DNA of 49,413 bases from Anaerolineae bacterium (GTDB taxonomy: Bacteria > Chloroflexota > Anaerolineae > JADYZS01), in NCBI GenBank assembly GCA_034434975.1, contig DAOTYP010000005.1, positions 1 through 49,413 on the forward strand, written 5' to 3'. A program made the position numbers and the translations under genes. Below, piece after piece: positions 1 through 49,413 of this stretch (positions within the stretch are counted from its first letter, which is position 1; every line of letters starts with the position of its first letter). The notes beneath the pieces are model-generated. The model saw only the letters and a program-made list of their open reading frames with translations. It searched no databases and was not told the DNA's origin.

Positions 1-249
1 TTGGTCAGAGAGATCGCGTCCTGGGAAGACCTGAGGTGGGTTTCCCGGCGTGCAGGGGAATTGGGCTTCGCCGCCCCCGCTCCCGCAGAGACCCTCTACC
101 TGGCCCTAGAGCCTTCACCACAGACGGCGGCAGCCCCCCTGGCAGACCAGACAACCTCAGCCCTCTCGGGCATACGGCGCTGGCTGCCCCGGCTGAGGGC
201 CATCGTAGGGTCTCCCCCATCGCTGGCTGAAGCGCGTGCCTTGCCCTAA
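1..249 (+). CDS. 5'-truncated ORF; possible FtsL-type (septum formation initiator) C-terminus
   Basis: The frame is open to the window edge, with stop TAA at 247-249 and G/C-rich third positions. The block REIASWEDLRWVSRRAGELGFAAPAPAETLYLAL resembles the conserved ...A..ELG(M/F)..P...(Y/V)(L/V) tail of FtsL-like proteins. It sits immediately upstream of ftsI, where ftsL normally lies. Similarity was judged by eye only. Confidence 0.35.
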   Translation: MVREIASWEDLRWVSRRAGELGFAAPAPAETLYLALEPSPQTAAAPLADQTTSALSGIRRWLPRLRAIVGSPPSLAEARALP

Positions 250-345
250 ACACGGGGATATCCCCCTCGTCAAGGTGCGGCGACGGAACCTGGTCGGAGA
301 AGCCTTCGCCCACCTCTTTTTCTGCATTTTGGCTGGGGGCCACCA

Positions 346-2037
346 GTGGAAGATTACGCCGAATCACCGATCGTTGAACGCGTGCGTTGGGTCATCGGGA
401 GCCTATTCGTCCTGGCCCTGATCCTGACGATTCAACTGGTTCGCTGGCAATTGGTCGCCCGTTCCCAGGTGATCGTTGCGCCGGCGCCGACGCCGGCCCG
501 CCCGGCCGACGCGCCCCGGGGGGCTATCGTAGACCGGCGAGGGTACCTCTTCGCCACCGACGATTTCCGCTGGGAGGTGTACGCCTCGCCCAAGCGAATC
601 AATGACCGGCCCGGCCGCGCTGCCGAGATGGCGGCGACGCTCGCGCCCTACCTGCGCCAGAGCGAGGCCGACCTCCTGGCCCAACTCTCCAGCGACGCCG
701 ACGCCGTGCTCCTAGAAAGGAACGCCAACCTGATCACCGTGCAGGCCATCGCCGAGAAGAAGTACGATCCTCGTCTCCTCTGGGTAGATGCCGTGCGCGA
801 ACGGTTCTATCCCCAGGCAGGCTTGGGGGCGCACCTCATCGGTTTCGTGAACAGCAGCCGCAGCGGCTTCTACGGCGTGGAGGGGTTCTACGATCCCTTT
901 CTGCGCCTAGGTACCGTGCCGCTAGATCTGCAACGCTACCCCAGCCAAGAATTCACACCCAACCTGCACCTCCCCTCGCCTGCCGGGCACGACCTCGTCC
1001 TGACGATAGACCGTGCCGCGCAGTTCATCGTGGAGGAAGAGCTGCGTAAAGGCATCATAGAGTACGGCTCAGAATCGGGCACCATCATCGTGCTGGATCC
1101 GCGCACCGGCGCGATCCTGGCGATGGCCAGTTACCCTGCTTACAATCCTAATCAGCGTTACGCGGCGGATGAGCCGTACTTCATAGATCCGGCCATCGGC
1201 AGCGTCTATGAGCCCGGTTCAGCCTTCAAGGTCATCACCATCGCCTCGGCCCTGGATGCGGGCGCCGTCACCCCCCAAACGCGCGTTGAGGATACCGCCA
1301 AAATGATCGTCGGCGGACGCGAGATTAAAAACTTGGAAGAAAAAGGCTACGGGATGGTTACCATCACCGAGATCCTCGCCCGCTCGCTCAACGTCGGCGC
1401 GGCAAAGATCGCCCAGGAAATGGGCAAGGAGGCCTTCTACGCGGCGGTGCGCCGTTTCGGCTTCGGGGCCCCCACGGGCGTGGACCTGGATGGTGAAGTG
1501 TCGGGCCTCATCAAGTTGCCCGGCGAGGCCCAATGGAGCGAGTCAGAACTGGCCACCAATGCCTTCGGCCAAGGCGTCGCGGTAACCCCTCTGCAACTGG
1601 CGGTGGCCGTAGCCGCCATCGCCAACGAGGGCCAAATGATGCGTCCTCATGTGGCGGAAGCCCTCGTCGTGAAGGGGCGGCTCATCCCGATCCCGCCCTT
1701 CCCGGTGCGACAGGTGATCCGGCCGGAAACCGCCCGCACCTTCACCAAGATCTTGCTAGAAGCCACGGAGCAGGCCGCAGGCGGCCCTCTCGTGCCCGGC
1801 TACCATTTCGCAGGTAAAACGGGCACGGCTGAGATACCCGGCCAAGGCGCCTACCTGGCCGATCTGACCAAAGTGACTTTCGTGGGGTACGGCCCGGTGG
1901 AAGACCCGCGCTTCGTGATCTTGGTCAAATACGACAAGCCGAAGAAGTCCCACATGGCCCAACATGTGGCTTTGCCCGTGTTTAAAAGGGTGGCCCAGCG
2001 TTTAGTGGCTTTGATGGACATCCCGCCGGAGAAGTAG
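346..2037 (+). CDS. ftsI: Class B penicillin-binding protein / peptidoglycan D,D-transpeptidase FtsI
   Basis: 563-aa ORF with a GTG start. It has an N-terminal membrane anchor (VIGSLFVLALILTIQLV). Transpeptidase motifs are present: SxxK (SAFK), SxN (SLN) and KTG (KTGTA). It heads the mur/fts gene string. Confidence 0.9.
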   Translation: MEDYAESPIVERVRWVIGSLFVLALILTIQLVRWQLVARSQVIVAPAPTPARPADAPRGAIVDRRGYLFATDDFRWEVYASPKRINDRPGRAAEMAATLAPYLRQSEADLLAQLSSDADAVLLERNANLITVQAIAEKKYDPRLLWVDAVRERFYPQAGLGAHLIGFVNSSRSGFYGVEGFYDPFLRLGTVPLDLQRYPSQEFTPNLHLPSPAGHDLVLTIDRAAQFIVEEELRKGIIEYGSESGTIIVLDPRTGAILAMASYPAYNPNQRYAADEPYFIDPAIGSVYEPGSAFKVITIASALDAGAVTPQTRVEDTAKMIVGGREIKNLEEKGYGMVTITEILARSLNVGAAKIAQEMGKEAFYAAVRRFGFGAPTGVDLDGEVSGLIKLPGEAQWSESELATNAFGQGVAVTPLQLAVAVAAIANEGQMMRPHVAEALVVKGRLIPIPPFPVRQVIRPETARTFTKILLEATEQAAGGPLVPGYHFAGKTGTAEIPGQGAYLADLTKVTFVGYGPVEDPRFVILVKYDKPKKSHMAQHVALPVFKRVAQRLVALMDIPPEK

Positions 2038-2051
2038 ACGCACGAGGCGGT

Positions 2052-3467
2052 ATGCTTTCTATTCATGACCTCTGGAGAGCCCTAGGGGAGCAACCGCCCG
2101 AGGGCCTACCGGATCAACCGCTGTCCAACGTGGTGGTAGATTCACGCGAGGTGCAGCCCGGTGGCTGCTTCATCGCCCTGCCCGGCGAGCACCGCGACGG
2201 CCACGACTTTGTAGCCGACGCCTTCGGGCGAGGCGCGGTGGTGGCGGTGGTGCAACGAGACCCGGGGATAGGCTGTCCGGTCTTGAACCCGCGCAGCCCT
2301 ATTCCGGCAGGCCAGGTCGGGCTCCCGTTCTGCCTGCGGGTCGCGAACGGCATCGCTGCGCTGCAACAGATGGCCGCGTACTGGCGCTCTCGCTTCCGCC
2401 CGCGCGTGATCGGGATCACCGGCAGCGTCGGCAAGACCAGCACCAAGGAACTGGTTTACTCCGTCCTGCGCCAACGCTATCGCACGCTGCGCAGCGAGGG
2501 GAACCTGAACAACGAGATCGGCCTCCCGCTGACCTTGCTCCGCCTGAAGGCCGAGCACCAAGCGGTCGTGTTGGAGATGGGGATGTATGCCCTGGGCGAG
2601 ATCGCCACGCTCGCCGCCATCGCCAAGCCCCAGATCGGCATCATCACCAACGTCGGGCCCAGCCATCTGGAGCGCTTGGGGAGCCTGGAGAACATCGCCG
2701 CAGCCAAGGCTGAATTGGTAGAGGCGCTCCCTGCCGACGGCGTCGCCATCCTCAACGCAGACGATCCCTGGGTGCGTGCGATGGCCAAGAAAACCCAGGC
2801 GCAAGTGTTCACCTATGGCCTGGAGCCGGGCTGCGACCTGTGGGCCAGCGATATAGAGAGCCGCGGCTTGGAAGGAATTCGCTTCTACTTCCACCACGGC
2901 GACCAAGCCTTGCAGGTAAAGGTGCCCTTGTTGGGACGCCATAGCGTCCACACCGCGCTGCGGGCCGCGGCCGCAGGCCTGGTAACGGGGCTTTCATGGG
3001 AGGAGATCGTCGCGGGTCTGCAAAACGTAGGCGCACAACTGCGCCTCATCGCCGTCCCCGGCATCCATGGGACGACCCTGCTGGACGACACCTACAACGC
3101 CAGCCCCGCCTCCGGCATCGCCGCGCTCAACCTCCTGGCCGATTTGGAAGGGCGCCGCATCGCTGTCTTGGGCGACATGCTGGAACTGGGCGACTACGAG
3201 AAAGAGGGCCATCAGATGGTAGGCCTGCGCGCCGCGGATGTGGTGCAGAAGTTGGTGACCGTGGGCCCGCGCGCCCGTTGGATCGCCGAGGCCGCGCTGG
3301 CAGGCGGCATGAAGCGGGAAGACGTTTTCATCGCCGAAAACAACGACGCGGCCCTGATATACCTGAGCCAGATCGTGAGCCCAGGAGACATCATCCTGGT
3401 CAAAGGCTCGCGCGCGCTGGGCATGGAGTCCATCGTGGCCGCGTTCAGCCGCAGAACCGATGAATGA
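2052..3467 (+). CDS. murF: UDP-N-acetylmuramoyl-tripeptide--D-alanyl-D-alanine ligase
   Basis: 471-aa ORF with the Mur-ligase P-loop GITGSVGKTSTKE. MurF blocks are present: GNLNNEIGLPLTLL, EMGMYALGEI, NVGPSHLERLGS, DDTYNASP and LVKGSRALGME. Confidence 0.9.
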   Translation: MLSIHDLWRALGEQPPEGLPDQPLSNVVVDSREVQPGGCFIALPGEHRDGHDFVADAFGRGAVVAVVQRDPGIGCPVLNPRSPIPAGQVGLPFCLRVANGIAALQQMAAYWRSRFRPRVIGITGSVGKTSTKELVYSVLRQRYRTLRSEGNLNNEIGLPLTLLRLKAEHQAVVLEMGMYALGEIATLAAIAKPQIGIITNVGPSHLERLGSLENIAAAKAELVEALPADGVAILNADDPWVRAMAKKTQAQVFTYGLEPGCDLWASDIESRGLEGIRFYFHHGDQALQVKVPLLGRHSVHTALRAAAAGLVTGLSWEEIVAGLQNVGAQLRLIAVPGIHGTTLLDDTYNASPASGIAALNLLADLEGRRIAVLGDMLELGDYEKEGHQMVGLRAADVVQKLVTVGPRARWIAEAALAGGMKREDVFIAENNDAALIYLSQIVSPGDIILVKGSRALGMESIVAAFSRRTDE

Positions 3468-3531
3468 AACCGGGCCAGGCTTTGCGGGGCAGAACCTCGT
3501 CTCCGCAAGGAGCCTGTCTTAACGAACTATC

Positions 3532-4524
3532 ATGGCTTATCCGCTCACGTTAGGGACGATCGCTTTCTTCCTGGCGGTCATCTGGGGCCGCCCGTTGATC
3601 AACTTGCTGAAGCGCAATCGGATCGGCAAGCAGATTCGCATTGAGGGGCCGAGCACGCACCAGGTCAAAACCGGCACGCCGACGATGGGCGGCCTGATGA
3701 TCTTGATCCCGGTCATCCTCATCACTGTGGCGCTGAACGTCGGCAACCTGCTCGGCTTCAACCTGATCGGGCGCTCCATCCTGGTACCTTTGGGCGTGAT
3801 GATCATGTTCGGCACCTTGGGCGCGATAGACGACCTGCGGGGCGTGCGACGAAAACCGGGGCAAAACAACGGCCAAGGGCTGCTGGCGCGGTTCAAGTTC
3901 GCCTGGCAACTCCTCTTCGCCCTGGCGACCGCGCTCACGCTTCATTTTCGGCTTGACCTGCGGAGCGTCGCGCTGCCGGGCGTGCAAGAGAAGATAGACA
4001 TCGGGCTATGGTACATTCCCATCGCGACCCTGTTCATCGTCGGCTGGTCCAACGCCGTGAACCTGGCCGATGGGCTGGATGCGCTGGCCGGCAGCATGGC
4101 CGCCCTCAGTTTCGCTGCCTACGGCATCATCGCCTTCCTGCAAGGGCAGTTATGGCTGGTCGCCTTCTGCTTCACCGTCGTCGGCGCGATCTTGGCCTTC
4201 CTGTGGTACAATGCGCACCCGGCAGAACTCTTCATGGGCGACACCGGCGCGCTGGCCTTGGGCGCGACCCTGGCCGTCGTGGCCCTCATGACCGGCCAAT
4301 GGCTTCTTTTGCCCGTGGTGGGCTTCATGTTCGTATCCGAGACGCTGTCGGTCATCTTGCAGGTAGTGTACTTCAAGGTCACCAAAGGCAAACGCCTCTT
4401 CAAGATGGCCCCGCTGCACCACCACTTTGAACTCTTGGGCTGGTCGGAAACGCAGGTGCAGCAGCGTTTTTGGCTGGTGAGCGTCTTAACGGCGATGCTC
4501 GGCGTCGCCCTGGCGCTGATCTGA
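3532..4524 (+). CDS. mraY: Phospho-N-acetylmuramoyl-pentapeptide transferase
   Basis: 330-aa polytopic membrane ORF. MraY signatures are present: NAVNLADGLDALAG, MGDTGALALG and MAPLHHHFELLGW. Confidence 0.95.
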   Translation: MAYPLTLGTIAFFLAVIWGRPLINLLKRNRIGKQIRIEGPSTHQVKTGTPTMGGLMILIPVILITVALNVGNLLGFNLIGRSILVPLGVMIMFGTLGAIDDLRGVRRKPGQNNGQGLLARFKFAWQLLFALATALTLHFRLDLRSVALPGVQEKIDIGLWYIPIATLFIVGWSNAVNLADGLDALAGSMAALSFAAYGIIAFLQGQLWLVAFCFTVVGAILAFLWYNAHPAELFMGDTGALALGATLAVVALMTGQWLLLPVVGFMFVSETLSVILQVVYFKVTKGKRLFKMAPLHHHFELLGWSETQVQQRFWLVSVLTAMLGVALALI

Positions 4525-4541
4525 GGGAGCACGGAGCAACG

Positions 4542-4967
4542 ATGTACGACGCTCCCTTCCCGCGCCAGGACGGCAACGACGAGGCCGATCGCCTCTTGGA
4601 GGCGTTGAAACCGGTTGAGGCTGCGCTGGCGGAGGCCTTGGCGCAAGGAGACGAGACCACCGCGCTGAGGATGGCACGGAAAGCGTTAGAGGTTGCCGGA
4701 GAGATGTCGCGTCCACCTGATCTGCTGCCCGACGACCTGGCCTGGGTGCAGGCTCTCGTTTTAGATTTCGAGCCGAGGCTGCTGATCGCCCTGGCCGATG
4801 CAACGCTGGCCGTCCATGAGGGATTCGGCCTGCGGATCGCGCACTGGTCGGGCGCGGTGGAGGCCGACGCGGCATGGGGCCTAGCGCGCCGTTTCGCCGC
4901 CTCCCCTTATGCCGGTCAGGCCGAGTGGCATCTGCCGGATGCCGGAAAGCCGTTGCTAGAGCCATGA
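4542..4967 (+). CDS. Hypothetical acidic cytoplasmic protein (141 aa) embedded between mraY and murD
   Basis: SD GGAG at 4533-4536 lies 5 nt before ATG 4542. Third positions are G/C-rich throughout. The stop overlaps the murD start as ATGA (4964-4967). No TM segment and no motif I recognise. The ORF-track start at 4470 would overlap the mraY 3' end, so I prefer 4542. Confidence 0.5.
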   Translation: MYDAPFPRQDGNDEADRLLEALKPVEAALAEALAQGDETTALRMARKALEVAGEMSRPPDLLPDDLAWVQALVLDFEPRLLIALADATLAVHEGFGLRIAHWSGAVEADAAWGLARRFAASPYAGQAEWHLPDAGKPLLEP

Positions 4968-6349
4968 ACAGGTTGCCTCCGGACCCCTTGTGGGGAAAAC
5001 GCGTGACGGTGATCGGCCTGGCGCGACAGGGGATCGCGTTGGTGCGCTTCCTGACCCGCGTCGGCGCGCAAGTAACGGTGACTGACCTCAAGCCTGCGGA
5101 GGCGCTGGCTGACGCGCTGGCGCAACTCGCGGGCTTCCCCGCCCGCTACGTGCTGGGCGGGCACCCTGAGGAGGTGCTGGAGGGCTGCGACCTTCTGTGC
5201 CTGAGCGGCGGCGTCTCGCCTGACATCCCCATAGTGCGGGAGGCGCGGCGGCGCGGCATCCGCCTGAGCAACGACGCGCTCTTGACGCTGGAACGCTCCC
5301 CTGCCGCCATCATCGGCATCACCGGCTCCAGCGGCAAGACCACCACTACCACTTTAGTAGGGGAGATGCTGAAGGCCGCCGGCTTTCGCACCTGGGTCGG
5401 AGGGAACATCGGCCTGCCGCTGGTGGACTCCTTAGGCGAGATCCGGCGCGGCGACCTGGTGGTCATGGAACTGTCTAGTTTCCAAACGGAACTGTTTGAC
5501 CGCAGCCCCCACGTCGCGGCCATTCTGAACATCACGCCCAATCATCTGGACCGCCACCCCTCTATGGAGGCCTACGTGGCGGCCAAGGCCAACATCTTGC
5601 GCTTCCAGCAGGCAGGTGATGTGGCCGTGTTGGGATACGACAACGCCGCGACGCGGCAGATGCTGGAAGCAGGAACCCCCGCCACCGCGCTCGCCTTCAG
5701 CACCATAAGCGAGGTGCCTGCGGGCGCGTTCCTGCGCGACGAGACGCTCGTGCTGCGCCTGCATGGCCGCGAGGAAGCCATTTGCCGCCGCAGCGAGGTG
5801 CGCCTGCGGGGGATGCACAACGTGCAGAACCTGTTGGCCGCGGCCTGCTTGGCAGGCGCCGTGGGCGCGCCCCTGCCGGCCATCGCGCGGGTAGCCCGCT
5901 CCTTCGCCGGCGTGGAGCACCGTTTGGAGTTCGTGCGCACCTGGCGCGGCGCCCACTGGTACAACGACTCCATCGCTACCACGCCGGAACGGGTGGTCGC
6001 CGCGCTTCGCTCCTTCACGGAGCCCATCGTCCTCCTGGCAGGCGGACGGGATAAACACCTGCCCTGGGACGAGTTTGCTGAGGTCGCCTGCGAGCGGACG
6101 CGCTACCTCATCCTCTTCGGGGAGGCGGCGGGCTTGATCCAACGCGCGCTCGCGGAGAAAGCGACGAGCAGAAAGCCGGAGATCCGTCGCTGCACGACGC
6201 TGGAGGAGGCGGTGCAGGCAGCCGCGGAGGTCGCCCAACCGGGCGATGTCGTATTGTTGTCGCCGGGCGGCACCAGTTTTGACGCTTTTCGGGATTTCGC
6301 CGAACGGGGCGAACGGTTCAAGACGCTGGCGCGTTCGCTCCCCGAGTAG
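4964..6349 (+). CDS. murD: UDP-N-acetylmuramoylalanine--D-glutamate ligase
   Basis: The frame is open from 4874, but ATG 4964 gives the canonical N-terminus (KRVTVIGLARQGIALVRFL Rossmann loop). P-loop GITGSSGKTTTTTL is present. The C-terminal block LLSPGGTSFDAFRDFAERGERF is typical of MurD. Confidence 0.9.
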   Translation: MNRLPPDPLWGKRVTVIGLARQGIALVRFLTRVGAQVTVTDLKPAEALADALAQLAGFPARYVLGGHPEEVLEGCDLLCLSGGVSPDIPIVREARRRGIRLSNDALLTLERSPAAIIGITGSSGKTTTTTLVGEMLKAAGFRTWVGGNIGLPLVDSLGEIRRGDLVVMELSSFQTELFDRSPHVAAILNITPNHLDRHPSMEAYVAAKANILRFQQAGDVAVLGYDNAATRQMLEAGTPATALAFSTISEVPAGAFLRDETLVLRLHGREEAICRRSEVRLRGMHNVQNLLAAACLAGAVGAPLPAIARVARSFAGVEHRLEFVRTWRGAHWYNDSIATTPERVVAALRSFTEPIVLLAGGRDKHLPWDEFAEVACERTRYLILFGEAAGLIQRALAEKATSRKPEIRRCTTLEEAVQAAAEVAQPGDVVLLSPGGTSFDAFRDFAERGERFKTLARSLPE

Positions 6350-6373
6350 GCTATCCAGGAGACGAGGAGAGAG

Positions 6374-7786
6374 ATGCCTCGTAAGAAGCGCAGAGAATCC
6401 ACAGCCGCCGCGTGGGCCCCGCCCATCGGACGGCTGCCGAGCGGTCAAGCCCTTCCCAGAGTGGAAAGCACACCCTCTCGGCCTGCCGTCCGCGCCCCGG
6501 CCGCGCCATCCCGCCGCCGCAGTGAGGCGCGCCCCACCACCCTCATGGGTTGGCTCCAAGCTGCCCTGAGAGATTACGACCAACCCCTCTTGATCGTCGT
6601 GGGCACGCTGTTGATGCTGGGCCTCATCATGGTTTACAGCTCCAGCTTCTCCTACGCCTACGCCCTCTTTGAGCAAAGCGCTTATTTCTTCACCCGGCAA
6701 CTCATGTGGGCCGGGATAGGTCTCATGACCCTCGTCTTCTTCATGTGGGTAGATTACCACCTCTGGCAACGGCTGGCCGTAGCGATCCTGTTCGGTATGC
6801 TGGGCCTCCTCATCCTGCCCCTCATCGTGAACGCCGCCAACTTCGGCGCCGCGCAGTCGTTGCTGCGCTCCGGCTCCGTCCAACCCAGCGAGGCGGCTAA
6901 ACTCGGCCTGGTCATCTACAACGCCGCCTGGCTGGCCTCTAAAGGAGAGCGGCTGCGAGAACTGGGCACCGGCTTGATCCCCTACGCCATCATCCTGGCA
7001 GGGGTGGACGGTTTGGTCATCATGGAACCCGATTTCGGCACGGCCATTCTCCTCTTCATCATCGCGGCGGCGATGTTCTTCATCGCCGGCGCCGAGATCA
7101 AACAACTGGCGATCGGCTCGTTGCTCAGCGTTTCCGCGCTGGCCTTCTTCATCAGCCGCTCGGCCCATGCTATGCAAAGGGTGCGCGACTTCATCGCCAC
7201 GGTGAAAGACCCGCTCCACGGCGGCAGTTACCATGTGCAACAACTGATTCGGGCCTTAGCCGAGGGCGGCTTCTTGGGCCGGGGCATCGGCCAGAGCCAG
7301 ATCAAAGGCCCGGGCGGCGTGCCGCTGCCGTGGAGCGACAGCATCTTTGCCATCCTGGGCAACGAGTTGGGGCTTTTGGGCTCCCTTTTCGTCCTGGGCC
7401 TTTTCCTGATGCTGGCCTATCGGGGGTTGCGCATCACCCTGAACGCCCCCGACAAGGATCACTTCGGCGGCCTTTTGGCCTTTGGCATCACCTGCTGGCT
7501 GGTCTCACAGGCTTTCATCAACATCGCGGTCATCACGGCCACGGCCCCGTTGACCGGCATGACGCTTCCCTTCATCAGTTTTGGTGGCTCGTCGCTGGTC
7601 ACCTCGTTGGCCGGTGTCGGCATACTGCTCAACATCTCGCGCGCGGGCAATCGGAAGGACGCAGACGATGCGCCTGCTGGTCTCTGGCGGTGGAACAGGG
7701 GGACACGTTTATCCGGCTCTGGCCGTGATCCAGAGCCTACGCCGTCGGCTGACTGGCGTGCCATCCCCCCGCGGCGGAGTCGCTGA
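6374..7786 (+). CDS. ftsW: SEDS-family peptidoglycan glycosyltransferase FtsW
   Basis: A strong SD (GGAGACGAGGAGAGAG) precedes ATG 6374. A basic N-terminal tail of about 58 aa precedes a polytopic SEDS core (MEPDFGTAILLF, TLPFISFGGSSLV). The 3' 119 nt overlap murG in another frame. Confidence 0.85.
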   Translation: MPRKKRRESTAAAWAPPIGRLPSGQALPRVESTPSRPAVRAPAAPSRRRSEARPTTLMGWLQAALRDYDQPLLIVVGTLLMLGLIMVYSSSFSYAYALFEQSAYFFTRQLMWAGIGLMTLVFFMWVDYHLWQRLAVAILFGMLGLLILPLIVNAANFGAAQSLLRSGSVQPSEAAKLGLVIYNAAWLASKGERLRELGTGLIPYAIILAGVDGLVIMEPDFGTAILLFIIAAAMFFIAGAEIKQLAIGSLLSVSALAFFISRSAHAMQRVRDFIATVKDPLHGGSYHVQQLIRALAEGGFLGRGIGQSQIKGPGGVPLPWSDSIFAILGNELGLLGSLFVLGLFLMLAYRGLRITLNAPDKDHFGGLLAFGITCWLVSQAFINIAVITATAPLTGMTLPFISFGGSSLVTSLAGVGILLNISRAGNRKDADDAPAGLWRWNRGTRLSGSGRDPEPTPSADWRAIPPRRSR

Positions 7787-8810
7787 AGAGGAACTGGAAA
7801 CCCTCTTCGTCGGGAGCGCGGGCGGTGTGGAAGAGGGTTTGGTGAAAAGGGCCGGCCTTCCCTTTGCCGCCATCGCCGCCGGTGGGTTGCATGGGTTGGC
7901 TCCCTGGGCCGCCGCCCGCAACGCGGTCAAACTGGCCCAAGGGACGTGGCAGGCCTGGCGCGTCGTTCGCGCCTTCCGGCCCGATGCGCTCTTGTTGACG
8001 GGCGGCTACGTCGGTGTCCCCGTCGCGCTGGCGGCCTGGCTTGGCCGGGTGCCGTCCCTCGTGTACCTGCCCGACATTGAGCCCGCGCTTTCGGTGCGGG
8101 CGATGGCACGGCTGGCGCGCCGGGTCGCGGTAACGGCCCCCGTCTCGCGGCGGCATTTTCCGCCAGGCAAGGTAGCGGTGACGGGTTATCCCGTGCGCCC
8201 TGAGTTGCAGGGCGTGGACCGCCAGGCCGCCCGCCAGGCCTTGGGGTTAGACGCGGATGGACTGGTGCTCCTGGTCTTCGGCGGCAGCCGTGGGGCGCGC
8301 AGCATCAATCGGGCGCTGGCGGCGAACCTGGAGCCTCTGCTGGCCCTTTGCCAAGTCGTGCACATCAGCGGTGCGCTGGATGCCGAGGAGGCGCAAGCCC
8401 GACGCGCGGCCCTGCCGGAGACTTTGCGGATGCGGTATCACCTGTACGCTTACCTGCACGAGGAGATGGGCTACGCCCTCGCCGCGGCCGACTTGGCCGT
8501 GTCGCGGGCCGGCGCCTCTACCCTGGGCGAGTTCCCGCTCTTCGGGCTGCCGGCGGTGCTGGTCCCTTACCCATACGCCTGGCGCTACCAGAAGGTCAAC
8601 GCAGACTATCTGGTGGCGCAGGGCTGTGCCTGTCGGCTGGACGACGACAAACTGGCGACCGACCTGTTGCCGCTCCTGCGGGAACTGCTGTCGGATCGCG
8701 AACGGCTGATGGAGATGGGCCGGCGGGCGCGCGCGCTGGCCAGGCCCGACGCAGCGGAGCGCCTTGCCGATGAACTGCGGTCGCTGGTAAAGGCCGAGGC
8801 GGTTGGCTGA
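7668..8810 (+). CDS. murG: UDP-GlcNAc:lipid I N-acetylglucosaminyltransferase
   Basis: ATG 7668 is preceded by GGAAGGA and gives the canonical N-terminus MRLLVSGGGTGGHVYPALAV. The C-terminal half carries SRAGASTLGEFPLFGLPAVLVPYP. The ORF-track start at 7581 is rejected as a frame extension. Confidence 0.9.
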   Translation: MRLLVSGGGTGGHVYPALAVIQSLRRRLTGVPSPRGGVAEEELETLFVGSAGGVEEGLVKRAGLPFAAIAAGGLHGLAPWAAARNAVKLAQGTWQAWRVVRAFRPDALLLTGGYVGVPVALAAWLGRVPSLVYLPDIEPALSVRAMARLARRVAVTAPVSRRHFPPGKVAVTGYPVRPELQGVDRQAARQALGLDADGLVLLVFGGSRGARSINRALAANLEPLLALCQVVHISGALDAEEAQARRAALPETLRMRYHLYAYLHEEMGYALAAADLAVSRAGASTLGEFPLFGLPAVLVPYPYAWRYQKVNADYLVAQGCACRLDDDKLATDLLPLLRELLSDRERLMEMGRRARALARPDAAERLADELRSLVKAEAVG

Positions 8811-8812
8811 CC

Positions 8813-9436
8813 ATGCTTGGCACCGAAAACTTGGTCGTCCTTTTAGCGATCTTAGCCCTGTTCGGCTATCATGGCTATCGGCGCGGCGTGCAACTGGAAG
8901 CCGTGTTCACCTTCACCATCGTCGGCGCGCGCATCTTGATCACCCATTTTGGCAACGACATCACCGAGTATGCCAACAACTTGTATTGGGTTGTGCAGTT
9001 TGTCCTGGCAGGCGGCTTAGGAGCCAGCGATCCCGGCAGGTTCTTACAAAGCGTCCAGCGCACAACAGCGCCGCTCGTCTCCAAGGCGTCTCAAGAGGTG
9101 TTCCTGATCATCTTCTTCCTCGTCATCATCGGTCTGGTCTACTGGCTCAGCCGTCTCATCTGGAAGATGGCCAAATCGTGGGTTGGGGGCATGTTGGGCG
9201 CGCTGAACGGCTATTTGCTCCTCTACTACTTTCTCCCACTCCTGGGAGGCAAGGCACCAGAGGCGGCGGAACTGGCTCGCACCACCACCGACCGCGCCGC
9301 CGATCTGGTCGGCAGCACGCCGGTCCGCGCCCTAACCAAACAGGACGGAGCCTCCGCCCTCTTGCTGGTGATCATCATGGTCGTGGTGGTCGTCGCAGCC
9401 CGATCCGTACAGCCAAGCAAAGGCAAACAGGAGTAA
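8813..9436 (+). CDS. Integral membrane protein, CvpA-like (weak)
   Basis: ATG lies 2 nt after the murG stop. There are several hydrophobic helices. The N-terminal pattern TM-GYRRGVQLE resembles the CvpA family TM-(I/V)RG(F/Y)xxE block. Family call made by eye. Confidence 0.5.
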   Translation: MLGTENLVVLLAILALFGYHGYRRGVQLEAVFTFTIVGARILITHFGNDITEYANNLYWVVQFVLAGGLGASDPGRFLQSVQRTTAPLVSKASQEVFLIIFFLVIIGLVYWLSRLIWKMAKSWVGGMLGALNGYLLLYYFLPLLGGKAPEAAELARTTTDRAADLVGSTPVRALTKQDGASALLLVIIMVVVVVAARSVQPSKGKQE

Positions 9437-9440
9437 GCCT

Positions 9441-9980
9441 GTGGGGCCGATTGAGCTGGTCTGGGGGGTGATCCTTCTCTTCTTCGCCATCGTGGGCCTG
9501 GTGAGAGGCTACGCCAAAGAGCTGGGCTCAACGCTGGTGATCCTGGTCGCCATCTTTGTTCTGACCCAGTTCGGCGAGGCGGCGCTGCAGCTCCTCCCGC
9601 CGCGCGTGGGGGAGATCGTCGGCCTTTCGGATTCCCCCCAAGAGCTGAACCTGCTGAAGTTGCTCATGATCGCGGGGGCCTTTGTCGTCATCCTCTACGC
9701 CGCGTACCAGGGTGAGACGTTGGCCTTTGAAGGGAGAAGCGCGTCGGGAGCGGAGGGCGCGGTTCTCAGCCTGATGCTGGGCCTGATCAACGGCTACCTG
9801 GTGGCCGGAACGCTTTGGTACTACCTGGACCTTTACCGGTATCCGATAGGGAGCCTGTTCCAGCCGCCGTTGAGCCCGTTGGCCCAAGCCATCATCCCTT
9901 ACCTGCCGCCCAACGTCCTCAGCCCCGGCGCGCTGACGGCGCTGATCGCCCTGATGATTCTGTTGAGGGTCCGGCGATGA
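9441..9980 (+). CDS. Integral membrane protein, CvpA-like
   Basis: GTG 9441 lies 4 nt after the previous stop. The N-terminus VILLFFAIVGLVRGYAKELGSTLVILVAIFV matches the CvpA-type TM1-RGFxxE block. There are 4-5 predicted TM helices. The stop overlaps the murC start (ATGA at 9977-9980). Confidence 0.55.
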   Translation: MGPIELVWGVILLFFAIVGLVRGYAKELGSTLVILVAIFVLTQFGEAALQLLPPRVGEIVGLSDSPQELNLLKLLMIAGAFVVILYAAYQGETLAFEGRSASGAEGAVLSLMLGLINGYLVAGTLWYYLDLYRYPIGSLFQPPLSPLAQAIIPYLPPNVLSPGALTALIALMILLRVRR

Positions 9981-11410
9981 GCGAGGCGTGGCAACGGCTG
10001 CTACAGAGACCCAGATGGGCACGCGGGGCGGTCCACATCCACCTGGTAGGCATCGGCGGCGCGGGCCTGTCGGCCATCGCCACCGTGCTGCATGAGGAAG
10101 GATATACCGTATCGGGTTGCGATCGCGCGCCGTCCGCCGTGACCGCAGGACTGGCACAGAGGGGTATCGTCGTCCATCAAGGCCACGCTGCTGCACACCT
10201 GGCAGGCGTCAGCCTGGTCTTGGCCTCCTCGGCGGTGCCACCCGACGCACCGGAACTCGCCGCGGCGCGAGCGAACGGCATCCCCGTGCTCAGACGAGGT
10301 GAGCTCTTGGCGGAACTGATGCGGGGACGTGTAAGGGTGGCGGTGGCCGGCACGCACGGCAAGACGACAACTACCGGCATGATCGCCTGGGTGCTGACGC
10401 AAGCCGGGCGCGATCCTACTTTCATCGTCGGCGGCCACCTCCCTGACCTGGGAACGAACGCCCGCGCCGGCCGCGGCCTTGCCTTCGTGATAGAGGCCGA
10501 TGAGTACGACCGCATGTTCCTCGGCCTCACGCCTACCGTCGCGGTCATCACGGCCGTGGAATGGGATCATCCCGACTGCTACCCGACGCCGGAGGCGTTC
10601 CTGGCCGCCTTCGCCTCCTTCATTGCCCGCGTGCCGGCAGAAGGTTGGATCATCGGCTGCATGGATGACCCGGGCGTGCAGAGGTTGCGGCTAGGCTGCG
10701 CGGCCCAAGGCCAGTGGGAAGGCTACGGGCTGGAGACGAAGGCCGAGTGGCAGGCAATGGACGTAAGGCCCAACGCGCAGGGAGGCAGCGACTTCACCGT
10801 GCTCCGTTTAGGGCAGCGCCGCGCGCAGGTGAGCCTGGCCCTCCCCGGAAAACACAACGTTCGCGACGCGTTGGCGGCCCTGGCAGCCGTAGCACATCTA
10901 GGGGTAGAGGTGGAGGAAGCAGCCCACATCTTGCGATCTTTCCATGGGGCAACACGGCGGTTTGAGGTCAAAGGCGAGGTTGATGGTATAATGGTAATAG
11001 ACGACTACGGCCATCACCCGACTGAGATTCAGGCCACGCTGGCGGCGGCCCGCCAACGCTTCCCCGGTCGGGCTATTTGGGCGGTCTTCCAGCCCCACAC
11101 GTTCAGCCGCACCCGCGCGCTGCTGGACGAATTCGCCGCCGCTTTTGCCGACGCCGATCACGTTATCATCACCGACATCTACGCTGCTCGCGAGCGAGAC
11201 GACCTAGGGATGCATGCCTCTCACATCGTTGGACACATGAGCCATCCGGACGCGCGCTACATTGGTAATCTTGACGAAGTGGTGGTATACTTATTGCGCA
11301 GCCTCCGCCCTGGCGACGTTCTGATCACCCTGGGCGCGGGCGACGGCTATCTGGTAGGAGAGCAAGTGCTGGCAGGGCTACGAGAGAGGACACAGACGCC
11401 ACGGGGGTGA
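9977..11410 (+). CDS. murC: UDP-N-acetylmuramate--L-alanine ligase
   Basis: ATG 9977 gives HIHLVGIGGAGLSAIA (MurC N-terminal Rossmann loop). P-loop VAGTHGKTTTTGM is present, followed by DDYGHHPTEI. The ORF-track start at 9815 is a frame extension through the upstream gene. Confidence 0.9.
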   Translation: MSEAWQRLLQRPRWARGAVHIHLVGIGGAGLSAIATVLHEEGYTVSGCDRAPSAVTAGLAQRGIVVHQGHAAAHLAGVSLVLASSAVPPDAPELAAARANGIPVLRRGELLAELMRGRVRVAVAGTHGKTTTTGMIAWVLTQAGRDPTFIVGGHLPDLGTNARAGRGLAFVIEADEYDRMFLGLTPTVAVITAVEWDHPDCYPTPEAFLAAFASFIARVPAEGWIIGCMDDPGVQRLRLGCAAQGQWEGYGLETKAEWQAMDVRPNAQGGSDFTVLRLGQRRAQVSLALPGKHNVRDALAALAAVAHLGVEVEEAAHILRSFHGATRRFEVKGEVDGIMVIDDYGHHPTEIQATLAAARQRFPGRAIWAVFQPHTFSRTRALLDEFAAAFADADHVIITDIYAARERDDLGMHASHIVGHMSHPDARYIGNLDEVVVYLLRSLRPGDVLITLGAGDGYLVGEQVLAGLRERTQTPRG

Positions 11411-12336
11411 GCACGTCCACCGCGACCGCTACCTTCATCGGTGAGGCGCAGCGGCTTTTCGGCGACAGGTTGCTTGCCGGCGAGCCCCTGGCCAGGCACA
11501 CTACCTTCCGCATCGGCGGGCCGGCCGATTGGTTTCTCCCCGTTGCGACGACGGCGGAACTGGCCCAGGCGGTGGGATTGGCGAGGGCGCATCGGGTGCC
11601 GTTTTTCATCCTGGGCGGCGGCAGCAACATCCTCGTGGCCGACGCGGGCATAGAAGGGCTGGTGATCGCGGTCCGCTGCCGCAGGACGGAGATACGACCA
11701 GGTGGGCTCCTTTACGCCGAAGCGGGGGCAGCGCTGGCAGGGGTGGCCCGCACGGCGATGCGGGTTGGCCTGGGCGGCTTGGAATGGGCGGTGAGCGTTC
11801 CCGGCACGGTGGGCGGCGCGGTGGTCGGCAACGCCGGGGCTCACGGCAGTTGTGTGGCCGATAGCCTGGAGACGGCAACCCTCCTCTCTCCCGCTGGCGA
11901 GGTGCAACGCCATCCGGTCGGCTGGTTTCGCTACGGCTATCGCCAAAGCCGCCTGAAGAACCAGCCCACTGAGGAGGCTTACATCGTGTTGGCCGCCGAG
12001 TTCCGCCTGCAGCCGGCGCCGACGGCGGAGTTAGAGGCGAGGGCAGAGGAATTCCTGACGCGGCGGCGCGCCACGCAGCCTACGGAGGCGAGCGTCGGCT
12101 CCGTCTTCAAGAACCCGACGGGCGACTATGCCGGAAGGCTCATAGAGGCCGCGGGGCTCAAAGGCCATCGGCTCGGCCAGGCCCAAATCTCGCCCGTCCA
12201 TGCTAACTTTATTGTGAACCTGGGCGGAGCCTCGGCGACGGAGGTGTGGCGCCTCATCCAACTGGCCCGGGAGACGGTAGCCTCCCGCTTCGGCATCCGT
12301 TTGGAGTTGGAGATCTTGCGTGTTGGGCGCTGGTAG
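11407..12336 (+). CDS. murB: UDP-N-acetylenolpyruvoylglucosamine reductase
   Basis: GTG 11407 overlaps the murC stop (GTGA). FAD-binding blocks are present: [12 protein letters not shown] and [12 protein letters not shown]. The C-terminal block GSVFKNP...AGRLIE is also present. Confidence 0.9.
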
Positions 12337-12370
12337 CGCCTACACTGTAAACTGTCTTGAGGAAACGGCC

Positions 12371-13537
12371 ATGAGCAGACGCTTGCGGGTGGGGGTGATC
12401 TTCGGTGGACGTTCCGGCGAGCATGAGGTCTCGCTGGCCTCCGCGCGCTCCGTCATGGCCGCGATGGACAAGACGAAGTATGAACCGATCCCCATCGGCA
12501 TCACCAAGGAGGGACGCTGGCTCCTCGCCGGCGAGCCGCTGCGGGTGTTGGAAGAGGCGGTGAAGCACGGCCCACATGCCTTGGCGGCCGAGGCCCGGGC
12601 GCTGCCCTCCCGTGAACTCATCCCGATCAGCGACGACGGCTCATCGGGGGCTATATCTCGCCCTTCACCTCTGGCCTCGCTGGACGTCGTCTTCCCCGTG
12701 TTGCACGGCCCGTACGGCGAAGACGGCACGGTGCAGGGCCTGCTGGAACTGGCCGACATCCCTTACGTCGGCGCAGGTGTTCTCGCCTCCGCCGTTGGCA
12801 TGGACAAGGCCGTGATGAAGGACATCTTCAAGGCTCACGACCTACCGATCACGCGCCACCAAGTCATCCTCCGCAAGACCTGGGAGGCCGACCCCGCGCG
12901 CGTGGTGCGCGAGGCGGAGAGCGCCTTCGGCTATCCCTGTTTCATCAAGCCCGCCTGCCTTGGCTCCAGCGTGGGGGTCACCAAGGCCCATGACCGAGCC
13001 GAACTAGAAGCAGGGCTGGCCGAGGCCGCGCGCTACGACCGCAAGCTCATCGTTGAAGAGGCCGTGCCTCACGCGCGAGAGATAGAATGCAGCGTCTTGG
13101 GCAACGACGATCCCCTCGCGTCTGTGCCGGGAGAGGTCATCCCCAGCCGCGAATTCTACGACTACGCGGCGAAGTACCTGGATAACGCCTCGCAATTGTT
13201 GATCCCGGCTCCGCTGCCGTCGGCCCTGACCGCACGGATCCGCGCGCTGGCCATCGCCGCGTTCAAGGCCATAGACTGCGCCGGCATGGCGCGGGTGGAT
13301 TTCCTGTTGGATGGCCTCAACGGCGAACTCTACCTGAACGAGGTCAACACCATCCCGGGCTTCACCGCGATCTCCATGTACCCTAAGTTATGGGAGGCCA
13401 GTGGGATCTCATACCCTGAACTGATTGACCGCCTGATCGCGCTGGCGCTGGAGCGCCACGCCGACCGCGCCCGCTCGGCAACCACCTATCTAGGCCGTGC
13501 CCTCGGCGCACAGGAGCAAGGAGAAACTTCATGCTAA
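12371..13537 (+). CDS. ddl: D-alanine--D-alanine ligase
   Basis: ATG 12371 gives [20 protein letters not shown]. Further blocks are [17 protein letters not shown] and the ATP-grasp C-terminus ARVDFLLDG...[13 protein letters not shown]. Confidence 0.9.
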
Positions 13538-14805
13538 CCTCCCGTGAGCGCGTGACGATGGCCCTTGATCATAAAGACCCTGACCGCGTGCCCTTAGATT
13601 TGGGCGGCACTTCGGTCTCAGGGATGCACGTCAGTTCCGTGTATTTACTGCGGCAGGCCCTGCATCTAGATCCACCCGGCACACCGGTCAAGGTGATAGA
13701 GCCGTTCCAGATGCTTGGCGAGATCAAACCGGATCTGATAGACGCGCTAGGCGTGGATGTGGTGCCGTTGCGGACGACGCAGACCCCCTTCGGCTTCCGG
13801 AACGAGGGCTGGAAACCATGGCACCTCTTTGACGGTACGCCGGTGCTGGTCCCGGCGGGCTTCAACACCGAGCCGGAACCGAACGGTGACATCTTGATGT
13901 ATCCGCAGGGAGATCGTTCAGCACCGCCGAGTGGCCGCATGCCGAAGGGCGGCTTCTACTTTGATGCCATCATCCGCCAGCCGCCCATAGATGAAGCGCG
14001 CCTGAACCCCGAGGACAACTTAGGGGAATTTGGCCCGATCAGCCCCGAAGATCTGGAATACCTGCGAAGCGAGGCCGAACGGCTCTACACCCAGACCGAC
14101 AAAGCCATCGTCATTCACGTAGGCGGTACGGCCTTTGGCGATATCGCACGGGTGCCCGGGACGGGACTCAAGTACCCCAAAGGGATTCGCGATGTGGAGG
14201 AGTGGTACATCAGCCTGACGAGTCGTCGCTCCTACATCTATCGCGTGTTTGAACGACAATGCGAGATCGCCCTTGCCAATTTGGAGAAGGTATGGCAGGC
14301 GGTGGGGAATCGGGTTTCCGTGGTGTACCTGACGGGCACAGACTTTGGGGCCCAAACCGGGCCTTTCGTCTCGCCCAAGACCTATCGCGACTTGTTCATG
14401 CCCTTTCATCGCCAACTCAACGATTGGATACATCGGCACACGGCCTGGAAATCATTCATCCACTCGTGCGGCTCGGTGATGGCGCTGATCCCACATTTCA
14501 TTGAAGCGGGGTTTGACATCTTGAATCCGGTGCAGGTCTCGGCTGCAGATATGGACCCAGGCCAGTTGAAAGCGCGTTTTGGTGACCGCATCACCTTCTG
14601 GGGCGGAGGAGTGGATACCCAACACACCCTACCTTTGGACACACCGGAGGAGGTGCGAAAGCAGGTGCGAGAACGTCTCTCTATCTTTGGGCGTGGCGGC
14701 GGTTACGTCTTTGCTGCGATCCACAACGTCCAGGCGTGCGTGCCTGTGGAGAACATACTGGCAATGTACGAGACGGTCCGAGAATACGGACGGTATCCGC
14801 TCTAG
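13531..14805 (+). CDS. Uroporphyrinogen-decarboxylase (URO-D) family protein (MtaA/CmuA-like fold), function unknown
   Basis: 424-aa ORF whose ATG overlaps the ddl stop (ATGCTAA, 7-nt overlap). The N-terminus SRERVTMALDHKDPDRVPLDLGG is typical of non-HemE members of the URO-D superfamily, as are the C-terminal blocks HSCGSV...AGFDILNPVQ and GGGYVFAAIHNVQ. Call made by eye. Confidence 0.7.
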   Translation: MLTSRERVTMALDHKDPDRVPLDLGGTSVSGMHVSSVYLLRQALHLDPPGTPVKVIEPFQMLGEIKPDLIDALGVDVVPLRTTQTPFGFRNEGWKPWHLFDGTPVLVPAGFNTEPEPNGDILMYPQGDRSAPPSGRMPKGGFYFDAIIRQPPIDEARLNPEDNLGEFGPISPEDLEYLRSEAERLYTQTDKAIVIHVGGTAFGDIARVPGTGLKYPKGIRDVEEWYISLTSRRSYIYRVFERQCEIALANLEKVWQAVGNRVSVVYLTGTDFGAQTGPFVSPKTYRDLFMPFHRQLNDWIHRHTAWKSFIHSCGSVMALIPHFIEAGFDILNPVQVSAADMDPGQLKARFGDRITFWGGGVDTQHTLPLDTPEEVRKQVRERLSIFGRGGGYVFAAIHNVQACVPVENILAMYETVREYGRYPL

Positions 14806-14850
14806 AGAAGGAACCGGCCGTTCAGGCCGGACAAAGGACGTAGGACATCT

Positions 14851-15675
14851 ATGCCGGCTTACCCTTCTACAATGACCCGCTATCGCGCGGCTTCTCGCCG
14901 ATCTTCCCGGCATGAGCCGGAGACGCGTCGCCAGCGACGCTATCGCGATGAGATACCTGTGCAACGTCCGTTGGCGCGACCACGGCCGGCTTTGCGCTTC
15001 TCCGCCAGCCGGGTCCTGGCCCTGATCCTGGCAGGGGTCATCGCCTTTGGCCTTGGCCAACTCCTGTCAAACGATCTTTTCTACGTCTATTCTGTCCAGG
15101 TTACAGGCAACCGCCTTCTGTCGGAAGGAGAAATCTTTGAGCAGAGCGGCATCGCAGGCCACAACATCTTTGGGGTGCGACCCCAACAGGTCAGCGCAGC
15201 CCTGATGGCCGATCCTTATGTCAAATCGGCGCGGGTGCAAGTAGGGCTGCCCAACCGCGTCCGCATTACCATCGTGGAGCGCGAGCCGCGCCTGGCCTGG
15301 GATGTCAACGGCACCGTCGTCTGGGCAGACGGCGAAGGGGTGATCCTGCCGCCTCGGGAAGGAAACGGCGAACTCGTGACCCTGGTGGACCCCGCCGGCG
15401 AAGCGGCGCTGGACGAAGGGCGCCTGCGCCCTGAGGTTGTCGCAAGTGCGTTGGAGATCCACCGGCTTCTGCCCGAACTCAAAACTTTCCGGTACGCCCG
15501 CAACCTAGGCTTACATTTTCAACTGCCTGGAGGCACGGTCTGCTACATGGGCGAAAAGGGCGACATGGCCACCAAAGTGGCCCTGCTGACCGCGCTGCGT
15601 CAGAACCTGGCCGCCCGACGAGTGCAGCCGCAGTTGATAGACCTACGATATGAAAGCAGCCCGTACTATCGGTGA
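14851..15675 (+). CDS. ftsQ: Cell division protein FtsQ/DivIB
   Basis: Basic cytoplasmic tail, a single TM (VLALILAGVIAFGLGQLL), then a POTRA-like block (VYSVQVTGNRLLSEGEIFEQSGI...NIF) and an FtsQ-type beta domain. It lies between ddl and ftsA. Confidence 0.8.
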   Translation: MPAYPSTMTRYRAASRRSSRHEPETRRQRRYRDEIPVQRPLARPRPALRFSASRVLALILAGVIAFGLGQLLSNDLFYVYSVQVTGNRLLSEGEIFEQSGIAGHNIFGVRPQQVSAALMADPYVKSARVQVGLPNRVRITIVEREPRLAWDVNGTVVWADGEGVILPPREGNGELVTLVDPAGEAALDEGRLRPEVVASALEIHRLLPELKTFRYARNLGLHFQLPGGTVCYMGEKGDMATKVALLTALRQNLAARRVQPQLIDLRYESSPYYR

Positions 15676-15732
15676 TCGGCGTGCCTTAGCGGCGCGCCCC
15701 GTGCGACGAAGGCGCAGGAGAGGTCGTCTCCG

Positions 15733-16992
15733 ATGACTCTGAGTCGGCAAGGCCGTCAAGCCGGTGAATTGATCGCCGCGATAGACATCGGCACCAGCAA
15801 GATCTGCGCGCTGGTAGCCGAACTGCGCGGCCCCAACGATCTGCGCATCATCGCCTCCGGCCAGGTGCCCTCGCGCGGGTTTAGCAAGGGCCTGGTGGAC
15901 AACATGCAACAGGCGACGGCCGCCATCGGCGAAGCCATTAGCGAGGTGGAACGCCGCGCCGCCGTGCAGATTGATCGCGCCTACGTGGGCATCGCCGGCA
16001 GCCACATTGAGACCCTCACCGCCCATGCGCCGCTCACCGTCGCGCGCCCCCACCGCGGCGTCACGCAGGACGACATAGATCGCGTCCTGGAGGGCGCGCG
16101 CGCCAACGCCGCCGTCGCTTCTAATCGCGTGGTGATCCACGTCCTCCCCCGCTCCTACACGCTGGACGGTCAGAAGAACATCCACGACCCCTTAGGCATG
16201 CGCGGGTACCGCTTGGAGGTAGATGCCATCGTGATCACCGGCGCCGAGGCCGCCGTCGGCAACCTGGTGGAATGCGTCCAGGCTCACGGCATCCAGATAG
16301 AGGACTTGGTGCTGGAGCCGCTGGCCTCCGGTGAAGCGGTGCTGACCCAAGCGGAGCGACAATTGGGTGTAGCGATCGCCGACATCGGCGCCGGCACCAC
16401 AGACCTGGCCATCTTCCTGGATGGGACGCTGTGGCACACGCGCATCCTAGACGTGGGCGGCGATCACCTCACCCGCGACCTCGCCGTCGCGCTCCACGCG
16501 CCCATCCCCACGGCGGAGGCGGTGAAGATCCGCTATGGGCATGTCTTGCCGACCCAGGTGTCGCCGGATGATCGCATCCCGGTCTCGGTTTTCGGCGAGA
16601 ACGGCGTGCAGCCGTTCTCCCGCCTATACGTGGCCGACGTGTTGCGGGCTCGGGCCGAAGAGATCTTGGAACTGGTGTTGAAGGAGGTGAAACGGTCAGG
16701 GTACGATGGTTTGTTACCGGCCGGGATCGTCCTGACCGGGGGCGTGGCCCAGATGCCGGGCCTGCGTCAACTCGGCCGCGAGATGTTACAACTGCCGGTG
16801 CGGGTCGGAGCGCCGAACGGGCTGGCCGGCCTGAGCGAGGAGATGCGCCAGCCGGCTTACGCGACCACGGTGGGCCTCCTCCTGTGGGCGCTGCGGTTTG
16901 GCCGGTCTCTGAGCGCTGAAGGCGCCCACGCGCCCAGGCCTCCGCTGCTGGACCGCATCGTGCAGTGGCTTCGCAATCTCTTACCGGAGTGA
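15733..16992 (+). CDS. ftsA: Cell division protein FtsA (actin-like ATPase)
   Basis: Actin-fold phosphate loops are present: AAIDIGTSKICALVAE and IADIGAGTTDLAIF. The block GIVLTGGVAQMPGL is present. The C-terminal amphipathic tail is LLDRIVQWLRNLL. Confidence 0.9.
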   Translation: MTLSRQGRQAGELIAAIDIGTSKICALVAELRGPNDLRIIASGQVPSRGFSKGLVDNMQQATAAIGEAISEVERRAAVQIDRAYVGIAGSHIETLTAHAPLTVARPHRGVTQDDIDRVLEGARANAAVASNRVVIHVLPRSYTLDGQKNIHDPLGMRGYRLEVDAIVITGAEAAVGNLVECVQAHGIQIEDLVLEPLASGEAVLTQAERQLGVAIADIGAGTTDLAIFLDGTLWHTRILDVGGDHLTRDLAVALHAPIPTAEAVKIRYGHVLPTQVSPDDRIPVSVFGENGVQPFSRLYVADVLRARAEEILELVLKEVKRSGYDGLLPAGIVLTGGVAQMPGLRQLGREMLQLPVRVGAPNGLAGLSEEMRQPAYATTVGLLLWALRFGRSLSAEGAHAPRPPLLDRIVQWLRNLLPE

Positions 16993-16998
16993 ACCGCC

Positions 16999-18303
16999 GT
17001 GACAGACCTGATGGAGCGCAAAGATAAGACCACCGTAGAACAGGCCATCAGCAAAGCCGCTGAAACCGGTGGCGTGCAGCGACCGTCGCCTGAGGCTGCA
17101 CCCCCGGCAGGAAACAGACGCTCAGGCGAGAGCGAGTCTCCAGGAAGGAGCGATGGTATGGGACGTGGCACCAGCGCGAAAGGGCAAACCCCTACGTATG
17201 TGGAGAACCTGGCCCAGATCAAGGTGATCGGCGTGGGGGGCGGAGGCCAGAACGCGGTCAACCGCATGATAGAAGAAGGGATCCAAGGCGTGGAGTTCGT
17301 CGCCGTCAACACCGACGCCCAGGCCTTGATGTTGTCTCAAGCCCCACGGCGGGTGCGCATCGGCGACAAACTGACCAAGGGCCTGGGTTCAGGCGGCGAT
17401 CCGGTCACGGGCGAGAAGGCCGCAGAGGAGTCCGCCGAGGAGATCCGGGAACTGATCAAAGGGGCCGACATGGTCTTCATCACATGCGGCCTGGGCGGGG
17501 GCACCGGCACGGGCGCGGCACCGGTCCTGGCGCGCATCGCGCGCGAGGCCGGCGCGCTGACCGTCGGCGTCGTGACCCGTCCCTTCACCTTTGAGGGCGC
17601 ACGCCGCCGCCAGGTAGCCGAGGAAGGCCTGAAAAAGTTGCGGGAGAACGTAGATACCCTGATCGTGATCCCCAACGACCGTCTCCTGCAAATCGTGGAC
17701 AAAAAGGCATCCATCCAAGCCGCCTTCCGCGTGGCCGACGACGTGTTGCGCCAGGGCATCCAGGGCATCTCCGAGATCATCACGGTCCCCGGACTCATCA
17801 ATGTAGATTTCAACGATGTGCGCAAGATCATGGCCGAGGGCGGCTCCGCCCTGATGTCCATCGGCCGCGGCCGTGGCGAGAACCGGGCCGAGGAGGCAGC
17901 CAACCAGGCCGTTACCAACTCCCTCCTGGACGTTACCATTGACGGCGCGCGCGGCATCCTGTTCAACGTAACAGGTGGCCCCGACCTCACCCTATTTGAG
18001 GTCAACCAGGCCGCCGAGATCATCAGCCGCCATGCACATCCCGAGGCCAACATCATCTTCGGTGCGGTCATCAATCAGGACATGTCCGACGAGATGCGCA
18101 TCACCGTCATCGCCACTGGCTTCCAGGGAGCCTCGGAGCAGAAGCAGCCGACGCTGTCCGTCGTCAAACCGGCCCAGCAGCCCACGCCTTCTGCCGGCAA
18201 GATCACCGATTTTCCGGTGCGCACCTTTGACCGGGATGATCTAGACGTCCCAGCCTTCCTCCGTCGGGCCGGACGCGGCGCCGGCCAGTCGCCACAACAG
18301 TAG
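16999..18303 (+). CDS. ftsZ: Cell division GTPase FtsZ
   Basis: [17 protein letters not shown] and the tubulin signature [11 protein letters not shown] are present. The C-terminal peptide is [11 protein letters not shown]. The longest ORF starts at GTG 16999. An internal ATG at 17158 has a much better SD (GGAAGGAG at 17143-17150) and would remove a 53-aa low-complexity N-tail. Confidence 0.93.
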
Positions 18304-18319
18304 CCTCCTTCCACCCTGC

Positions 18320-18359
18320 GGAGGCCCGCGCGGCCTTGTCCCCGGCTGCGCGGGCCTCC
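18320..18359 (+). terminator. Hairpin terminator closing the dcw string
   Basis: Perfect 12-bp GC-rich stem: GGAGGCCCGCGC (18320-18331) pairs with GCGCGGGCCTCC (18348-18359), with a 16-nt loop. It lies 17 nt after the ftsZ stop. An A/T-rich stretch (AAAATTTT) follows about 20 nt downstream rather than an immediate U-tract. Confidence 0.6.
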
Positions 18360-18408
18360 ACGCATCCTTAAAGAAACCTTAAAATTTTGTCCTTGGGCCG
18401 TCCAGGTC

Positions 18409-18437
18409 TTGCTTGGTCGGAGATTTTGTGCTATATT
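18409..18437 (+). promoter_or_regulatory. sigma70-type promoter of nrdR
   Basis: -35 TTGCTT (18409-18414), 17-nt spacer, extended -10 TGC-TATATT (18432-18437). It sits in the only AT-rich patch between ftsZ and nrdR. Confidence 0.6.
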
Positions 18438-18446
18438 ATCTTTGCA

Positions 18447-18462
18447 CCACTAGATGTTGTGG
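18447..18462 (+). promoter_or_regulatory. Candidate NrdR box
   Basis: CCACTAGATGTTGTGG matches about 12/16 positions of the published NrdR-box palindrome (acaCwAtATaTwGtgt). It lies just downstream of the -10 element, about 40 nt upstream of the nrdR start. I could find only one convincing box. Confidence 0.4.
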
Positions 18463-18502
18463 TTATAGTCAACCAAGGTACGATTCATGGACGGTTGATC
18501 CT

Positions 18503-18949
18503 ATGAAGTGTCCTCACTGCGGCCATGCAGACGCGCGCGTCGTGGATACCCGCGAGGCTGCCGATAGCATCCGGCGGCGGCGCGAGTGCTTCAATTGCGG
18601 CAAGCGCTTCACCACCTATGAGCATGTGGCCCACGCGCTCATGGTCGTCAAAAGGGATGGGCGCCGCGAGCCCTGGGATCGCAACAAGTTAGCCGACGGC
18701 ATCCGGATCGCTTGCGCCAAAAGGCCCATCCCTGCCGAACGGCTGGAAGGGCTGGTAGAGCAGATAGAAGACAAGGTGATGTCTCTGGGGCGCAGCGAGG
18801 TCAAAAGCGAATACATCGGCCAGTTGGTATTGGAAGGGTTGAAAGAACTGGATCCGGTGGCCTACATCCGCTTTGGCATCGTCTACCTGGCCCTGCCCGA
18901 TCTTCACGCCGTCCGGGCGGAGATTGACCGTCTGTTGGAGGGCAGGTAG
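18503..18949 (+). CDS. nrdR: Transcriptional repressor NrdR
   Basis: ATG 18503 gives MKCPHCGH...CFNCGKRFTTYE (Zn ribbon) followed by an ATP-cone (VVKRDGRREPWDRNKL...). The ORF-track start at 18413 runs through the promoter and is rejected. Confidence 0.9.
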   Translation: MKCPHCGHADARVVDTREAADSIRRRRECFNCGKRFTTYEHVAHALMVVKRDGRREPWDRNKLADGIRIACAKRPIPAERLEGLVEQIEDKVMSLGRSEVKSEYIGQLVLEGLKELDPVAYIRFGIVYLALPDLHAVRAEIDRLLEGR

Positions 18950-19258
18950 CACTTCGGAATGGACGTCTGTAGTATGGTCGGCTACTCATCGTTTCTAACC
19001 GCCTCGTCTTCGCTGGGAGTCAGCCCTCTGACCGGCGCGCCGTCGGCAAAGTGCGCTCGCGATCCGCGCGCCGGGCCGTCCGAAACCGGCGTGGACCCGC
19101 ACGCCCCGCGCGCTGACCCGCTGCTCGCCGCCGCTGAACTGCGCTGAGTTTGGCCATCCGGCCCCTACCAAGGCCGTACCACCACCTTTTCTGCTGGCGC
19201 TATCCATAAAAAAGATAAGGATGGAATCGTCTACTCTTTAGTCTGGGAGGGTTTCGTC

Positions 19259-21766
<2,508 letters not shown>

Positions 21767-21786
21767 GCCACGCGACAGGCGAGGAT

Positions 21787-21815
21787 TTGGCGCCTATGAC
21801 AACTGGTGCTACAAT
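21787..21815 (+). promoter_or_regulatory. sigma70-type promoter of the ferredoxin gene
   Basis: -35 TTGGCG (21787-21792), 17-nt spacer, extended -10 TGC-TACAAT (21810-21815). Confidence 0.55.
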
Positions 21816-21872
21816 CAAGCCCAGGCGGCTCTTGCTGGGTTCGCCCGATCTCAAACTACCAAGGGGGAACGT

Positions 21873-22166
21873 ATGACCCACGTCATTACATCCTTGTGCA
21901 CGCGCAAAGGCGACTGCGTGGAGGTCTGCCCAGTGGAGTGCATCGTCCCTGGGCCCAAGGGTAATCCGGATTGGCCCCTGTTCTACATTGACCCCGACAC
22001 CTGCATTGATTGCGGGGCCTGCGTCCCCGTCTGTCCCCCTGAGGCTATCTTCCCGGAGGCCGATGTGCCCCCCGAGTACCAGGAGGACATCGCCAAAAAT
22101 CGGGAATATTTTACCAAAGGGCCAGGCTACTGGAAGTTTGACCTGGAGAAGGAGCGAGTGCGCTAA
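21873..22166 (+). CDS. fdxA: Ferredoxin, 7Fe type ([3Fe-4S][4Fe-4S])
   Basis: 97-aa ORF with SD AAGGGGGAA. The cysteine patterns are CxxxxxCxxxCP and CIDCGACVPVCP, as in 7Fe ferredoxins. Confidence 0.85.
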   Translation: MTHVITSLCTRKGDCVEVCPVECIVPGPKGNPDWPLFYIDPDTCIDCGACVPVCPPEAIFPEADVPPEYQEDIAKNREYFTKGPGYWKFDLEKERVR

Positions 22167-22168
22167 AG

Positions 22169-22203
22169 CGACCGAGGCTCCCCACAAACGGGAGCCTCGG
22201 TCG
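22169..22203 (+). terminator. Intrinsic-terminator-like hairpin after the ferredoxin gene
   Basis: 14-bp perfect stem: CGACCGAGGCTCCC (22169-22182) pairs with GGGAGCCTCGGTCG (22190-22203), with a 7-nt loop CACAAAC. It is followed by TTCTC (a weak U-tract). It starts 3 nt after the stop codon. Confidence 0.7.
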
Positions 22204-22272
22204 TTCTCAACGACGCACGCAAAAAGCGACGGCGGCGCCCCGAGGACCGATGTGAGCGTAGAAAAGGGACCA

Positions 22273-22347
22273 TGCCCCCGGCGCGACTTGAACGCGCAGC
22301 CTGGCGCTTAGAAGGCGCTCGCTCTATCCACATTGAGCTACGGGGGC
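22273..22347 (-). tRNA. tRNA-Arg (anticodon UCU)
   Basis: Folded manually from the reverse complement. The parts are: acceptor GCCCCCG/CGGGGGC, D stem GCTC/GAGC, anticodon stem AGCGC/GCGCC (one A-C mismatch), loop CTTCTAA (T33, anticodon TCT, A37), 5-nt variable loop, T arm GCGCG-TTCAAGT-CGCGC and discriminator A. It is 75 nt long and CCA is not encoded. Confidence 0.85.
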
Positions 22348-22363
22348 GCTCGGATGCAAACCT

Positions 22364-22393
22364 AGTATAATCCACGAAGGCCGCCATGGTCAA
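22364..22393 (-). promoter_or_regulatory. sigma70-type promoter of tRNA-Arg
   Basis: On the minus strand: -35 TTGACC (22393-22388), 18-nt spacer, -10 TATACT (22369-22364). This is about 16 nt upstream of the mature tRNA 5' end. Confidence 0.55.
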
Positions 22394-22418
22394 AAATTCC
22401 TCCGACGCCCTCGGATCA

Positions 22419-23585
22419 TCACCGACGGTAAACGACCTGCCCCCCTACCATCGTCATGACCACCTGCAGACCCTCGTCTAGCAGGGTGAGGTCAGCATCT
22501 TTGCCAGGCTCCAAACTCCCTTTGCGGTCCGCCACGCCGATGGAACGGGCAGGCGTCAGGCTCGCCATCTCCACCGCTTGCGCCAGCGGACAGCCGACCA
22601 CCTGCACCAGGTTGCGGACGGCCTGATCCATGGTCAGAAGGCTGCCGGCCAGAGAGCCGCCCGCAGTACGGGCGACCCCCGCACGCACGCAAACCACCTG
22701 CGCGCCCAGCGGATAATCGCCGTCGCCCAGCCCGGTCGCGGCCATGGCATCGGTCACCAACACCGTGCGCTCCGGCCCTTTCGCCCGCACCAGAACGGTC
22801 ATCGCGGCAGGATGCACATGCACCGTATCTGCGATCAGTTCGGCAAAGACCTCATCGCAGGCGAGGGCAGCGCCGACCACTCCTGGCTCGCGATGATGAA
22901 GACCCGTCATCGCGTTGAAAGTGTGGGTCACGTGGTTCGCGCCAAGTCGCACGGCAGCCAGCGCCTCGTCAAAGGTAGCCGCCGAGTGACCGATGGAGAC
23001 GACCGCGCCGTGCTGCAAAGCGTAGGGGATCAGTGCACGGTTTTCCGGCACCTCCGGCGCAAGGGTGAGGAGGCGAACAACTCCACTCGCCAACCAACGG
23101 CCATACTCCTCGGGATCGGCGGGGCGGATGAACTCTGGCGGCTGCGCGCCTGCCATCTTGGGGCTGATGTACGGTCCCTCCACGTGAGCCCCCAGCACCT
23201 GTGCCCCCCCTGTGCCTTGCCGTCGTGCCTCCGCGACGGCCTCTAGGAACCGCTCAATGGATGCCGCGCGGTCGGTGATGGAGGTCGGCAGGAAAGCCGT
23301 CGTGCCGTGCCGAGCGTAGAAGGCGGCTGCAGCAAAGATGGCCTCCACGCTCCCTTCCATCATATCTCGCCCCAGCGCGCCATGCACGTGCACATCAACG
23401 AAACCGGGGACAACCCAACACCCTGCGGCATCAATGACCTCCATGCCGGACGGGTCGCCGAAATCATCTCGCCTACCGACGCCGACGATGCGCCCCCCTG
23501 CCACAAGGAGCGCACCACCATCCCATCGTTGGGTAGGGGTGATGATCGTGCCGTTGATGATGAACCTCTTCTGCATCTCAGCCAT
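22419..23585 (-). CDS. nagA: N-acetylglucosamine-6-phosphate deacetylase
   Basis: Amidohydrolase metal motif GFVDVHVHGALGRD is present. The blocks HLEGPYI-like VEGPYISP, IGHSAAT and THTFNAM are present, plus the C-terminal GSLEPGKDADL. Start ATG 23585 is chosen because a consensus promoter (23596-23624) lies inside the longer ORF-track version. A second ATG lies at 23576. Confidence 0.85.
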   Translation of the reverse strand: MAEMQKRFIINGTIITPTQRWDGGALLVAGGRIVGVGRRDDFGDPSGMEVIDAAGCWVVPGFVDVHVHGALGRDMMEGSVEAIFAAAAFYARHGTTAFLPTSITDRAASIERFLEAVAEARRQGTGGAQVLGAHVEGPYISPKMAGAQPPEFIRPADPEEYGRWLASGVVRLLTLAPEVPENRALIPYALQHGAVVSIGHSAATFDEALAAVRLGANHVTHTFNAMTGLHHREPGVVGAALACDEVFAELIADTVHVHPAAMTVLVRAKGPERTVLVTDAMAATGLGDGDYPLGAQVVCVRAGVARTAGGSLAGSLLTMDQAVRNLVQVVGCPLAQAVEMASLTPARSIGVADRKGSLEPGKDADLTLLDEGLQVVMTMVGGQVVYRR

Positions 23586-23595
23586 AGTGAGGGAG

Positions 23596-23624
23596 ATTAT
23601 ACGGGTAAACGCAGGTAAAGTCAA
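23596..23624 (-). promoter_or_regulatory. Near-consensus sigma70 promoter giving a (near-)leaderless nagA mRNA
   Basis: On the minus strand: -35 TTGACT (23624-23619), 17-nt spacer, -10 TATAAT (23601-23596). Only 10 nt separate the -10 element from ATG 23585, and no SD is present. Confidence 0.6.
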
Positions 23625-23653
23625 TCGGCCTGCGCCGACGCACCAACATTATG

Positions 23654-23682
23654 TTGACCTCCCATGACAAACGTGTTATACT
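23654..23682 (+). promoter_or_regulatory. sigma70-type promoter of the 784-aa gene
   Basis: -35 TTGACC (23654-23659), 17-nt spacer, -10 TATACT (23677-23682). It is divergent from the nagA promoter. Confidence 0.6.
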
Positions 23683-23757
23683 TGAACATCAGAAACACCG
23701 TTGCCGCGCTTAGGAACATGAAAGCCGATAGCCCTCCTTCTCCTGAGGAGAAAGGAC

Positions 23758-26112
23758 ATGTTTCCACCGTCAGATGCGTGGGCCGTGTTCTTGCCGGACG
23801 GCCCCCCTGTTGACACGCCCCTATGGGAGGCAGAAACTCGGCCCTGGTCGTCGGCTTTGGCCGAGCATTACATCGCCTTGGCTAACTCCGCCGAAGGCCT
23901 GCTGCTAGACCCTTTCGCCCGGCACCCTGAGGGCGTGTTGGCAGCCGTGCGCGCCGGGCGTCGCGTCCTCGCCGTCAACCTGGACCCGACCCGTCTCCTG
24001 AGCCTACGCCTGAGCCTCTCCCCGCCGGCGCCGCGCCTGCTGGATGCCGCTTTGCGCGCGCTGGCCGATTCGCCGAAGGGAAACGAACCCCTCTCTCGCC
24101 ACCTATCCGATCTCTATCGCACCTCTTGCCCGCACTGCGGCAAGCCTGTAACCGCCGACTATTTCATCTGGGATGGCGATGCTGCCTTGCCGGTGGAGAA
24201 ACTGACCCGTTGTTCCGCCTGTAACGAGGAAAGGTTGAGCTCCGTCACCCCGGAAGACAGGCTCGTGCTGGAACGGTTGGAGCCTCGCGGCGCCCTCTAT
24301 TGGCAACTGATGAGCCGCCTGGTCGCCGGCCCGCAGGACGCCCTGGCCGAGCGCGCGGCGCAACTCCTCTCCCTCTATACACCCCGCAATCGCTACGCTT
24401 TGGCAGAACTGGCCTTGCGGGCGGAGACGCTCTTTGACGATGCCGACAGCCTGCGCGCCTTGCGAGGGCTACTCCTCTCCTGCCTGGAGCGTTGCCATTC
24501 CCTCTTCGCGCCCGGTGCTCCGGAACGGCCCACGCGGCCTACGCGGCTTCGCCCCCCGCGCCGCTTCATAGAGCGCAACGTCTGGAAAGCCCTGTTGGAC
24601 TCTTATCGCGTCCTACGCGCCCGCGCCGCCGCGAACGTCTCTTGGACCCTAAGCCTGCGCGCGTTGCTAGAAGCCCAAGCGCCCGTCGTCCTGGCCCAAC
24701 AGGCTACCGCGCGGTCCCTGGCCCGCGCCTTGCCTGCCGGCCTGGTGGACCTTGTGCTCACGGAGCCGCCTCGCGCGGACGCCGCCGAGTATGCTCTGGC
24801 CTACCTGTGGGCGGGTTGGCTCTTCGGGCGAGAGGCCACCACAGCCCTCCGCCCGTTGGCCATGCCCCGCCCTTCCTCCGATTGGGGATGGTATGCCGAC
24901 GCCCTGAAAGGGGTTTTGGGCTCGTTGCGAGAGGTATTGCATCCCAACGGCAAGGTCGTCTTGGCCTTCGGCGCGCAGGATGATGCCATGCTCGTCGCGA
25001 TCTTGCAGGCCGCAGCCCAGGCCGGCTTCCGCCTATATACCGCCGTCGCCCAACCCGATGCCTCGCCCACCTTGCATCGCCTCGTCTTGGAGATCGCGCC
25101 GCGTGCCCCCAAGCCGACCAGGCTTTCTCCTGCCGAACGTAGCGAGTTGGGACGTGAGGCCGCCCTGGCCGCGCTGAGGATCACCGGCCAGCCGATGCAA
25201 GGCAAAACCTTGGCCCGGGCGATCCTGTACGCCTGGGGCCGGCAAGGAGCCATCGCGGCGTCGCCGGATGGCCCTTCGCCTCCCGAGCACATCGCTGCAC
25301 AGCCGACAGAGCCGACGCGCTGGTGGGACGCGGCCGCCGCCGTTCTCGTTCCCGACGACAACCTCGCCCTCATCGGCCCGGCGCCTGAACAGGCCGACGA
25401 AAGGCGAGCGCGCCTGGAGGCCACATGGTGGCTCACGCAGCCCCACCAGGCCGATTCCCCCCTGGCGGACCGGGTAGAATCTTTCATCTATGATGCCTTG
25501 TGCCGGCAAGAACGATGGTCCGAAGCGGACCTGGCCTCAGCCCTTTACGCCACCTTCCCCGGCCTCTTGACGCCCCCCCGAGACCTGATCCGCGCCGTCC
25601 TCTCCTCGTACGCCCTGGAAGAATCGCCCGGCATTCGGCGGCTGCGTCCGGAAGATGCGCCCGCCGCTCGCGCCGCGGAGCGCAACGAGTTGCAGGCGCT
25701 CCTCCTGAGCCTTGGCCTGCGCCTGGGCTACGCGGTGCAAGATGTGCCAGCAACGCCCGGGCCCTGGCAGCCCTGCCGAGTCCTCTGGCTGGACGAGAAC
25801 GGCCCGGCGCGCGCCTTCGTCATACAAACTGCGGCGGCCCTCGGCCCTTTGCTGGCTCCCATAGATCCTTCCCTGGCTTTGATCCCTCACCATGTCCTCA
25901 TCCCCGGCGGGCGCGCGGCCCTCGTGGCGCACAAACTCCAACGGGTGCCGGGCTGGACAGGGATGATGGCCGCACGCGGCTGGCAGTTCGTGAAAAACCG
26001 CCATCTACGCAGGCTGGCAGAGATGGCCGAGTTGGATCGCGCCGGTTTCGCCGCGCGCCTGAGCCTTGACCCTATCGTGGAGCAGCCGGAAACGCAATTG
26101 TCGTTCTTCTGA
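23758..26112 (+). CDS. Large hypothetical protein: methyltransferase-like scaffold with degenerate SAM/catalytic motifs and a Cys4 Zn ribbon
   Basis: SD GGAGAAAGGA precedes ATG 23758. The motif-I-like block LLLDPFARHPEGVLAAVRAGRRVLAVNLDP (23908...) has RHPEG where GxGxG is expected. A Cys4 ribbon CPHC...CSAC lies at 24127-24222. The motif-IV-like block DLVLTEPPRADAAEYALAYLWAGWLF (TEPP at 24760-24771) has EPPR where (D/N/S)PP(Y/F) is expected. The order and spacing recall Zn-ribbon-containing N6/N4 DNA methylases (COG1743-like). The roughly 400-aa C-terminal half is unrecognisable. Confidence 0.6.
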   Translation: MFPPSDAWAVFLPDGPPVDTPLWEAETRPWSSALAEHYIALANSAEGLLLDPFARHPEGVLAAVRAGRRVLAVNLDPTRLLSLRLSLSPPAPRLLDAALRALADSPKGNEPLSRHLSDLYRTSCPHCGKPVTADYFIWDGDAALPVEKLTRCSACNEERLSSVTPEDRLVLERLEPRGALYWQLMSRLVAGPQDALAERAAQLLSLYTPRNRYALAELALRAETLFDDADSLRALRGLLLSCLERCHSLFAPGAPERPTRPTRLRPPRRFIERNVWKALLDSYRVLRARAAANVSWTLSLRALLEAQAPVVLAQQATARSLARALPAGLVDLVLTEPPRADAAEYALAYLWAGWLFGREATTALRPLAMPRPSSDWGWYADALKGVLGSLREVLHPNGKVVLAFGAQDDAMLVAILQAAAQAGFRLYTAVAQPDASPTLHRLVLEIAPRAPKPTRLSPAERSELGREAALAALRITGQPMQGKTLARAILYAWGRQGAIAASPDGPSPPEHIAAQPTEPTRWWDAAAAVLVPDDNLALIGPAPEQADERRARLEATWWLTQPHQADSPLADRVESFIYDALCRQERWSEADLASALYATFPGLLTPPRDLIRAVLSSYALEESPGIRRLRPEDAPAARAAERNELQALLLSLGLRLGYAVQDVPATPGPWQPCRVLWLDENGPARAFVIQTAAALGPLLAPIDPSLALIPHHVLIPGGRAALVAHKLQRVPGWTGMMAARGWQFVKNRHLRRLAEMAELDRAGFAARLSLDPIVEQPETQLSFF

Positions 26113-26149
26113 ACGACCCTCGCCAAGGCCCGATGGGAGCGTATTCCTA

Positions 26150-26178
26150 TTGACCGGTTGCAAGCAGTGTGGTAGAGT
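26150..26178 (+). promoter_or_regulatory. sigma70-type promoter of the wHTH gene
   Basis: -35 TTGACC (26150-26155), 17-nt spacer, extended -10 TGG-TAGAGT (26173-26178). Confidence 0.55.
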
Positions 26179-26263
26179 ATGGGCAATAAAAACGGGGTCA
26201 GGCATGCGTGCGAGGCTCGGCGGGGGCTGGCGACGCCAGTTTTAATCCCGGAGGCCGGAGCTG

Positions 26264-26626
26264 ATGCTGGACTGGGTAGATTCGGAGCTGCTCACCTTCG
26301 TAGAGAGGTTCGCAAGCCAGCGAGCACTGTGGAAGATCACCGAGTATTTCGGCCGTAACCCCCATATCTCTCAGACCGAGGAGGCCATCGCCCAACGCCT
26401 TGGGCTCAGCATCGCCGATGTCGGCGAGCCGCTACAGATCCTGTGCCGAAATGGCCTTTTGGAACGGGAGGAAACCCAAGGCCCTCCCCTCTACCGCCTC
26501 ACATCCGATCCCGCCCTTCACTCTATGGCGAGGCGATTCGCCCGGTTGTGCGACTTCGCAGCGCGAACCTCCTATCAGGCCCTGCTGAACCCCGGCAACG
26601 GGCACATGGCCGCGCTCAACGCGTGA
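26264..26626 (+). CDS. Small winged-helix-turn-helix protein (MarR/ArsR-like fold), function unknown
   Basis: 120-aa ORF with SD GGAGG upstream. The segment TEEAIAQRLGLSIADVGEPLQILCRNGLLEREE...LYRLT has the helix-turn-helix-wing pattern. No metal-binding motif was seen. Confidence 0.55.
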   Translation: MLDWVDSELLTFVERFASQRALWKITEYFGRNPHISQTEEAIAQRLGLSIADVGEPLQILCRNGLLEREETQGPPLYRLTSDPALHSMARRFARLCDFAARTSYQALLNPGNGHMAALNA

Positions 26627-26654
26627 TACTCCCCACGGCAACGTCGGGCAGGAA

Positions 26655-26693
26655 ACGAACGGGGCATGATGATGCCCCGTTCGTCCTTTCTCC
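26655..26693 (+). terminator. Intrinsic terminator after the wHTH gene
   Basis: 13-bp perfect stem: ACGAACGGGGCAT (26655-26667) pairs with ATGCCCCGTTCGT (26672-26684), with a 4-nt loop GATG. It is followed by CCTTTCTCC. Confidence 0.7.
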
Positions 26694-26712
26694 GCAGGGG
26701 CGCACGGCGCTT

Positions 26713-26740
26713 TTGATCCTGCCTGAGGATGCGGTATAAT
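26713..26740 (+). promoter_or_regulatory. sigma70-type promoter of the MBL-TPR operon
   Basis: -35 TTGATC (26713-26718), 16-nt spacer, -10 TATAAT (26735-26740). Confidence 0.5.
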
Positions 26741-26769
26741 GCGCTTTGATAGCGCACGGGAGGAAGGGC

Positions 26770-27411
26770 TTGGAGATCACCTGGTATGGTCACGCGTGTT
26801 TCCGCTTGCGCGAACGCGAGGTGACCGTGATAACCGACCCCTACGACAAATCCGTCGGCTACACGCTTCCGCGCCTCCGGGCCGACATTGTAACCGTCAG
26901 CCACGCCTCGCCGGGGCACAACAACGTCGCCGCTGTCAAAGGCGAGCCTAAGGTGTTCACAGGCCCCGGCGAGTACGAGGTAGGCGGCATCTTCATCACC
27001 GGCATCCCCTCCTGGCATGGGCGCAAGCAGAGCGGCGAGCGCCTGAGCAACACCATCTTCCTGTTTGAATTTGACGGCCTGACCGTCTGCCATCTGGGCG
27101 GGTTGGGCCAGGTCCCTTCCCAAGCGCAAATGGAGGTCCTCAGCGCGATCAGCGTCCTCCTCATCCCTGTAGGCGGGGGGGACCATCTGGACGCCGCCGA
27201 AGCCGCCGAGGTCATCGGCGCGCTGGAGCCCAGCATCGTCGTGCCAATGCTCTACAGGCTCCCCGACCTCACCATCCCTTTGGATCCGGTCAGCAAATTC
27301 CTGAAGGAGATGGGCCTACCTGAGCCGGGGCCTCAGGACTCGCTCAAGATCAGCAAGGGTTCGCTACCGGAGGAGACGCAGATCGTCGTCCTGGCAGCCA
27401 AGCAGGCTTGA
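26770..27411 (+). CDS. Metallo-beta-lactamase-fold hydrolase (UPF0173-like)
   Basis: TTG 26770 is preceded by GGGAGGAAGG and gives (M)EITWYGHACFRLRE...VITDPY, the usual N-terminus of this family. The VSHASPGHNN block is present. The earlier ORF-track start at 26746 falls at the predicted transcription start. Confidence 0.75.
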   Translation: MEITWYGHACFRLREREVTVITDPYDKSVGYTLPRLRADIVTVSHASPGHNNVAAVKGEPKVFTGPGEYEVGGIFITGIPSWHGRKQSGERLSNTIFLFEFDGLTVCHLGGLGQVPSQAQMEVLSAISVLLIPVGGGDHLDAAEAAEVIGALEPSIVVPMLYRLPDLTIPLDPVSKFLKEMGLPEPGPQDSLKISKGSLPEETQIVVLAAKQA

Positions 27412-27422
27412 GGGGAGGAAAC

Positions 27423-28088
27423 ATGAAGCGAGAGATGCGGAGAGTCCTGACCATGCTGTTCATGGCCTTGTTCTTGGCCGCATGCGGCAAGCCGGCCAAC
27501 CCAACGCCAAGCGCGGACGCGCAAGCGCACCTTCAGGCCGGCCGCGAGGCGATGGAAGCCCAGGATTATCGGCGCGCGGCGGAAGAACTAGAGCGAGCGG
27601 TTAAGTTAGATCCGACCTTGGCCGAAGCCTACTTCCGGCTGGGCAATGCCTACCGCCAGTTAAACGAGTACGACAAAGCGGAAGCATCCTACCGCAAAGC
27701 GCTCAAACTAAACCCCAACGACGCCAACTCCCACGCGAACCTGGGCGTCGTCCTTTATGAGCAAGATCGCCTGACGGAGGCCGAGGCCGAGTTCAGGGCC
27801 GGTCTGAAAGCCTCCCCCGACGATCCGGAACTCCACTACCTGTTAGGCGCAACGCTCCTCCAGCAAAATCGCCTGGACGCGGCCAAGGCGGAACTGGAGA
27901 AGGCTATCCAACTGAAGCCAGACCTATCGGAGGCCTGGTACGGCCTGGGCGTCTATTACAAACTGGTAGGGAACAAAGAGGAAGCCATCAAGGCCTTTGA
28001 GCACTTCCTGGAACTCCCGCCGGCTCAGGATCCCCGCGCCCGCACCGAAGCCGAACGGGAACTGCGAGAACTGAAGAGCGCGCCTTAG
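27423..28088 (+). CDS. TPR-repeat lipoprotein
   Basis: ATG 27423 follows GGGGAGGAA. The signal peptide has the lipobox LFLAAC. At least five TPR units are present (AEAYFRLGNAYRQLNEYDKAEASYRKALKLNPND and others). Confidence 0.8.
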   Translation: MKREMRRVLTMLFMALFLAACGKPANPTPSADAQAHLQAGREAMEAQDYRRAAEELERAVKLDPTLAEAYFRLGNAYRQLNEYDKAEASYRKALKLNPNDANSHANLGVVLYEQDRLTEAEAEFRAGLKASPDDPELHYLLGATLLQQNRLDAAKAELEKAIQLKPDLSEAWYGLGVYYKLVGNKEEAIKAFEHFLELPPAQDPRARTEAERELRELKSAP

Positions 28089-28114
28089 CGACGCTACCTG
28101 TGCCATCCATAGAG

Positions 28115-28168
28115 AAACGCGACAACGCGAGGGCAAGTCCCCCAGCGCACTCGCGTTGTCGCGTTCCG
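28115..28168. terminator. Long perfect hairpin between convergent genes (bidirectional terminator candidate)
   Basis: 16-bp perfect stem: AACGCGACAACGCGAG (28117-28132) pairs with CTCGCGTTGTCGCGTT (28151-28166), with an 18-nt loop. It sits in the 96-nt gap between the TPR gene (+) and the transglutaminase gene (-). There is no clear U-tract on either side. Confidence 0.5.
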
Positions 28169-28184
28169 AACGAGCCTTCAGCCA

Positions 28185-30536
28185 TCACAACCGACGCGCA
28201 GGCCGGCGGCGCATCAGCCGCAGCCTCACCTGCACCACGCGGCGCGCGAGCGTCAAACGCAACCCGTCCAAGGCGTGGGCCGCGGCGACCGCTTCCCCTT
28301 GGCCGGGCGGCCGAGGGCTCCAACGATGTTGCACGTAGAGGCCGGCGATGCGTCGCACGGGGGCTTCCGCTTCCGGCACGACGGAAAACAACAGGGCGGC
28401 GTTCTCCAGAGGCGTCTGGTGCGCGCGCCAATGCTTCCCCAGCCAACCGCTCCAGCGCGCCAGCCGCTCGTAAAGCCGCTCAATCAACGCGGGATCGGCT
28501 AGGGCGCGGCGACGCTGCCAGCGGCCAACGCCCAGCACCAAACCTCCGATCAAGAGGACGGCGGCGGCTGACCAGATGATAGTCTGCCAGCCCCGGCGCA
28601 ACCCTTCCAGATCGACCGTCGGCCCCGGCACGTCCAGGAAGTTATCTCGCAGATCCTCCAAGAACTCTTGACCGAAATCTACGGGCCGGGACGGCAGCAA
28701 GGGCGAGGTTACCTCCCCCGTCTCCTCTTTCGGCTCCGGCCGCACGATCTCCGGCTGCGCGGCCGTGGGTTCAAACTCTACCCAACCGTAGCCGGGGAAG
28801 AAGACCTCAGCCCAGGTGTGCGCGTCGGATTCCTTGACCCGATAGGCGTTCAACGCGGCCTGGAATTCACCTTGAGCATAGCCGGTGGCGATGCGCGCCG
28901 GGATGCCCAGGGAACGAGCCATCACCACCAACGCTGACGCGTAGTAATCGCAATAGCCCTGCCGGATGTCAAACAGGAAATATTCCACCCCATCTCGTCC
29001 CGCGGGAGGCGCCGGGATCTTTTCATTGTAGGGGATCCCCCGCAGGTACGACTCCAAGGCCGAGACCTTGTCGTAAGGGTTGCCGTATCCCTTGGTGATC
29101 TCCACTGCCAGATCGCGAACCCGCTGGGAAAGGGTAGGGGGAAGTTGCAGATAGCGGTCTAGGATCCCCCTGGGGTAATTCGTCCCTGCCTCACGCAGGC
29201 TCTGGGGATCGGCCTCGGTCAGCGAAGAGACCACCGTATAGGATTGCCCCTCCCGCAGCCGTACCTTGCTGATCAGGCGAGAGATCTCGGGGATGAACCG
29301 CTCCTCGCCGGGCTCCCCCGCGCTGTCGTCGGAGATCGGCACGCGCGAGTACTCCACCCGAACGGGAAGGTCCACCTGCACCGGCTGCGCCGCGGCAAAG
29401 ACGAGGCCACCCGCAGGGAGGTAAAGGGTGACGGTCTGAGTAACCAGTTTTCGCAGGCTGTAGTTCGGGATCGGGAGCGGCTTCCCGACATCCACCGCCC
29501 CCGTTTCCTGATCGGTGCTGATCCAGCCCCGGCTGGTGTAGGTATCATAGACCGCGCCGCGCCAGTAGCGGCCCGCGGGCGATTCCACGTCCATCACGAT
29601 GGCTCCCCCGAGGTTACGCGGCCCGCCGAAACTTAACGTCGGGCCGATCACCGCGACGCTCCCGCGCGCCTGATAGTTGAGCGAACTGAAGAGGCGCGTC
29701 CACTCCATCTGCAAATCGTGCACGGGTTCCCGGAAGGCCTCCACCACCGAGCCCAATTTGCCCCCAGAAGAGGAAGCGTTAGGCAAGGCGTACGCCAACG
29801 CGACGACGAAGACGGAGAAGAGCACGCCGTCGCGCAGGAAACTGAAGCCGATGTCCGAGTCGTAGAAGATCCGCGCGGACCGCCATTGCCGTTCTTGGCG
29901 GCTCAGATTGGTGCGCACGGTGAGCAAGAGGGCGCTCAACAGGAAGAGGACGAAGTAACCCGTCAGGTTCTGGGAAGCGTAATAGGTGTTGATGAGGATC
30001 GTCAGGCCCGCAGGCAAGATCGCGCGCCAGGCCCTCCCTTGACGATAAACGGCCCAGGCGGCGAAGAAACCGATCCACCAGAGGAGGAAGGCCATCTCCA
30101 GCACGAAGACCAAGTTATCGCCCGAAACCCGACCGGTGATGGCGCGCTCAGCCCAAGCGCCGGTGCGCAGGACGAGTTGGTAGAAGCGATCGCGCAGCGT
30201 CAGTTCGCCGGTCAGGAGGCGCCCCACCCACAGCGCGACCCACGCTGTGCCGGTGAACAAGGCATGGACCCAAGGGAAAAGCCCCTGCCAAGAGGTGTGA
30301 GCCAGCGCCGTCCCCAACAACACGCCCCCTAAGGCGACCCACGGTAAAAGTTCCAAGCCCTCGGCCCATCGGGCCGCGGCCAAAGCCCACGCGACCGCCA
30401 GCATCATCACAACCAACAAGATGAAAGTAAGGCCACGTCCCTCCCAAGCCACGTTGCCTTGCCTCACCTCTGCCGCGGGCTCCCGCCTCCATGCTCGTTC
30501 CATGTTCGCCCCTCCCTCATTCATTCCATACGACAC
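28185..30536 (-). CDS. Transglutaminase-like membrane protein (TgpA-like)
   Basis: 783-aa ORF with about 6 N-terminal TM helices. The transglutaminase core has a Cys/His/Asp triad context: QGYCDYYASALVVMARSLGIPARIATGY ... DAHTWAEVFFPGYGWVEFEPT. A TM helix near the C-terminus is followed by a helical tail. The exact start is uncertain (GTG 30536 or ATG 30524). Confidence 0.85.
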   Translation of the reverse strand: MSYGMNEGGANMERAWRREPAAEVRQGNVAWEGRGLTFILLVVMMLAVAWALAAARWAEGLELLPWVALGGVLLGTALAHTSWQGLFPWVHALFTGTAWVALWVGRLLTGELTLRDRFYQLVLRTGAWAERAITGRVSGDNLVFVLEMAFLLWWIGFFAAWAVYRQGRAWRAILPAGLTILINTYYASQNLTGYFVLFLLSALLLTVRTNLSRQERQWRSARIFYDSDIGFSFLRDGVLFSVFVVALAYALPNASSSGGKLGSVVEAFREPVHDLQMEWTRLFSSLNYQARGSVAVIGPTLSFGGPRNLGGAIVMDVESPAGRYWRGAVYDTYTSRGWISTDQETGAVDVGKPLPIPNYSLRKLVTQTVTLYLPAGGLVFAAAQPVQVDLPVRVEYSRVPISDDSAGEPGEERFIPEISRLISKVRLREGQSYTVVSSLTEADPQSLREAGTNYPRGILDRYLQLPPTLSQRVRDLAVEITKGYGNPYDKVSALESYLRGIPYNEKIPAPPAGRDGVEYFLFDIRQGYCDYYASALVVMARSLGIPARIATGYAQGEFQAALNAYRVKESDAHTWAEVFFPGYGWVEFEPTAAQPEIVRPEPKEETGEVTSPLLPSRPVDFGQEFLEDLRDNFLDVPGPTVDLEGLRRGWQTIIWSAAAVLLIGGLVLGVGRWQRRRALADPALIERLYERLARWSGWLGKHWRAHQTPLENAALLFSVVPEAEAPVRRIAGLYVQHRWSPRPPGQGEAVAAAHALDGLRLTLARRVVQVRLRLMRRRPARRL

Positions 30537-30624
30537 CTTGCCTGAGAACGCGCCCCTATATTACCACCAAATCCCGAATTTGTCAGGGCTTACTTGACCA
30601 AAAAGTCCGAAAACGCGCCTGGCC

Positions 30625-30652
30625 TTGCATTTCCCATCGGCTTTGATATAAT
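30625..30652 (+). promoter_or_regulatory. sigma70-type promoter of the ATP-grasp gene
   Basis: -35 TTGCAT (30625-30630), 16-nt spacer, extended -10 TGA-TATAAT (30647-30652). Confidence 0.6.
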
Positions 30653-30699
30653 GCTGCCGCGAGGCATCACCTGCTTGGCATTTCACCCCCGGAGGCGAG

Positions 30700-31749
30700 A
30701 TGGACGACCCTGGGCAATGGCCCCCCACAACCTTACGAATAGCGGTGCTGCACGGCGTCTTGGCCCCGGAACAGTGGGATGGCTCGGAAGCAGAGCGCAG
30801 AGAGATCAACAGGGGCGTATTCGAAGTAGCCGAGGCAATAGCCCACGCCTTGCGCAGCACCCCCAATGCCCAGGTCGTCGTGCATGGGATCAGCCGGTTG
30901 CGCGGCCTCTCCGCCTGGCTGCGCAGGGAGCAGATCAACGTCGTCTTCAACGTTTGCGAGTTCCTTGAGGGAAAGGGAAGCGAGGTTCACAAGATCCCCG
31001 CCCTCCTAGAACGGTTGGGGATTCCCTACACAGGCAACCGCGCCCCTGTCGTGCGCCTGAGCTTCAACCGCGTCGCCCTCAAGCGCAGACTTTTGCGCTA
31101 CGGCATTCCAACCCCCTCCTACGAGATCTTACAGGCCGGAGGCCCCCTTAACGGCCGCTTGTCGTTTCCCCTCATCGTGAAAGTAGCCAACGAGCACGCG
31201 TCCTTGGGCTTGGACGAACGCTCGGTCGTCTGGGATGAAGCCAGCCTGCAAGCACAGGCTCGGCGCGTGGCCCAGGAGCACGGCTGGCCGGTCTTGGTGG
31301 AGTCGTACATTGAAGGGATGGAGGTTACCGCCTCGCTGGTGGAAGACGACGACGGGCTCAAGATCCTCGGCCTACGCCAGTTTGACTTCTCGGAGGTTCC
31401 TCCTGGCCTTCCTCACATCATCACCTATCGCGCGAAATGGGAGACCGCCAGCGAGGACTACAAGCGCATCCGGCGCGGCAAGGCTCGCTTGTGCCCTGAG
31501 GTGGAGAGGGAGGTACGCCAATTGGCCCTCCGAACCTTTCAAGCGCTGGGCTGCCGAGATTACGGCCGTGTAGATGTGCGTGTAGATGCTGCGGGCCGCA
31601 TCTTCGTCATTGACGTAAACCCTGATTGCAGCCTGGAGATAGACTCCAACTGGGTGCTCACCGCTTTGGAGGAAGGCTACACCTACGAAACGGCCCTTCG
31701 CCATCTCCTCTTCCTGGCCGTCCGGCGCGGAGGGAAACCCTGCGGCTGA
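30700..31749 (+). CDS. ATP-grasp ligase, D-Ala-D-Ala-ligase-like family
   Basis: 349-aa ORF with SD GGAGG. The ATP-grasp layout is present: LGIPYTGN, FPLIVKVANEHASLGL, VLVESYIEGMEV and GRVDVRVDAAGRIFVIDVNPDCSL. It diverges from the dcw-encoded Ddl, with DVN where Ddl has E-x-N, so substrate is not assignable. Confidence 0.7.
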   Translation: MDDPGQWPPTTLRIAVLHGVLAPEQWDGSEAERREINRGVFEVAEAIAHALRSTPNAQVVVHGISRLRGLSAWLRREQINVVFNVCEFLEGKGSEVHKIPALLERLGIPYTGNRAPVVRLSFNRVALKRRLLRYGIPTPSYEILQAGGPLNGRLSFPLIVKVANEHASLGLDERSVVWDEASLQAQARRVAQEHGWPVLVESYIEGMEVTASLVEDDDGLKILGLRQFDFSEVPPGLPHIITYRAKWETASEDYKRIRRGKARLCPEVEREVRQLALRTFQALGCRDYGRVDVRVDAAGRIFVIDVNPDCSLEIDSNWVLTALEEGYTYETALRHLLFLAVRRGGKPCG

Positions 31750-31904
31750 AACCACACGAAGACCGTCGGAGGTAACGGAAAGCCAGGACGCGCGAAACCT
31801 TTTGCCGACCTCTGCGTCCCTAATATTGGGGAAGGCTACAGAGTCCTCCTACATAAAGTCGTATCGCTACAGGTCGGGGGTCAAAAGAAGGAGACCACAA
31901 CAAT

Positions 31905-31933
31905 TTGCCGATTGGGCGAAGATCGGCTATACT
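31905..31933 (+). promoter_or_regulatory. sigma70-type promoter of the LysM-YkuD gene
   Basis: -35 TTGCCG (31905-31910), 17-nt spacer, -10 TATACT (31928-31933). Confidence 0.55.
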
Positions 31934-31979
31934 TTTTAGGGTAAACGTCGCGTGCTGGCCGCGACAGGTTGGAGGAGAC

Positions 31980-32801
31980 ATGAAGCACAAGGCGCACGTG
32001 GCGTTTGTTTTGCTTTTGATGATCGGCCAGCTCCTGCTGACCGGCGTCGTTTCGGCCGATACCGAGGCCGCCCAGGTCGTGCATGTGGTGCGGCGTGGGG
32101 AAACGCTCGCCAGCATCGCGGCCCGCTACGGCGTCTCGGTGGCAAACGTTGTCCAGGCCAACTCGTTGCGCAACGCCAACTTCATCTGGGTTGGCCAAAG
32201 GCTCATCATCCCTACAAGCGCCGGCGCGCCAAGCCAGGGAAGCAGTGGGGTCTACTACGTGCGCTGGGGCGATACCCTTGCCAAGATCGCCGCTCGGTAC
32301 GGCATCTCCGTTCAGGCCATCATGGCGGCCAACGGGATCCGCAACCCCAACCTGATCTACGTAGGCCAGCGCCTGGCCATCCCAGGCGGCAACACACCTG
32401 CCCCTCAACCCACCCCCGTTCCCCAGCCTAATCCCAACCCTGACACAGGCGGCAAGTGGATAGATATAGACCTATCGGAGCAGCGGCTGCGGGCCTACGA
32501 GGGGAGCAAACTCGTGCTGAGCGTACTGGTCAGCACAGGGATCGCCCGCTACCCCACCCCGACGGGACGTTTTGCCATCCAGACGAAAGTCCGCTCGCAG
32601 ACGATGTCGGGCCCCGGCTACTACCTGCCGGGCGTGCAGTGGGTGATGTATTTCTACCGAGGTTACGCGATCCACGGCACGTATTGGCACAACAATTTCG
32701 GGCGGCCTATGAGCCATGGCTGCATCAACCTGACCAACGCTGACGCCCAGTTCATGTACAATTGGGCCCCCATCGGCACACCGGTCGTGATCCACCGGTG
32801 A
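31980..32801 (+). CDS. Secreted L,D-transpeptidase with two LysM domains (YkuD family)
   Basis: ATG 31980 follows GGAGGAG, and a signal peptide is present. There are two LysM repeats: [20 protein letters not shown]...VGQRLIIP and [20 protein letters not shown]...VGQRLAIP. The YkuD catalytic block YAIHGT...SHGCINL is present. Confidence 0.85.
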
Positions 32802-32844
32802 GAATGGGCCCTGCCGGGCGGCCGTCGCTCCACGCCATTAACTT

Positions 32845-34989
32845 TTATGAAGGGCGATAACGCAGAAGGCGCATCCCGTTCAGCGTCACCAGGAGCGAGG
32901 CCCCCATGTCGGCGAAAACGGCCATCCACATGGTCGTCCAGCCAGGAAGGGCCAGGATCAAGAAGGCCGCCTTGATGCCCAGGGACAGCGCGATGTTCTG
33001 GCGAACGATCGCGCGCGCGGCGCGGCTCAGGCGCACGGCGAAAGGCAACTTGGTCAGGTCGTCGGACATGAGGACGACATCGGCGGTCTCCAAGGCTTGG
33101 GCCGTCCCGGCCCCTCCCATAGCGATGCCGACCGTAGCCCGCGCCAGGGCCGGCGCGTCGTTCACGCCGTCGCCCACCATCCCGACGGCCCCGTACTCCT
33201 CCAGGAGCCCGGCGACGGCGTTCACCTTCTGCTCCGGCAGCAGCGACGCGCGCACCTCATCTATGCCCGCCTGACGCGCGATGGCAGCCGCGGCGCGCGG
33301 GTTGTCTCCCGTCAAAAGGACGGCCCGCGCGAGGCCCTCCGCGCGCAACGCCGCCACCGTTCCCCTCACCTCGGGGCGCAGTCCGTCGGCCACGGCGATG
33401 AGGCCAAGAACCGTCGCCTCATCGGCCAGAAGCATGACCGTCTTGCCCTCAGACTCCAGATCCTTCAGACGGGCGCTCGCCCTTTCATCCAGGCCGACGC
33501 CGTCCAGGAACTCACGCTTGCCGATGCGGTAGATGCGGCCGTCCACCTGCGCCTGCGCGCCCAGGCCGGAGCGCGCCACAAAACCGGCCGCCACCCGCAG
33601 AGGGAGCCCCCGGTGCCGCGCCTCGTGCACGATGGCCTCGGCCAAAGGATGCCCGGAACCGCTTTCTACGGCCGCGGCCAGGGTCAGAAGTTCGTCGGCC
33701 GACATTCCGTTCAACGGGATCACGTCGGTTACCACAGGCCGGCCCACGGTCAAGGTGCCCGTCTTATCAAACGCGATGGCCCGCAAAGACCCGACCGCTT
33801 CCAGGTAGGCGCCGCCCTTGATCAGGACGCCGTGGCGCGCAGCGTTGGCAAGGGCCGATACGATGGAAACCGGCGTAGAGATCACCAGCGCACAAGGGCA
33901 GGCGATGACCAGGAGTACCAGCGCGCGATAAAGCCACGTCAGGAGCGGCGCTCCCAAAAAGAGCGGTGGGATCACCGCGATGGCCACGGCCAGGGCGATG
34001 ACAGTGGGCGTGTAACGGCGAGCAAAGGCGTCCACAAAGCGCTGCGACGGCGCGCGCTGTTCCTGCGCCTCCGCCACCAGCCGCACGATGCGAGCGATGG
34101 TGGTATCTTGGGCCAGCCGCGTCACGCGCACTTCCAGCGCGCCGAGGCCGTTGATGCTCCCTGCGAAGACCTGGCTGCCGGCCCTCACCTCCACCGGCAA
34201 AGACTCGCCCGTGACAGGGCTTTGATCCACCGCCGATTCGCCGGCAACTACTTCCCCATCCATCGGCACGCGCTCGCCCGGACGAACGTAGATGTGATCG
34301 CCCACCGCCAGTTCCGCGACCGGCACCCGCTCCTGCCTGACCGCGCCATGCTCACGCACCAGTCGCAACGCCTCATTAGGAGCCAGGCGCATGAGAGAAC
34401 GCACGGCGTCACGGGCCCGCTCCATGGTGTAACCTTCCAAGGCGTTGCCTACGGCGAAGAGGAACATCGCCGTAGCCCCCTCCGCCCCTTCTCCGATGGC
34501 CAGCGCGCCCAAGGCAGCGATGGTCATGAGCGCGTTCATATCCAGGCTGCGGGTCGCGCGCAACACCGCCACTCCCGCGCGGGCCACGTGAAAACCACTG
34601 GCAAGGGTGGCGAACGCATAGAAAGCCTGCCTGAGGCCGGCGGACAGGCCGCCCCCTCCCCCCAAGAGACCTAACGCTAGGAACAAGCCGGAGACCAAAG
34701 TCAGCCCCTCACGAGGGTGCGCGGCCAGCCAACCGCGCCAGGAGAAGGCCGGCCTATCGGTCGCCCTAGGGAGAGCCGACTCCAAACCGTAGCCCAGCGC
34801 CCTCACCTCGCGTTGGACGGCGGGCAAGTCCAGCGGGCCCAGAGTTCTCACTTGCAACGTCGCGAGGGCAAAATTGACCCGCGCCTCTCGCACGCCGGGT
34901 AATGCGCCGACAGCCTCTTCTATGTGATGTGCGCAGTCGGCACAATCCATGCCGGTTACACGCAACGTCTCAACCTGCTCCTCCATCAC
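32845..34989 (-). CDS. Heavy-metal P1B-type ATPase, Zn/Cd/Pb-type signature
   Basis: N-terminal HMA domain with GMDCADC. Core motifs are TM6 CPC (IACPCALVISTP), DKTGTLT, SGHPLAEAI and GDGVNDAPAL. The last TM carries ADMGASLLVTLNGMRLL, an Asp-containing motif characteristic of the ZntA/CadA subgroup. The start overlaps the TerC stop (GTGATGG). Confidence 0.88.
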   Translation of the reverse strand: MMEEQVETLRVTGMDCADCAHHIEEAVGALPGVREARVNFALATLQVRTLGPLDLPAVQREVRALGYGLESALPRATDRPAFSWRGWLAAHPREGLTLVSGLFLALGLLGGGGGLSAGLRQAFYAFATLASGFHVARAGVAVLRATRSLDMNALMTIAALGALAIGEGAEGATAMFLFAVGNALEGYTMERARDAVRSLMRLAPNEALRLVREHGAVRQERVPVAELAVGDHIYVRPGERVPMDGEVVAGESAVDQSPVTGESLPVEVRAGSQVFAGSINGLGALEVRVTRLAQDTTIARIVRLVAEAQEQRAPSQRFVDAFARRYTPTVIALAVAIAVIPPLFLGAPLLTWLYRALVLLVIACPCALVISTPVSIVSALANAARHGVLIKGGAYLEAVGSLRAIAFDKTGTLTVGRPVVTDVIPLNGMSADELLTLAAAVESGSGHPLAEAIVHEARHRGLPLRVAAGFVARSGLGAQAQVDGRIYRIGKREFLDGVGLDERASARLKDLESEGKTVMLLADEATVLGLIAVADGLRPEVRGTVAALRAEGLARAVLLTGDNPRAAAAIARQAGIDEVRASLLPEQKVNAVAGLLEEYGAVGMVGDGVNDAPALARATVGIAMGGAGTAQALETADVVLMSDDLTKLPFAVRLSRAARAIVRQNIALSLGIKAAFLILALPGWTTMWMAVFADMGASLLVTLNGMRLLRYRPS

Positions 34990-35954
34990 GACCTCACCTC
35001 CGGCATCGTGGACGGCTTCTCATAGACGGCGGCCTGCGGCGGCTCTTGCCGAATCAGGAGCGAGGCCGCGATAGAGATGAACACGACGGCGGCCACGAAC
35101 CCCAAAGCCACACCGATCGGGATCCTGTACAGATCGCTCACCACCATCTTGAGGCCCACGAAGATCAGCACCACGGACAGGCCCACCCTGAGGTAACGGA
35201 AGCGCTGCACAACCCCCGCCAACAAGAAATAGAGCGCCCGCAGCCCTAAGATGGCAAACACGTTAGAGGTGTACACGATGAAAGGATCGGTGCTGATGGC
35301 TAAGACGGCCGGGATAGAGTCCAGGGCGAAAACCAGATCGGTGCTTTCCACGATCAAAAGCACCAGGAACAGCGGCGTAGCCAACAGCCGCCCTCCTTGG
35401 CGCAAGAAGAACCGCTGGCCCTCATAATCCGGATGAATGGGAAAGAAGCGCCGCGCCAGACGCACCACCGGGTTGGCTTCGGGGTGAATCTCGTGTCCCT
35501 GATGACGTGCCATCCGCCAGCCGGTGAAGATCAAAAACGCGCCGAACAGGTAGATGACCCAATGGAACTTCTCAATCAGCACGACGCCTGCGGCGATGAG
35601 GATACCGCGCATCACCAAGGCCCCTAGGACGCCCCAGAAGAGCACCCTGTGCCGATAGGGAGCGGGCACGGCGAAGTAGGAGAATATCAACACGAAGACG
35701 AAGATGTTGTCCACACTGAGGGACTTCTCTATCAGATAGGCCGTCAAAAATTGGAGGCCAGCCTCCGGGCCGCGCCAATAATACACGACCCCGTTGAAAG
35801 CCAACGCCAAGGCGATCCAGATCGCGCTCCAAATGGCGGCCTCGCGCAGGCCAACGGCGTGAGCCTTGCGGTGCAGGACTCCCAGATCCAAAGCCAGCAT
35901 CGCCAGGACGGCCACGCCGAAGGCTACCCATAACCACCCGCCTGATCCGAACAT
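34986..35954 (-). CDS. TerC-family integral membrane protein
   Basis: 322-aa polytopic ORF. The TerC signature YLIEKSLSVDNIFVFVLIF is present, with a second half-repeat (ESTDLVFALDSIPAVLAIS). It is translationally coupled to the downstream ATPase. Confidence 0.85.
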   Translation of the reverse strand: MFGSGGWLWVAFGVAVLAMLALDLGVLHRKAHAVGLREAAIWSAIWIALALAFNGVVYYWRGPEAGLQFLTAYLIEKSLSVDNIFVFVLIFSYFAVPAPYRHRVLFWGVLGALVMRGILIAAGVVLIEKFHWVIYLFGAFLIFTGWRMARHQGHEIHPEANPVVRLARRFFPIHPDYEGQRFFLRQGGRLLATPLFLVLLIVESTDLVFALDSIPAVLAISTDPFIVYTSNVFAILGLRALYFLLAGVVQRFRYLRVGLSVVLIFVGLKMVVSDLYRIPIGVALGFVAAVVFISIAASLLIRQEPPQAAVYEKPSTMPEVRS

Positions 35955-36090
35955 GTGGGCTCTTCCTCCCGAACTTGTTTAGATGATGGAACAATGCTCA
36001 GACCATGAGACCACAAATCAAGGCCGCTACCTGCCATCGGGCTGACAAATGCCCGATGAACAGGATGACCCCGAGAAGGCCAAGCCTCCC

Positions 36091-36465
36091 TTAGCCGTGA
36101 CGGACGTGCTCCAATCCATCGCAGAAAAGATGGTAAATGTGCTCGTCGTCCAACGCATAGTACACCATCCGCCCCTCTTTACGGTGGCGCACCAGGCCCA
36201 TCATCCGCAAAAGGCGCAATTGATGGGAGATAGCCGAAGGGCTCATCCCCAACACCGCAGCCAGGTCGCAGACGCAAAGTTCCTGCTGCGCAAGGGCGGA
36301 GATGATTCGCACGCGCGTGGGATCGCTCAAGGCCCGAAAGGTCTCCGCCAGGCGTGTCGCGAGGAGGCCGTCCACCAGGTCGGCCTCCGCCGCGCGCACC
36401 TTGGCCTCGTCTACTAGAACTACCTCACAACGTTCGGCAACAGGTTGTCTGTCTCGCCTACCCAT
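36091..36465 (-). CDS. ArsR/SmtB-family metal-sensing repressor
   Basis: The HTH LCVCDLAAVLGMSPSAISHQLRLLRMMGLV includes the CxC of the alpha3 site. The C-terminal DEHIYHLFCDGLEHVRH fits the alpha5 D-x-H-x10-H-x2-H Zn site of SmtB/CzrA-type sensors. Start ATG 36465 is preferred because the ATG at 36498 lies inside the operator/promoter. Confidence 0.85.
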   Translation of the reverse strand: MGRRDRQPVAERCEVVLVDEAKVRAAEADLVDGLLATRLAETFRALSDPTRVRIISALAQQELCVCDLAAVLGMSPSAISHQLRLLRMMGLVRHRKEGRMVYYALDDEHIYHLFCDGLEHVRHG

Positions 36466-36475
36466 GCTTTTCGGC

Positions 36476-36515
36476 CCATTATATGAACACTTGCTCATAC
36501 ATTACCATATAATGG
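36476..36515. promoter_or_regulatory. Divergent promoter/operator: nested palindromes between arsR-family gene and cupredoxin gene
   Basis: Outer perfect 10-bp inverted repeat: CCATTATATG (36476-36485) and CATATAATGG (36506-36515), each reading TATAAT on the outward strand. Overlapping the left outer arm by four bases and running into the spacer is TATGAACA-CT-TGCTCATA (36482-36499), a 7/8 inverted repeat. Its TGAACA half-site is of the kind used by SmtB/CzrA-type repressors. Confidence 0.6.
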
Positions 36516-36650
36516 CGGTGCTGTCAAACCGGCGACGGCTTTCATGCGATGGGATGCTCGCTGACTTGCAGGGGCCTTCCGCCGGTGATAGAATCGGAAC
36601 GAAACTGCCAGAGGCGCCTACGCGCCCGGCCGGAGAGGAAGGGAGATAAA

Positions 36651-37019
36651 ATGTCCTGGCGTCGGTTTGTTCTGTTTTGCCTGCTGGGGATGATCGCCGC
36701 CTTGGCGATCGCATGCGGTGGGGGTAGCAAGCCGCAACCCATGAGCATCACGGTGGTCGCTAAAGACATCCTGTTTGAGCCCAACGAATGGCGAGTCAAA
36801 ACGGGCGCCGAGGTTACGGTAACCCTTAAGAACGAAGGAGCCCTGGAGCACAGTTGGGTGGTCAAACTCCCCACCGGCGATAAGATGGTGCACGCGAAGG
36901 CTGGCGAATCGGCCACCCTGCGGTTCACCGCCCCGGCCGCGGGCACTTATGAGGTCTTTTGCGACGTGGCCGGCCACAAGGAAGCCGGCATGGTCGGCAA
37001 ACTCATCGTGGAACCGTAA
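36651..37019 (+). CDS. Cupredoxin-domain (type-1 copper) lipoprotein
   Basis: ATG 36651 follows GGAGAGGAAGGGAG. The signal peptide ends in ...LAIAC. Type-1 Cu ligand spacing is present: H (LEHSW) and C-x4-H-x4-M (FCDVAGHKEAGM). Confidence 0.8.
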   Translation: MSWRRFVLFCLLGMIAALAIACGGGSKPQPMSITVVAKDILFEPNEWRVKTGAEVTVTLKNEGALEHSWVVKLPTGDKMVHAKAGESATLRFTAPAAGTYEVFCDVAGHKEAGMVGKLIVEP

Positions 37020-37039
37020 GGCCTCTACCCTCTTATTGC

Positions 37040-37070
37040 GCCCCCGGCAACCAGCCGGGGGCATCTTTTT
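37040..37070 (+). terminator. Classic intrinsic terminator after the cupredoxin gene
   Basis: Stem GCCCCCGGC (37040-37048) pairs with GCCGGGGGC (37054-37062), with loop AACCA. It is followed by ATCTTTTT. Confidence 0.85.
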
Positions 37071-37195
37071 GCGACGACGGCGCGTCGTTGCCGGCAGGGA
37101 GGTGTTATATCAGGTCAGATGAGGGTAGTCCGGCCGCGCGCCCGCGCAAGGAGCGCGCCGGCCAGGTCAGATTTTCGTGGAGGCGATGAGAGGAT

Positions 37196-38452
37196 ATGTC
37201 TGAGCGCGTCGTCGTAACCGGCATGGGAGCCATCACCCCTTTGGGGCTCAACGTGGCTGAGACCTGGGCGGCGCTCATCGCCGGCAAGTCGGGAGTGGGA
37301 CGCATCACCTTCTTCGACCCATCCCCTTTCAAAACTCAGATCGCCGCCGAGGTGAAAGGCTTTGATCCCCTCAACTACATGGATCGCAAAGAGGCGAGGC
37401 GGCTGGACCGTTTCACCCACTTCGCGCTGGCCGCGGCCAAAGAAGCCCTGGAGGATGCCCAGTTGGACCCTTCTAAAGAGGAACCGGGGCAAATCGGCGT
37501 CCTGATCGGCTCCGGCATCGGCGGCATCTACGTTATCCTCCAGCAGGTGGAGGTGATGCGCGAGAAGGGCCCCGGCCGGGTTTTCCCCTTCCTGGTTCCC
37601 GCCATGCTCACCGACACGGCGGCAGGGCAGGTCGCGATCACCTACGGCCTGCGCGGCCCCAACTTCAGCGTCTCGGCAGCCTGCGCGACGGGTGGCGTGG
37701 CCGTCGGCGAGGCATATGAGATCATCCGTCGGGGCGACGCCCAGGTGATGATCGCCGGGGGCACCGAATCGGGGATCGTGCCCCTGGCCATGGCAGGGTT
37801 TGACGCCATCGGCGCTACATCTACTAAACGCAACCACGAGCCGGAGAAGGCGTGCCGTCCCTTTGATAAAGATCGCGACGGCTTCGTCCTGGCGGAGGGC
37901 GCCGGCATCATGGTGCTGGAGAGCCTGAGCCACGCGCGGGCGCGCGGCGCGCGCATCTACGCGGAGCTCGCAGGCTACGGCAACACGGCAGACGCCTACC
38001 ACCTCACCGCCCCTACCGAGAACGGCGAGGGCGCAGCGGAGACGATGCGCCTCGCGCTACGCAAGGCCGGCATCTCGCCCAGCGAGGTAGACTACATCAA
38101 CGCACACGGTACCTCCACCATCCTCAACGACAAAAGCGAGACCGCTGCCATCAAGACGGTCTTCGGCGAGCGCGCCTACGACATCCCCATCAGCGCCACC
38201 AAGTCCATGACGGGCCATCTGGTAGGCGCGGCCGGCGCAGTAGAAGCCATCGTCAGCGTGAAAACCATTGAGACGGGCATCATCCACCCGACCATCAACT
38301 ACGAATACCCAGATCCAGAGTGCGACTTGGACTACGTGCCGAACGTCGCCCGCCGGATACCGCAAGGGGTGCGGGTCGCGCTCTCCAACTCTTTCGGCTT
38401 TGGCGGGCACAACACCTCCTTGGTTTTCCGGGCCCTGGACGGTGCAGCGTAG
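37196..38452 (+). CDS. fabF: 3-oxoacyl-ACP synthase II
   Basis: 418-aa ORF. The blocks [14 protein letters not shown] and the active-site Cys context SAACATG are present. The His-His pairs are INAHGTST and TGHLVGAAG. The C-terminus is NSFGFGGHN. Confidence 0.9.
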
Positions 38453-38527
38453 CAACCGCGACTTTCCACCCTAGAACGCGTGGCCGCGTCGCCTTGCGAT
38501 TTCTCGTAGCGTTGATAGAGGAAAGGT

Positions 38528-39748
38528 ATGCGCTACGCTCACATCATCGGCTGGGGCAAGTACGTGCCGGAACGGGTGCTGACCAACGCCGACTTGGAGA
38601 AGATGGTCAATACGTCGGACGAGTGGATCCGCACCCGCACCGGCATCCGTGAACGGCGCATCGCGGCGAACCCCGAGGATACGACCGCGACGATGGCCGT
38701 GCGCGCGGCGCGCAAGGCGCTGAACATGGCCGGCGTGCAGCCGGGCCAGTTGGACCTCATCATCGTCGCCACCTCGTCGCCCGAACACATCTTTCCGGCC
38801 ACCGCTTGCCTGGTGCAGAACGCGTTGGGCGCCAGCAAAGCCGGCGCCTTTGACCTGAGCGCGGCCTGTTCCGGCTTCGTCTACGCCTTGGCCATGGCCC
38901 ACGCCGTCATCGCCAGCGGCCAGGCGGAATACGTGTTGGTGATCGGCTCCGAAACCCTCTCCCGCATCACCGATTGGAAGGACCGCAACACTTGCGTCCT
39001 CTTCGGCGACGGCGCAGGGGCCCTCCTCCTGCGCGCATCCGACCAGCCGGGGGGCATCCTCTCCACCGTCCTCGGCTCCGACGGCTCCGGCGGCGACCTC
39101 CTGATCGTGCCTGCGGGTGGCAGCCGCCTCCCCACCAGCCCGGAGACGGTGGCCCAAGGGATGCACTACATCAAGATGGACGGCCGCGAGGTGTTTCGCT
39201 TCGCCACGCGCGTCATGGCCAAGGCCACGCAAGAGGTGGTCGCGAAGGCCGGCCTGAAACTGCAAGATGTAAACCTGGTCATCCCTCATCAGGCCAACGA
39301 GCGCATCATCCACTCTTCCATGAGCGCGCTGAAGATGACGCCGGAAAAGGTCTTCATCAACCTGGACCGTTACGGCAATACCTCCGCCGCATCCATCCCC
39401 ATCGCGCTCTGTGAGGCTATAGAGACCGGTCGGGTGAGGCCCAACGATAACCTGGTGTTCGTCGGCTTCGGCGCGGGGTTGACCTGGGCCGCGGCCGCGG
39501 TGAAGTGGGGCGTGCCGCCGCCCGCGAAGCCGCTTTCCTGGTGGCGTCGGCTCCAGATCGCCTTGCAAGGCCCTTGGGCCTCGTTGCGCTCGTGGATGCT
39601 GCGCCTGGGACGCCGCCTCTACGCGCTCATCCCCGGCTATGCCGGCGAAAGCCTCTATCTCCCTATCAGCCGGACGCGGGAATCGCCTCCCGCCGCCCCT
39701 GCGCGCTCTGCGCCGTCGGAGGAAACCCAGCCCGGTGGCGAAGGCTAG
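38528..39748 (+). CDS. fabH: 3-oxoacyl-ACP synthase III with about 80-aa C-terminal extension
   Basis: The blocks GKYVPERVLTNADLEKMVNTSDEWIRTRTGIRERR, active-site SAACSGF, IPHQAN and NTSAASIP are present. The family normally ends at GFGAGLTWAAAAVKWG (about 39510), but the frame continues to 39748. Confidence 0.88.
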   Translation: MRYAHIIGWGKYVPERVLTNADLEKMVNTSDEWIRTRTGIRERRIAANPEDTTATMAVRAARKALNMAGVQPGQLDLIIVATSSPEHIFPATACLVQNALGASKAGAFDLSAACSGFVYALAMAHAVIASGQAEYVLVIGSETLSRITDWKDRNTCVLFGDGAGALLLRASDQPGGILSTVLGSDGSGGDLLIVPAGGSRLPTSPETVAQGMHYIKMDGREVFRFATRVMAKATQEVVAKAGLKLQDVNLVIPHQANERIIHSSMSALKMTPEKVFINLDRYGNTSAASIPIALCEAIETGRVRPNDNLVFVGFGAGLTWAAAAVKWGVPPPAKPLSWWRRLQIALQGPWASLRSWMLRLGRRLYALIPGYAGESLYLPISRTRESPPAAPARSAPSEETQPGGEG

Positions 39749-39795
39749 GCGTAAAAGCCGTTCCCTCCTCGCAGGCATTGGTGGGCTGCCGGTGG

Positions 39796-39824
39796 TTGAC
39801 CTTTGCCCGCGCGCGGTGTATAAT
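39796..39824 (+). promoter_or_regulatory. Consensus-like sigma70 promoter of the GT2 / YfhO-flippase operon
   Basis: -35 TTGACC (39796-39801), 17-nt spacer, -10 TATAAT (39819-39824). Confidence 0.65.
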
Positions 39825-39859
39825 CGCGGCGCGATGCGGGGAGGTTACACTCGCTTCTC

Positions 39860-40636
39860 ATGAGAACAACGGTGGTGGTCCCCACCTACAACGAGGCGGA
39901 GAACCTGCCGGCCCTGGTGCAGGCGTTGCTCGCGCTGCCGGTGGAGGACCTGCATGTTCTGGTGGTGGATGACGCCTCGCCGGACGGAACCGGCCAGGTG
40001 GCCGACGCCCTGAGCCGGCAAGAGCCGCAACGGGTAGAGGTGTTGCATCGGCCCGCAAAGATGGGTTTAGGCACGGCCTACATTGCAGGCTTCCGCCGGG
40101 CCTTGGCCGCCGGCGCCGATATCGTCATCCAGATGGACGCCGACTTCTCCCATTCTCCTATGGACATTCCCCGCTTGTTGGAGGCGCTGGCCACCTGCGA
40201 TGTTGCCGTCGGCTCGCGCTATGTGGCCGGCGGACGGCTGGATGAGCGCTGGAGCTGGTGGCGATTCCTCCTCAGTTGGTGGGCGAATGCCGTGTACGCG
40301 CGCCTCATCTTGGGCCTGAAAGTGCGCGATGCGACTGCCGGCTTCAAAGCCTGGCGACGCAGCGCGCTAGAAGCGATAGACCTGGACGCCATCCACTCCA
40401 ACGGTTACGTCTTTCAGGTGGAGATGGCTTACGTGGCGCAGCGGCTGGGACTGCGCGTGCAAGAGGTCCCCATCTATTTTGAAGACCGGCGCATCGGGCG
40501 ATCCAAGATGTCCGTCCCCATCAAACTGGAGGCCGCCTGGAGGGTATGGGACATTCGTCGGCGGCATCGGGAAGTCAGCCTCGGCCGCGGGCTCCCTGCC
40601 TCCAAGGCAGGCTCCGCGCCGAGCCGGTCCCTCTGA
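39860..40636 (+). CDS. Polyprenyl-phosphate glycosyltransferase (GT2; Ppm1/DPM1-like polyprenol-monophosphomannose synthase)
   Basis: 258-aa soluble GT2. The blocks [33 protein letters not shown] (DxD) and VGSRYV...GGR are present. There is no TM segment, as in DPM1/Ppm1 catalytic domains. Confidence 0.85.
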
Positions 40637-40648
40637 GGCTCTTGGCCC

Positions 40649-43600
40649 TTGGCACACCGACGCAAGGCCGAACTGGCGGCTCTCCTCTTCCTGATCCTGT
40701 TGCCCCTCCTCTGGTTCGGGCCGGTCGTCGTGGGCGGGCGGACCCTCCTGCCTGCGGACAACCTGTACGCCTTTGAGCCGTGGCGCACCTACGCGCCCTC
40801 GCAGGGGATCACCATCCCCCACAACGAACTGGTGAGCGACCTCATCCTGGAGAACTACGCCTGGAAGATCCTCATCCTTCAGGCCCTTCGCGATAGACAA
40901 CTCCCCCTCTGGAATCCCTACCTGTTCGCAGGGGTTCCCTTCCTTGCCGCCGGCCAACATTCCGCGCTCTACCCCTTGAGCATCGTTTTTTACGTCCTGC
41001 CGTTATGGTTGGCCTACGGCGTCTTCACTTGGTTGCAATTGGCGCTGGCCTCGCTGGCGATGTACGCCTTCATGCGGACGCTGCGATTGGCCATCGGCCC
41101 CGCGCTCCTCGCGGCCATCGCTTACGCGTTCAGCCTCTTCTTCATCGTGAGCGTCACCTTCCCCATGATCATCGCCGCGGCGACGTGGCTGCCGCTCCTC
41201 CTGGCCGCGGTTGAGATCGTGGTGCGCAAGCAGGAAGAGAAGGGAAACGTCGCCTATTCGCCTGTGCCTTACGTCGCGCTGGGCAGCCTGGCCTTAGGGA
41301 TGGCGGCCCTCGCCGGACACGCCGAGATGCTCTACTACGTGCTCCTGACGGCGGCCTTCTACGCCCTCTGGCGTCTGGTAGCCTGCGCACGGCGCCTGCG
41401 CGCCTGGCAGCCTAGCCTGCGTCTGGTGGGGTGGCTTCTGGTCATGGTGGCTTTAGGACTGGGCCTGGGCGCGGCGCAGCTCCTGCCGCTCTACGAACTG
41501 GTGCAGGAGAACTTCCGCCAAGGCGCGGTAGGCTACAAGGAAGTGGTCGGCTGGGCTTACCCTGTGCGCCAGGTGATCACCTTCCTCATGCCCGACTTCT
41601 TCGGCAACCCCACCCACCACGCTTATTGGGATGTCCTTAGCCGCCGCAGCGTGACCCACCTTGTCAACGCAGCAGGCGAGCCGGTGCGCGCGATCTTCTG
41701 GGGCATCAAGAACTACGTAGAAGCGGGGAGCTATGTCGGGCTTCTGCCCCTTCTCTTGGCCGCGATCGCCGTCCTGGGCGCAAGCCACACGCCTTCCCGT
41801 CCGCATCTCTGGCTCTTCGTGACCCTTGCCATCCTCTCGCTCCTCTTCACCTTCGGCACGCCCCTCTACGCGCTCCTCTTCTACGGCCTGCCGGGCTACA
41901 ACCAACTCCACTCCCCCTTCCGTTGGGTCTTCCCCTATACCCTGGCCGTCGCGGCCCTCGCGGGCATGGGAGCGGAGAGGCTCTGCAGCCGATCTTCTTC
42001 TGATGATCCGCAGGCCGTGAGAGGCAAGGAGATCGCCACCTTACCGGCTTTCGCAGCCTTGGGTCTGGGCATCCTGACGCTCCTCGTCGTTGCCGTCAGC
42101 CTCGCCGTCCCTGGGCCCTTCATCCTACTGGGACAGCGCATCCTGGCCGCGGTGGACCTGGCGCGCGCGGCCTTCGCCGACGGGCGCGCCTTTTGGAGTT
42201 ACCAGGCCGTCAACCTGCTCAAGTTCGGCGGGCTGCTGAGCCTGTCGGGCGCCGCGCTGTTGTGGGCGCGGCGGCGAAGCCCCGGCACATCTCTCGGCCT
42301 GATCGCCGTCCTAGTCTTTGACCTCTGGCTCTACGGCCATGGCTTTCACGCGGCAGCCCAACCCGCCTGGCTCTCCTTCCGCCCACCTGTGGTAGATTTC
42401 TTGTTGGACGCCAGAGAGAAGGAAGGCCCTTGGCGATTCACCACCTTCATCCTCCCCGGCGAGAAGACCTTCAATGCCAACGTGGGAATGTTCTACGGCC
42501 TGGAGGACGTGCGCGGCTACGATTCCATCATCCCCCGGCCATATGTGGAGTTCATGGAACAGGTTGAGGAGCAGGACGAGCTCCTGTACAACCGCATCGC
42601 GCCCCTGTCCGACTACGCTTCGTTGGATTCGCCGCTCTTGCACCTGTTGGGTGTGCGGTACCTCTTGACCACGCAGCCCATCACCCACCCGGCCTGGACC
42701 CTCGTGTACGACCAAGAGGTGAAAGTTTACCGCAACGAGCGCGCCTTCCCGCGCGCCTTCGTCGTGCACAGCGCGCAAGTCGTGCCGACCGCCCAGATTC
42801 GCCCCAACCTGGCGGCCTTTGACCTGCAGCGAACCGTGCTCCTGGCCGACGAGAAGGCGTCCGCCCCTTACGCGCTCGGCTGCGCCGATTGTTCTCCCGC
42901 CTCGCAGCCGCTCATCCTCTCCTATCGCCCCAACGAGGTCGTCATCTCCGCCACCCTGGAGCTCCCTGGCTGGCTGGTGTTGACCGACAGCTTCTTCCCC
43001 GGCTGGCGCGCCTACGACAACGAGCGAGAAATCCCCATCCTGCGGGCCGACGGCCTCTTCCGCGCCGTGCGCCTGGAGGCAGGGCCGCACCGCATTCGCT
43101 TCCGCTACAGCCCTATGAGCGTGCGCCTCGGCTTCTACGGCAGCTTCCTGGCGGCCATGACGCTGGCGCTTTTGGCCGGCGCGTGGGCCTTGGGCAAGTT
43201 CTACCGAGAAGGCGGCGAAGAGGAGACCGTGCGCCGCGTGGCCAAGAATAGCCTAGTGCCGATGCTGGCGTCTCTGGTGAACAAAGGAATTGACTTCGCC
43301 TTTGCGCTTCTACGCCTGCGCATCCTCAACCCTGCAGGCGAAGGGAGTTACACCTTCGCCATCGTCTTCATCGGCTACTTTGAGATCCTGACGCGCTTCG
43401 GCTTGGGGACGCTCCTGACCCGCGAGGTGGCAAAGGATCGGGCCCAGGCGAACCGGTACTTCGCCAACACCGTCACCCTGCGCGCCCTCCTGTGGCTGGG
43501 CTCGCTCCCCCTCATGCTCCTGGTGGGGCTCCTGTATGCCCGCTTCGGCAGCCTGAGCCGCGACGAGGCATGGGCCATCGTTCTCTTCGCCGTCGCCCTC

Positions 43601-44713
43601 TTCTTCGCCAACGTGGCGGATGCCGTGAGCGCGGCCTTCAATGCCTACGAGAAGATGGAATATCCGGCGGGCCTTTCGGTAGGCGTGGCGCTGGGGAAAG
43701 TCGCCCTAGGCGCGCTGGTGCTCCTGTGGGGCTGGGGGTTCGTAGGGCTGGCAGGGGTGTCGGTGATCATGAACGTGGCGCAGGCGACGTGGCTTCTCCT
43801 CCTGATGCGGCGCCACCTCTTCACGCCGCGCCCGGAGAGGGATGCTGCCTTTCAGCGGGGGATGCTAGCCACGAGTTTCCCCTTGATGATCAACCATCTC
43901 CTGGCGACGGTCTTCTTCCGGGTAGATGTCCTCATCCTGAAGCCGTTAAAGGGCGAGGCGACCGTCGGGCTTTACGGCGCGGCCTACAAGTACATTGACG
44001 GGTTGAACGTCATCCCCGCCTACTTCACCCTGGCGATCTTTCCGCTCATGTCGCGCCTGGCGCAATCGGCGAGGGATTCCCTGGTGCGGGCTTACATCCT
44101 GTCGCTGCGGCTCCTCCTGATGATCAGCCTCCCCGTGGCCGTGGCGACAACCTTCCTGGCCGAGCCGCTGATCCTGATCCTGGGTGGCGCGCAGTATCTC
44201 CCGGCCAGCCGCATCGCCTTGCAAATCCTCATCTGGTCCATCCCCGTCGGCTTCATCAACAGCGTGACCCAATACGTCCTCATCGCCATTGACCAGCAGC
44301 GTTTCCTGACCCGTGCCTTCCTCATCGGCGTTACCTTCAACGTGGTGGCGAACCTCCTCCTCATCCCGCGCTACTCCTACCAGGCCGCGGCGGTGAACAC
44401 GATCCTCTCGGAGGTCGCGCTCCTCCTCCCCTTCTATTATTGCTTGCGGCGGAACCTGGGGCCCATCCCTTGGGCACACCTGGCCTGGCGGCCTGCGGCG
44501 GCGGCGAGCGCGATGGCGCTGACGATGGCCGCGTTGCGGCCGTTCTCCTCGCTCGTGGCGTTCATGGCGGGGATGATCGTTTATCCGGTGGGGTTGGTGG
44601 CCGTAGGCGCTTTTCGCGACGCCGATGTGGCGGCCATCGTGACCAAACTGATGCCCGTCGCCAGGCTCCGCGCGCTGTTGGCTACGGTCCGCGCCGCGCT
44701 AAGGCAAGCGTGA
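40649..44713 (+). CDS. Fusion membrane protein: N-terminal YfhO-type GT-C glycosyltransferase + C-terminal MOP-superfamily (Wzx-like) polysaccharide flippase
   Basis: 1354-aa uninterrupted ORF with a TTG start 12 nt after the GT2 stop. YfhO blocks are present: GRTLLPADNLYAFEPW, LPLWNPYLFAGVPFLA and the C-terminal FFPGWRAYDNEREIPILRADGLFRAVRLEAGPHRIRFRYSP. From about 43230 it is a 12-14-TM flippase (RRVAKNSLVPMLASLVNKGIDFAF...LLTREVAKD...). No stop or frame change occurs at the junction (about 43200). Confidence 0.8.
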   Translation: MAHRRKAELAALLFLILLPLLWFGPVVVGGRTLLPADNLYAFEPWRTYAPSQGITIPHNELVSDLILENYAWKILILQALRDRQLPLWNPYLFAGVPFLAAGQHSALYPLSIVFYVLPLWLAYGVFTWLQLALASLAMYAFMRTLRLAIGPALLAAIAYAFSLFFIVSVTFPMIIAAATWLPLLLAAVEIVVRKQEEKGNVAYSPVPYVALGSLALGMAALAGHAEMLYYVLLTAAFYALWRLVACARRLRAWQPSLRLVGWLLVMVALGLGLGAAQLLPLYELVQENFRQGAVGYKEVVGWAYPVRQVITFLMPDFFGNPTHHAYWDVLSRRSVTHLVNAAGEPVRAIFWGIKNYVEAGSYVGLLPLLLAAIAVLGASHTPSRPHLWLFVTLAILSLLFTFGTPLYALLFYGLPGYNQLHSPFRWVFPYTLAVAALAGMGAERLCSRSSSDDPQAVRGKEIATLPAFAALGLGILTLLVVAVSLAVPGPFILLGQRILAAVDLARAAFADGRAFWSYQAVNLLKFGGLLSLSGAALLWARRRSPGTSLGLIAVLVFDLWLYGHGFHAAAQPAWLSFRPPVVDFLLDAREKEGPWRFTTFILPGEKTFNANVGMFYGLEDVRGYDSIIPRPYVEFMEQVEEQDELLYNRIAPLSDYASLDSPLLHLLGVRYLLTTQPITHPAWTLVYDQEVKVYRNERAFPRAFVVHSAQVVPTAQIRPNLAAFDLQRTVLLADEKASAPYALGCADCSPASQPLILSYRPNEVVISATLELPGWLVLTDSFFPGWRAYDNEREIPILRADGLFRAVRLEAGPHRIRFRYSPMSVRLGFYGSFLAAMTLALLAGAWALGKFYREGGEEETVRRVAKNSLVPMLASLVNKGIDFAFALLRLRILNPAGEGSYTFAIVFIGYFEILTRFGLGTLLTREVAKDRAQANRYFANTVTLRALLWLGSLPLMLLVGLLYARFGSLSRDEAWAIVLFAVALFFANVADAVSAAFNAYEKMEYPAGLSVGVALGKVALGALVLLWGWGFVGLAGVSVIMNVAQATWLLLLMRRHLFTPRPERDAAFQRGMLATSFPLMINHLLATVFFRVDVLILKPLKGEATVGLYGAAYKYIDGLNVIPAYFTLAIFPLMSRLAQSARDSLVRAYILSLRLLLMISLPVAVATTFLAEPLILILGGAQYLPASRIALQILIWSIPVGFINSVTQYVLIAIDQQRFLTRAFLIGVTFNVVANLLLIPRYSYQAAAVNTILSEVALLLPFYYCLRRNLGPIPWAHLAWRPAAAASAMALTMAALRPFSSLVAFMAGMIVYPVGLVAVGAFRDADVAAIVTKLMPVARLRALLATVRAALRQA

Positions 44714-44748
44714 GGACGCTTGAGCACACCTCGCCCGCCAGGCCCCTT

Positions 44749-47310
44749 TCACACCACCCTGGGCACGCGCGCCAATATCTCCGACACCACCTCGTAGTTG
44801 ATCGTCCCCAGCCGCTCGGCGACCTCTTCCACCGTGATGCGATCGTCGCCCTGCGCGCCGATGAGCACCACCTCATCCCCTTGGCGCACGCCGGGGATGT
44901 GGGTCACGTTGATCATCGTTTGATCCATGCAGACCCGGCCCACGATCTTTGCCCGTCGTCCGCGCACGAGCACCTCGCCCCAGTGCGCGGGCGCGCGGCG
45001 GAAGCCGTCGGCGTACCCTACGGGGATCACCGCGATCCGTTCCTCGCCCTGGGTGCGGTAGGTGTTACCGTAACTGACGTAACTGCCGGGCGGAAGCGTC
45101 TTCACCTGGGCGATCTGCGTTTTCCAACTCAGCGCGGGGCGAAAGCCCGGCGGCAATGGCGTCTCCGCGGAGGGCGCGAGGCCGTAGAGGGCGATCCCCA
45201 GACGCACCAGGTTGAAGCGGCTCTCCGGCACGGTGAGGAGCGCAGCCGAGTTGGCTGCGTGCACCAGCGGCGGGCGCAAACCTTCCGCCTCCAGCGCATC
45301 CAACACGGCGCGAAAGACGGCCAGTTGCCGGTAGGTGTAGCCTTTGTCGGCGGCATCGGCCACGGAAAAGTGAGTGAAGATGCCCTCCACCTCCACGCCC
45401 GGCAGGTCGCGCAGCGCACGCATGAAGGGCAACACTTCATCCGGCAACAGGCCAAGCCGCCCCATGCCGGTATCCACCTTCACGTGGAGTCGCGCGGTCT
45501 GATGAAGTTCCACCGCGGCGCGGCTGAAGGCGCGGGCGCTATCCAGGTCAAAAACGGTCGCGGTCACGCGGTGAAGGAGCGCCTCGCGCGCGTGCCAAGC
45601 CGGGGTATAGCCCAAGATGAGGATCGGCGCGTCCAGGCCGGCGCGCCGCAGGGCGACCGCCTCGGCCAGACACGCCACGCCCAGTATCCGCGCGCCGTTG
45701 TTCAGGGCCGTGCGGCCCACGATGACCGCGCCGTGGCCGTAACCGTCGGCCTTCAGCACCGCCAGGATGCCCACCCCCGGCCCCACGATCTCTTGGGCCC
45801 GCCGGATGTTGTGCGCAATGGCGTTCAGGTCAATCTCCAACCAGGTAGGGCGGTCGGGGCGCGCCGCGCTCAAGCGGGCAAGGACGGTGCTCCCCCCCTG
45901 GCGCACCAGCAGATCGGACGCGCGGGCCGCCGCCTCCGGCGCGAGGAGACGGCTGACCAGACGCTCCAGCCGCGCCTCCCTTCCGCCTTTGACCAAAAGG
46001 ACGGCATCTGGGCCGAGCCGCTCCGAGAGGTAACGCGCCGCCTCCTCTATGCTATAGGTCTCAAAGACGGCCGACGGTGGCAGGCCTGCGGCCCGCGCCG
46101 CCTGCGCGCTCCCCCTGGCCCGTTCGCCTACCGTAACCAACGTCTCTACCACACCGACCGCCGCCTCTCCTACCTTGCGGTGGCCTTCGGCCTCGTAGTG
46201 GCCCAAATCCTCCATGTCGCCTAGCACGGCCAGGCGCCGATGCCCTTTAAAACAAGCCAACGCCGACAACGCGGCCAGGGCGGTCGCGGGCGTGGCGCTC
46301 ACGGTGTCATCCAGGATGAGGCTCCCTTGCAAGCCAGGCAGCGGGTTCAGGCGACCGGGCAAGGGAGGCAAACCGGACAACGCCGCGCTCGCCTCGGCCG
46401 GCGATACGCCGCTGATGAGCCCGACGCCCAACGCGGCCAGCGCGGGATAGACCGCATGGGGGCCGAGAAAACGCAGACAGATATCCGCCTTCGCCTGGTC
46501 GTCGCCGCGATGCACGAAGGTGAACGAGGTGCCGGCAGGGGTACAACGAACATCCACCGCGCGCAGGTCAGCCTGAGGCGAGCAGCCAAAGGTCAGGACG
46601 CGCGCACGGGTGTGTGCGCGCAAGGCTAGAACGCGCGGGTCATCGGCGTTCAGCAAGGCGAAACCGTCGGGCGGCAAGGCCTCTACCAGGCGCCCCTTCT
46701 CGCGCGCGACGGTAGCCAAGTCGCCAAAGAAGGCCAGGTGCGCCTCATGAACGGAAGTTACAACGCCGACGACGGGCCGGGTGAGCGCGGCCAGGTCGCG
46801 TATCTCATCCAGGCTGGTGGCCGCCAGTTCCAGGACGGCGATCTCATGTTCAGGCCCTAACCCGCCCAGCGCGATGGGAAGGCCATAGCGACCGCTGTAA
46901 CTGGCTGGGCTCTTGAAGACGCGAAAGCGAGAGGCGAGGACTGCCGCGATCGCCTCCTTCGTCACCGTCTTGCCGCTGGAGCCGGTGACGGCGACCACGC
47001 GCGGGCTATAACGCCTCAGGATGTGCGCGGCCCAATCTAGAAGCGCGCGGCGCACGTCATCCACGACGACGCACGTGACGCCGAACGGGCTCAGATCAAG
47101 GGGATGTTGGCAAAGGACGCCCGCCGCGCCGCCCCGCGCCACATCCAAGATGTAATCGTGGCCATCGCCCGTCTCCGTCTTGACCGCCAGGAACAACTGG
47201 CCTTGGCGCAGAAGGCGCGAGTCAAAGCAGAAATCGGTGAAACGATCGGCGAAGGCAGGGCCGTGCAGTCGCCCGCCCGTCGCCACAAGAAGGTCAGACA
47301 AGAGGATCAT
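44749..47310 (-). CDS. Bifunctional MurF-like Mur ligase / alanine racemase fusion
   Basis: 853-aa ORF. The N-terminal Mur-ligase domain (about 45930-47310) carries the P-loop VAVTGSSGKTVTKE. The C-terminal alanine racemase domain (44749 to about 45855) carries the PLP-lysine motif AVLKADGYGHG and the VSYGNTY block. The start overlaps the upstream stop (4-nt overlap). Confidence 0.85.
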   Translation of the reverse strand: MILLSDLLVATGGRLHGPAFADRFTDFCFDSRLLRQGQLFLAVKTETGDGHDYILDVARGGAAGVLCQHPLDLSPFGVTCVVVDDVRRALLDWAAHILRRYSPRVVAVTGSSGKTVTKEAIAAVLASRFRVFKSPASYSGRYGLPIALGGLGPEHEIAVLELAATSLDEIRDLAALTRPVVGVVTSVHEAHLAFFGDLATVAREKGRLVEALPPDGFALLNADDPRVLALRAHTRARVLTFGCSPQADLRAVDVRCTPAGTSFTFVHRGDDQAKADICLRFLGPHAVYPALAALGVGLISGVSPAEASAALSGLPPLPGRLNPLPGLQGSLILDDTVSATPATALAALSALACFKGHRRLAVLGDMEDLGHYEAEGHRKVGEAAVGVVETLVTVGERARGSAQAARAAGLPPSAVFETYSIEEAARYLSERLGPDAVLLVKGGREARLERLVSRLLAPEAAARASDLLVRQGGSTVLARLSAARPDRPTWLEIDLNAIAHNIRRAQEIVGPGVGILAVLKADGYGHGAVIVGRTALNNGARILGVACLAEAVALRRAGLDAPILILGYTPAWHAREALLHRVTATVFDLDSARAFSRAAVELHQTARLHVKVDTGMGRLGLLPDEVLPFMRALRDLPGVEVEGIFTHFSVADAADKGYTYRQLAVFRAVLDALEAEGLRPPLVHAANSAALLTVPESRFNLVRLGIALYGLAPSAETPLPPGFRPALSWKTQIAQVKTLPPGSYVSYGNTYRTQGEERIAVIPVGYADGFRRAPAHWGEVLVRGRRAKIVGRVCMDQTMINVTHIPGVRQGDEVVLIGAQGDDRITVEEVAERLGTINYEVVSEILARVPRVV

Positions 47311-48566
47311 AGAGAGGGCCGAGACTCAACAGGATGGGGCGCCAGCAAGGCCTCCCAATCCACCTCGGGGATGGGGGGCGGCTGCGGCATCTCCGGCTTA
47401 GGGATCATCAGGGTCTCAAAGGTCTGAGCAGTGGCTTCCAGGGGGCTGATGTCCACCTCCGGCATGGGCAAAGGCTCTGGAAAGAGGCCTTCCCCGACGA
47501 TAGCCGCCGTGACGGGCATCTTCTCTATCTCCGGCATCTCGGCTCGCGCAGGCATGGTCGCATGAGACGGCATCGCCCCTCGGGCCGGAGAGGCGGCTTC
47601 TCGTCGGGCCTTGCGCGCCACCTCACGCGGCTCACGGCTGGCCACGCGCAGCGCCCAGGCGAAATCTTTGGCGGTAGCGAAGCGCTGCCCGGGTTGCAAC
47701 GCGAGGGCGACCTCCAGCACCTGGTCCAACTCAGGCCAGACATCGGGGTTAAAGCGGCTCGCGGGGATGAGCCGGCCCGCGTCGCGGGCGGGGCCACGCT
47801 GGGTCAATAGAAGGTACAGGAGCGCGCCCAAGGCGTAAACATCACTTCGCGCGTCGGCCTCCGCGCCGGCTACGACTTCCGGCGGCGTGAAGAAGGTGCG
47901 CACCTTGGGCACTGCCAACCCTACCGCCCGCATGATCTGGCTCAGACCGACGCCGCGCACCATGACCTGGCCCCCTTGGCTGACGAAGATTTGGTCGCTG
48001 CCGAGGAAGCCGTGGATCAACCCTTGCTCATGGGCGTAGGCCAACGCATCCGCCGCTTTCAACGCGACCTGAAGCGCATCCCGCAGTTTCCAAGGCCGCC
48101 CCTCGCGCAGCCGCTCCGTCAGCGGGGTCAACCCCTCCGCCAGACGCACCATCAGGTAGGAGAGGCCCCCTTCCTCGCCGGCTTCCACCAGAGAGGCTAA
48201 GTTGGGGTGGTTCAAGCGGCGTATCAACCCCAACAGTTGGCGATAGGTCGCGCCAGCCTCTTTCTGACCCTGCCTTGGCAAGACGCGCGCTGCGATCGGC
48301 GCTCCCTTCGGCCCCGGCTCGCGAGCCTCTATCCAGCCGCCCGGCCCGGTGCGGGCGCGCTCGCCCAGGGCCCGATACAGCGCAAGGGCCTCCCGCACGA
48401 GGGCGCGCCGCACCTCACGCGGCGTGCGGCCCGCCTGCGCGCCAGAGGCAACCCGCGCCAACCAGCGCGCCACCTCGGGCGGCAAGAGCGAGCCCTCCGC
48501 CGTCGCGGTCATTGCCAAGACGGCGCGCGCCAGGCGCGCCTGAAGGGACGATCTTTCCTCGCTCAT
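47307..48566 (-). CDS. Hanks-type Ser/Thr kinase homologue lacking catalytic residues (pseudokinase) with Pro/Glu-rich C-terminal tail
   Basis: The kinase C-lobe is recognisable (ALAYAHEQGLIH..., TPPEVVAGAEADARSDVYALGALLYLLLT). Catalytic motifs are replaced. HRDxKxxN becomes HGFLGSDQ (47991-48014). DFG becomes GVG (47946-47954). The VAIK Lys becomes Arg (IAARVL). There is no GxGxxG loop. Confidence 0.7.
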   Translation of the reverse strand: MSEERSSLQARLARAVLAMTATAEGSLLPPEVARWLARVASGAQAGRTPREVRRALVREALALYRALGERARTGPGGWIEAREPGPKGAPIAARVLPRQGQKEAGATYRQLLGLIRRLNHPNLASLVEAGEEGGLSYLMVRLAEGLTPLTERLREGRPWKLRDALQVALKAADALAYAHEQGLIHGFLGSDQIFVSQGGQVMVRGVGLSQIMRAVGLAVPKVRTFFTPPEVVAGAEADARSDVYALGALLYLLLTQRGPARDAGRLIPASRFNPDVWPELDQVLEVALALQPGQRFATAKDFAWALRVASREPREVARKARREAASPARGAMPSHATMPARAEMPEIEKMPVTAAIVGEGLFPEPLPMPEVDISPLEATAQTFETLMIPKPEMPQPPPIPEVDWEALLAPHPVESRPSL

Positions 48567-48573
48567 GACAGGC

Positions 48574-49413
48574 TCATAGGCTGAGACCGATGATCTCTTC
48601 CGCCTGGGCCACAGCCCCTTGCATATCGGCGATGAGGCCCTTCATGTCGCTCTCGGTCCAATCCAACTGTTGGATGGCGACCTCGTCCAGGGTATAGCGC
48701 AGCCCGTCCACGCCGATGCCGATGCCCGCCATCAGGGCGGCGGCGTTGGCGATGTGAACAGCCGAGGCAAAGCGCGGATCAATCTGCGCCTTCGCCGGCA
48801 AATGGTGGCAAGCGACGGCCTCTATCACCCGATCGGGCAGGTTCCAAGACCTCACGATCACCGCGCCTACCTCGGCGTGATCGTAGCCGGTGATCTGGCG
48901 CTCTACCTCCGTCCAGGCGCGTTTGTCTGGGTCTTCATAGGCTTTCTCTCCCCACTCCGCCTGTTGCTGCAGAATCAAATCCAGGGCCAGTTTCCCTACA
49001 TCGTGGAGCAAGCCTGCCACGTAGACCTCCGAGCGAGGAGTGATGAGGCGACGCTGCGCGATCCTTTCGCTCCCTACCGCCACGGCCACGGAATGTCGCC
49101 ATAGCATCGCCCGCTCCAACCTGTAGGCAGGAACGGGCCGGGAGAGGATCTTGCTGGCGGAGGCAGCGAAAATGACCTCCTGCACGGTCTCATAGCCCAG
49201 GTAGCCGATGGCCTCATCCAAAGAGGCGATGCGGCGGGGAAGGCCATAGTAGGCGGAGTTCACCATCTTGAGAAACAGGCCCGTCAGGCTCTGATCCAGC
49301 GCCAGGACGCTCGTGAGGTCGGACCGCCGCGAGCGCGGGTCCTGGATGATGGCCAAGGCGCGGACCAACACCTGGGGCATCGGCGGAAGTTGGCGCAAGA
49401 CGGTCGGGAGTAG
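48574..49413 (-). CDS. HDOD-domain protein (5' end may lie beyond the window)
   Basis: LPPMPQVLVRALAIIQDP...LTSVLALDQSLTGLFLKMVNSAYYGL...IASLDEAIGYLG and AGLLHDVGKLAL are typical HDOD blocks. The frame stays open to the window edge upstream of the TTG at 49398. The stop lies 7 nt before the pseudokinase ATG. Confidence 0.8.
   Translation of the reverse strand, partial: LLPTVLRQLPPMPQVLVRALAIIQDPRSRRSDLTSVLALDQSLTGLFLKMVNSAYYGLPRRIASLDEAIGYLGYETVQEVIFAASASKILSRPVPAYRLERAMLWRHSVAVAVGSERIAQRRLITPRSEVYVAGLLHDVGKLALDLILQQQAEWGEKAYEDPDKRAWTEVERQITGYDHAEVGAVIVRSWNLPDRVIEAVACHHLPAKAQIDPRFASAVHIANAAALMAGIGIGVDGLRYTLDEVAIQQLDWTESDMKGLIADMQGAVAQAEEIIGLSL

Follow-up and report, generated by a model that had tools for sequence, protein, structure and literature searches.

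Hanks-type signaling governs Mur enzymes, as with PknB-CwlM-MurA and PrkA-ReoM-MurA. The MviN pseudokinase, in turn, is a non-catalytic regulatory platform which is phosphorylated by PknB, and this MviN pseudokinase/FhaA system, along with kinase control of cytoplasmic peptidoglycan steps, supplies precedent for the locus considered here (PMC12599244). Fusions of MurF with alanine racemase have been named already as well, i.e., as JGI ‘Alr-MurF fusion protein’ and as NCBIfam PRK11930, with no paper on the MurF/Alr fusion found upon searching the literature. While the fusion is known, its pseudokinase partner would appear to be undescribed, the pairing of pseudokinase and MurF::Alr being absent from the searchable literature just as the earlier note on this DNA had supposed.

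The window, i.e., the whole 49,413-nucleotide stretch of DNA that was analyzed, contains such a pair. That pair suggests a previously undescribed regulator of cell-wall precursor supply, namely a putatively soluble, dead PknB-like pseudokinase that is encoded directly upstream of, and that likely is translationally coupled to, MurF::Alr. The features are as follows.

48574..49413, minus strand: HDOD/HD-domain gene (ORF called 48574-49398; Pfam HDOD plus HD and HDIG)
47307..48566, minus strand: pseudokinase gene encoding 419 aa, of a small family in Anaerolineae and there in subfamily A (Pkinase profile, fold, motif table)
48342..48566, minus strand: N-terminal helical extension, aa 1-75 (model helices 8-20, 30-41, 49-67)
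47592..48341, minus strand: degenerate kinase domain, aa 76-325 (alignment and motif table)
48282-48296, minus strand: AARV in place of VAIK
47991-48014, minus strand: HGFLGSDQ in place of HRDxKxxN
47943-47957, minus strand: GVG in place of DFG
47874-47888, minus strand: PPE in place of APE
47451..47483, minus strand: tail motif 1, FPEPLPMPEVD, aa 362-372, kept across all three subfamilies (A, B, C)
47331..47390, minus strand: tail motif 2, MPQPPPIPEVDWEALLAPHP, aa 393-412, likewise kept across all three subfamilies
47307..47310, minus strand: ATGA stop/start overlap of pseudokinase and MurF::Alr, a signature of translational coupling (junction sequence)
44749-47310, minus strand: MurF::Alr ORF, 853 aa (Mur ligase and Ala_racemase domains)
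45940..47310, minus strand: MurF-like half, aa 1-457 (TIGR01143)
46966-46986, minus strand: P-loop TGSSGKT of the MurF half
44749..45852, minus strand: alanine racemase half, aa 487-853 plus stop codon (TIGR00492, Ala_racemase_N/_C)
45730-45759, minus strand: PLP-Lys motif VLKADGYGHG
45058-45078, minus strand: catalytic Tyr region VSYGNTY
346-13537: dcw cluster, as context, ~41 kb from the locus
2052..3467, plus strand: canonical murF of the dcw cluster (TIGR01143, 420 bits)
12320..13537, plus strand: canonical ddl, which closes the dcw mur block (NF002528, 467 bits)

The packing of the three minus-strand genes is as initially described, with the first and second genes 7 nt apart and the second and third overlapping by 4 nt, as seen with both the ORFs and the junctions as read. 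The HDOD/pseudokinase junction is TGA-GCCTGTC-ATG (spacing 7 nt) and the pseudokinase/MurF::Alr junction is CTATGATCC, with ATGA providing the overlap (spacing -4 nt), all on one strand. Terminator-like matches in the locus show no clear excess (5 found versus a shuffled expectation of 2.7 +/- 1.6), and all fall within coding sequence. Tight gene packing by itself is ordinary in bacteria. It is comparative evidence, rather than packing, that places the pseudokinase->MurF::Alr pair above chance.

The downstream gene of that pair carries Mur_ligase_M, Mur_ligase_C, Ala_racemase_N and Ala_racemase_C domains. Its MurF half scores 309.1 bits against TIGR01143 murF (cutoff 288.6), matches E. coli MurF 1GG4 at 6e-58, and keeps TGSSGKT, VLELA, AHL, EKG, NADD and LDD (Glu, His, Lys, NxDD and DD motifs). 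By profile and motifs it thereby would be a MurF, with a putative substrate specificity, and the Alr half scores 367.5 bits against TIGR00492 alr (cutoff 168), with PLP-Lys and catalytic Tyr regions present. These profiles support what had been claimed, namely that a further, diverged MurF is joined to Alr, apart from the murF and ddl of the dcw cluster, as does an identity of 41% between the dcw MurF and the fusion’s MurF half. The further description of it as a separately wired route to (or sink for) D-Ala-containing precursors, in parallel to the canonical one, holds as regards a separate second MurF but otherwise is overstated, since MurF::Alr is widespread in Anaerolineae and beyond (1710 matches at E<=1e-50), usually is found without the pseudokinase, and carries the only alanine racemase seen in the window. 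Being the only one there, it may well be the housekeeping Alr. The fusion scores 453.4 bits against PRK11930 (curated cutoff 804), i.e., the equivalog cutoff is not reached, and it therefore represents a different (Chloroflexota) branch.

Adjacency of pseudokinase and MurF::Alr is seen in 11 of 13 distinct family loci, with genomic context in all cases from metagenome contigs. The loci listed with this adjacency are the window, the P0002 contig, L001, L002, P0006/P0101 (one contig), L003, L005, L009, L010, L168-170, L171 and L172/173. The pseudokinase family is small (~11 representatives at 50% clustering), has relatives that are annotated as Anaerolineae, and consists of three subfamilies, A (that of the window), B and C, which mutually are 29-37% identical in the pseudokinase and 57-63% identical in MurF::Alr. 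Flanks differ between these subfamilies, i.e., rpiB-HDOD, RadC-CutA1, and DUF2231 or LiaI/LiaF-like, with pseudokinase-MurF::Alr the sole adjacency that survives across all three. Kept as well is the 4-nt stop/start overlap, and indeed with three different start codons, ATGA in the window, TTGA in L003, L009 and L010, and GTGA in L168, L171 and L172. The linkage proposed from the window alone is, that is, a conserved one, and its retention across such deep divergence (~30% identity in the pseudokinase) argues for a functional link. Pseudokinase-associated fusions, moreover, lie within one subclade of MurF::Alr in a rough NJ tree, which may be read as a single origin of the association. The functional unit may be a two-gene module in which the pseudokinase serves as a regulatory or scaffold subunit of MurF::Alr, a reading of these comparisons that has a little under an even chance of being correct.

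From a different perspective, the two genes may be neighbors by descent, with the pseudokinase acting elsewhere or decaying and with the overlap reflecting compact genome organization. Two family members lack the adjacency, one having a Lactamase_B gene downstream of the pseudokinase (the P0008 contig) and the other having downstream genes that are on the opposite strand (L008). The majority of fusions also lack the pseudokinase. Among the 17 metagenome fusion loci whose contigs extend 1.3 kb or more upstream of MurF::Alr, none has it there, and L004 and L006/7 too possess MurF::Alr without an upstream pseudokinase; MurF::Alr thus does not need the pseudokinase. A search for MurF::Alr residues that set pseudokinase-associated fusions apart yielded only 4 weak positions. 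With subfamily C, the unrelated RadC and CutA1 are themselves syntenic with the pseudokinase, as a RadC-CutA1-pseudokinase block, such that inertia may account for some of the conservation in that subfamily. Predicted pseudokinases, in addition, are truncated or frameshifted in L005, P0225, P0227 and L008. Those truncations, however, are from metagenome assemblies and may be assembly errors, with the tail of L005 intact in the next ORF. Descent alone also must contend with an adjacency that is the only one common to three otherwise differently flanked subfamilies, with an overlap that has persisted despite changes in start codon, and with clear purifying selection on the kinase core residues RxLNHP, DVYxLG and SRFNP as well as on the tail motif. 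Synteny of a strictly neutral sort is, on balance, rather unlikely.

That tail motif, bipartite and proline-rich, is present in intact members of all three subfamilies. Invariant residues in the A2 alignment are F362, P363, M368 and P369 for the first part and P394, P400, D403, W404 and P412 for the second, with a consensus for the latter across A, B and C of (M/I)PxPPx(I/M)Px(V/I)(D/N)W. Both parts lie in an otherwise variable, proline-rich linker that is of low confidence in the model, a pattern which, going by sequence and model, would be typical of a short linear interaction motif. What the tail recognizes might be a division, elongation or envelope-stress protein, making the pseudokinase a localization or stress adaptor with MurF::Alr merely co-expressed for wall growth. 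A conserved motif ending a disordered linker, as with hub-binding peptides, is consistent with such adaptors, as are the envelope-related neighbors of subfamily B (LiaI/LiaF-like and a DUF2231 membrane protein) and the tail’s retention by P0008, which does not adjoin MurF::Alr. A conserved third partner gene nevertheless is not seen across subfamilies, and translational coupling points to stoichiometric production specifically with MurF::Alr, which leaves this adaptor role unlikely.

The HDOD assignment of the third gene is borne out by PF08668 (5e-51, 173.4 bits versus a cutoff of 22.9, profile positions 1-195 of 196), with matches also to HD (1.4e-10) and HDIG (42.8 bits). The 5' end of this gene is cut by the window/contig end, with ~6 codons missing. 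That is, the frame is open to base 49413 and aligns with longer orthologues that start 6 codons further upstream, so the TTG ‘start’ at 49398 is an artefact; orthologue P0369 is 99% identical, at 285 aa. The earlier note had viewed HDOD, pseudokinase and MurF::Alr as one three-component regulatory module of the D-Ala branch. The triad indeed is found in all of the close relatives covered, namely in L001, in L002 and in several contigs that belong to the same 90% clusters, with MurF::Alr 87% and HDOD 85% identical to those of the window. The 7-nt, one-strand arrangement recurs in L002, and within the subfamily A clade rpiB-HDOD-pseudokinase-MurF::Alr is held together despite changed outer flanks. 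Spacing between HDOD and pseudokinase is 150 nt in L001, however, and among the loci examined no HDOD gene precedes the pseudokinase in subfamilies B and C, its place taken by CutA1, DUF2231 or a LiaI/LiaF-like gene. Orthologues of HDOD occur widely within Anaerolineae (55-69% identity) in other contexts, with those of 58-62% identity adjoining either RecQ or a hybrid histidine kinase paired with a response regulator and having no pseudokinase or MurF::Alr nearby. As a conserved triad the arrangement consequently is not supported, not being syntenic beyond close relatives, and only the pseudokinase-MurF::Alr portion of it is conserved across the three subfamilies. HDOD is a lineage-specific upstream neighbor that is outside of the conserved core, if possibly co-transcribed with the pair in the window’s lineage, and a three-component module is quite unlikely.

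The pseudokinase matches Pkinase PF00069 at 57.1 bits (cutoff 31.7), aligned over profile positions 28-198 only, and NF033483 PknB_PASTA_kin at 93.6 bits. Within its motifs the VAIK Lys is Arg, the αC Glu is Leu, HRD is HGF and DFG is GVG, while in the catalytic loop Lys is Gly and Asn is Gln, with APE retained as PPE. With β3 Lys, αC Glu, HRD Asp, catalytic-loop Lys/Asn and DFG Asp missing, this would not be an active Ser/Thr kinase but instead, by its residues, a catalytically dead member of the Hanks-type superfamily, as had been suspected. A bilobal, PknB-like kinase fold is predicted with good confidence (AF2 model, pLDDT 81.4, pTM 0.71), the best PDB folds by Foldseek being the Mtb PknB/PknA kinase domains (E ~3e-14, target TM 0.67-0.71). 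The activation segment, GVG...PPE, counts 26 residues in the sequence, which is close to the usual length, and the protein is predicted to be soluble because no TM-like segment is found in it (maximum 19-residue KD hydropathy of 1.37). Its N-terminal extension is common to subfamilies A and B but absent in C by alignment, and is supported by profile matches of P0306, P0329 and P0346 that begin at position 10.

None of the 18 family members has the HRD Arg or the αC Glu, and 17 of the 18 lack the HRD Asp, the residue at the latter position being F, S, A, G, N or D (Asp only in L009), variation which implies that this position is unconstrained. Features of the family are HG[x] replacing HRD, the SRFNP motif, and the bipartite tail. 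In subfamilies A and B the losses extend jointly to Lys, Glu, HRD Asp, the Lys/Asn of the catalytic loop and DFG Asp, with a degenerate Gly-rich loop, whereas subfamily C mostly keeps β3 Lys and DFG and so may bind nucleotide. Some pseudokinases elsewhere have proved active by alternative mechanisms, which would favor activity here too. SelO and SidJ are mentioned as such cases (PMC12599244). That these proteins are atypical active enzymes, binding nucleotide and effecting non-canonical phosphorylation, AMPylation or similar upon MurF::Alr or a precursor, nonetheless is highly improbable given the joint losses in A and B, the freely varying HRD-Asp position and the degenerate Gly-rich loop.

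Under the preferred reading, that of a two-gene module, the pseudokinase most likely would be a non-catalytic regulatory or scaffold subunit that is made in fixed ratio with MurF::Alr. It may bind MurF::Alr, or instead may tether that enzyme to another cell-wall or division partner, with contact presumably via the kinase-like domain plus the conserved tail motif. The outcome would be a tuning, whether up or down, of D-alanine production and/or of D-Ala-D-Ala addition to UDP-MurNAc-tripeptide. By analogy with the mycobacterial MviN pseudokinase domain, it may also be a platform that genuine Hanks kinases phosphorylate. In the window’s lineage the HDOD/HD-domain gene, 7 nt upstream and probably co-transcribed, may add an input, though not as a conserved component. 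That there exists an undescribed family of free, soluble pseudokinases which, via the conserved bipartite proline-rich tail, serve the cytoplasmic peptidoglycan-precursor enzyme MurF::Alr as its dedicated subunit, allosteric or scaffolding, is a more tentative possibility. If true, then D-alanine supply and pentapeptide completion would for the first time be seen under the direct control of a stand-alone pseudokinase, and control of wall synthesis by pseudokinases would have arisen independently outside of Actinobacteria.

Comparison with known systems may begin with SadB of Pseudomonas, which shares an HDOD domain with the window’s upstream protein but carries an extra N-terminal domain. The role of SadB is biofilm control, whereas the HDOD/HDIG protein of the window stands alone and has orthologues that elsewhere are found beside two-component genes. 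SadB is reported to be an adaptor controlling a regulator post-translationally (PMC12075610). PRK11930-type bifunctional MurF/Alr fusions and that of the window have an identical order, Mur ligase then alanine racemase, with P-loop, PLP-Lys and Tyr region intact, and coexist with a separate dcw murF; the difference is a pseudokinase partner that is specific to one subclade of fusions.

As to the pseudokinase, ActPs1, ActPs2, ActPs3, GLW, CP1, DYD, DLHK and YukC/EssB also are bacterial Hanks-type pseudokinases, with all three catalytic motifs degraded in five of the seven described families, as in subfamilies A and B, and with scaffold roles proposed. None of the described families is reported from Chloroflexota or beside Mur/Alr genes, and their defining features, i.e., the GLW motif, COG3899 fusion, TM regions and actinobacterial indels, are absent from the new family, which, as compared by their descriptions, matches none of the seven. 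PknB/PASTA-type kinases are its closest sequence and fold relatives (NF033483, Foldseek), but these are active, membrane-anchored and equipped with PASTA sensors, while the window protein is without catalytic residues, TM segment or PASTA domains. With MviN/MurJ (ActPs3) it shares a Hanks-type fold, degradation of all catalytic motifs, and a genetic tie to a peptidoglycan-precursor protein. The MviN domain, however, is actinobacterial, is fused to a membrane flippase, and has a TM region along with a ~40-residue activation-loop deletion. The window’s pseudokinase, known here from sequence and model, is not of that type but instead is a free-standing, predicted soluble protein of 419 aa, encoded upstream of a cytoplasmic enzyme, with Anaerolineae relatives, a 26-residue activation segment, and PknB/PknA as its best fold matches.

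The genes of concern here are as follows, the first three as given by the ORF listing.

48574-49398, minus strand: HDOD gene, 274 aa as listed
47307-48566, minus strand: kinase-like gene, here termed the pseudokinase gene, 419 aa
44749-47310, minus strand: MurF::Alr gene, i.e., a MurF ligase fused to alanine racemase, 853 aa
346-18303: complete dcw block, consisting of PBP, murF, mraY, murD, ftsW, murG, murC, murB and ddl, then ftsQ, ftsA and ftsZ

By junction sequence, the HDOD and pseudokinase genes are separated by a 7-nt spacer (TGA GCCTGTC ATG), while the pseudokinase and MurF::Alr genes share an ATGA stop/start overlap. The HDOD frame stays open right up to the end of the 49,413-bp contig, which is also the window's end, its 5' end being cut there. 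Orthologues of this HDOD protein begin, upon alignment, six codons further upstream; the frame leaves the contig across 49399-49413, making TTG, the start as listed, an artefact, and the real start lies about six codons past the end.

A domain scan matches the HDOD protein to PF08668 at 5e-51, along with HD/HDIG matches. The kinase-like protein matches Pkinase at 57 bits versus a cutoff of 31.7, with only profile positions 28-198 aligning. The fusion carries Mur_ligase_M/C together with Ala_racemase_N/C, scoring 309 bits against TIGR01143 murF (cutoff 288.6), 367 bits against TIGR00492 alr (cutoff 168), and 453 bits against the curated fusion model PRK11930, which is under the latter's cutoff of 804. 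The earlier note's description of a second, diverged MurF fused to Alr is thereby borne out: The MurF half is 41% identical to the dcw MurF, keeping the P-loop and other Mur-ligase motifs, and the Alr half retains its PLP-Lys and catalytic Tyr regions. An inactive MurF half, as might be suspected from the presence of DDTVSATP in place of MurF's DDxYNANP, was considered but rejected, since other MurF::Alr fusions in the alignment display YS, FN, FS or YN at those variable positions and all remaining catalytic motifs are intact.

Elsewhere in the window, the dcw cluster runs from PBP/FtsI (346-2037) directly to murF (2052-3467), with no murE found between them, its usual position, nor anywhere else in the window, even though the genome possesses two MurF-type ligases. 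Inserted between ddl and ftsQ is a 424-aa ORF (13531-14805) with weak MtaA/CmuA similarity, i.e., to uroporphyrinogen-decarboxylase-like methyltransferases (1e-9, far below cutoffs). At 30700-32801, a diverged second Ddl-like protein of the ATP-grasp type (349 aa; 105-108 bits against D-Ala-D-Ala ligase models, under cutoffs of about 245) is followed by one with LysM repeats and a C-terminus resembling L,D-transpeptidases, possibly representing another D-amino-acid or wall-remodelling locus. Convergent with MurF::Alr, with 35 bp between stop codons, is a plus-strand 1354-aa ORF (40649-44713) in which a YfhO-like region at the N-terminus is joined to a Wzx/Polysacc_synt/MATE-type flippase region at the C-terminus. 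Two large ORFs, 23758-26112 (plus strand, 784 aa) and 38471-39778 (minus strand, 435 aa), lack Pfam or NCBIfam matches, the latter being overlapped by an equally long plus-strand ORF such that its coding strand is ambiguous.

The pseudokinase belongs to a family which is small and known solely from metagenomes. A word-indexed search returned only eight clusters of clear relatives, and when 1.84 billion representatives were searched in full with a profile, about 11 representatives of the family emerged at 50% clustering, a new subgroup among them. With a genome scan based on the pseudokinase alignment, the patterns automatically chosen were generic kinase motifs, and only 3 of the 80 loci (L008-L010) belonged to the family, the remainder being true kinases that were left out. 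Here L numbers denote comparison loci from other genomes or metagenomes, and P numbers denote relative proteins or their contigs.

Three subfamilies can be distinguished. Subfamily A, the window's type, possesses an N-terminal extension, a β3 Arg and GVG, and is found as well on the P0002 and P0006 contigs and in L001 and L002, with rpiB-HDOD upstream. Subfamily B (P0306, P0329, P0346) possesses the extension along with a β3 Gln, HGA, GVG and a longer C-terminus, with a DUF2231 or LiaI/LiaF-like gene upstream. Subfamily C (P0007, P0008, P0220, L005, L008, L009, L010) lacks the extension, has a zinc ribbon following the kinase domain, mostly keeps the β3 Lys and DFG, and has RadC-CutA1 upstream. 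This last pair is consistently seen in L003, L005, L008 and L010, with L009 having CutA1 only and L008 an extra GTPase, a string without obvious functional logic. On one metagenome contig (L117, 2424-3227), a kinase-like gene with 31% identity to P0007 is found downstream of a partial MurF::Alr gene. Pseudokinases of subfamilies A and C are 29-37% identical; for the partner MurF::Alr proteins, the identity of the window's subfamily to the other two is 57-63%.

Across these three deeply diverged subfamilies, with their differing neighbours, pseudokinase followed by MurF::Alr is the sole adjacency to survive. MurF::Alr is the next downstream gene in 11 of 13 distinct family loci, the exceptions being the P0008 contig, with a Lactamase_B gene instead, and L008, with opposite-strand genes. 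The stop/start overlap which is ATGA in the window is TTGA in L003, L009 and L010 and GTGA in L168, L171 and L172, with an 8-nt spacer instead in L001 and L002. A signature of translational coupling has thereby been re-created using three distinct start codons. Because the adjacency survives divergence, the overlap has been re-created in this manner, and non-catalytic parts of the protein, a short-linear-motif-like tail among them, are under purifying selection, these comparisons support a functional link between pseudokinase and MurF::Alr.

The principal rival is that this synteny is neutral, for which the distribution of the fusion is relevant. At E<=1e-50, 1710 relatives of the fusion are found; among the top 120, identity is never below 60% over the aligned region, which for most spans the full length, with sources naming them ‘alanine racemase’ or ‘Alr-MurF fusion protein’. 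Among three 61-67%-identical fusions picked at random for upstream context, one (L005) has a subfamily-C pseudokinase upstream and two (L004, L006/7) do not. A metagenome scan with the MurF::Alr alignment yielded about 22 fusion loci, none above 59% identity, together with many Alr genes standing alone; no pseudokinase, HDOD or CutA1 gene was found upstream in the 17 whose upstream sequence extended for at least 1.3 kb, a negative sample outside of the pseudokinase-bearing clade. As the fusion is common and usually lacks the pseudokinase, it is not the special ‘parallel route’ of this genome that had been envisaged; it is instead a conserved Anaerolineae gene and may be the housekeeping racemase. 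A van-type resistance link, with a second MurF serving D-Ala-D-Lac, was likewise rejected, the fusion being a widespread core gene that is not on a mobile element, with no vanHAX genes nearby. In a rough NJ tree all pseudokinase-associated fusions fall within one subclade, interspersed with pseudokinase-less ones, and more distant fusions are never so associated, which fits a single acquisition of the pseudokinase and subsequent losses or relocations. Only four residues (R87, L249, F354, L467) set pseudokinase-associated fusions apart, too few for an interface claim.

A second rival is that the pseudokinase has a different primary partner, one recognised by its tail. This tail holds a bipartite C-terminal motif, FP(E/A)PLPMPx(V/I)D ... 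(M/I)PxPPx(I/M)Px(V/I)(D/N)W, which is common to all intact members and lies within an otherwise variable linker. The tail is missing from P0225, P0227 and the L008 protein. In L005 (4483-6004) the subfamily-C pseudokinase gene is split, apparently frameshifted after about 250 aa, with the conserved tail intact but encoded by the next, 86-aa ORF; this probably is an assembly error, a real pseudogene being the alternative.

A third rival holds HDOD to be integral to the module. In its favor, HDOD, pseudokinase and MurF::Alr are plausibly co-transcribed in the window's lineage. HDOD is found upstream of the pseudokinase in subfamily A only, however, and those loci are closely related (HDOD 85% and MurF::Alr 87% identical to the window's). 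HDOD orthologues of 55-69% identity are common in Anaerolineae, and the two examined have as neighbours a RecQ helicase or a pair made up of a hybrid histidine kinase and a response regulator, neither pseudokinase nor MurF::Alr occurring within 6 kb. The triad thus is a recent juxtaposition rather than a conserved module, such that, of the three-gene unit proposed in the earlier note, the pseudokinase-MurF::Alr portion persists and HDOD does not. In other Anaerolineae, HDOD orthologues (58-62% identical; L174 1080-6858 and L175 6001-10406) lie no more than a few kb from one shared pair type, a 749-aa hybrid histidine kinase and a response regulator of about 400-420 aa, hinting that this two-component system is the HDOD protein's usual partner.

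Relative to active bacterial kinases, the window protein has AARV for VAIK (Lys to Arg), Leu for the αC Glu, HGFLGSDQ for HRDxKxxN, GVG for DFG, and PPE for APE (counted as kept), along with a degenerate Gly-rich loop, in agreement with its prior designation, predicted from sequence, as a pseudokinase. In an AlphaFold2 model built from a 50-sequence alignment (mean pLDDT 81.4, pTM 0.71), the C-lobe is confidently predicted, the N-terminal extension consists of three helices, and a proline-rich linker at about residues 330-365 is of low confidence. Among PDB entries, the model best matches the kinase domains of M. tuberculosis PknB and PknA (target TM about 0.7), indicating a pseudokinase with a PknB-like fold; a hydropathy-type check of the 419-aa protein found no TM-like segment. 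Cryptic catalysis, to which subfamily C's mostly retained β3 Lys and DFG might point, is the least favored rival, with the HRD Arg and αC Glu absent from 18 of 18 family sequences and the HRD Asp position unconstrained (F, S, A, G, N or D, the Asp being confined to L009).

The reading to which we commit is that the pseudokinase would serve MurF::Alr as a regulatory or scaffold subunit that is itself non-catalytic, and possibly also as a phospho-acceptor platform. This is by analogy with the mycobacterial system of FhaA and the MviN pseudokinase and with the control of cytoplasmic steps of peptidoglycan synthesis by kinases, as outlined in PMC12599244. Binding, a direction of regulation and any input signal are, in this reading, inferred.

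If true, then a pseudokinase would be tied to two soluble, assayable activities, alanine racemase and MurF, providing a tractable model for dead-kinase control of metabolism. The D-Ala branch is a classic antibiotic target (D-cycloserine, glycopeptides), and questions would be raised of how it is controlled in a little-studied phylum and why a second MurF, fused to Alr, is kept in Anaerolineae and other groups. If the adjacency is instead neutral, then what results is an ordinary annotation refinement, from ‘serine/threonine protein kinase’ to pseudokinase and from ‘alanine racemase’ to MurF::Alr fusion, these being, together with ‘putative nucleotidyltransferase with HDIG domain’, the public annotations of the locus proteins. 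A search of the accessible literature returned no mention of an Alr-MurF fusion by that name and no description of MurF/Alr fusions.

To our knowledge, bacterial pseudokinases have hardly been explored by experiment, and the sole wall-related example that is well understood is the mycobacterial MviN domain. The system considered here would seem to be a variant of that known kind, i.e., of a bacterial pseudokinase tied to wall synthesis. The two surveys of greatest relevance, a 2025 review of bacterial pseudokinase families and a bSTK atlas preprint, list seven families (ActPs1-3, GLW, CP1, DYD, DLHK), of which, as these surveys describe them, none comes from Chloroflexota, has a link to Mur or Alr genes, or shares the features of the window's pseudokinase family.

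Follow-up and report, generated by a model that had tools for sequence, protein, structure and literature searches.

Bacterial pseudokinases are a recognised group of proteins, almost none of which has a known partner or function. A 2025 survey listed seven bacterial pseudokinase families 'with unknown functions', and MviN is the only bacterial pseudokinase understood mechanistically. MviN/MurJ of M. tuberculosis (Rv3910; ActPs3) shares with the protein described here a Hanks-type domain in which VAIK-Lys, HRD-Asp and DFG-Asp are all degraded. That domain lacks catalytic activity, is linked genetically to the supply of peptidoglycan precursors and has a regulatory rather than essential role, and it sets a precedent for the control of peptidoglycan synthesis by a pseudokinase (PMC12599244). 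An atlas of bacterial STKs defines pseudokinases by the substitution of at least one of these three residues (bioRxiv 10.1101/2025.01.12.632604). Here, we analysed a putative pseudokinase gene within a 49,413-nucleotide stretch of DNA from an Anaerolineae bacterium, hereafter referred to as the window.

Our results confirmed that the product of this gene (47307-48566) is a member of the Hanks-type protein kinase superfamily. The Pfam Pkinase profile (PF00069) matched residues 92-261 with E=2.3e-15 and 57.1 bits against a cutoff of 31.7, and pairwise HMMER alignment to PDB sequences identified PknB and PknA with E of about 5e-16. Structure prediction with AF2 yielded a confident PknB-like kinase fold (pLDDT 82.8, above 90 in the core, pTM 0.71), whose best Foldseek matches were PknB and PknA of M. 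tuberculosis (TM 0.66-0.70, normalised to the target). The C-lobe, which the original prediction held to be preserved, aligns with PknB up to residue ~310 and includes both T227-PPE230, aligned to APE, and the signature helix RSDVYALGALLY at residues 240-251. The activation segment (205-230) is only ~5 residues shorter than in PknB. Databases now annotate the window protein as an active 'serine/threonine protein kinase', which is probably wrong.

To place the catalytic motifs, we used pairwise HMMER alignments to PknB/PknA, a 65-sequence alignment, and an alignment of the family with four active kinases. IAAR94 aligned to VAxK in all three, indicating that the beta3 Lys is replaced by Arg. H185-GFLGSDQ-192 aligned to HRDxKPxN with F187 at the Asp column and with the catalytic-loop Lys and Asn also gone, while G205-V-G207 aligned to DFG with G205 in place of Asp. 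HGF and GVG both aligned without gaps, and the 419-aa protein contains no insertions. Within the 65-sequence alignment, K and D make up at least 90% of the columns that hold query positions 94 and 205, respectively, which leaves no alternative placement of the catalytic residues. Furthermore, the profile and pairwise alignments located the catalytic Lys, Asp and DFG nowhere else, and a different placement was rejected because the K, D and D columns fall on R94, F187 and G205 in all three alignments. The motif states first read off the sequence (VAIK to R, HRDLKPxN to HGFLGSDQ and DFG to GVG) are therefore correct. The glycine-rich loop, reported as absent, does lack GxGxxG, but a remnant (TGPGGW, 73-78) aligns at its place, and the loop is better described as degenerate than as missing. 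The alphaC Glu is replaced by Leu111, a loss that adds to the motifs listed originally. With VAIK-Lys, HRD-Asp and DFG-Asp all substituted, the protein is a pseudokinase by the atlas definition, and we infer that it is catalytically inactive.

The features of the locus are listed in Table 1. In the AF2 model, the N-terminal extension forms three helices (8-20, 30-41 and 49-72), the last of which sits where strand beta1 belongs. Alignments revealed that this extension is common to clades A and B of the family described below and is lacking in clade C. As first proposed, the pseudokinase contains no TM segment (maximum Kyte-Doolittle 19-mer of 1.37), indicating a soluble protein, and a Pfam search found neither PASTA nor any other second domain in its 419 residues. 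A search against NCBIfam revealed no further domain. The protein was also predicted to be free-standing, and it is so in every orthologue examined.

Table 1. Features of the pseudokinase locus, in window positions.
Feature	Position	Strand	Basis
Pseudokinase gene, 419 aa + stop, ATG start, clade A	47307..48566	-	ORF; Pkinase 57 bits
N-terminal helical extension, residues 1-72	48351..48566	-	AF2 secondary structure, pLDDT 63-84; alignments
Kinase-like domain, residues ~73-310	47637..48350	-	Pfam, PDB alignment, AF2, Foldseek
Arg94 at beta3 (VAIK) Lys position	48285..48287	-	Alignments
Degenerate catalytic loop HGFLGSDQ (185-192), HRDxKPxN position	47991..48014	-	Alignments
GVG (205-207) replacing DFG	47946..47954	-	Alignments
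TPPE (227-230), kept APE-like end of activation segment	47877..47888	-	Alignments
Pro/Glu/Ala/Met-rich C-terminal tail, residues 311-419	47310..47636	-	AF2; composition
Four in-register hexapeptide repeats MPSHAT/MPARAE/MPEIEK/MPVTAA (332-355)	47502..47573	-	Sequence inspection
Tail motif 1, FPEPLPMPEVD (362-372), family-specific	47451..47483	-	Family alignments
Tail motif 2, MPQPPPIPEVDWEALLAP (393-410), family-specific	47337..47390	-	Alignments; pLDDT 77-85
MurF-alanine racemase fusion gene, 853 aa	44749..47310	-	Pfam Mur_ligase_M/C + Ala_racemase_N/C; synteny
HDOD/HD-domain gene, 5' end cut by window edge	48574..49413	-	Pfam HDOD 173 bits

We observed a dN/dS of 0.12-0.20 for the pseudokinase across six orthologues, with omega below 0.32 in every region of the protein, compared to 0.07-0.13 for the adjacent MurF-alanine racemase fusion (MurF-Alr) and 0.04-0.11 for HDOD. 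Orthologues are 62-80% identical to the window protein, and an intact ORF is carried by 11 near-identical members of its cluster as well as by orthologues down to 31% identity. The gene is thus maintained under purifying selection and is not decaying, as the original prediction had argued from an intact ORF under coding constraint. The loss of every catalytic motif would also be expected of a kinase gene on its way to becoming a pseudogene, and some family members (L007 and L172) look frameshifted in assemblies. However, L172 shows a single frame change within an otherwise full-length gene, and contigs L173-L175 break in the repetitive linker. Assignment to the PD-T4-6 anti-phage kinases, whose PADLOC models match at up to 108 bits, was rejected, as these matches reflect generic kinase-domain similarity to active kinases, the catalytic residues are absent, and the surroundings consist of cell-wall genes rather than a defence island. 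We consider decay or defence extremely improbable. The name of the L172 contig suggests, and does not establish, a long-read assembly.

The window protein belongs to a monophyletic family of at least 26 sequences from Chloroflexota, mostly Anaerolineae, and its relatives are encoded by Anaerolineae and Chloroflexia MAGs. The family comprises three clades, A, B and C, which share merely 31-35% identity with one another; the window protein falls in clade A. HG-x-[L/F] replaces HRD throughout the 26 sequences (H185-G186 and L188 in the window protein), which also have in common two Pro-rich motifs in the C-terminal tail. The beta3 Lys position is occupied by Arg in clade A, and by Q or K in clades B and C; clade C retains the beta3 Lys and D[F/L]G, whereas clades A and B lack both. 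HRD, the alphaC Glu and the G-loop had already gone in the family ancestor, and the beta3 Lys and the DFG Asp disappeared at a later stage, on the stem of two clades and, sporadically, within the third. All motifs were initially thought to have been lost together; all are indeed gone in the window protein, but across the family the loss was stepwise.

The residues kept in clade C, to which the catalytic-loop Asn of P0100, L096, L128 and L161 and the HRD Asp of a single member (HGD in L008) can be added, could be taken as signs of residual or non-canonical chemistry, such as ligand or nucleotide binding or an atypical reaction as in SelO/SidJ, with clade C members perhaps phosphorylating MurF-Alr. 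Substitution of the beta3 Lys by Arg tolerates ATP binding in some pseudokinases (PMC12599244). Such chemistry seems to us very unlikely given that the beta3 Lys, alphaC Glu, G-loop, HRD Asp, loop Lys and Asn, and DFG Asp are missing together in clades A and B, and that the alphaC Glu and GxGxxG loop are missing in 26/26 members. Furthermore, close orthologues freely exchange residues at the positions that once formed the catalytic loop (F/S, S/G, D/E, Q/H), a pattern that speaks against a new active site there.

The C-terminal tail (19% P, 14% E, 14% A, 6% M) begins inside the last helix of the model (299-325) and reaches its lowest model confidence at 335-360. Its MP-hexapeptide repeats were found in P0003-P0006 too. 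The most conserved family-specific feature of the pseudokinase is a pair of tail motifs of shared form, P-x-P-[M/I]-P-x-[V/I]-D, followed by Trp in the second. In an 8-member alignment of clades A and C, F362, P363, M368 and P369 are invariant in motif 1, which recurs in clade B, and P394, P400, D403 and W404 are invariant in motif 2, whose W is kept in clade B with D403 changed to Asn in P0209/P0226. A search of 5.8 billion sequences with a tail profile detected these motifs in no other protein family; the only matches were 'hypothetical proteins' of 38-123 aa, and the ten sequences retrieved all resemble clade C tails. Copies of the motifs were also absent from FtsZ, FtsA and every other ORF of the window or loci. 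The idea that the tail serves as a portable docking module on other proteins was rejected, as the two matches inspected proved to be artefacts of the pseudokinase family itself, namely the frameshifted gene in L172 and contigs L173-L175, which start inside the repetitive linker.

A long tail that is partly disordered in the AF2 model could alternatively serve as a phospho-switch, in which an active Hanks/PASTA kinase phosphorylates the tail, and an FHA-domain or other reader then inhibits or activates precursor synthesis. This mechanism is known for MviN (PMC12599244), and PknB and PknA are the nearest relatives of the window protein by both sequence and structure. However, the 8-member alignment of clades A and C reveals no conserved Ser/Thr in the tail, whose invariant residues there are F, P, M, D and W, and no gene encoding an FHA protein, a PP2C phosphatase or an active kinase was found in the window or in the flanks of orthologous loci, making such a switch quite unlikely.

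The MurF-Alr gene (TIGR01143, 309 bits; TIGR00492, 367 bits) provided the strongest lead, one that goes beyond the original observations. In the window, the stop of the pseudokinase and the ATG of this gene share 4 bp (ATGA). Among loci retrieved via the pseudokinase or its tail, MurF-Alr lies immediately downstream of the pseudokinase in 14/16 (clade A, 6/6; clade B, 3/3; clade C, 5/7), the exceptions being the P0008 contig and L007. The 4-bp overlap recurs in L003, L004, L008, L087, L088, L090, L172 and L173, and the junction measures 8-9 nt in L001, L002, L005 and L006. The remaining neighbours vary by clade (RpiB-HDOD, CutA1, or DUF2231 / LiaI-LiaF-like), and the pseudokinase and MurF-Alr pair is the only conserved unit across clades. 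The HDOD gene, whose orthologues encode 285 aa, ends 7 nt upstream of the pseudokinase start and is a neighbour in clade A only. Between HDOD, the pseudokinase and MurF-Alr, neither promoter nor terminator signals exceeded the level expected from shuffling. A conserved convergent neighbour in clade C gave a weak HEAT-repeat match only.

Since a canonical MurF is encoded by the dcw cluster of the same window, the fusion is a second paralogue. The pseudokinase is present at 12/50 related MurF-Alr loci with enough upstream sequence (~24%), and the fusion enzyme thus works without it in most lineages. A partnership obligate in both directions was rejected on these grounds, other upstream genes being variable; a canonical Ddl lies upstream of pseudokinase-free fusions in L152, L163 and L165. 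When 54 fusions were placed on a tree, those from loci with the pseudokinase grouped into coherent clades matching the clades of the pseudokinase itself. Substitution of the Tyr in MurF 'DDxYNAxP' was discarded as a linkage marker, as Phe often occupies this position in pseudokinase-free fusions as well.

An adjacent and overlapping gene pair demonstrates co-expression rather than binding. The pseudokinase could merely share a promoter with MurF-Alr and act elsewhere, for instance as the decoy half of a dimer with an active kinase, as a partner of HDOD or as a divisome scaffold. The 76% of related fusions that lack it, the two loci that carry it without the fusion, the HDOD neighbour kept in clade A and the dcw cluster in the window all fit co-regulation of this kind. 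We nevertheless regard it as unlikely, as clades B and C have no HDOD neighbour, whereas all three clades preserve the MurF-Alr junction, mostly as the 4-bp overlap, and no other gene is conserved with the pseudokinase.

On balance, we favor the view that the pseudokinase, being kinase-dead, conserved and encoded directly before or overlapping MurF-Alr, is probably a non-catalytic regulatory or scaffold subunit of that enzyme. Co-transcription and translational coupling would supply the two proteins in near-stoichiometric amounts, and the pseudokinase would bind MurF-Alr through its intact kinase C-lobe and/or the two Pro-rich tail motifs. Binding would in turn tune the D-alanine branch of peptidoglycan-precursor synthesis. 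The interaction, the direction of any regulation and the role of the tail are inferred. A bolder scenario, which we find rather unlikely, is that the family represents a natural series from kinase to pseudokinase tied to a single enzyme. An ancestral Hanks kinase in control of a specialised second MurF-Alr pathway would have turned into a subunit with an obligate allosteric or scaffolding role, docked via its tail motifs on a dimeric racemase-ligase and gating an alternative supply of D-amino-acid-terminated peptidoglycan precursors apart from the housekeeping dcw MurF/Ddl route in filamentous Chloroflexota. If true, no soluble bacterial pseudokinase would have been shown before to serve as a subunit dedicated to a cytoplasmic enzyme of cell-wall synthesis.

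The family thus offers a concrete candidate partner, an enzyme translationally coupled in three clades, which makes the function of a bacterial pseudokinase directly approachable. Furthermore, the two invariant tail motifs constitute a defined candidate docking element, and the active sites within the family, some partly and others fully degraded, form an evolutionary series. The finding also points to a second MurF/Alr route, so far unexplored, by which Chloroflexota may build their cell wall. The partner gene resembles bifunctional MurF/alanine racemase (NF008897, PRK11930) in having the MurF ligase followed by the alanine racemase. In contrast, the fusion from Chloroflexota reaches 453 bits where the cutoff is 804, and in this genome it coexists with the canonical MurF of the dcw cluster. 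The literature searched describes no NF008897-family member paired with a pseudokinase, and yielded nothing relevant on Chloroflexi pseudokinases or on a MurF-racemase fusion linked to a kinase.

Judged by their defining features, the window protein belongs to none of the seven bacterial pseudokinase families described so far. ActPs2, an actinobacterial family, shares the Arg of clade A at beta3, but differs by an HRD Asp to Asn change, a deleted DFG, a 32-aa beta3-alphaC insertion, a ~250-aa activation-loop insertion and a C-terminal TM region (PMC12599244), none of which is found here. ActPs1 of Actinobacteria has a G-helix deletion in most members and a C-terminal PQQ-2, whereas the window protein aligns throughout its C-lobe and has no PQQ. 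GLW carries GLW for HRD, poly-Leu/Trp for the beta3 Lys and a C-terminal TM (PMC12599244), as opposed to HGF, IAAR and no TM. CP1 is linked to a COG3899 ATPase domain, often with FhlA or PAS, unlike the single-domain window protein, and DYD / DLHK retain a canonical HRD and/or DFG, neither of which is retained here. The PASTA kinases PknB/PknA share the APE-like motif, the RSDVYALG helix and the ALxxDPxxRF region of the C-lobe, but they are active and possess a TM helix and extracellular PASTA repeats, whereas the window protein has no catalytic residues, TM segment or PASTA domain; it scores 93.6 bits against a cutoff of 450 for the Stk1/PknB equivalog NF033483. Finally, actinobacterial ActPs3 is characterised by the loss of ~40 activation-loop residues and by a C-terminal TM region or a MurJ fusion; its MviN domain is joined to the membrane flippase MurJ and acts via PknB phosphorylation and FhaA recruitment. 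Conversely, the window protein is a free-standing and soluble Chloroflexota protein with a near full-length activation segment and a Pro-rich tail, and it is coupled to a cytoplasmic MurF-Alr enzyme.

Residues 92-261 of the 419-aa product matched the Pfam Pkinase profile (E 2.3e-15, 57.1 bits, cutoff 31.7), and its closest solved structures are the kinase domains of M. tuberculosis PknB and PknA (E about 5e-16). Catalytic positions were scored using residue-by-residue alignments with PknB and PknA, a 65-sequence alignment, and an alignment of the family with four active kinases. All three agreed that VAxK of beta3 reads IAAR94, that the alphaC Glu is Leu111, and that HRDxKPxN and DFG read H185-GFLGSDQ-192 and G205-V-G207, respectively; APE (T227-PPE230) and the alphaF helix (RSDVYALGALLY) are kept. 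In the 65-sequence alignment, Lys makes up at least 90% of the column at position 94 and Asp at least 90% of that at position 205; the catalytic residues are thus substituted, not displaced. AlphaFold2 modelled the protein with confidence (mean pLDDT 82.8, pTM 0.71, >90 at residues about 110-310), and PknB, PknA and Stk1 were the top Foldseek matches (TM 0.66-0.70, target-normalised). The model has a single strand (79-82) ahead of beta3 and a long helix (49-72) in the place of beta1, hence the glycine-rich hairpin is gone, leaving a TGPGGW remnant. We found no transmembrane segment (highest 19-residue Kyte-Doolittle mean, 1.37), and a domain search returned no PASTA or further domain. The tail (311-419) is rich in Pro, Glu, Ala and Met and holds four in-register hexapeptides (MPSHAT, MPARAE, MPEIEK, MPVTAA). 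These results show that the kinase fold is present and its active site dead, and confirm the original prediction of a Hanks-type pseudokinase in every checkable detail: the three altered motifs, which the profile alignment it proposed left in place, the lost glycine-rich loop, the retained C-lobe signatures, the absence of transmembrane and PASTA segments, and the Pro/Glu/Met-rich tail. In public sources the window protein is annotated as 'serine/threonine protein kinase', and the MurF-Alr gene product as 'alanine racemase'.

Coordinates of features in the window and in the fetched comparison loci
Feature	Sequence	Position	Strand	Remarks
Complete dcw cluster	window	346-18303	+	
Canonical MurF of dcw cluster	window	2052-3467	+	TIGR01143 420 bits, cutoff 289
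URO-D-like gene	window	13531-14805	+	inserted between Ddl and FtsQ
784-aa ORF	window	23758-26112	+	most GC-rich part (68%); no Pfam/NCBIfam match
Divergent second Ddl-like ATP-grasp gene and L,D-transpeptidase	window	30700-32801	+	
YfhO-like membrane glycosyltransferase region and Wzx/MOP-type flippase fusion	window	40649-44713	+	1354 aa
Rejected antisense ORF	window	44440-46224	+	594 aa, opposite MurF-Alr
MurF-Alr fusion	window	44749-47310	-	853 aa
Fusion Asn749	window	45064-45066	-	
Fusion residues 353-354	window	46249-46254	-	C/L-F
Pseudokinase	window	47307-48566	-	ATG start, 419 codons
HDOD/HD-domain gene	window	48574-49413	-	cut at window edge; orthologues 285 aa
HEAT-like neighbour	L007	7502-9157	-	weak HEAT-repeat match
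HEAT-like neighbour	L008	5437-6957	-	weak HEAT-repeat match
HEAT-like neighbour	L009	6358-7857	-	weak HEAT-repeat match
HEAT-like neighbour	L173	3238-4803	-	weak HEAT-repeat match
Frameshifted clade C gene	L007	6960-7250		
Frameshifted clade C gene	L172	4740-6261		
Truncated clade C gene	L173-L175	1-439		contigs begin at same point
D-Ala-D-Ala ligase upstream of fusion	L152, L163, L165	about 2600-3960	+	canonical type

Searching 1.84 billion representative proteins with a profile, scanning GTDB species genomes and adding later-fetched loci gave 26 family members for comparison. In a tree rooted on active kinases they form a monophyletic group, with clade C on one side and clades A and B on the other. 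In all 26, HG-x-[L/F] replaces HRD, a non-acidic residue occupies the alphaC Glu position and the GxGxxG loop is missing; two C-terminal motifs, F-P-x-P-[LA]-x-[MI]-P-x-[VIL]-[DEN] (motif 1) and P-P-x-[MI]-P-x-[VI]-[DN]-W (motif 2), are common to all. In contrast, beta3/DFG states are clade-specific: R/GVG in clade A, to which the window protein belongs, Q/GVG in clade B, and mostly K/D[F/L]G in clade C. Clades A and B carry the N-terminal extension and lack a zinc ribbon, whereas clade C lacks the extension and has a zinc ribbon (CxxCG...CxxCG) after the kinase domain, separated from the tail by a repetitive Ala/Pro-rich (APSTAK-like) linker. It follows that HRD, the alphaC Glu and the glycine-rich loop were lost first, in the family ancestor, and the beta3 Lys and DFG Asp later, with further independent losses in two clade C members (L007, Q/GLG; L009, R/DLG). 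The maintained pseudokinase that had been proposed is supported, but not the joint loss of all motifs, as loss was stepwise. Residual ligand binding or chemistry is conceivable for clade C, a few members of which retain the catalytic-loop Asn and one (L008, K/HGD/DFG) the HRD Asp. It is unlikely for the window protein, since former catalytic-loop positions vary among close clade A orthologues (F/S, S/G, D/E, Q/H), which counts against a re-purposed active site there.

Five orthologues at 62-80% identity, plus remoter relatives, were found in Anaerolineae metagenome assemblies. Pairwise Nei-Gojobori dN/dS among the six close sequences was 0.12-0.20 for the whole pseudokinase (N-terminal extension, 0.08-0.31; N-lobe, 0.05-0.16; C-lobe, 0.08-0.18; tail, 0.11-0.27), 0.07-0.13 for MurF-Alr downstream and 0.04-0.11 for HDOD upstream. 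Purifying selection on the pseudokinase is thus clear, if somewhat relaxed, and the coding constraint argues, as predicted, against decay, which we disfavor together with a role in phage defence.

The pseudokinase stop codon overlaps the ATG of MurF-Alr by 4 bp (ATGA), and 7 nt separate the end of the HDOD gene from the pseudokinase start; no promoter- or terminator-like site between the three genes exceeded shuffle expectation. The fusion joins a MurF-type Mur ligase to an alanine racemase and has an intact P-loop (GSSGKT), PLP-binding Lys (VLKADGYGHG) and catalytic Tyr region (VSYG). Among the 16 loci found via the pseudokinase or its tail, the fusion lies directly downstream in 14 (clade A, 6/6; clade B, 3/3; clade C, 5/7), with a 4-bp overlap in 9 loci and an 8-9 nt junction in the remaining clade A loci. 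The two loci that lack this arrangement are a 3.8-kb contig, on which the pseudokinase is followed by an MBL-fold gene, and L007, from a Chloroflexia MAG. Other neighbours differ wholly between clades (RpiB-HDOD, CutA1, or DUF2231/LiaI-LiaF-like/DAGK), and the pair is the only conserved unit despite a pseudokinase identity of just 31-35%. These observations show that translational coupling of the pseudokinase with MurF-Alr is conserved. A rival reading of this arrangement is co-regulation only, the pseudokinase acting on a different target.

The order RpiB-HDOD-pseudokinase-MurF-Alr is shared by four clade A loci (L001, L002, L005, L006). Clade C has a conserved convergent neighbour of 500-550 aa, the HEAT-like protein, which still adjoins the pseudokinase in L007, where the fusion is absent. 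The YfhO-like/flippase gene converges on MurF-Alr across a 35-nt gap and also occurs in L004, beside the closest pseudokinase orthologue. Long ORFs antisense to real genes were rejected, their Arg/Gly/Ala-rich products being due to the 64-68% GC content.

Furthermore, scanning metagenomes with the fusion alignment identified 80 fusion loci (47-87% identity). In 50 of these the upstream sequence reached 1300 nt or more, and 12 of the 50 carry the pseudokinase immediately upstream; a local HMM search found it nowhere else in any fusion locus. When 54 fusions were placed on a neighbour-joining tree, the pseudokinase-bearing loci fell into coherent groups matching the three pseudokinase clades, as expected from co-inheritance as a pair. 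Thus the enzyme is the more widespread of the two and the pseudokinase an accessory, though one that, where present, is almost always attached to it. Elsewhere the upstream gene varies; in three loci it is a same-strand canonical-type D-Ala-D-Ala ligase, supporting a role of the fusion in the D-alanine branch. This ligase fills the pseudokinase slot in some pseudokinase-free lineages (divergent in L093, L154 and L166). Asn749, two residues past the racemase catalytic Tyr (VSYGNTY), is found in 19/19 pseudokinase-linked fusions and in just 9% of the others, which mostly have Cys or Ala; residues 353-354 show a similar pattern. This could mark co-adaptation or simply phylogeny.

The dcw cluster of the same window reads FtsI-type PBP, MurF, MraY, MurD, FtsW, MurG, a 222-aa ORF, CvpA, MurC, MurB, Ddl, URO-D-like, FtsQ, FtsA, FtsZ, followed by NrdR and a class II-like ribonucleotide reductase. 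Between PBP and MraY there is a single ligase, a canonical MurF that shares 41% identity with the fusion's MurF half; PBP and MurF have no MurE between them. The fusion is therefore a second MurF, and the pseudokinase accompanies this paralogous MurF-Alr, not the housekeeping enzyme. The second Ddl-like gene scored about 105-108 bits with D-Ala-D-Ala ligase models, far under cutoffs of about 245, and is 22% identical to the dcw Ddl; a LysM-LysM-YkuD L,D-transpeptidase directly follows. Together with MurF-Alr, they hint at an alternative peptidoglycan stem-peptide route.

In the window protein, motif 1 spans residues 362-372 and motif 2 residues 393-410. Both tail motifs are invariant or nearly so between clades, and motif 2 is modelled at pLDDT 77-85, unusually high for a tail. 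A tail-profile search of 5.8 billion proteins matched only 'hypothetical proteins' of 38-123 aa; ten of the sequences were retrieved, each of them similar to a clade C tail. Clade C genes are frequently broken in assemblies, which generates spurious 'tail-only' proteins in databases. The two cases inspected are of this kind: one (L172) is a clade C gene that is full-length but for a single frameshift, and the other (L173-L175) comes from independent contigs that begin within the linker, and both genes end 4 bp into MurF-Alr. As the inspected matches are artefacts of the pseudokinase family, and no other ORF in the window or in about 170 fetched loci contains the motifs, the tail is probably a family-specific element and not a portable module.

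On balance, we lean toward the pseudokinase being a non-catalytic partner of MurF-Alr, with which it would be co-translated and to which it would bind via its preserved C-lobe and/or the duplicated Pro-rich motif; we infer this binding, together with any regulatory effect. Alanine racemases are homodimers, so the two motif copies could engage the dimer. A phospho-switch like that of MviN is a rival explanation, against which stand a tail with no conserved Ser/Thr and the absence of FHA, PP2C or kinase genes nearby.

Two surveys from 2025 sort bacterial Hanks kinases into 35 families that are canonical and 7 of pseudokinases (ActPs1-3, GLW, CP1, DYD and DLHK); their one mention of Chloroflexota is for a branch of CCM1, a canonical family (PMC12599244; bioRxiv 10.1101/2025.01.12.632604). 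The window protein has the defining features of none of the seven, and neither survey refers to MurF, to a racemase or to pseudokinases forming a family in Chloroflexi; further literature searches were likewise negative. This pseudokinase family of Chloroflexota, with its specific enzyme partner, is thus apparently undescribed. Functionally, its nearest analogue is the pseudokinase domain of MviN, also fully degraded and tied to peptidoglycan-precursor supply, but membrane-fused, activation-loop-deleted, actinobacterial and phosphorylation-driven. Bacterial pseudokinases, and a link between a pseudokinase and peptidoglycan, are already known; a free-standing family whose partner is defined and testable, and whose members have lost the active site by degrees, is useful and apparently had not been described.
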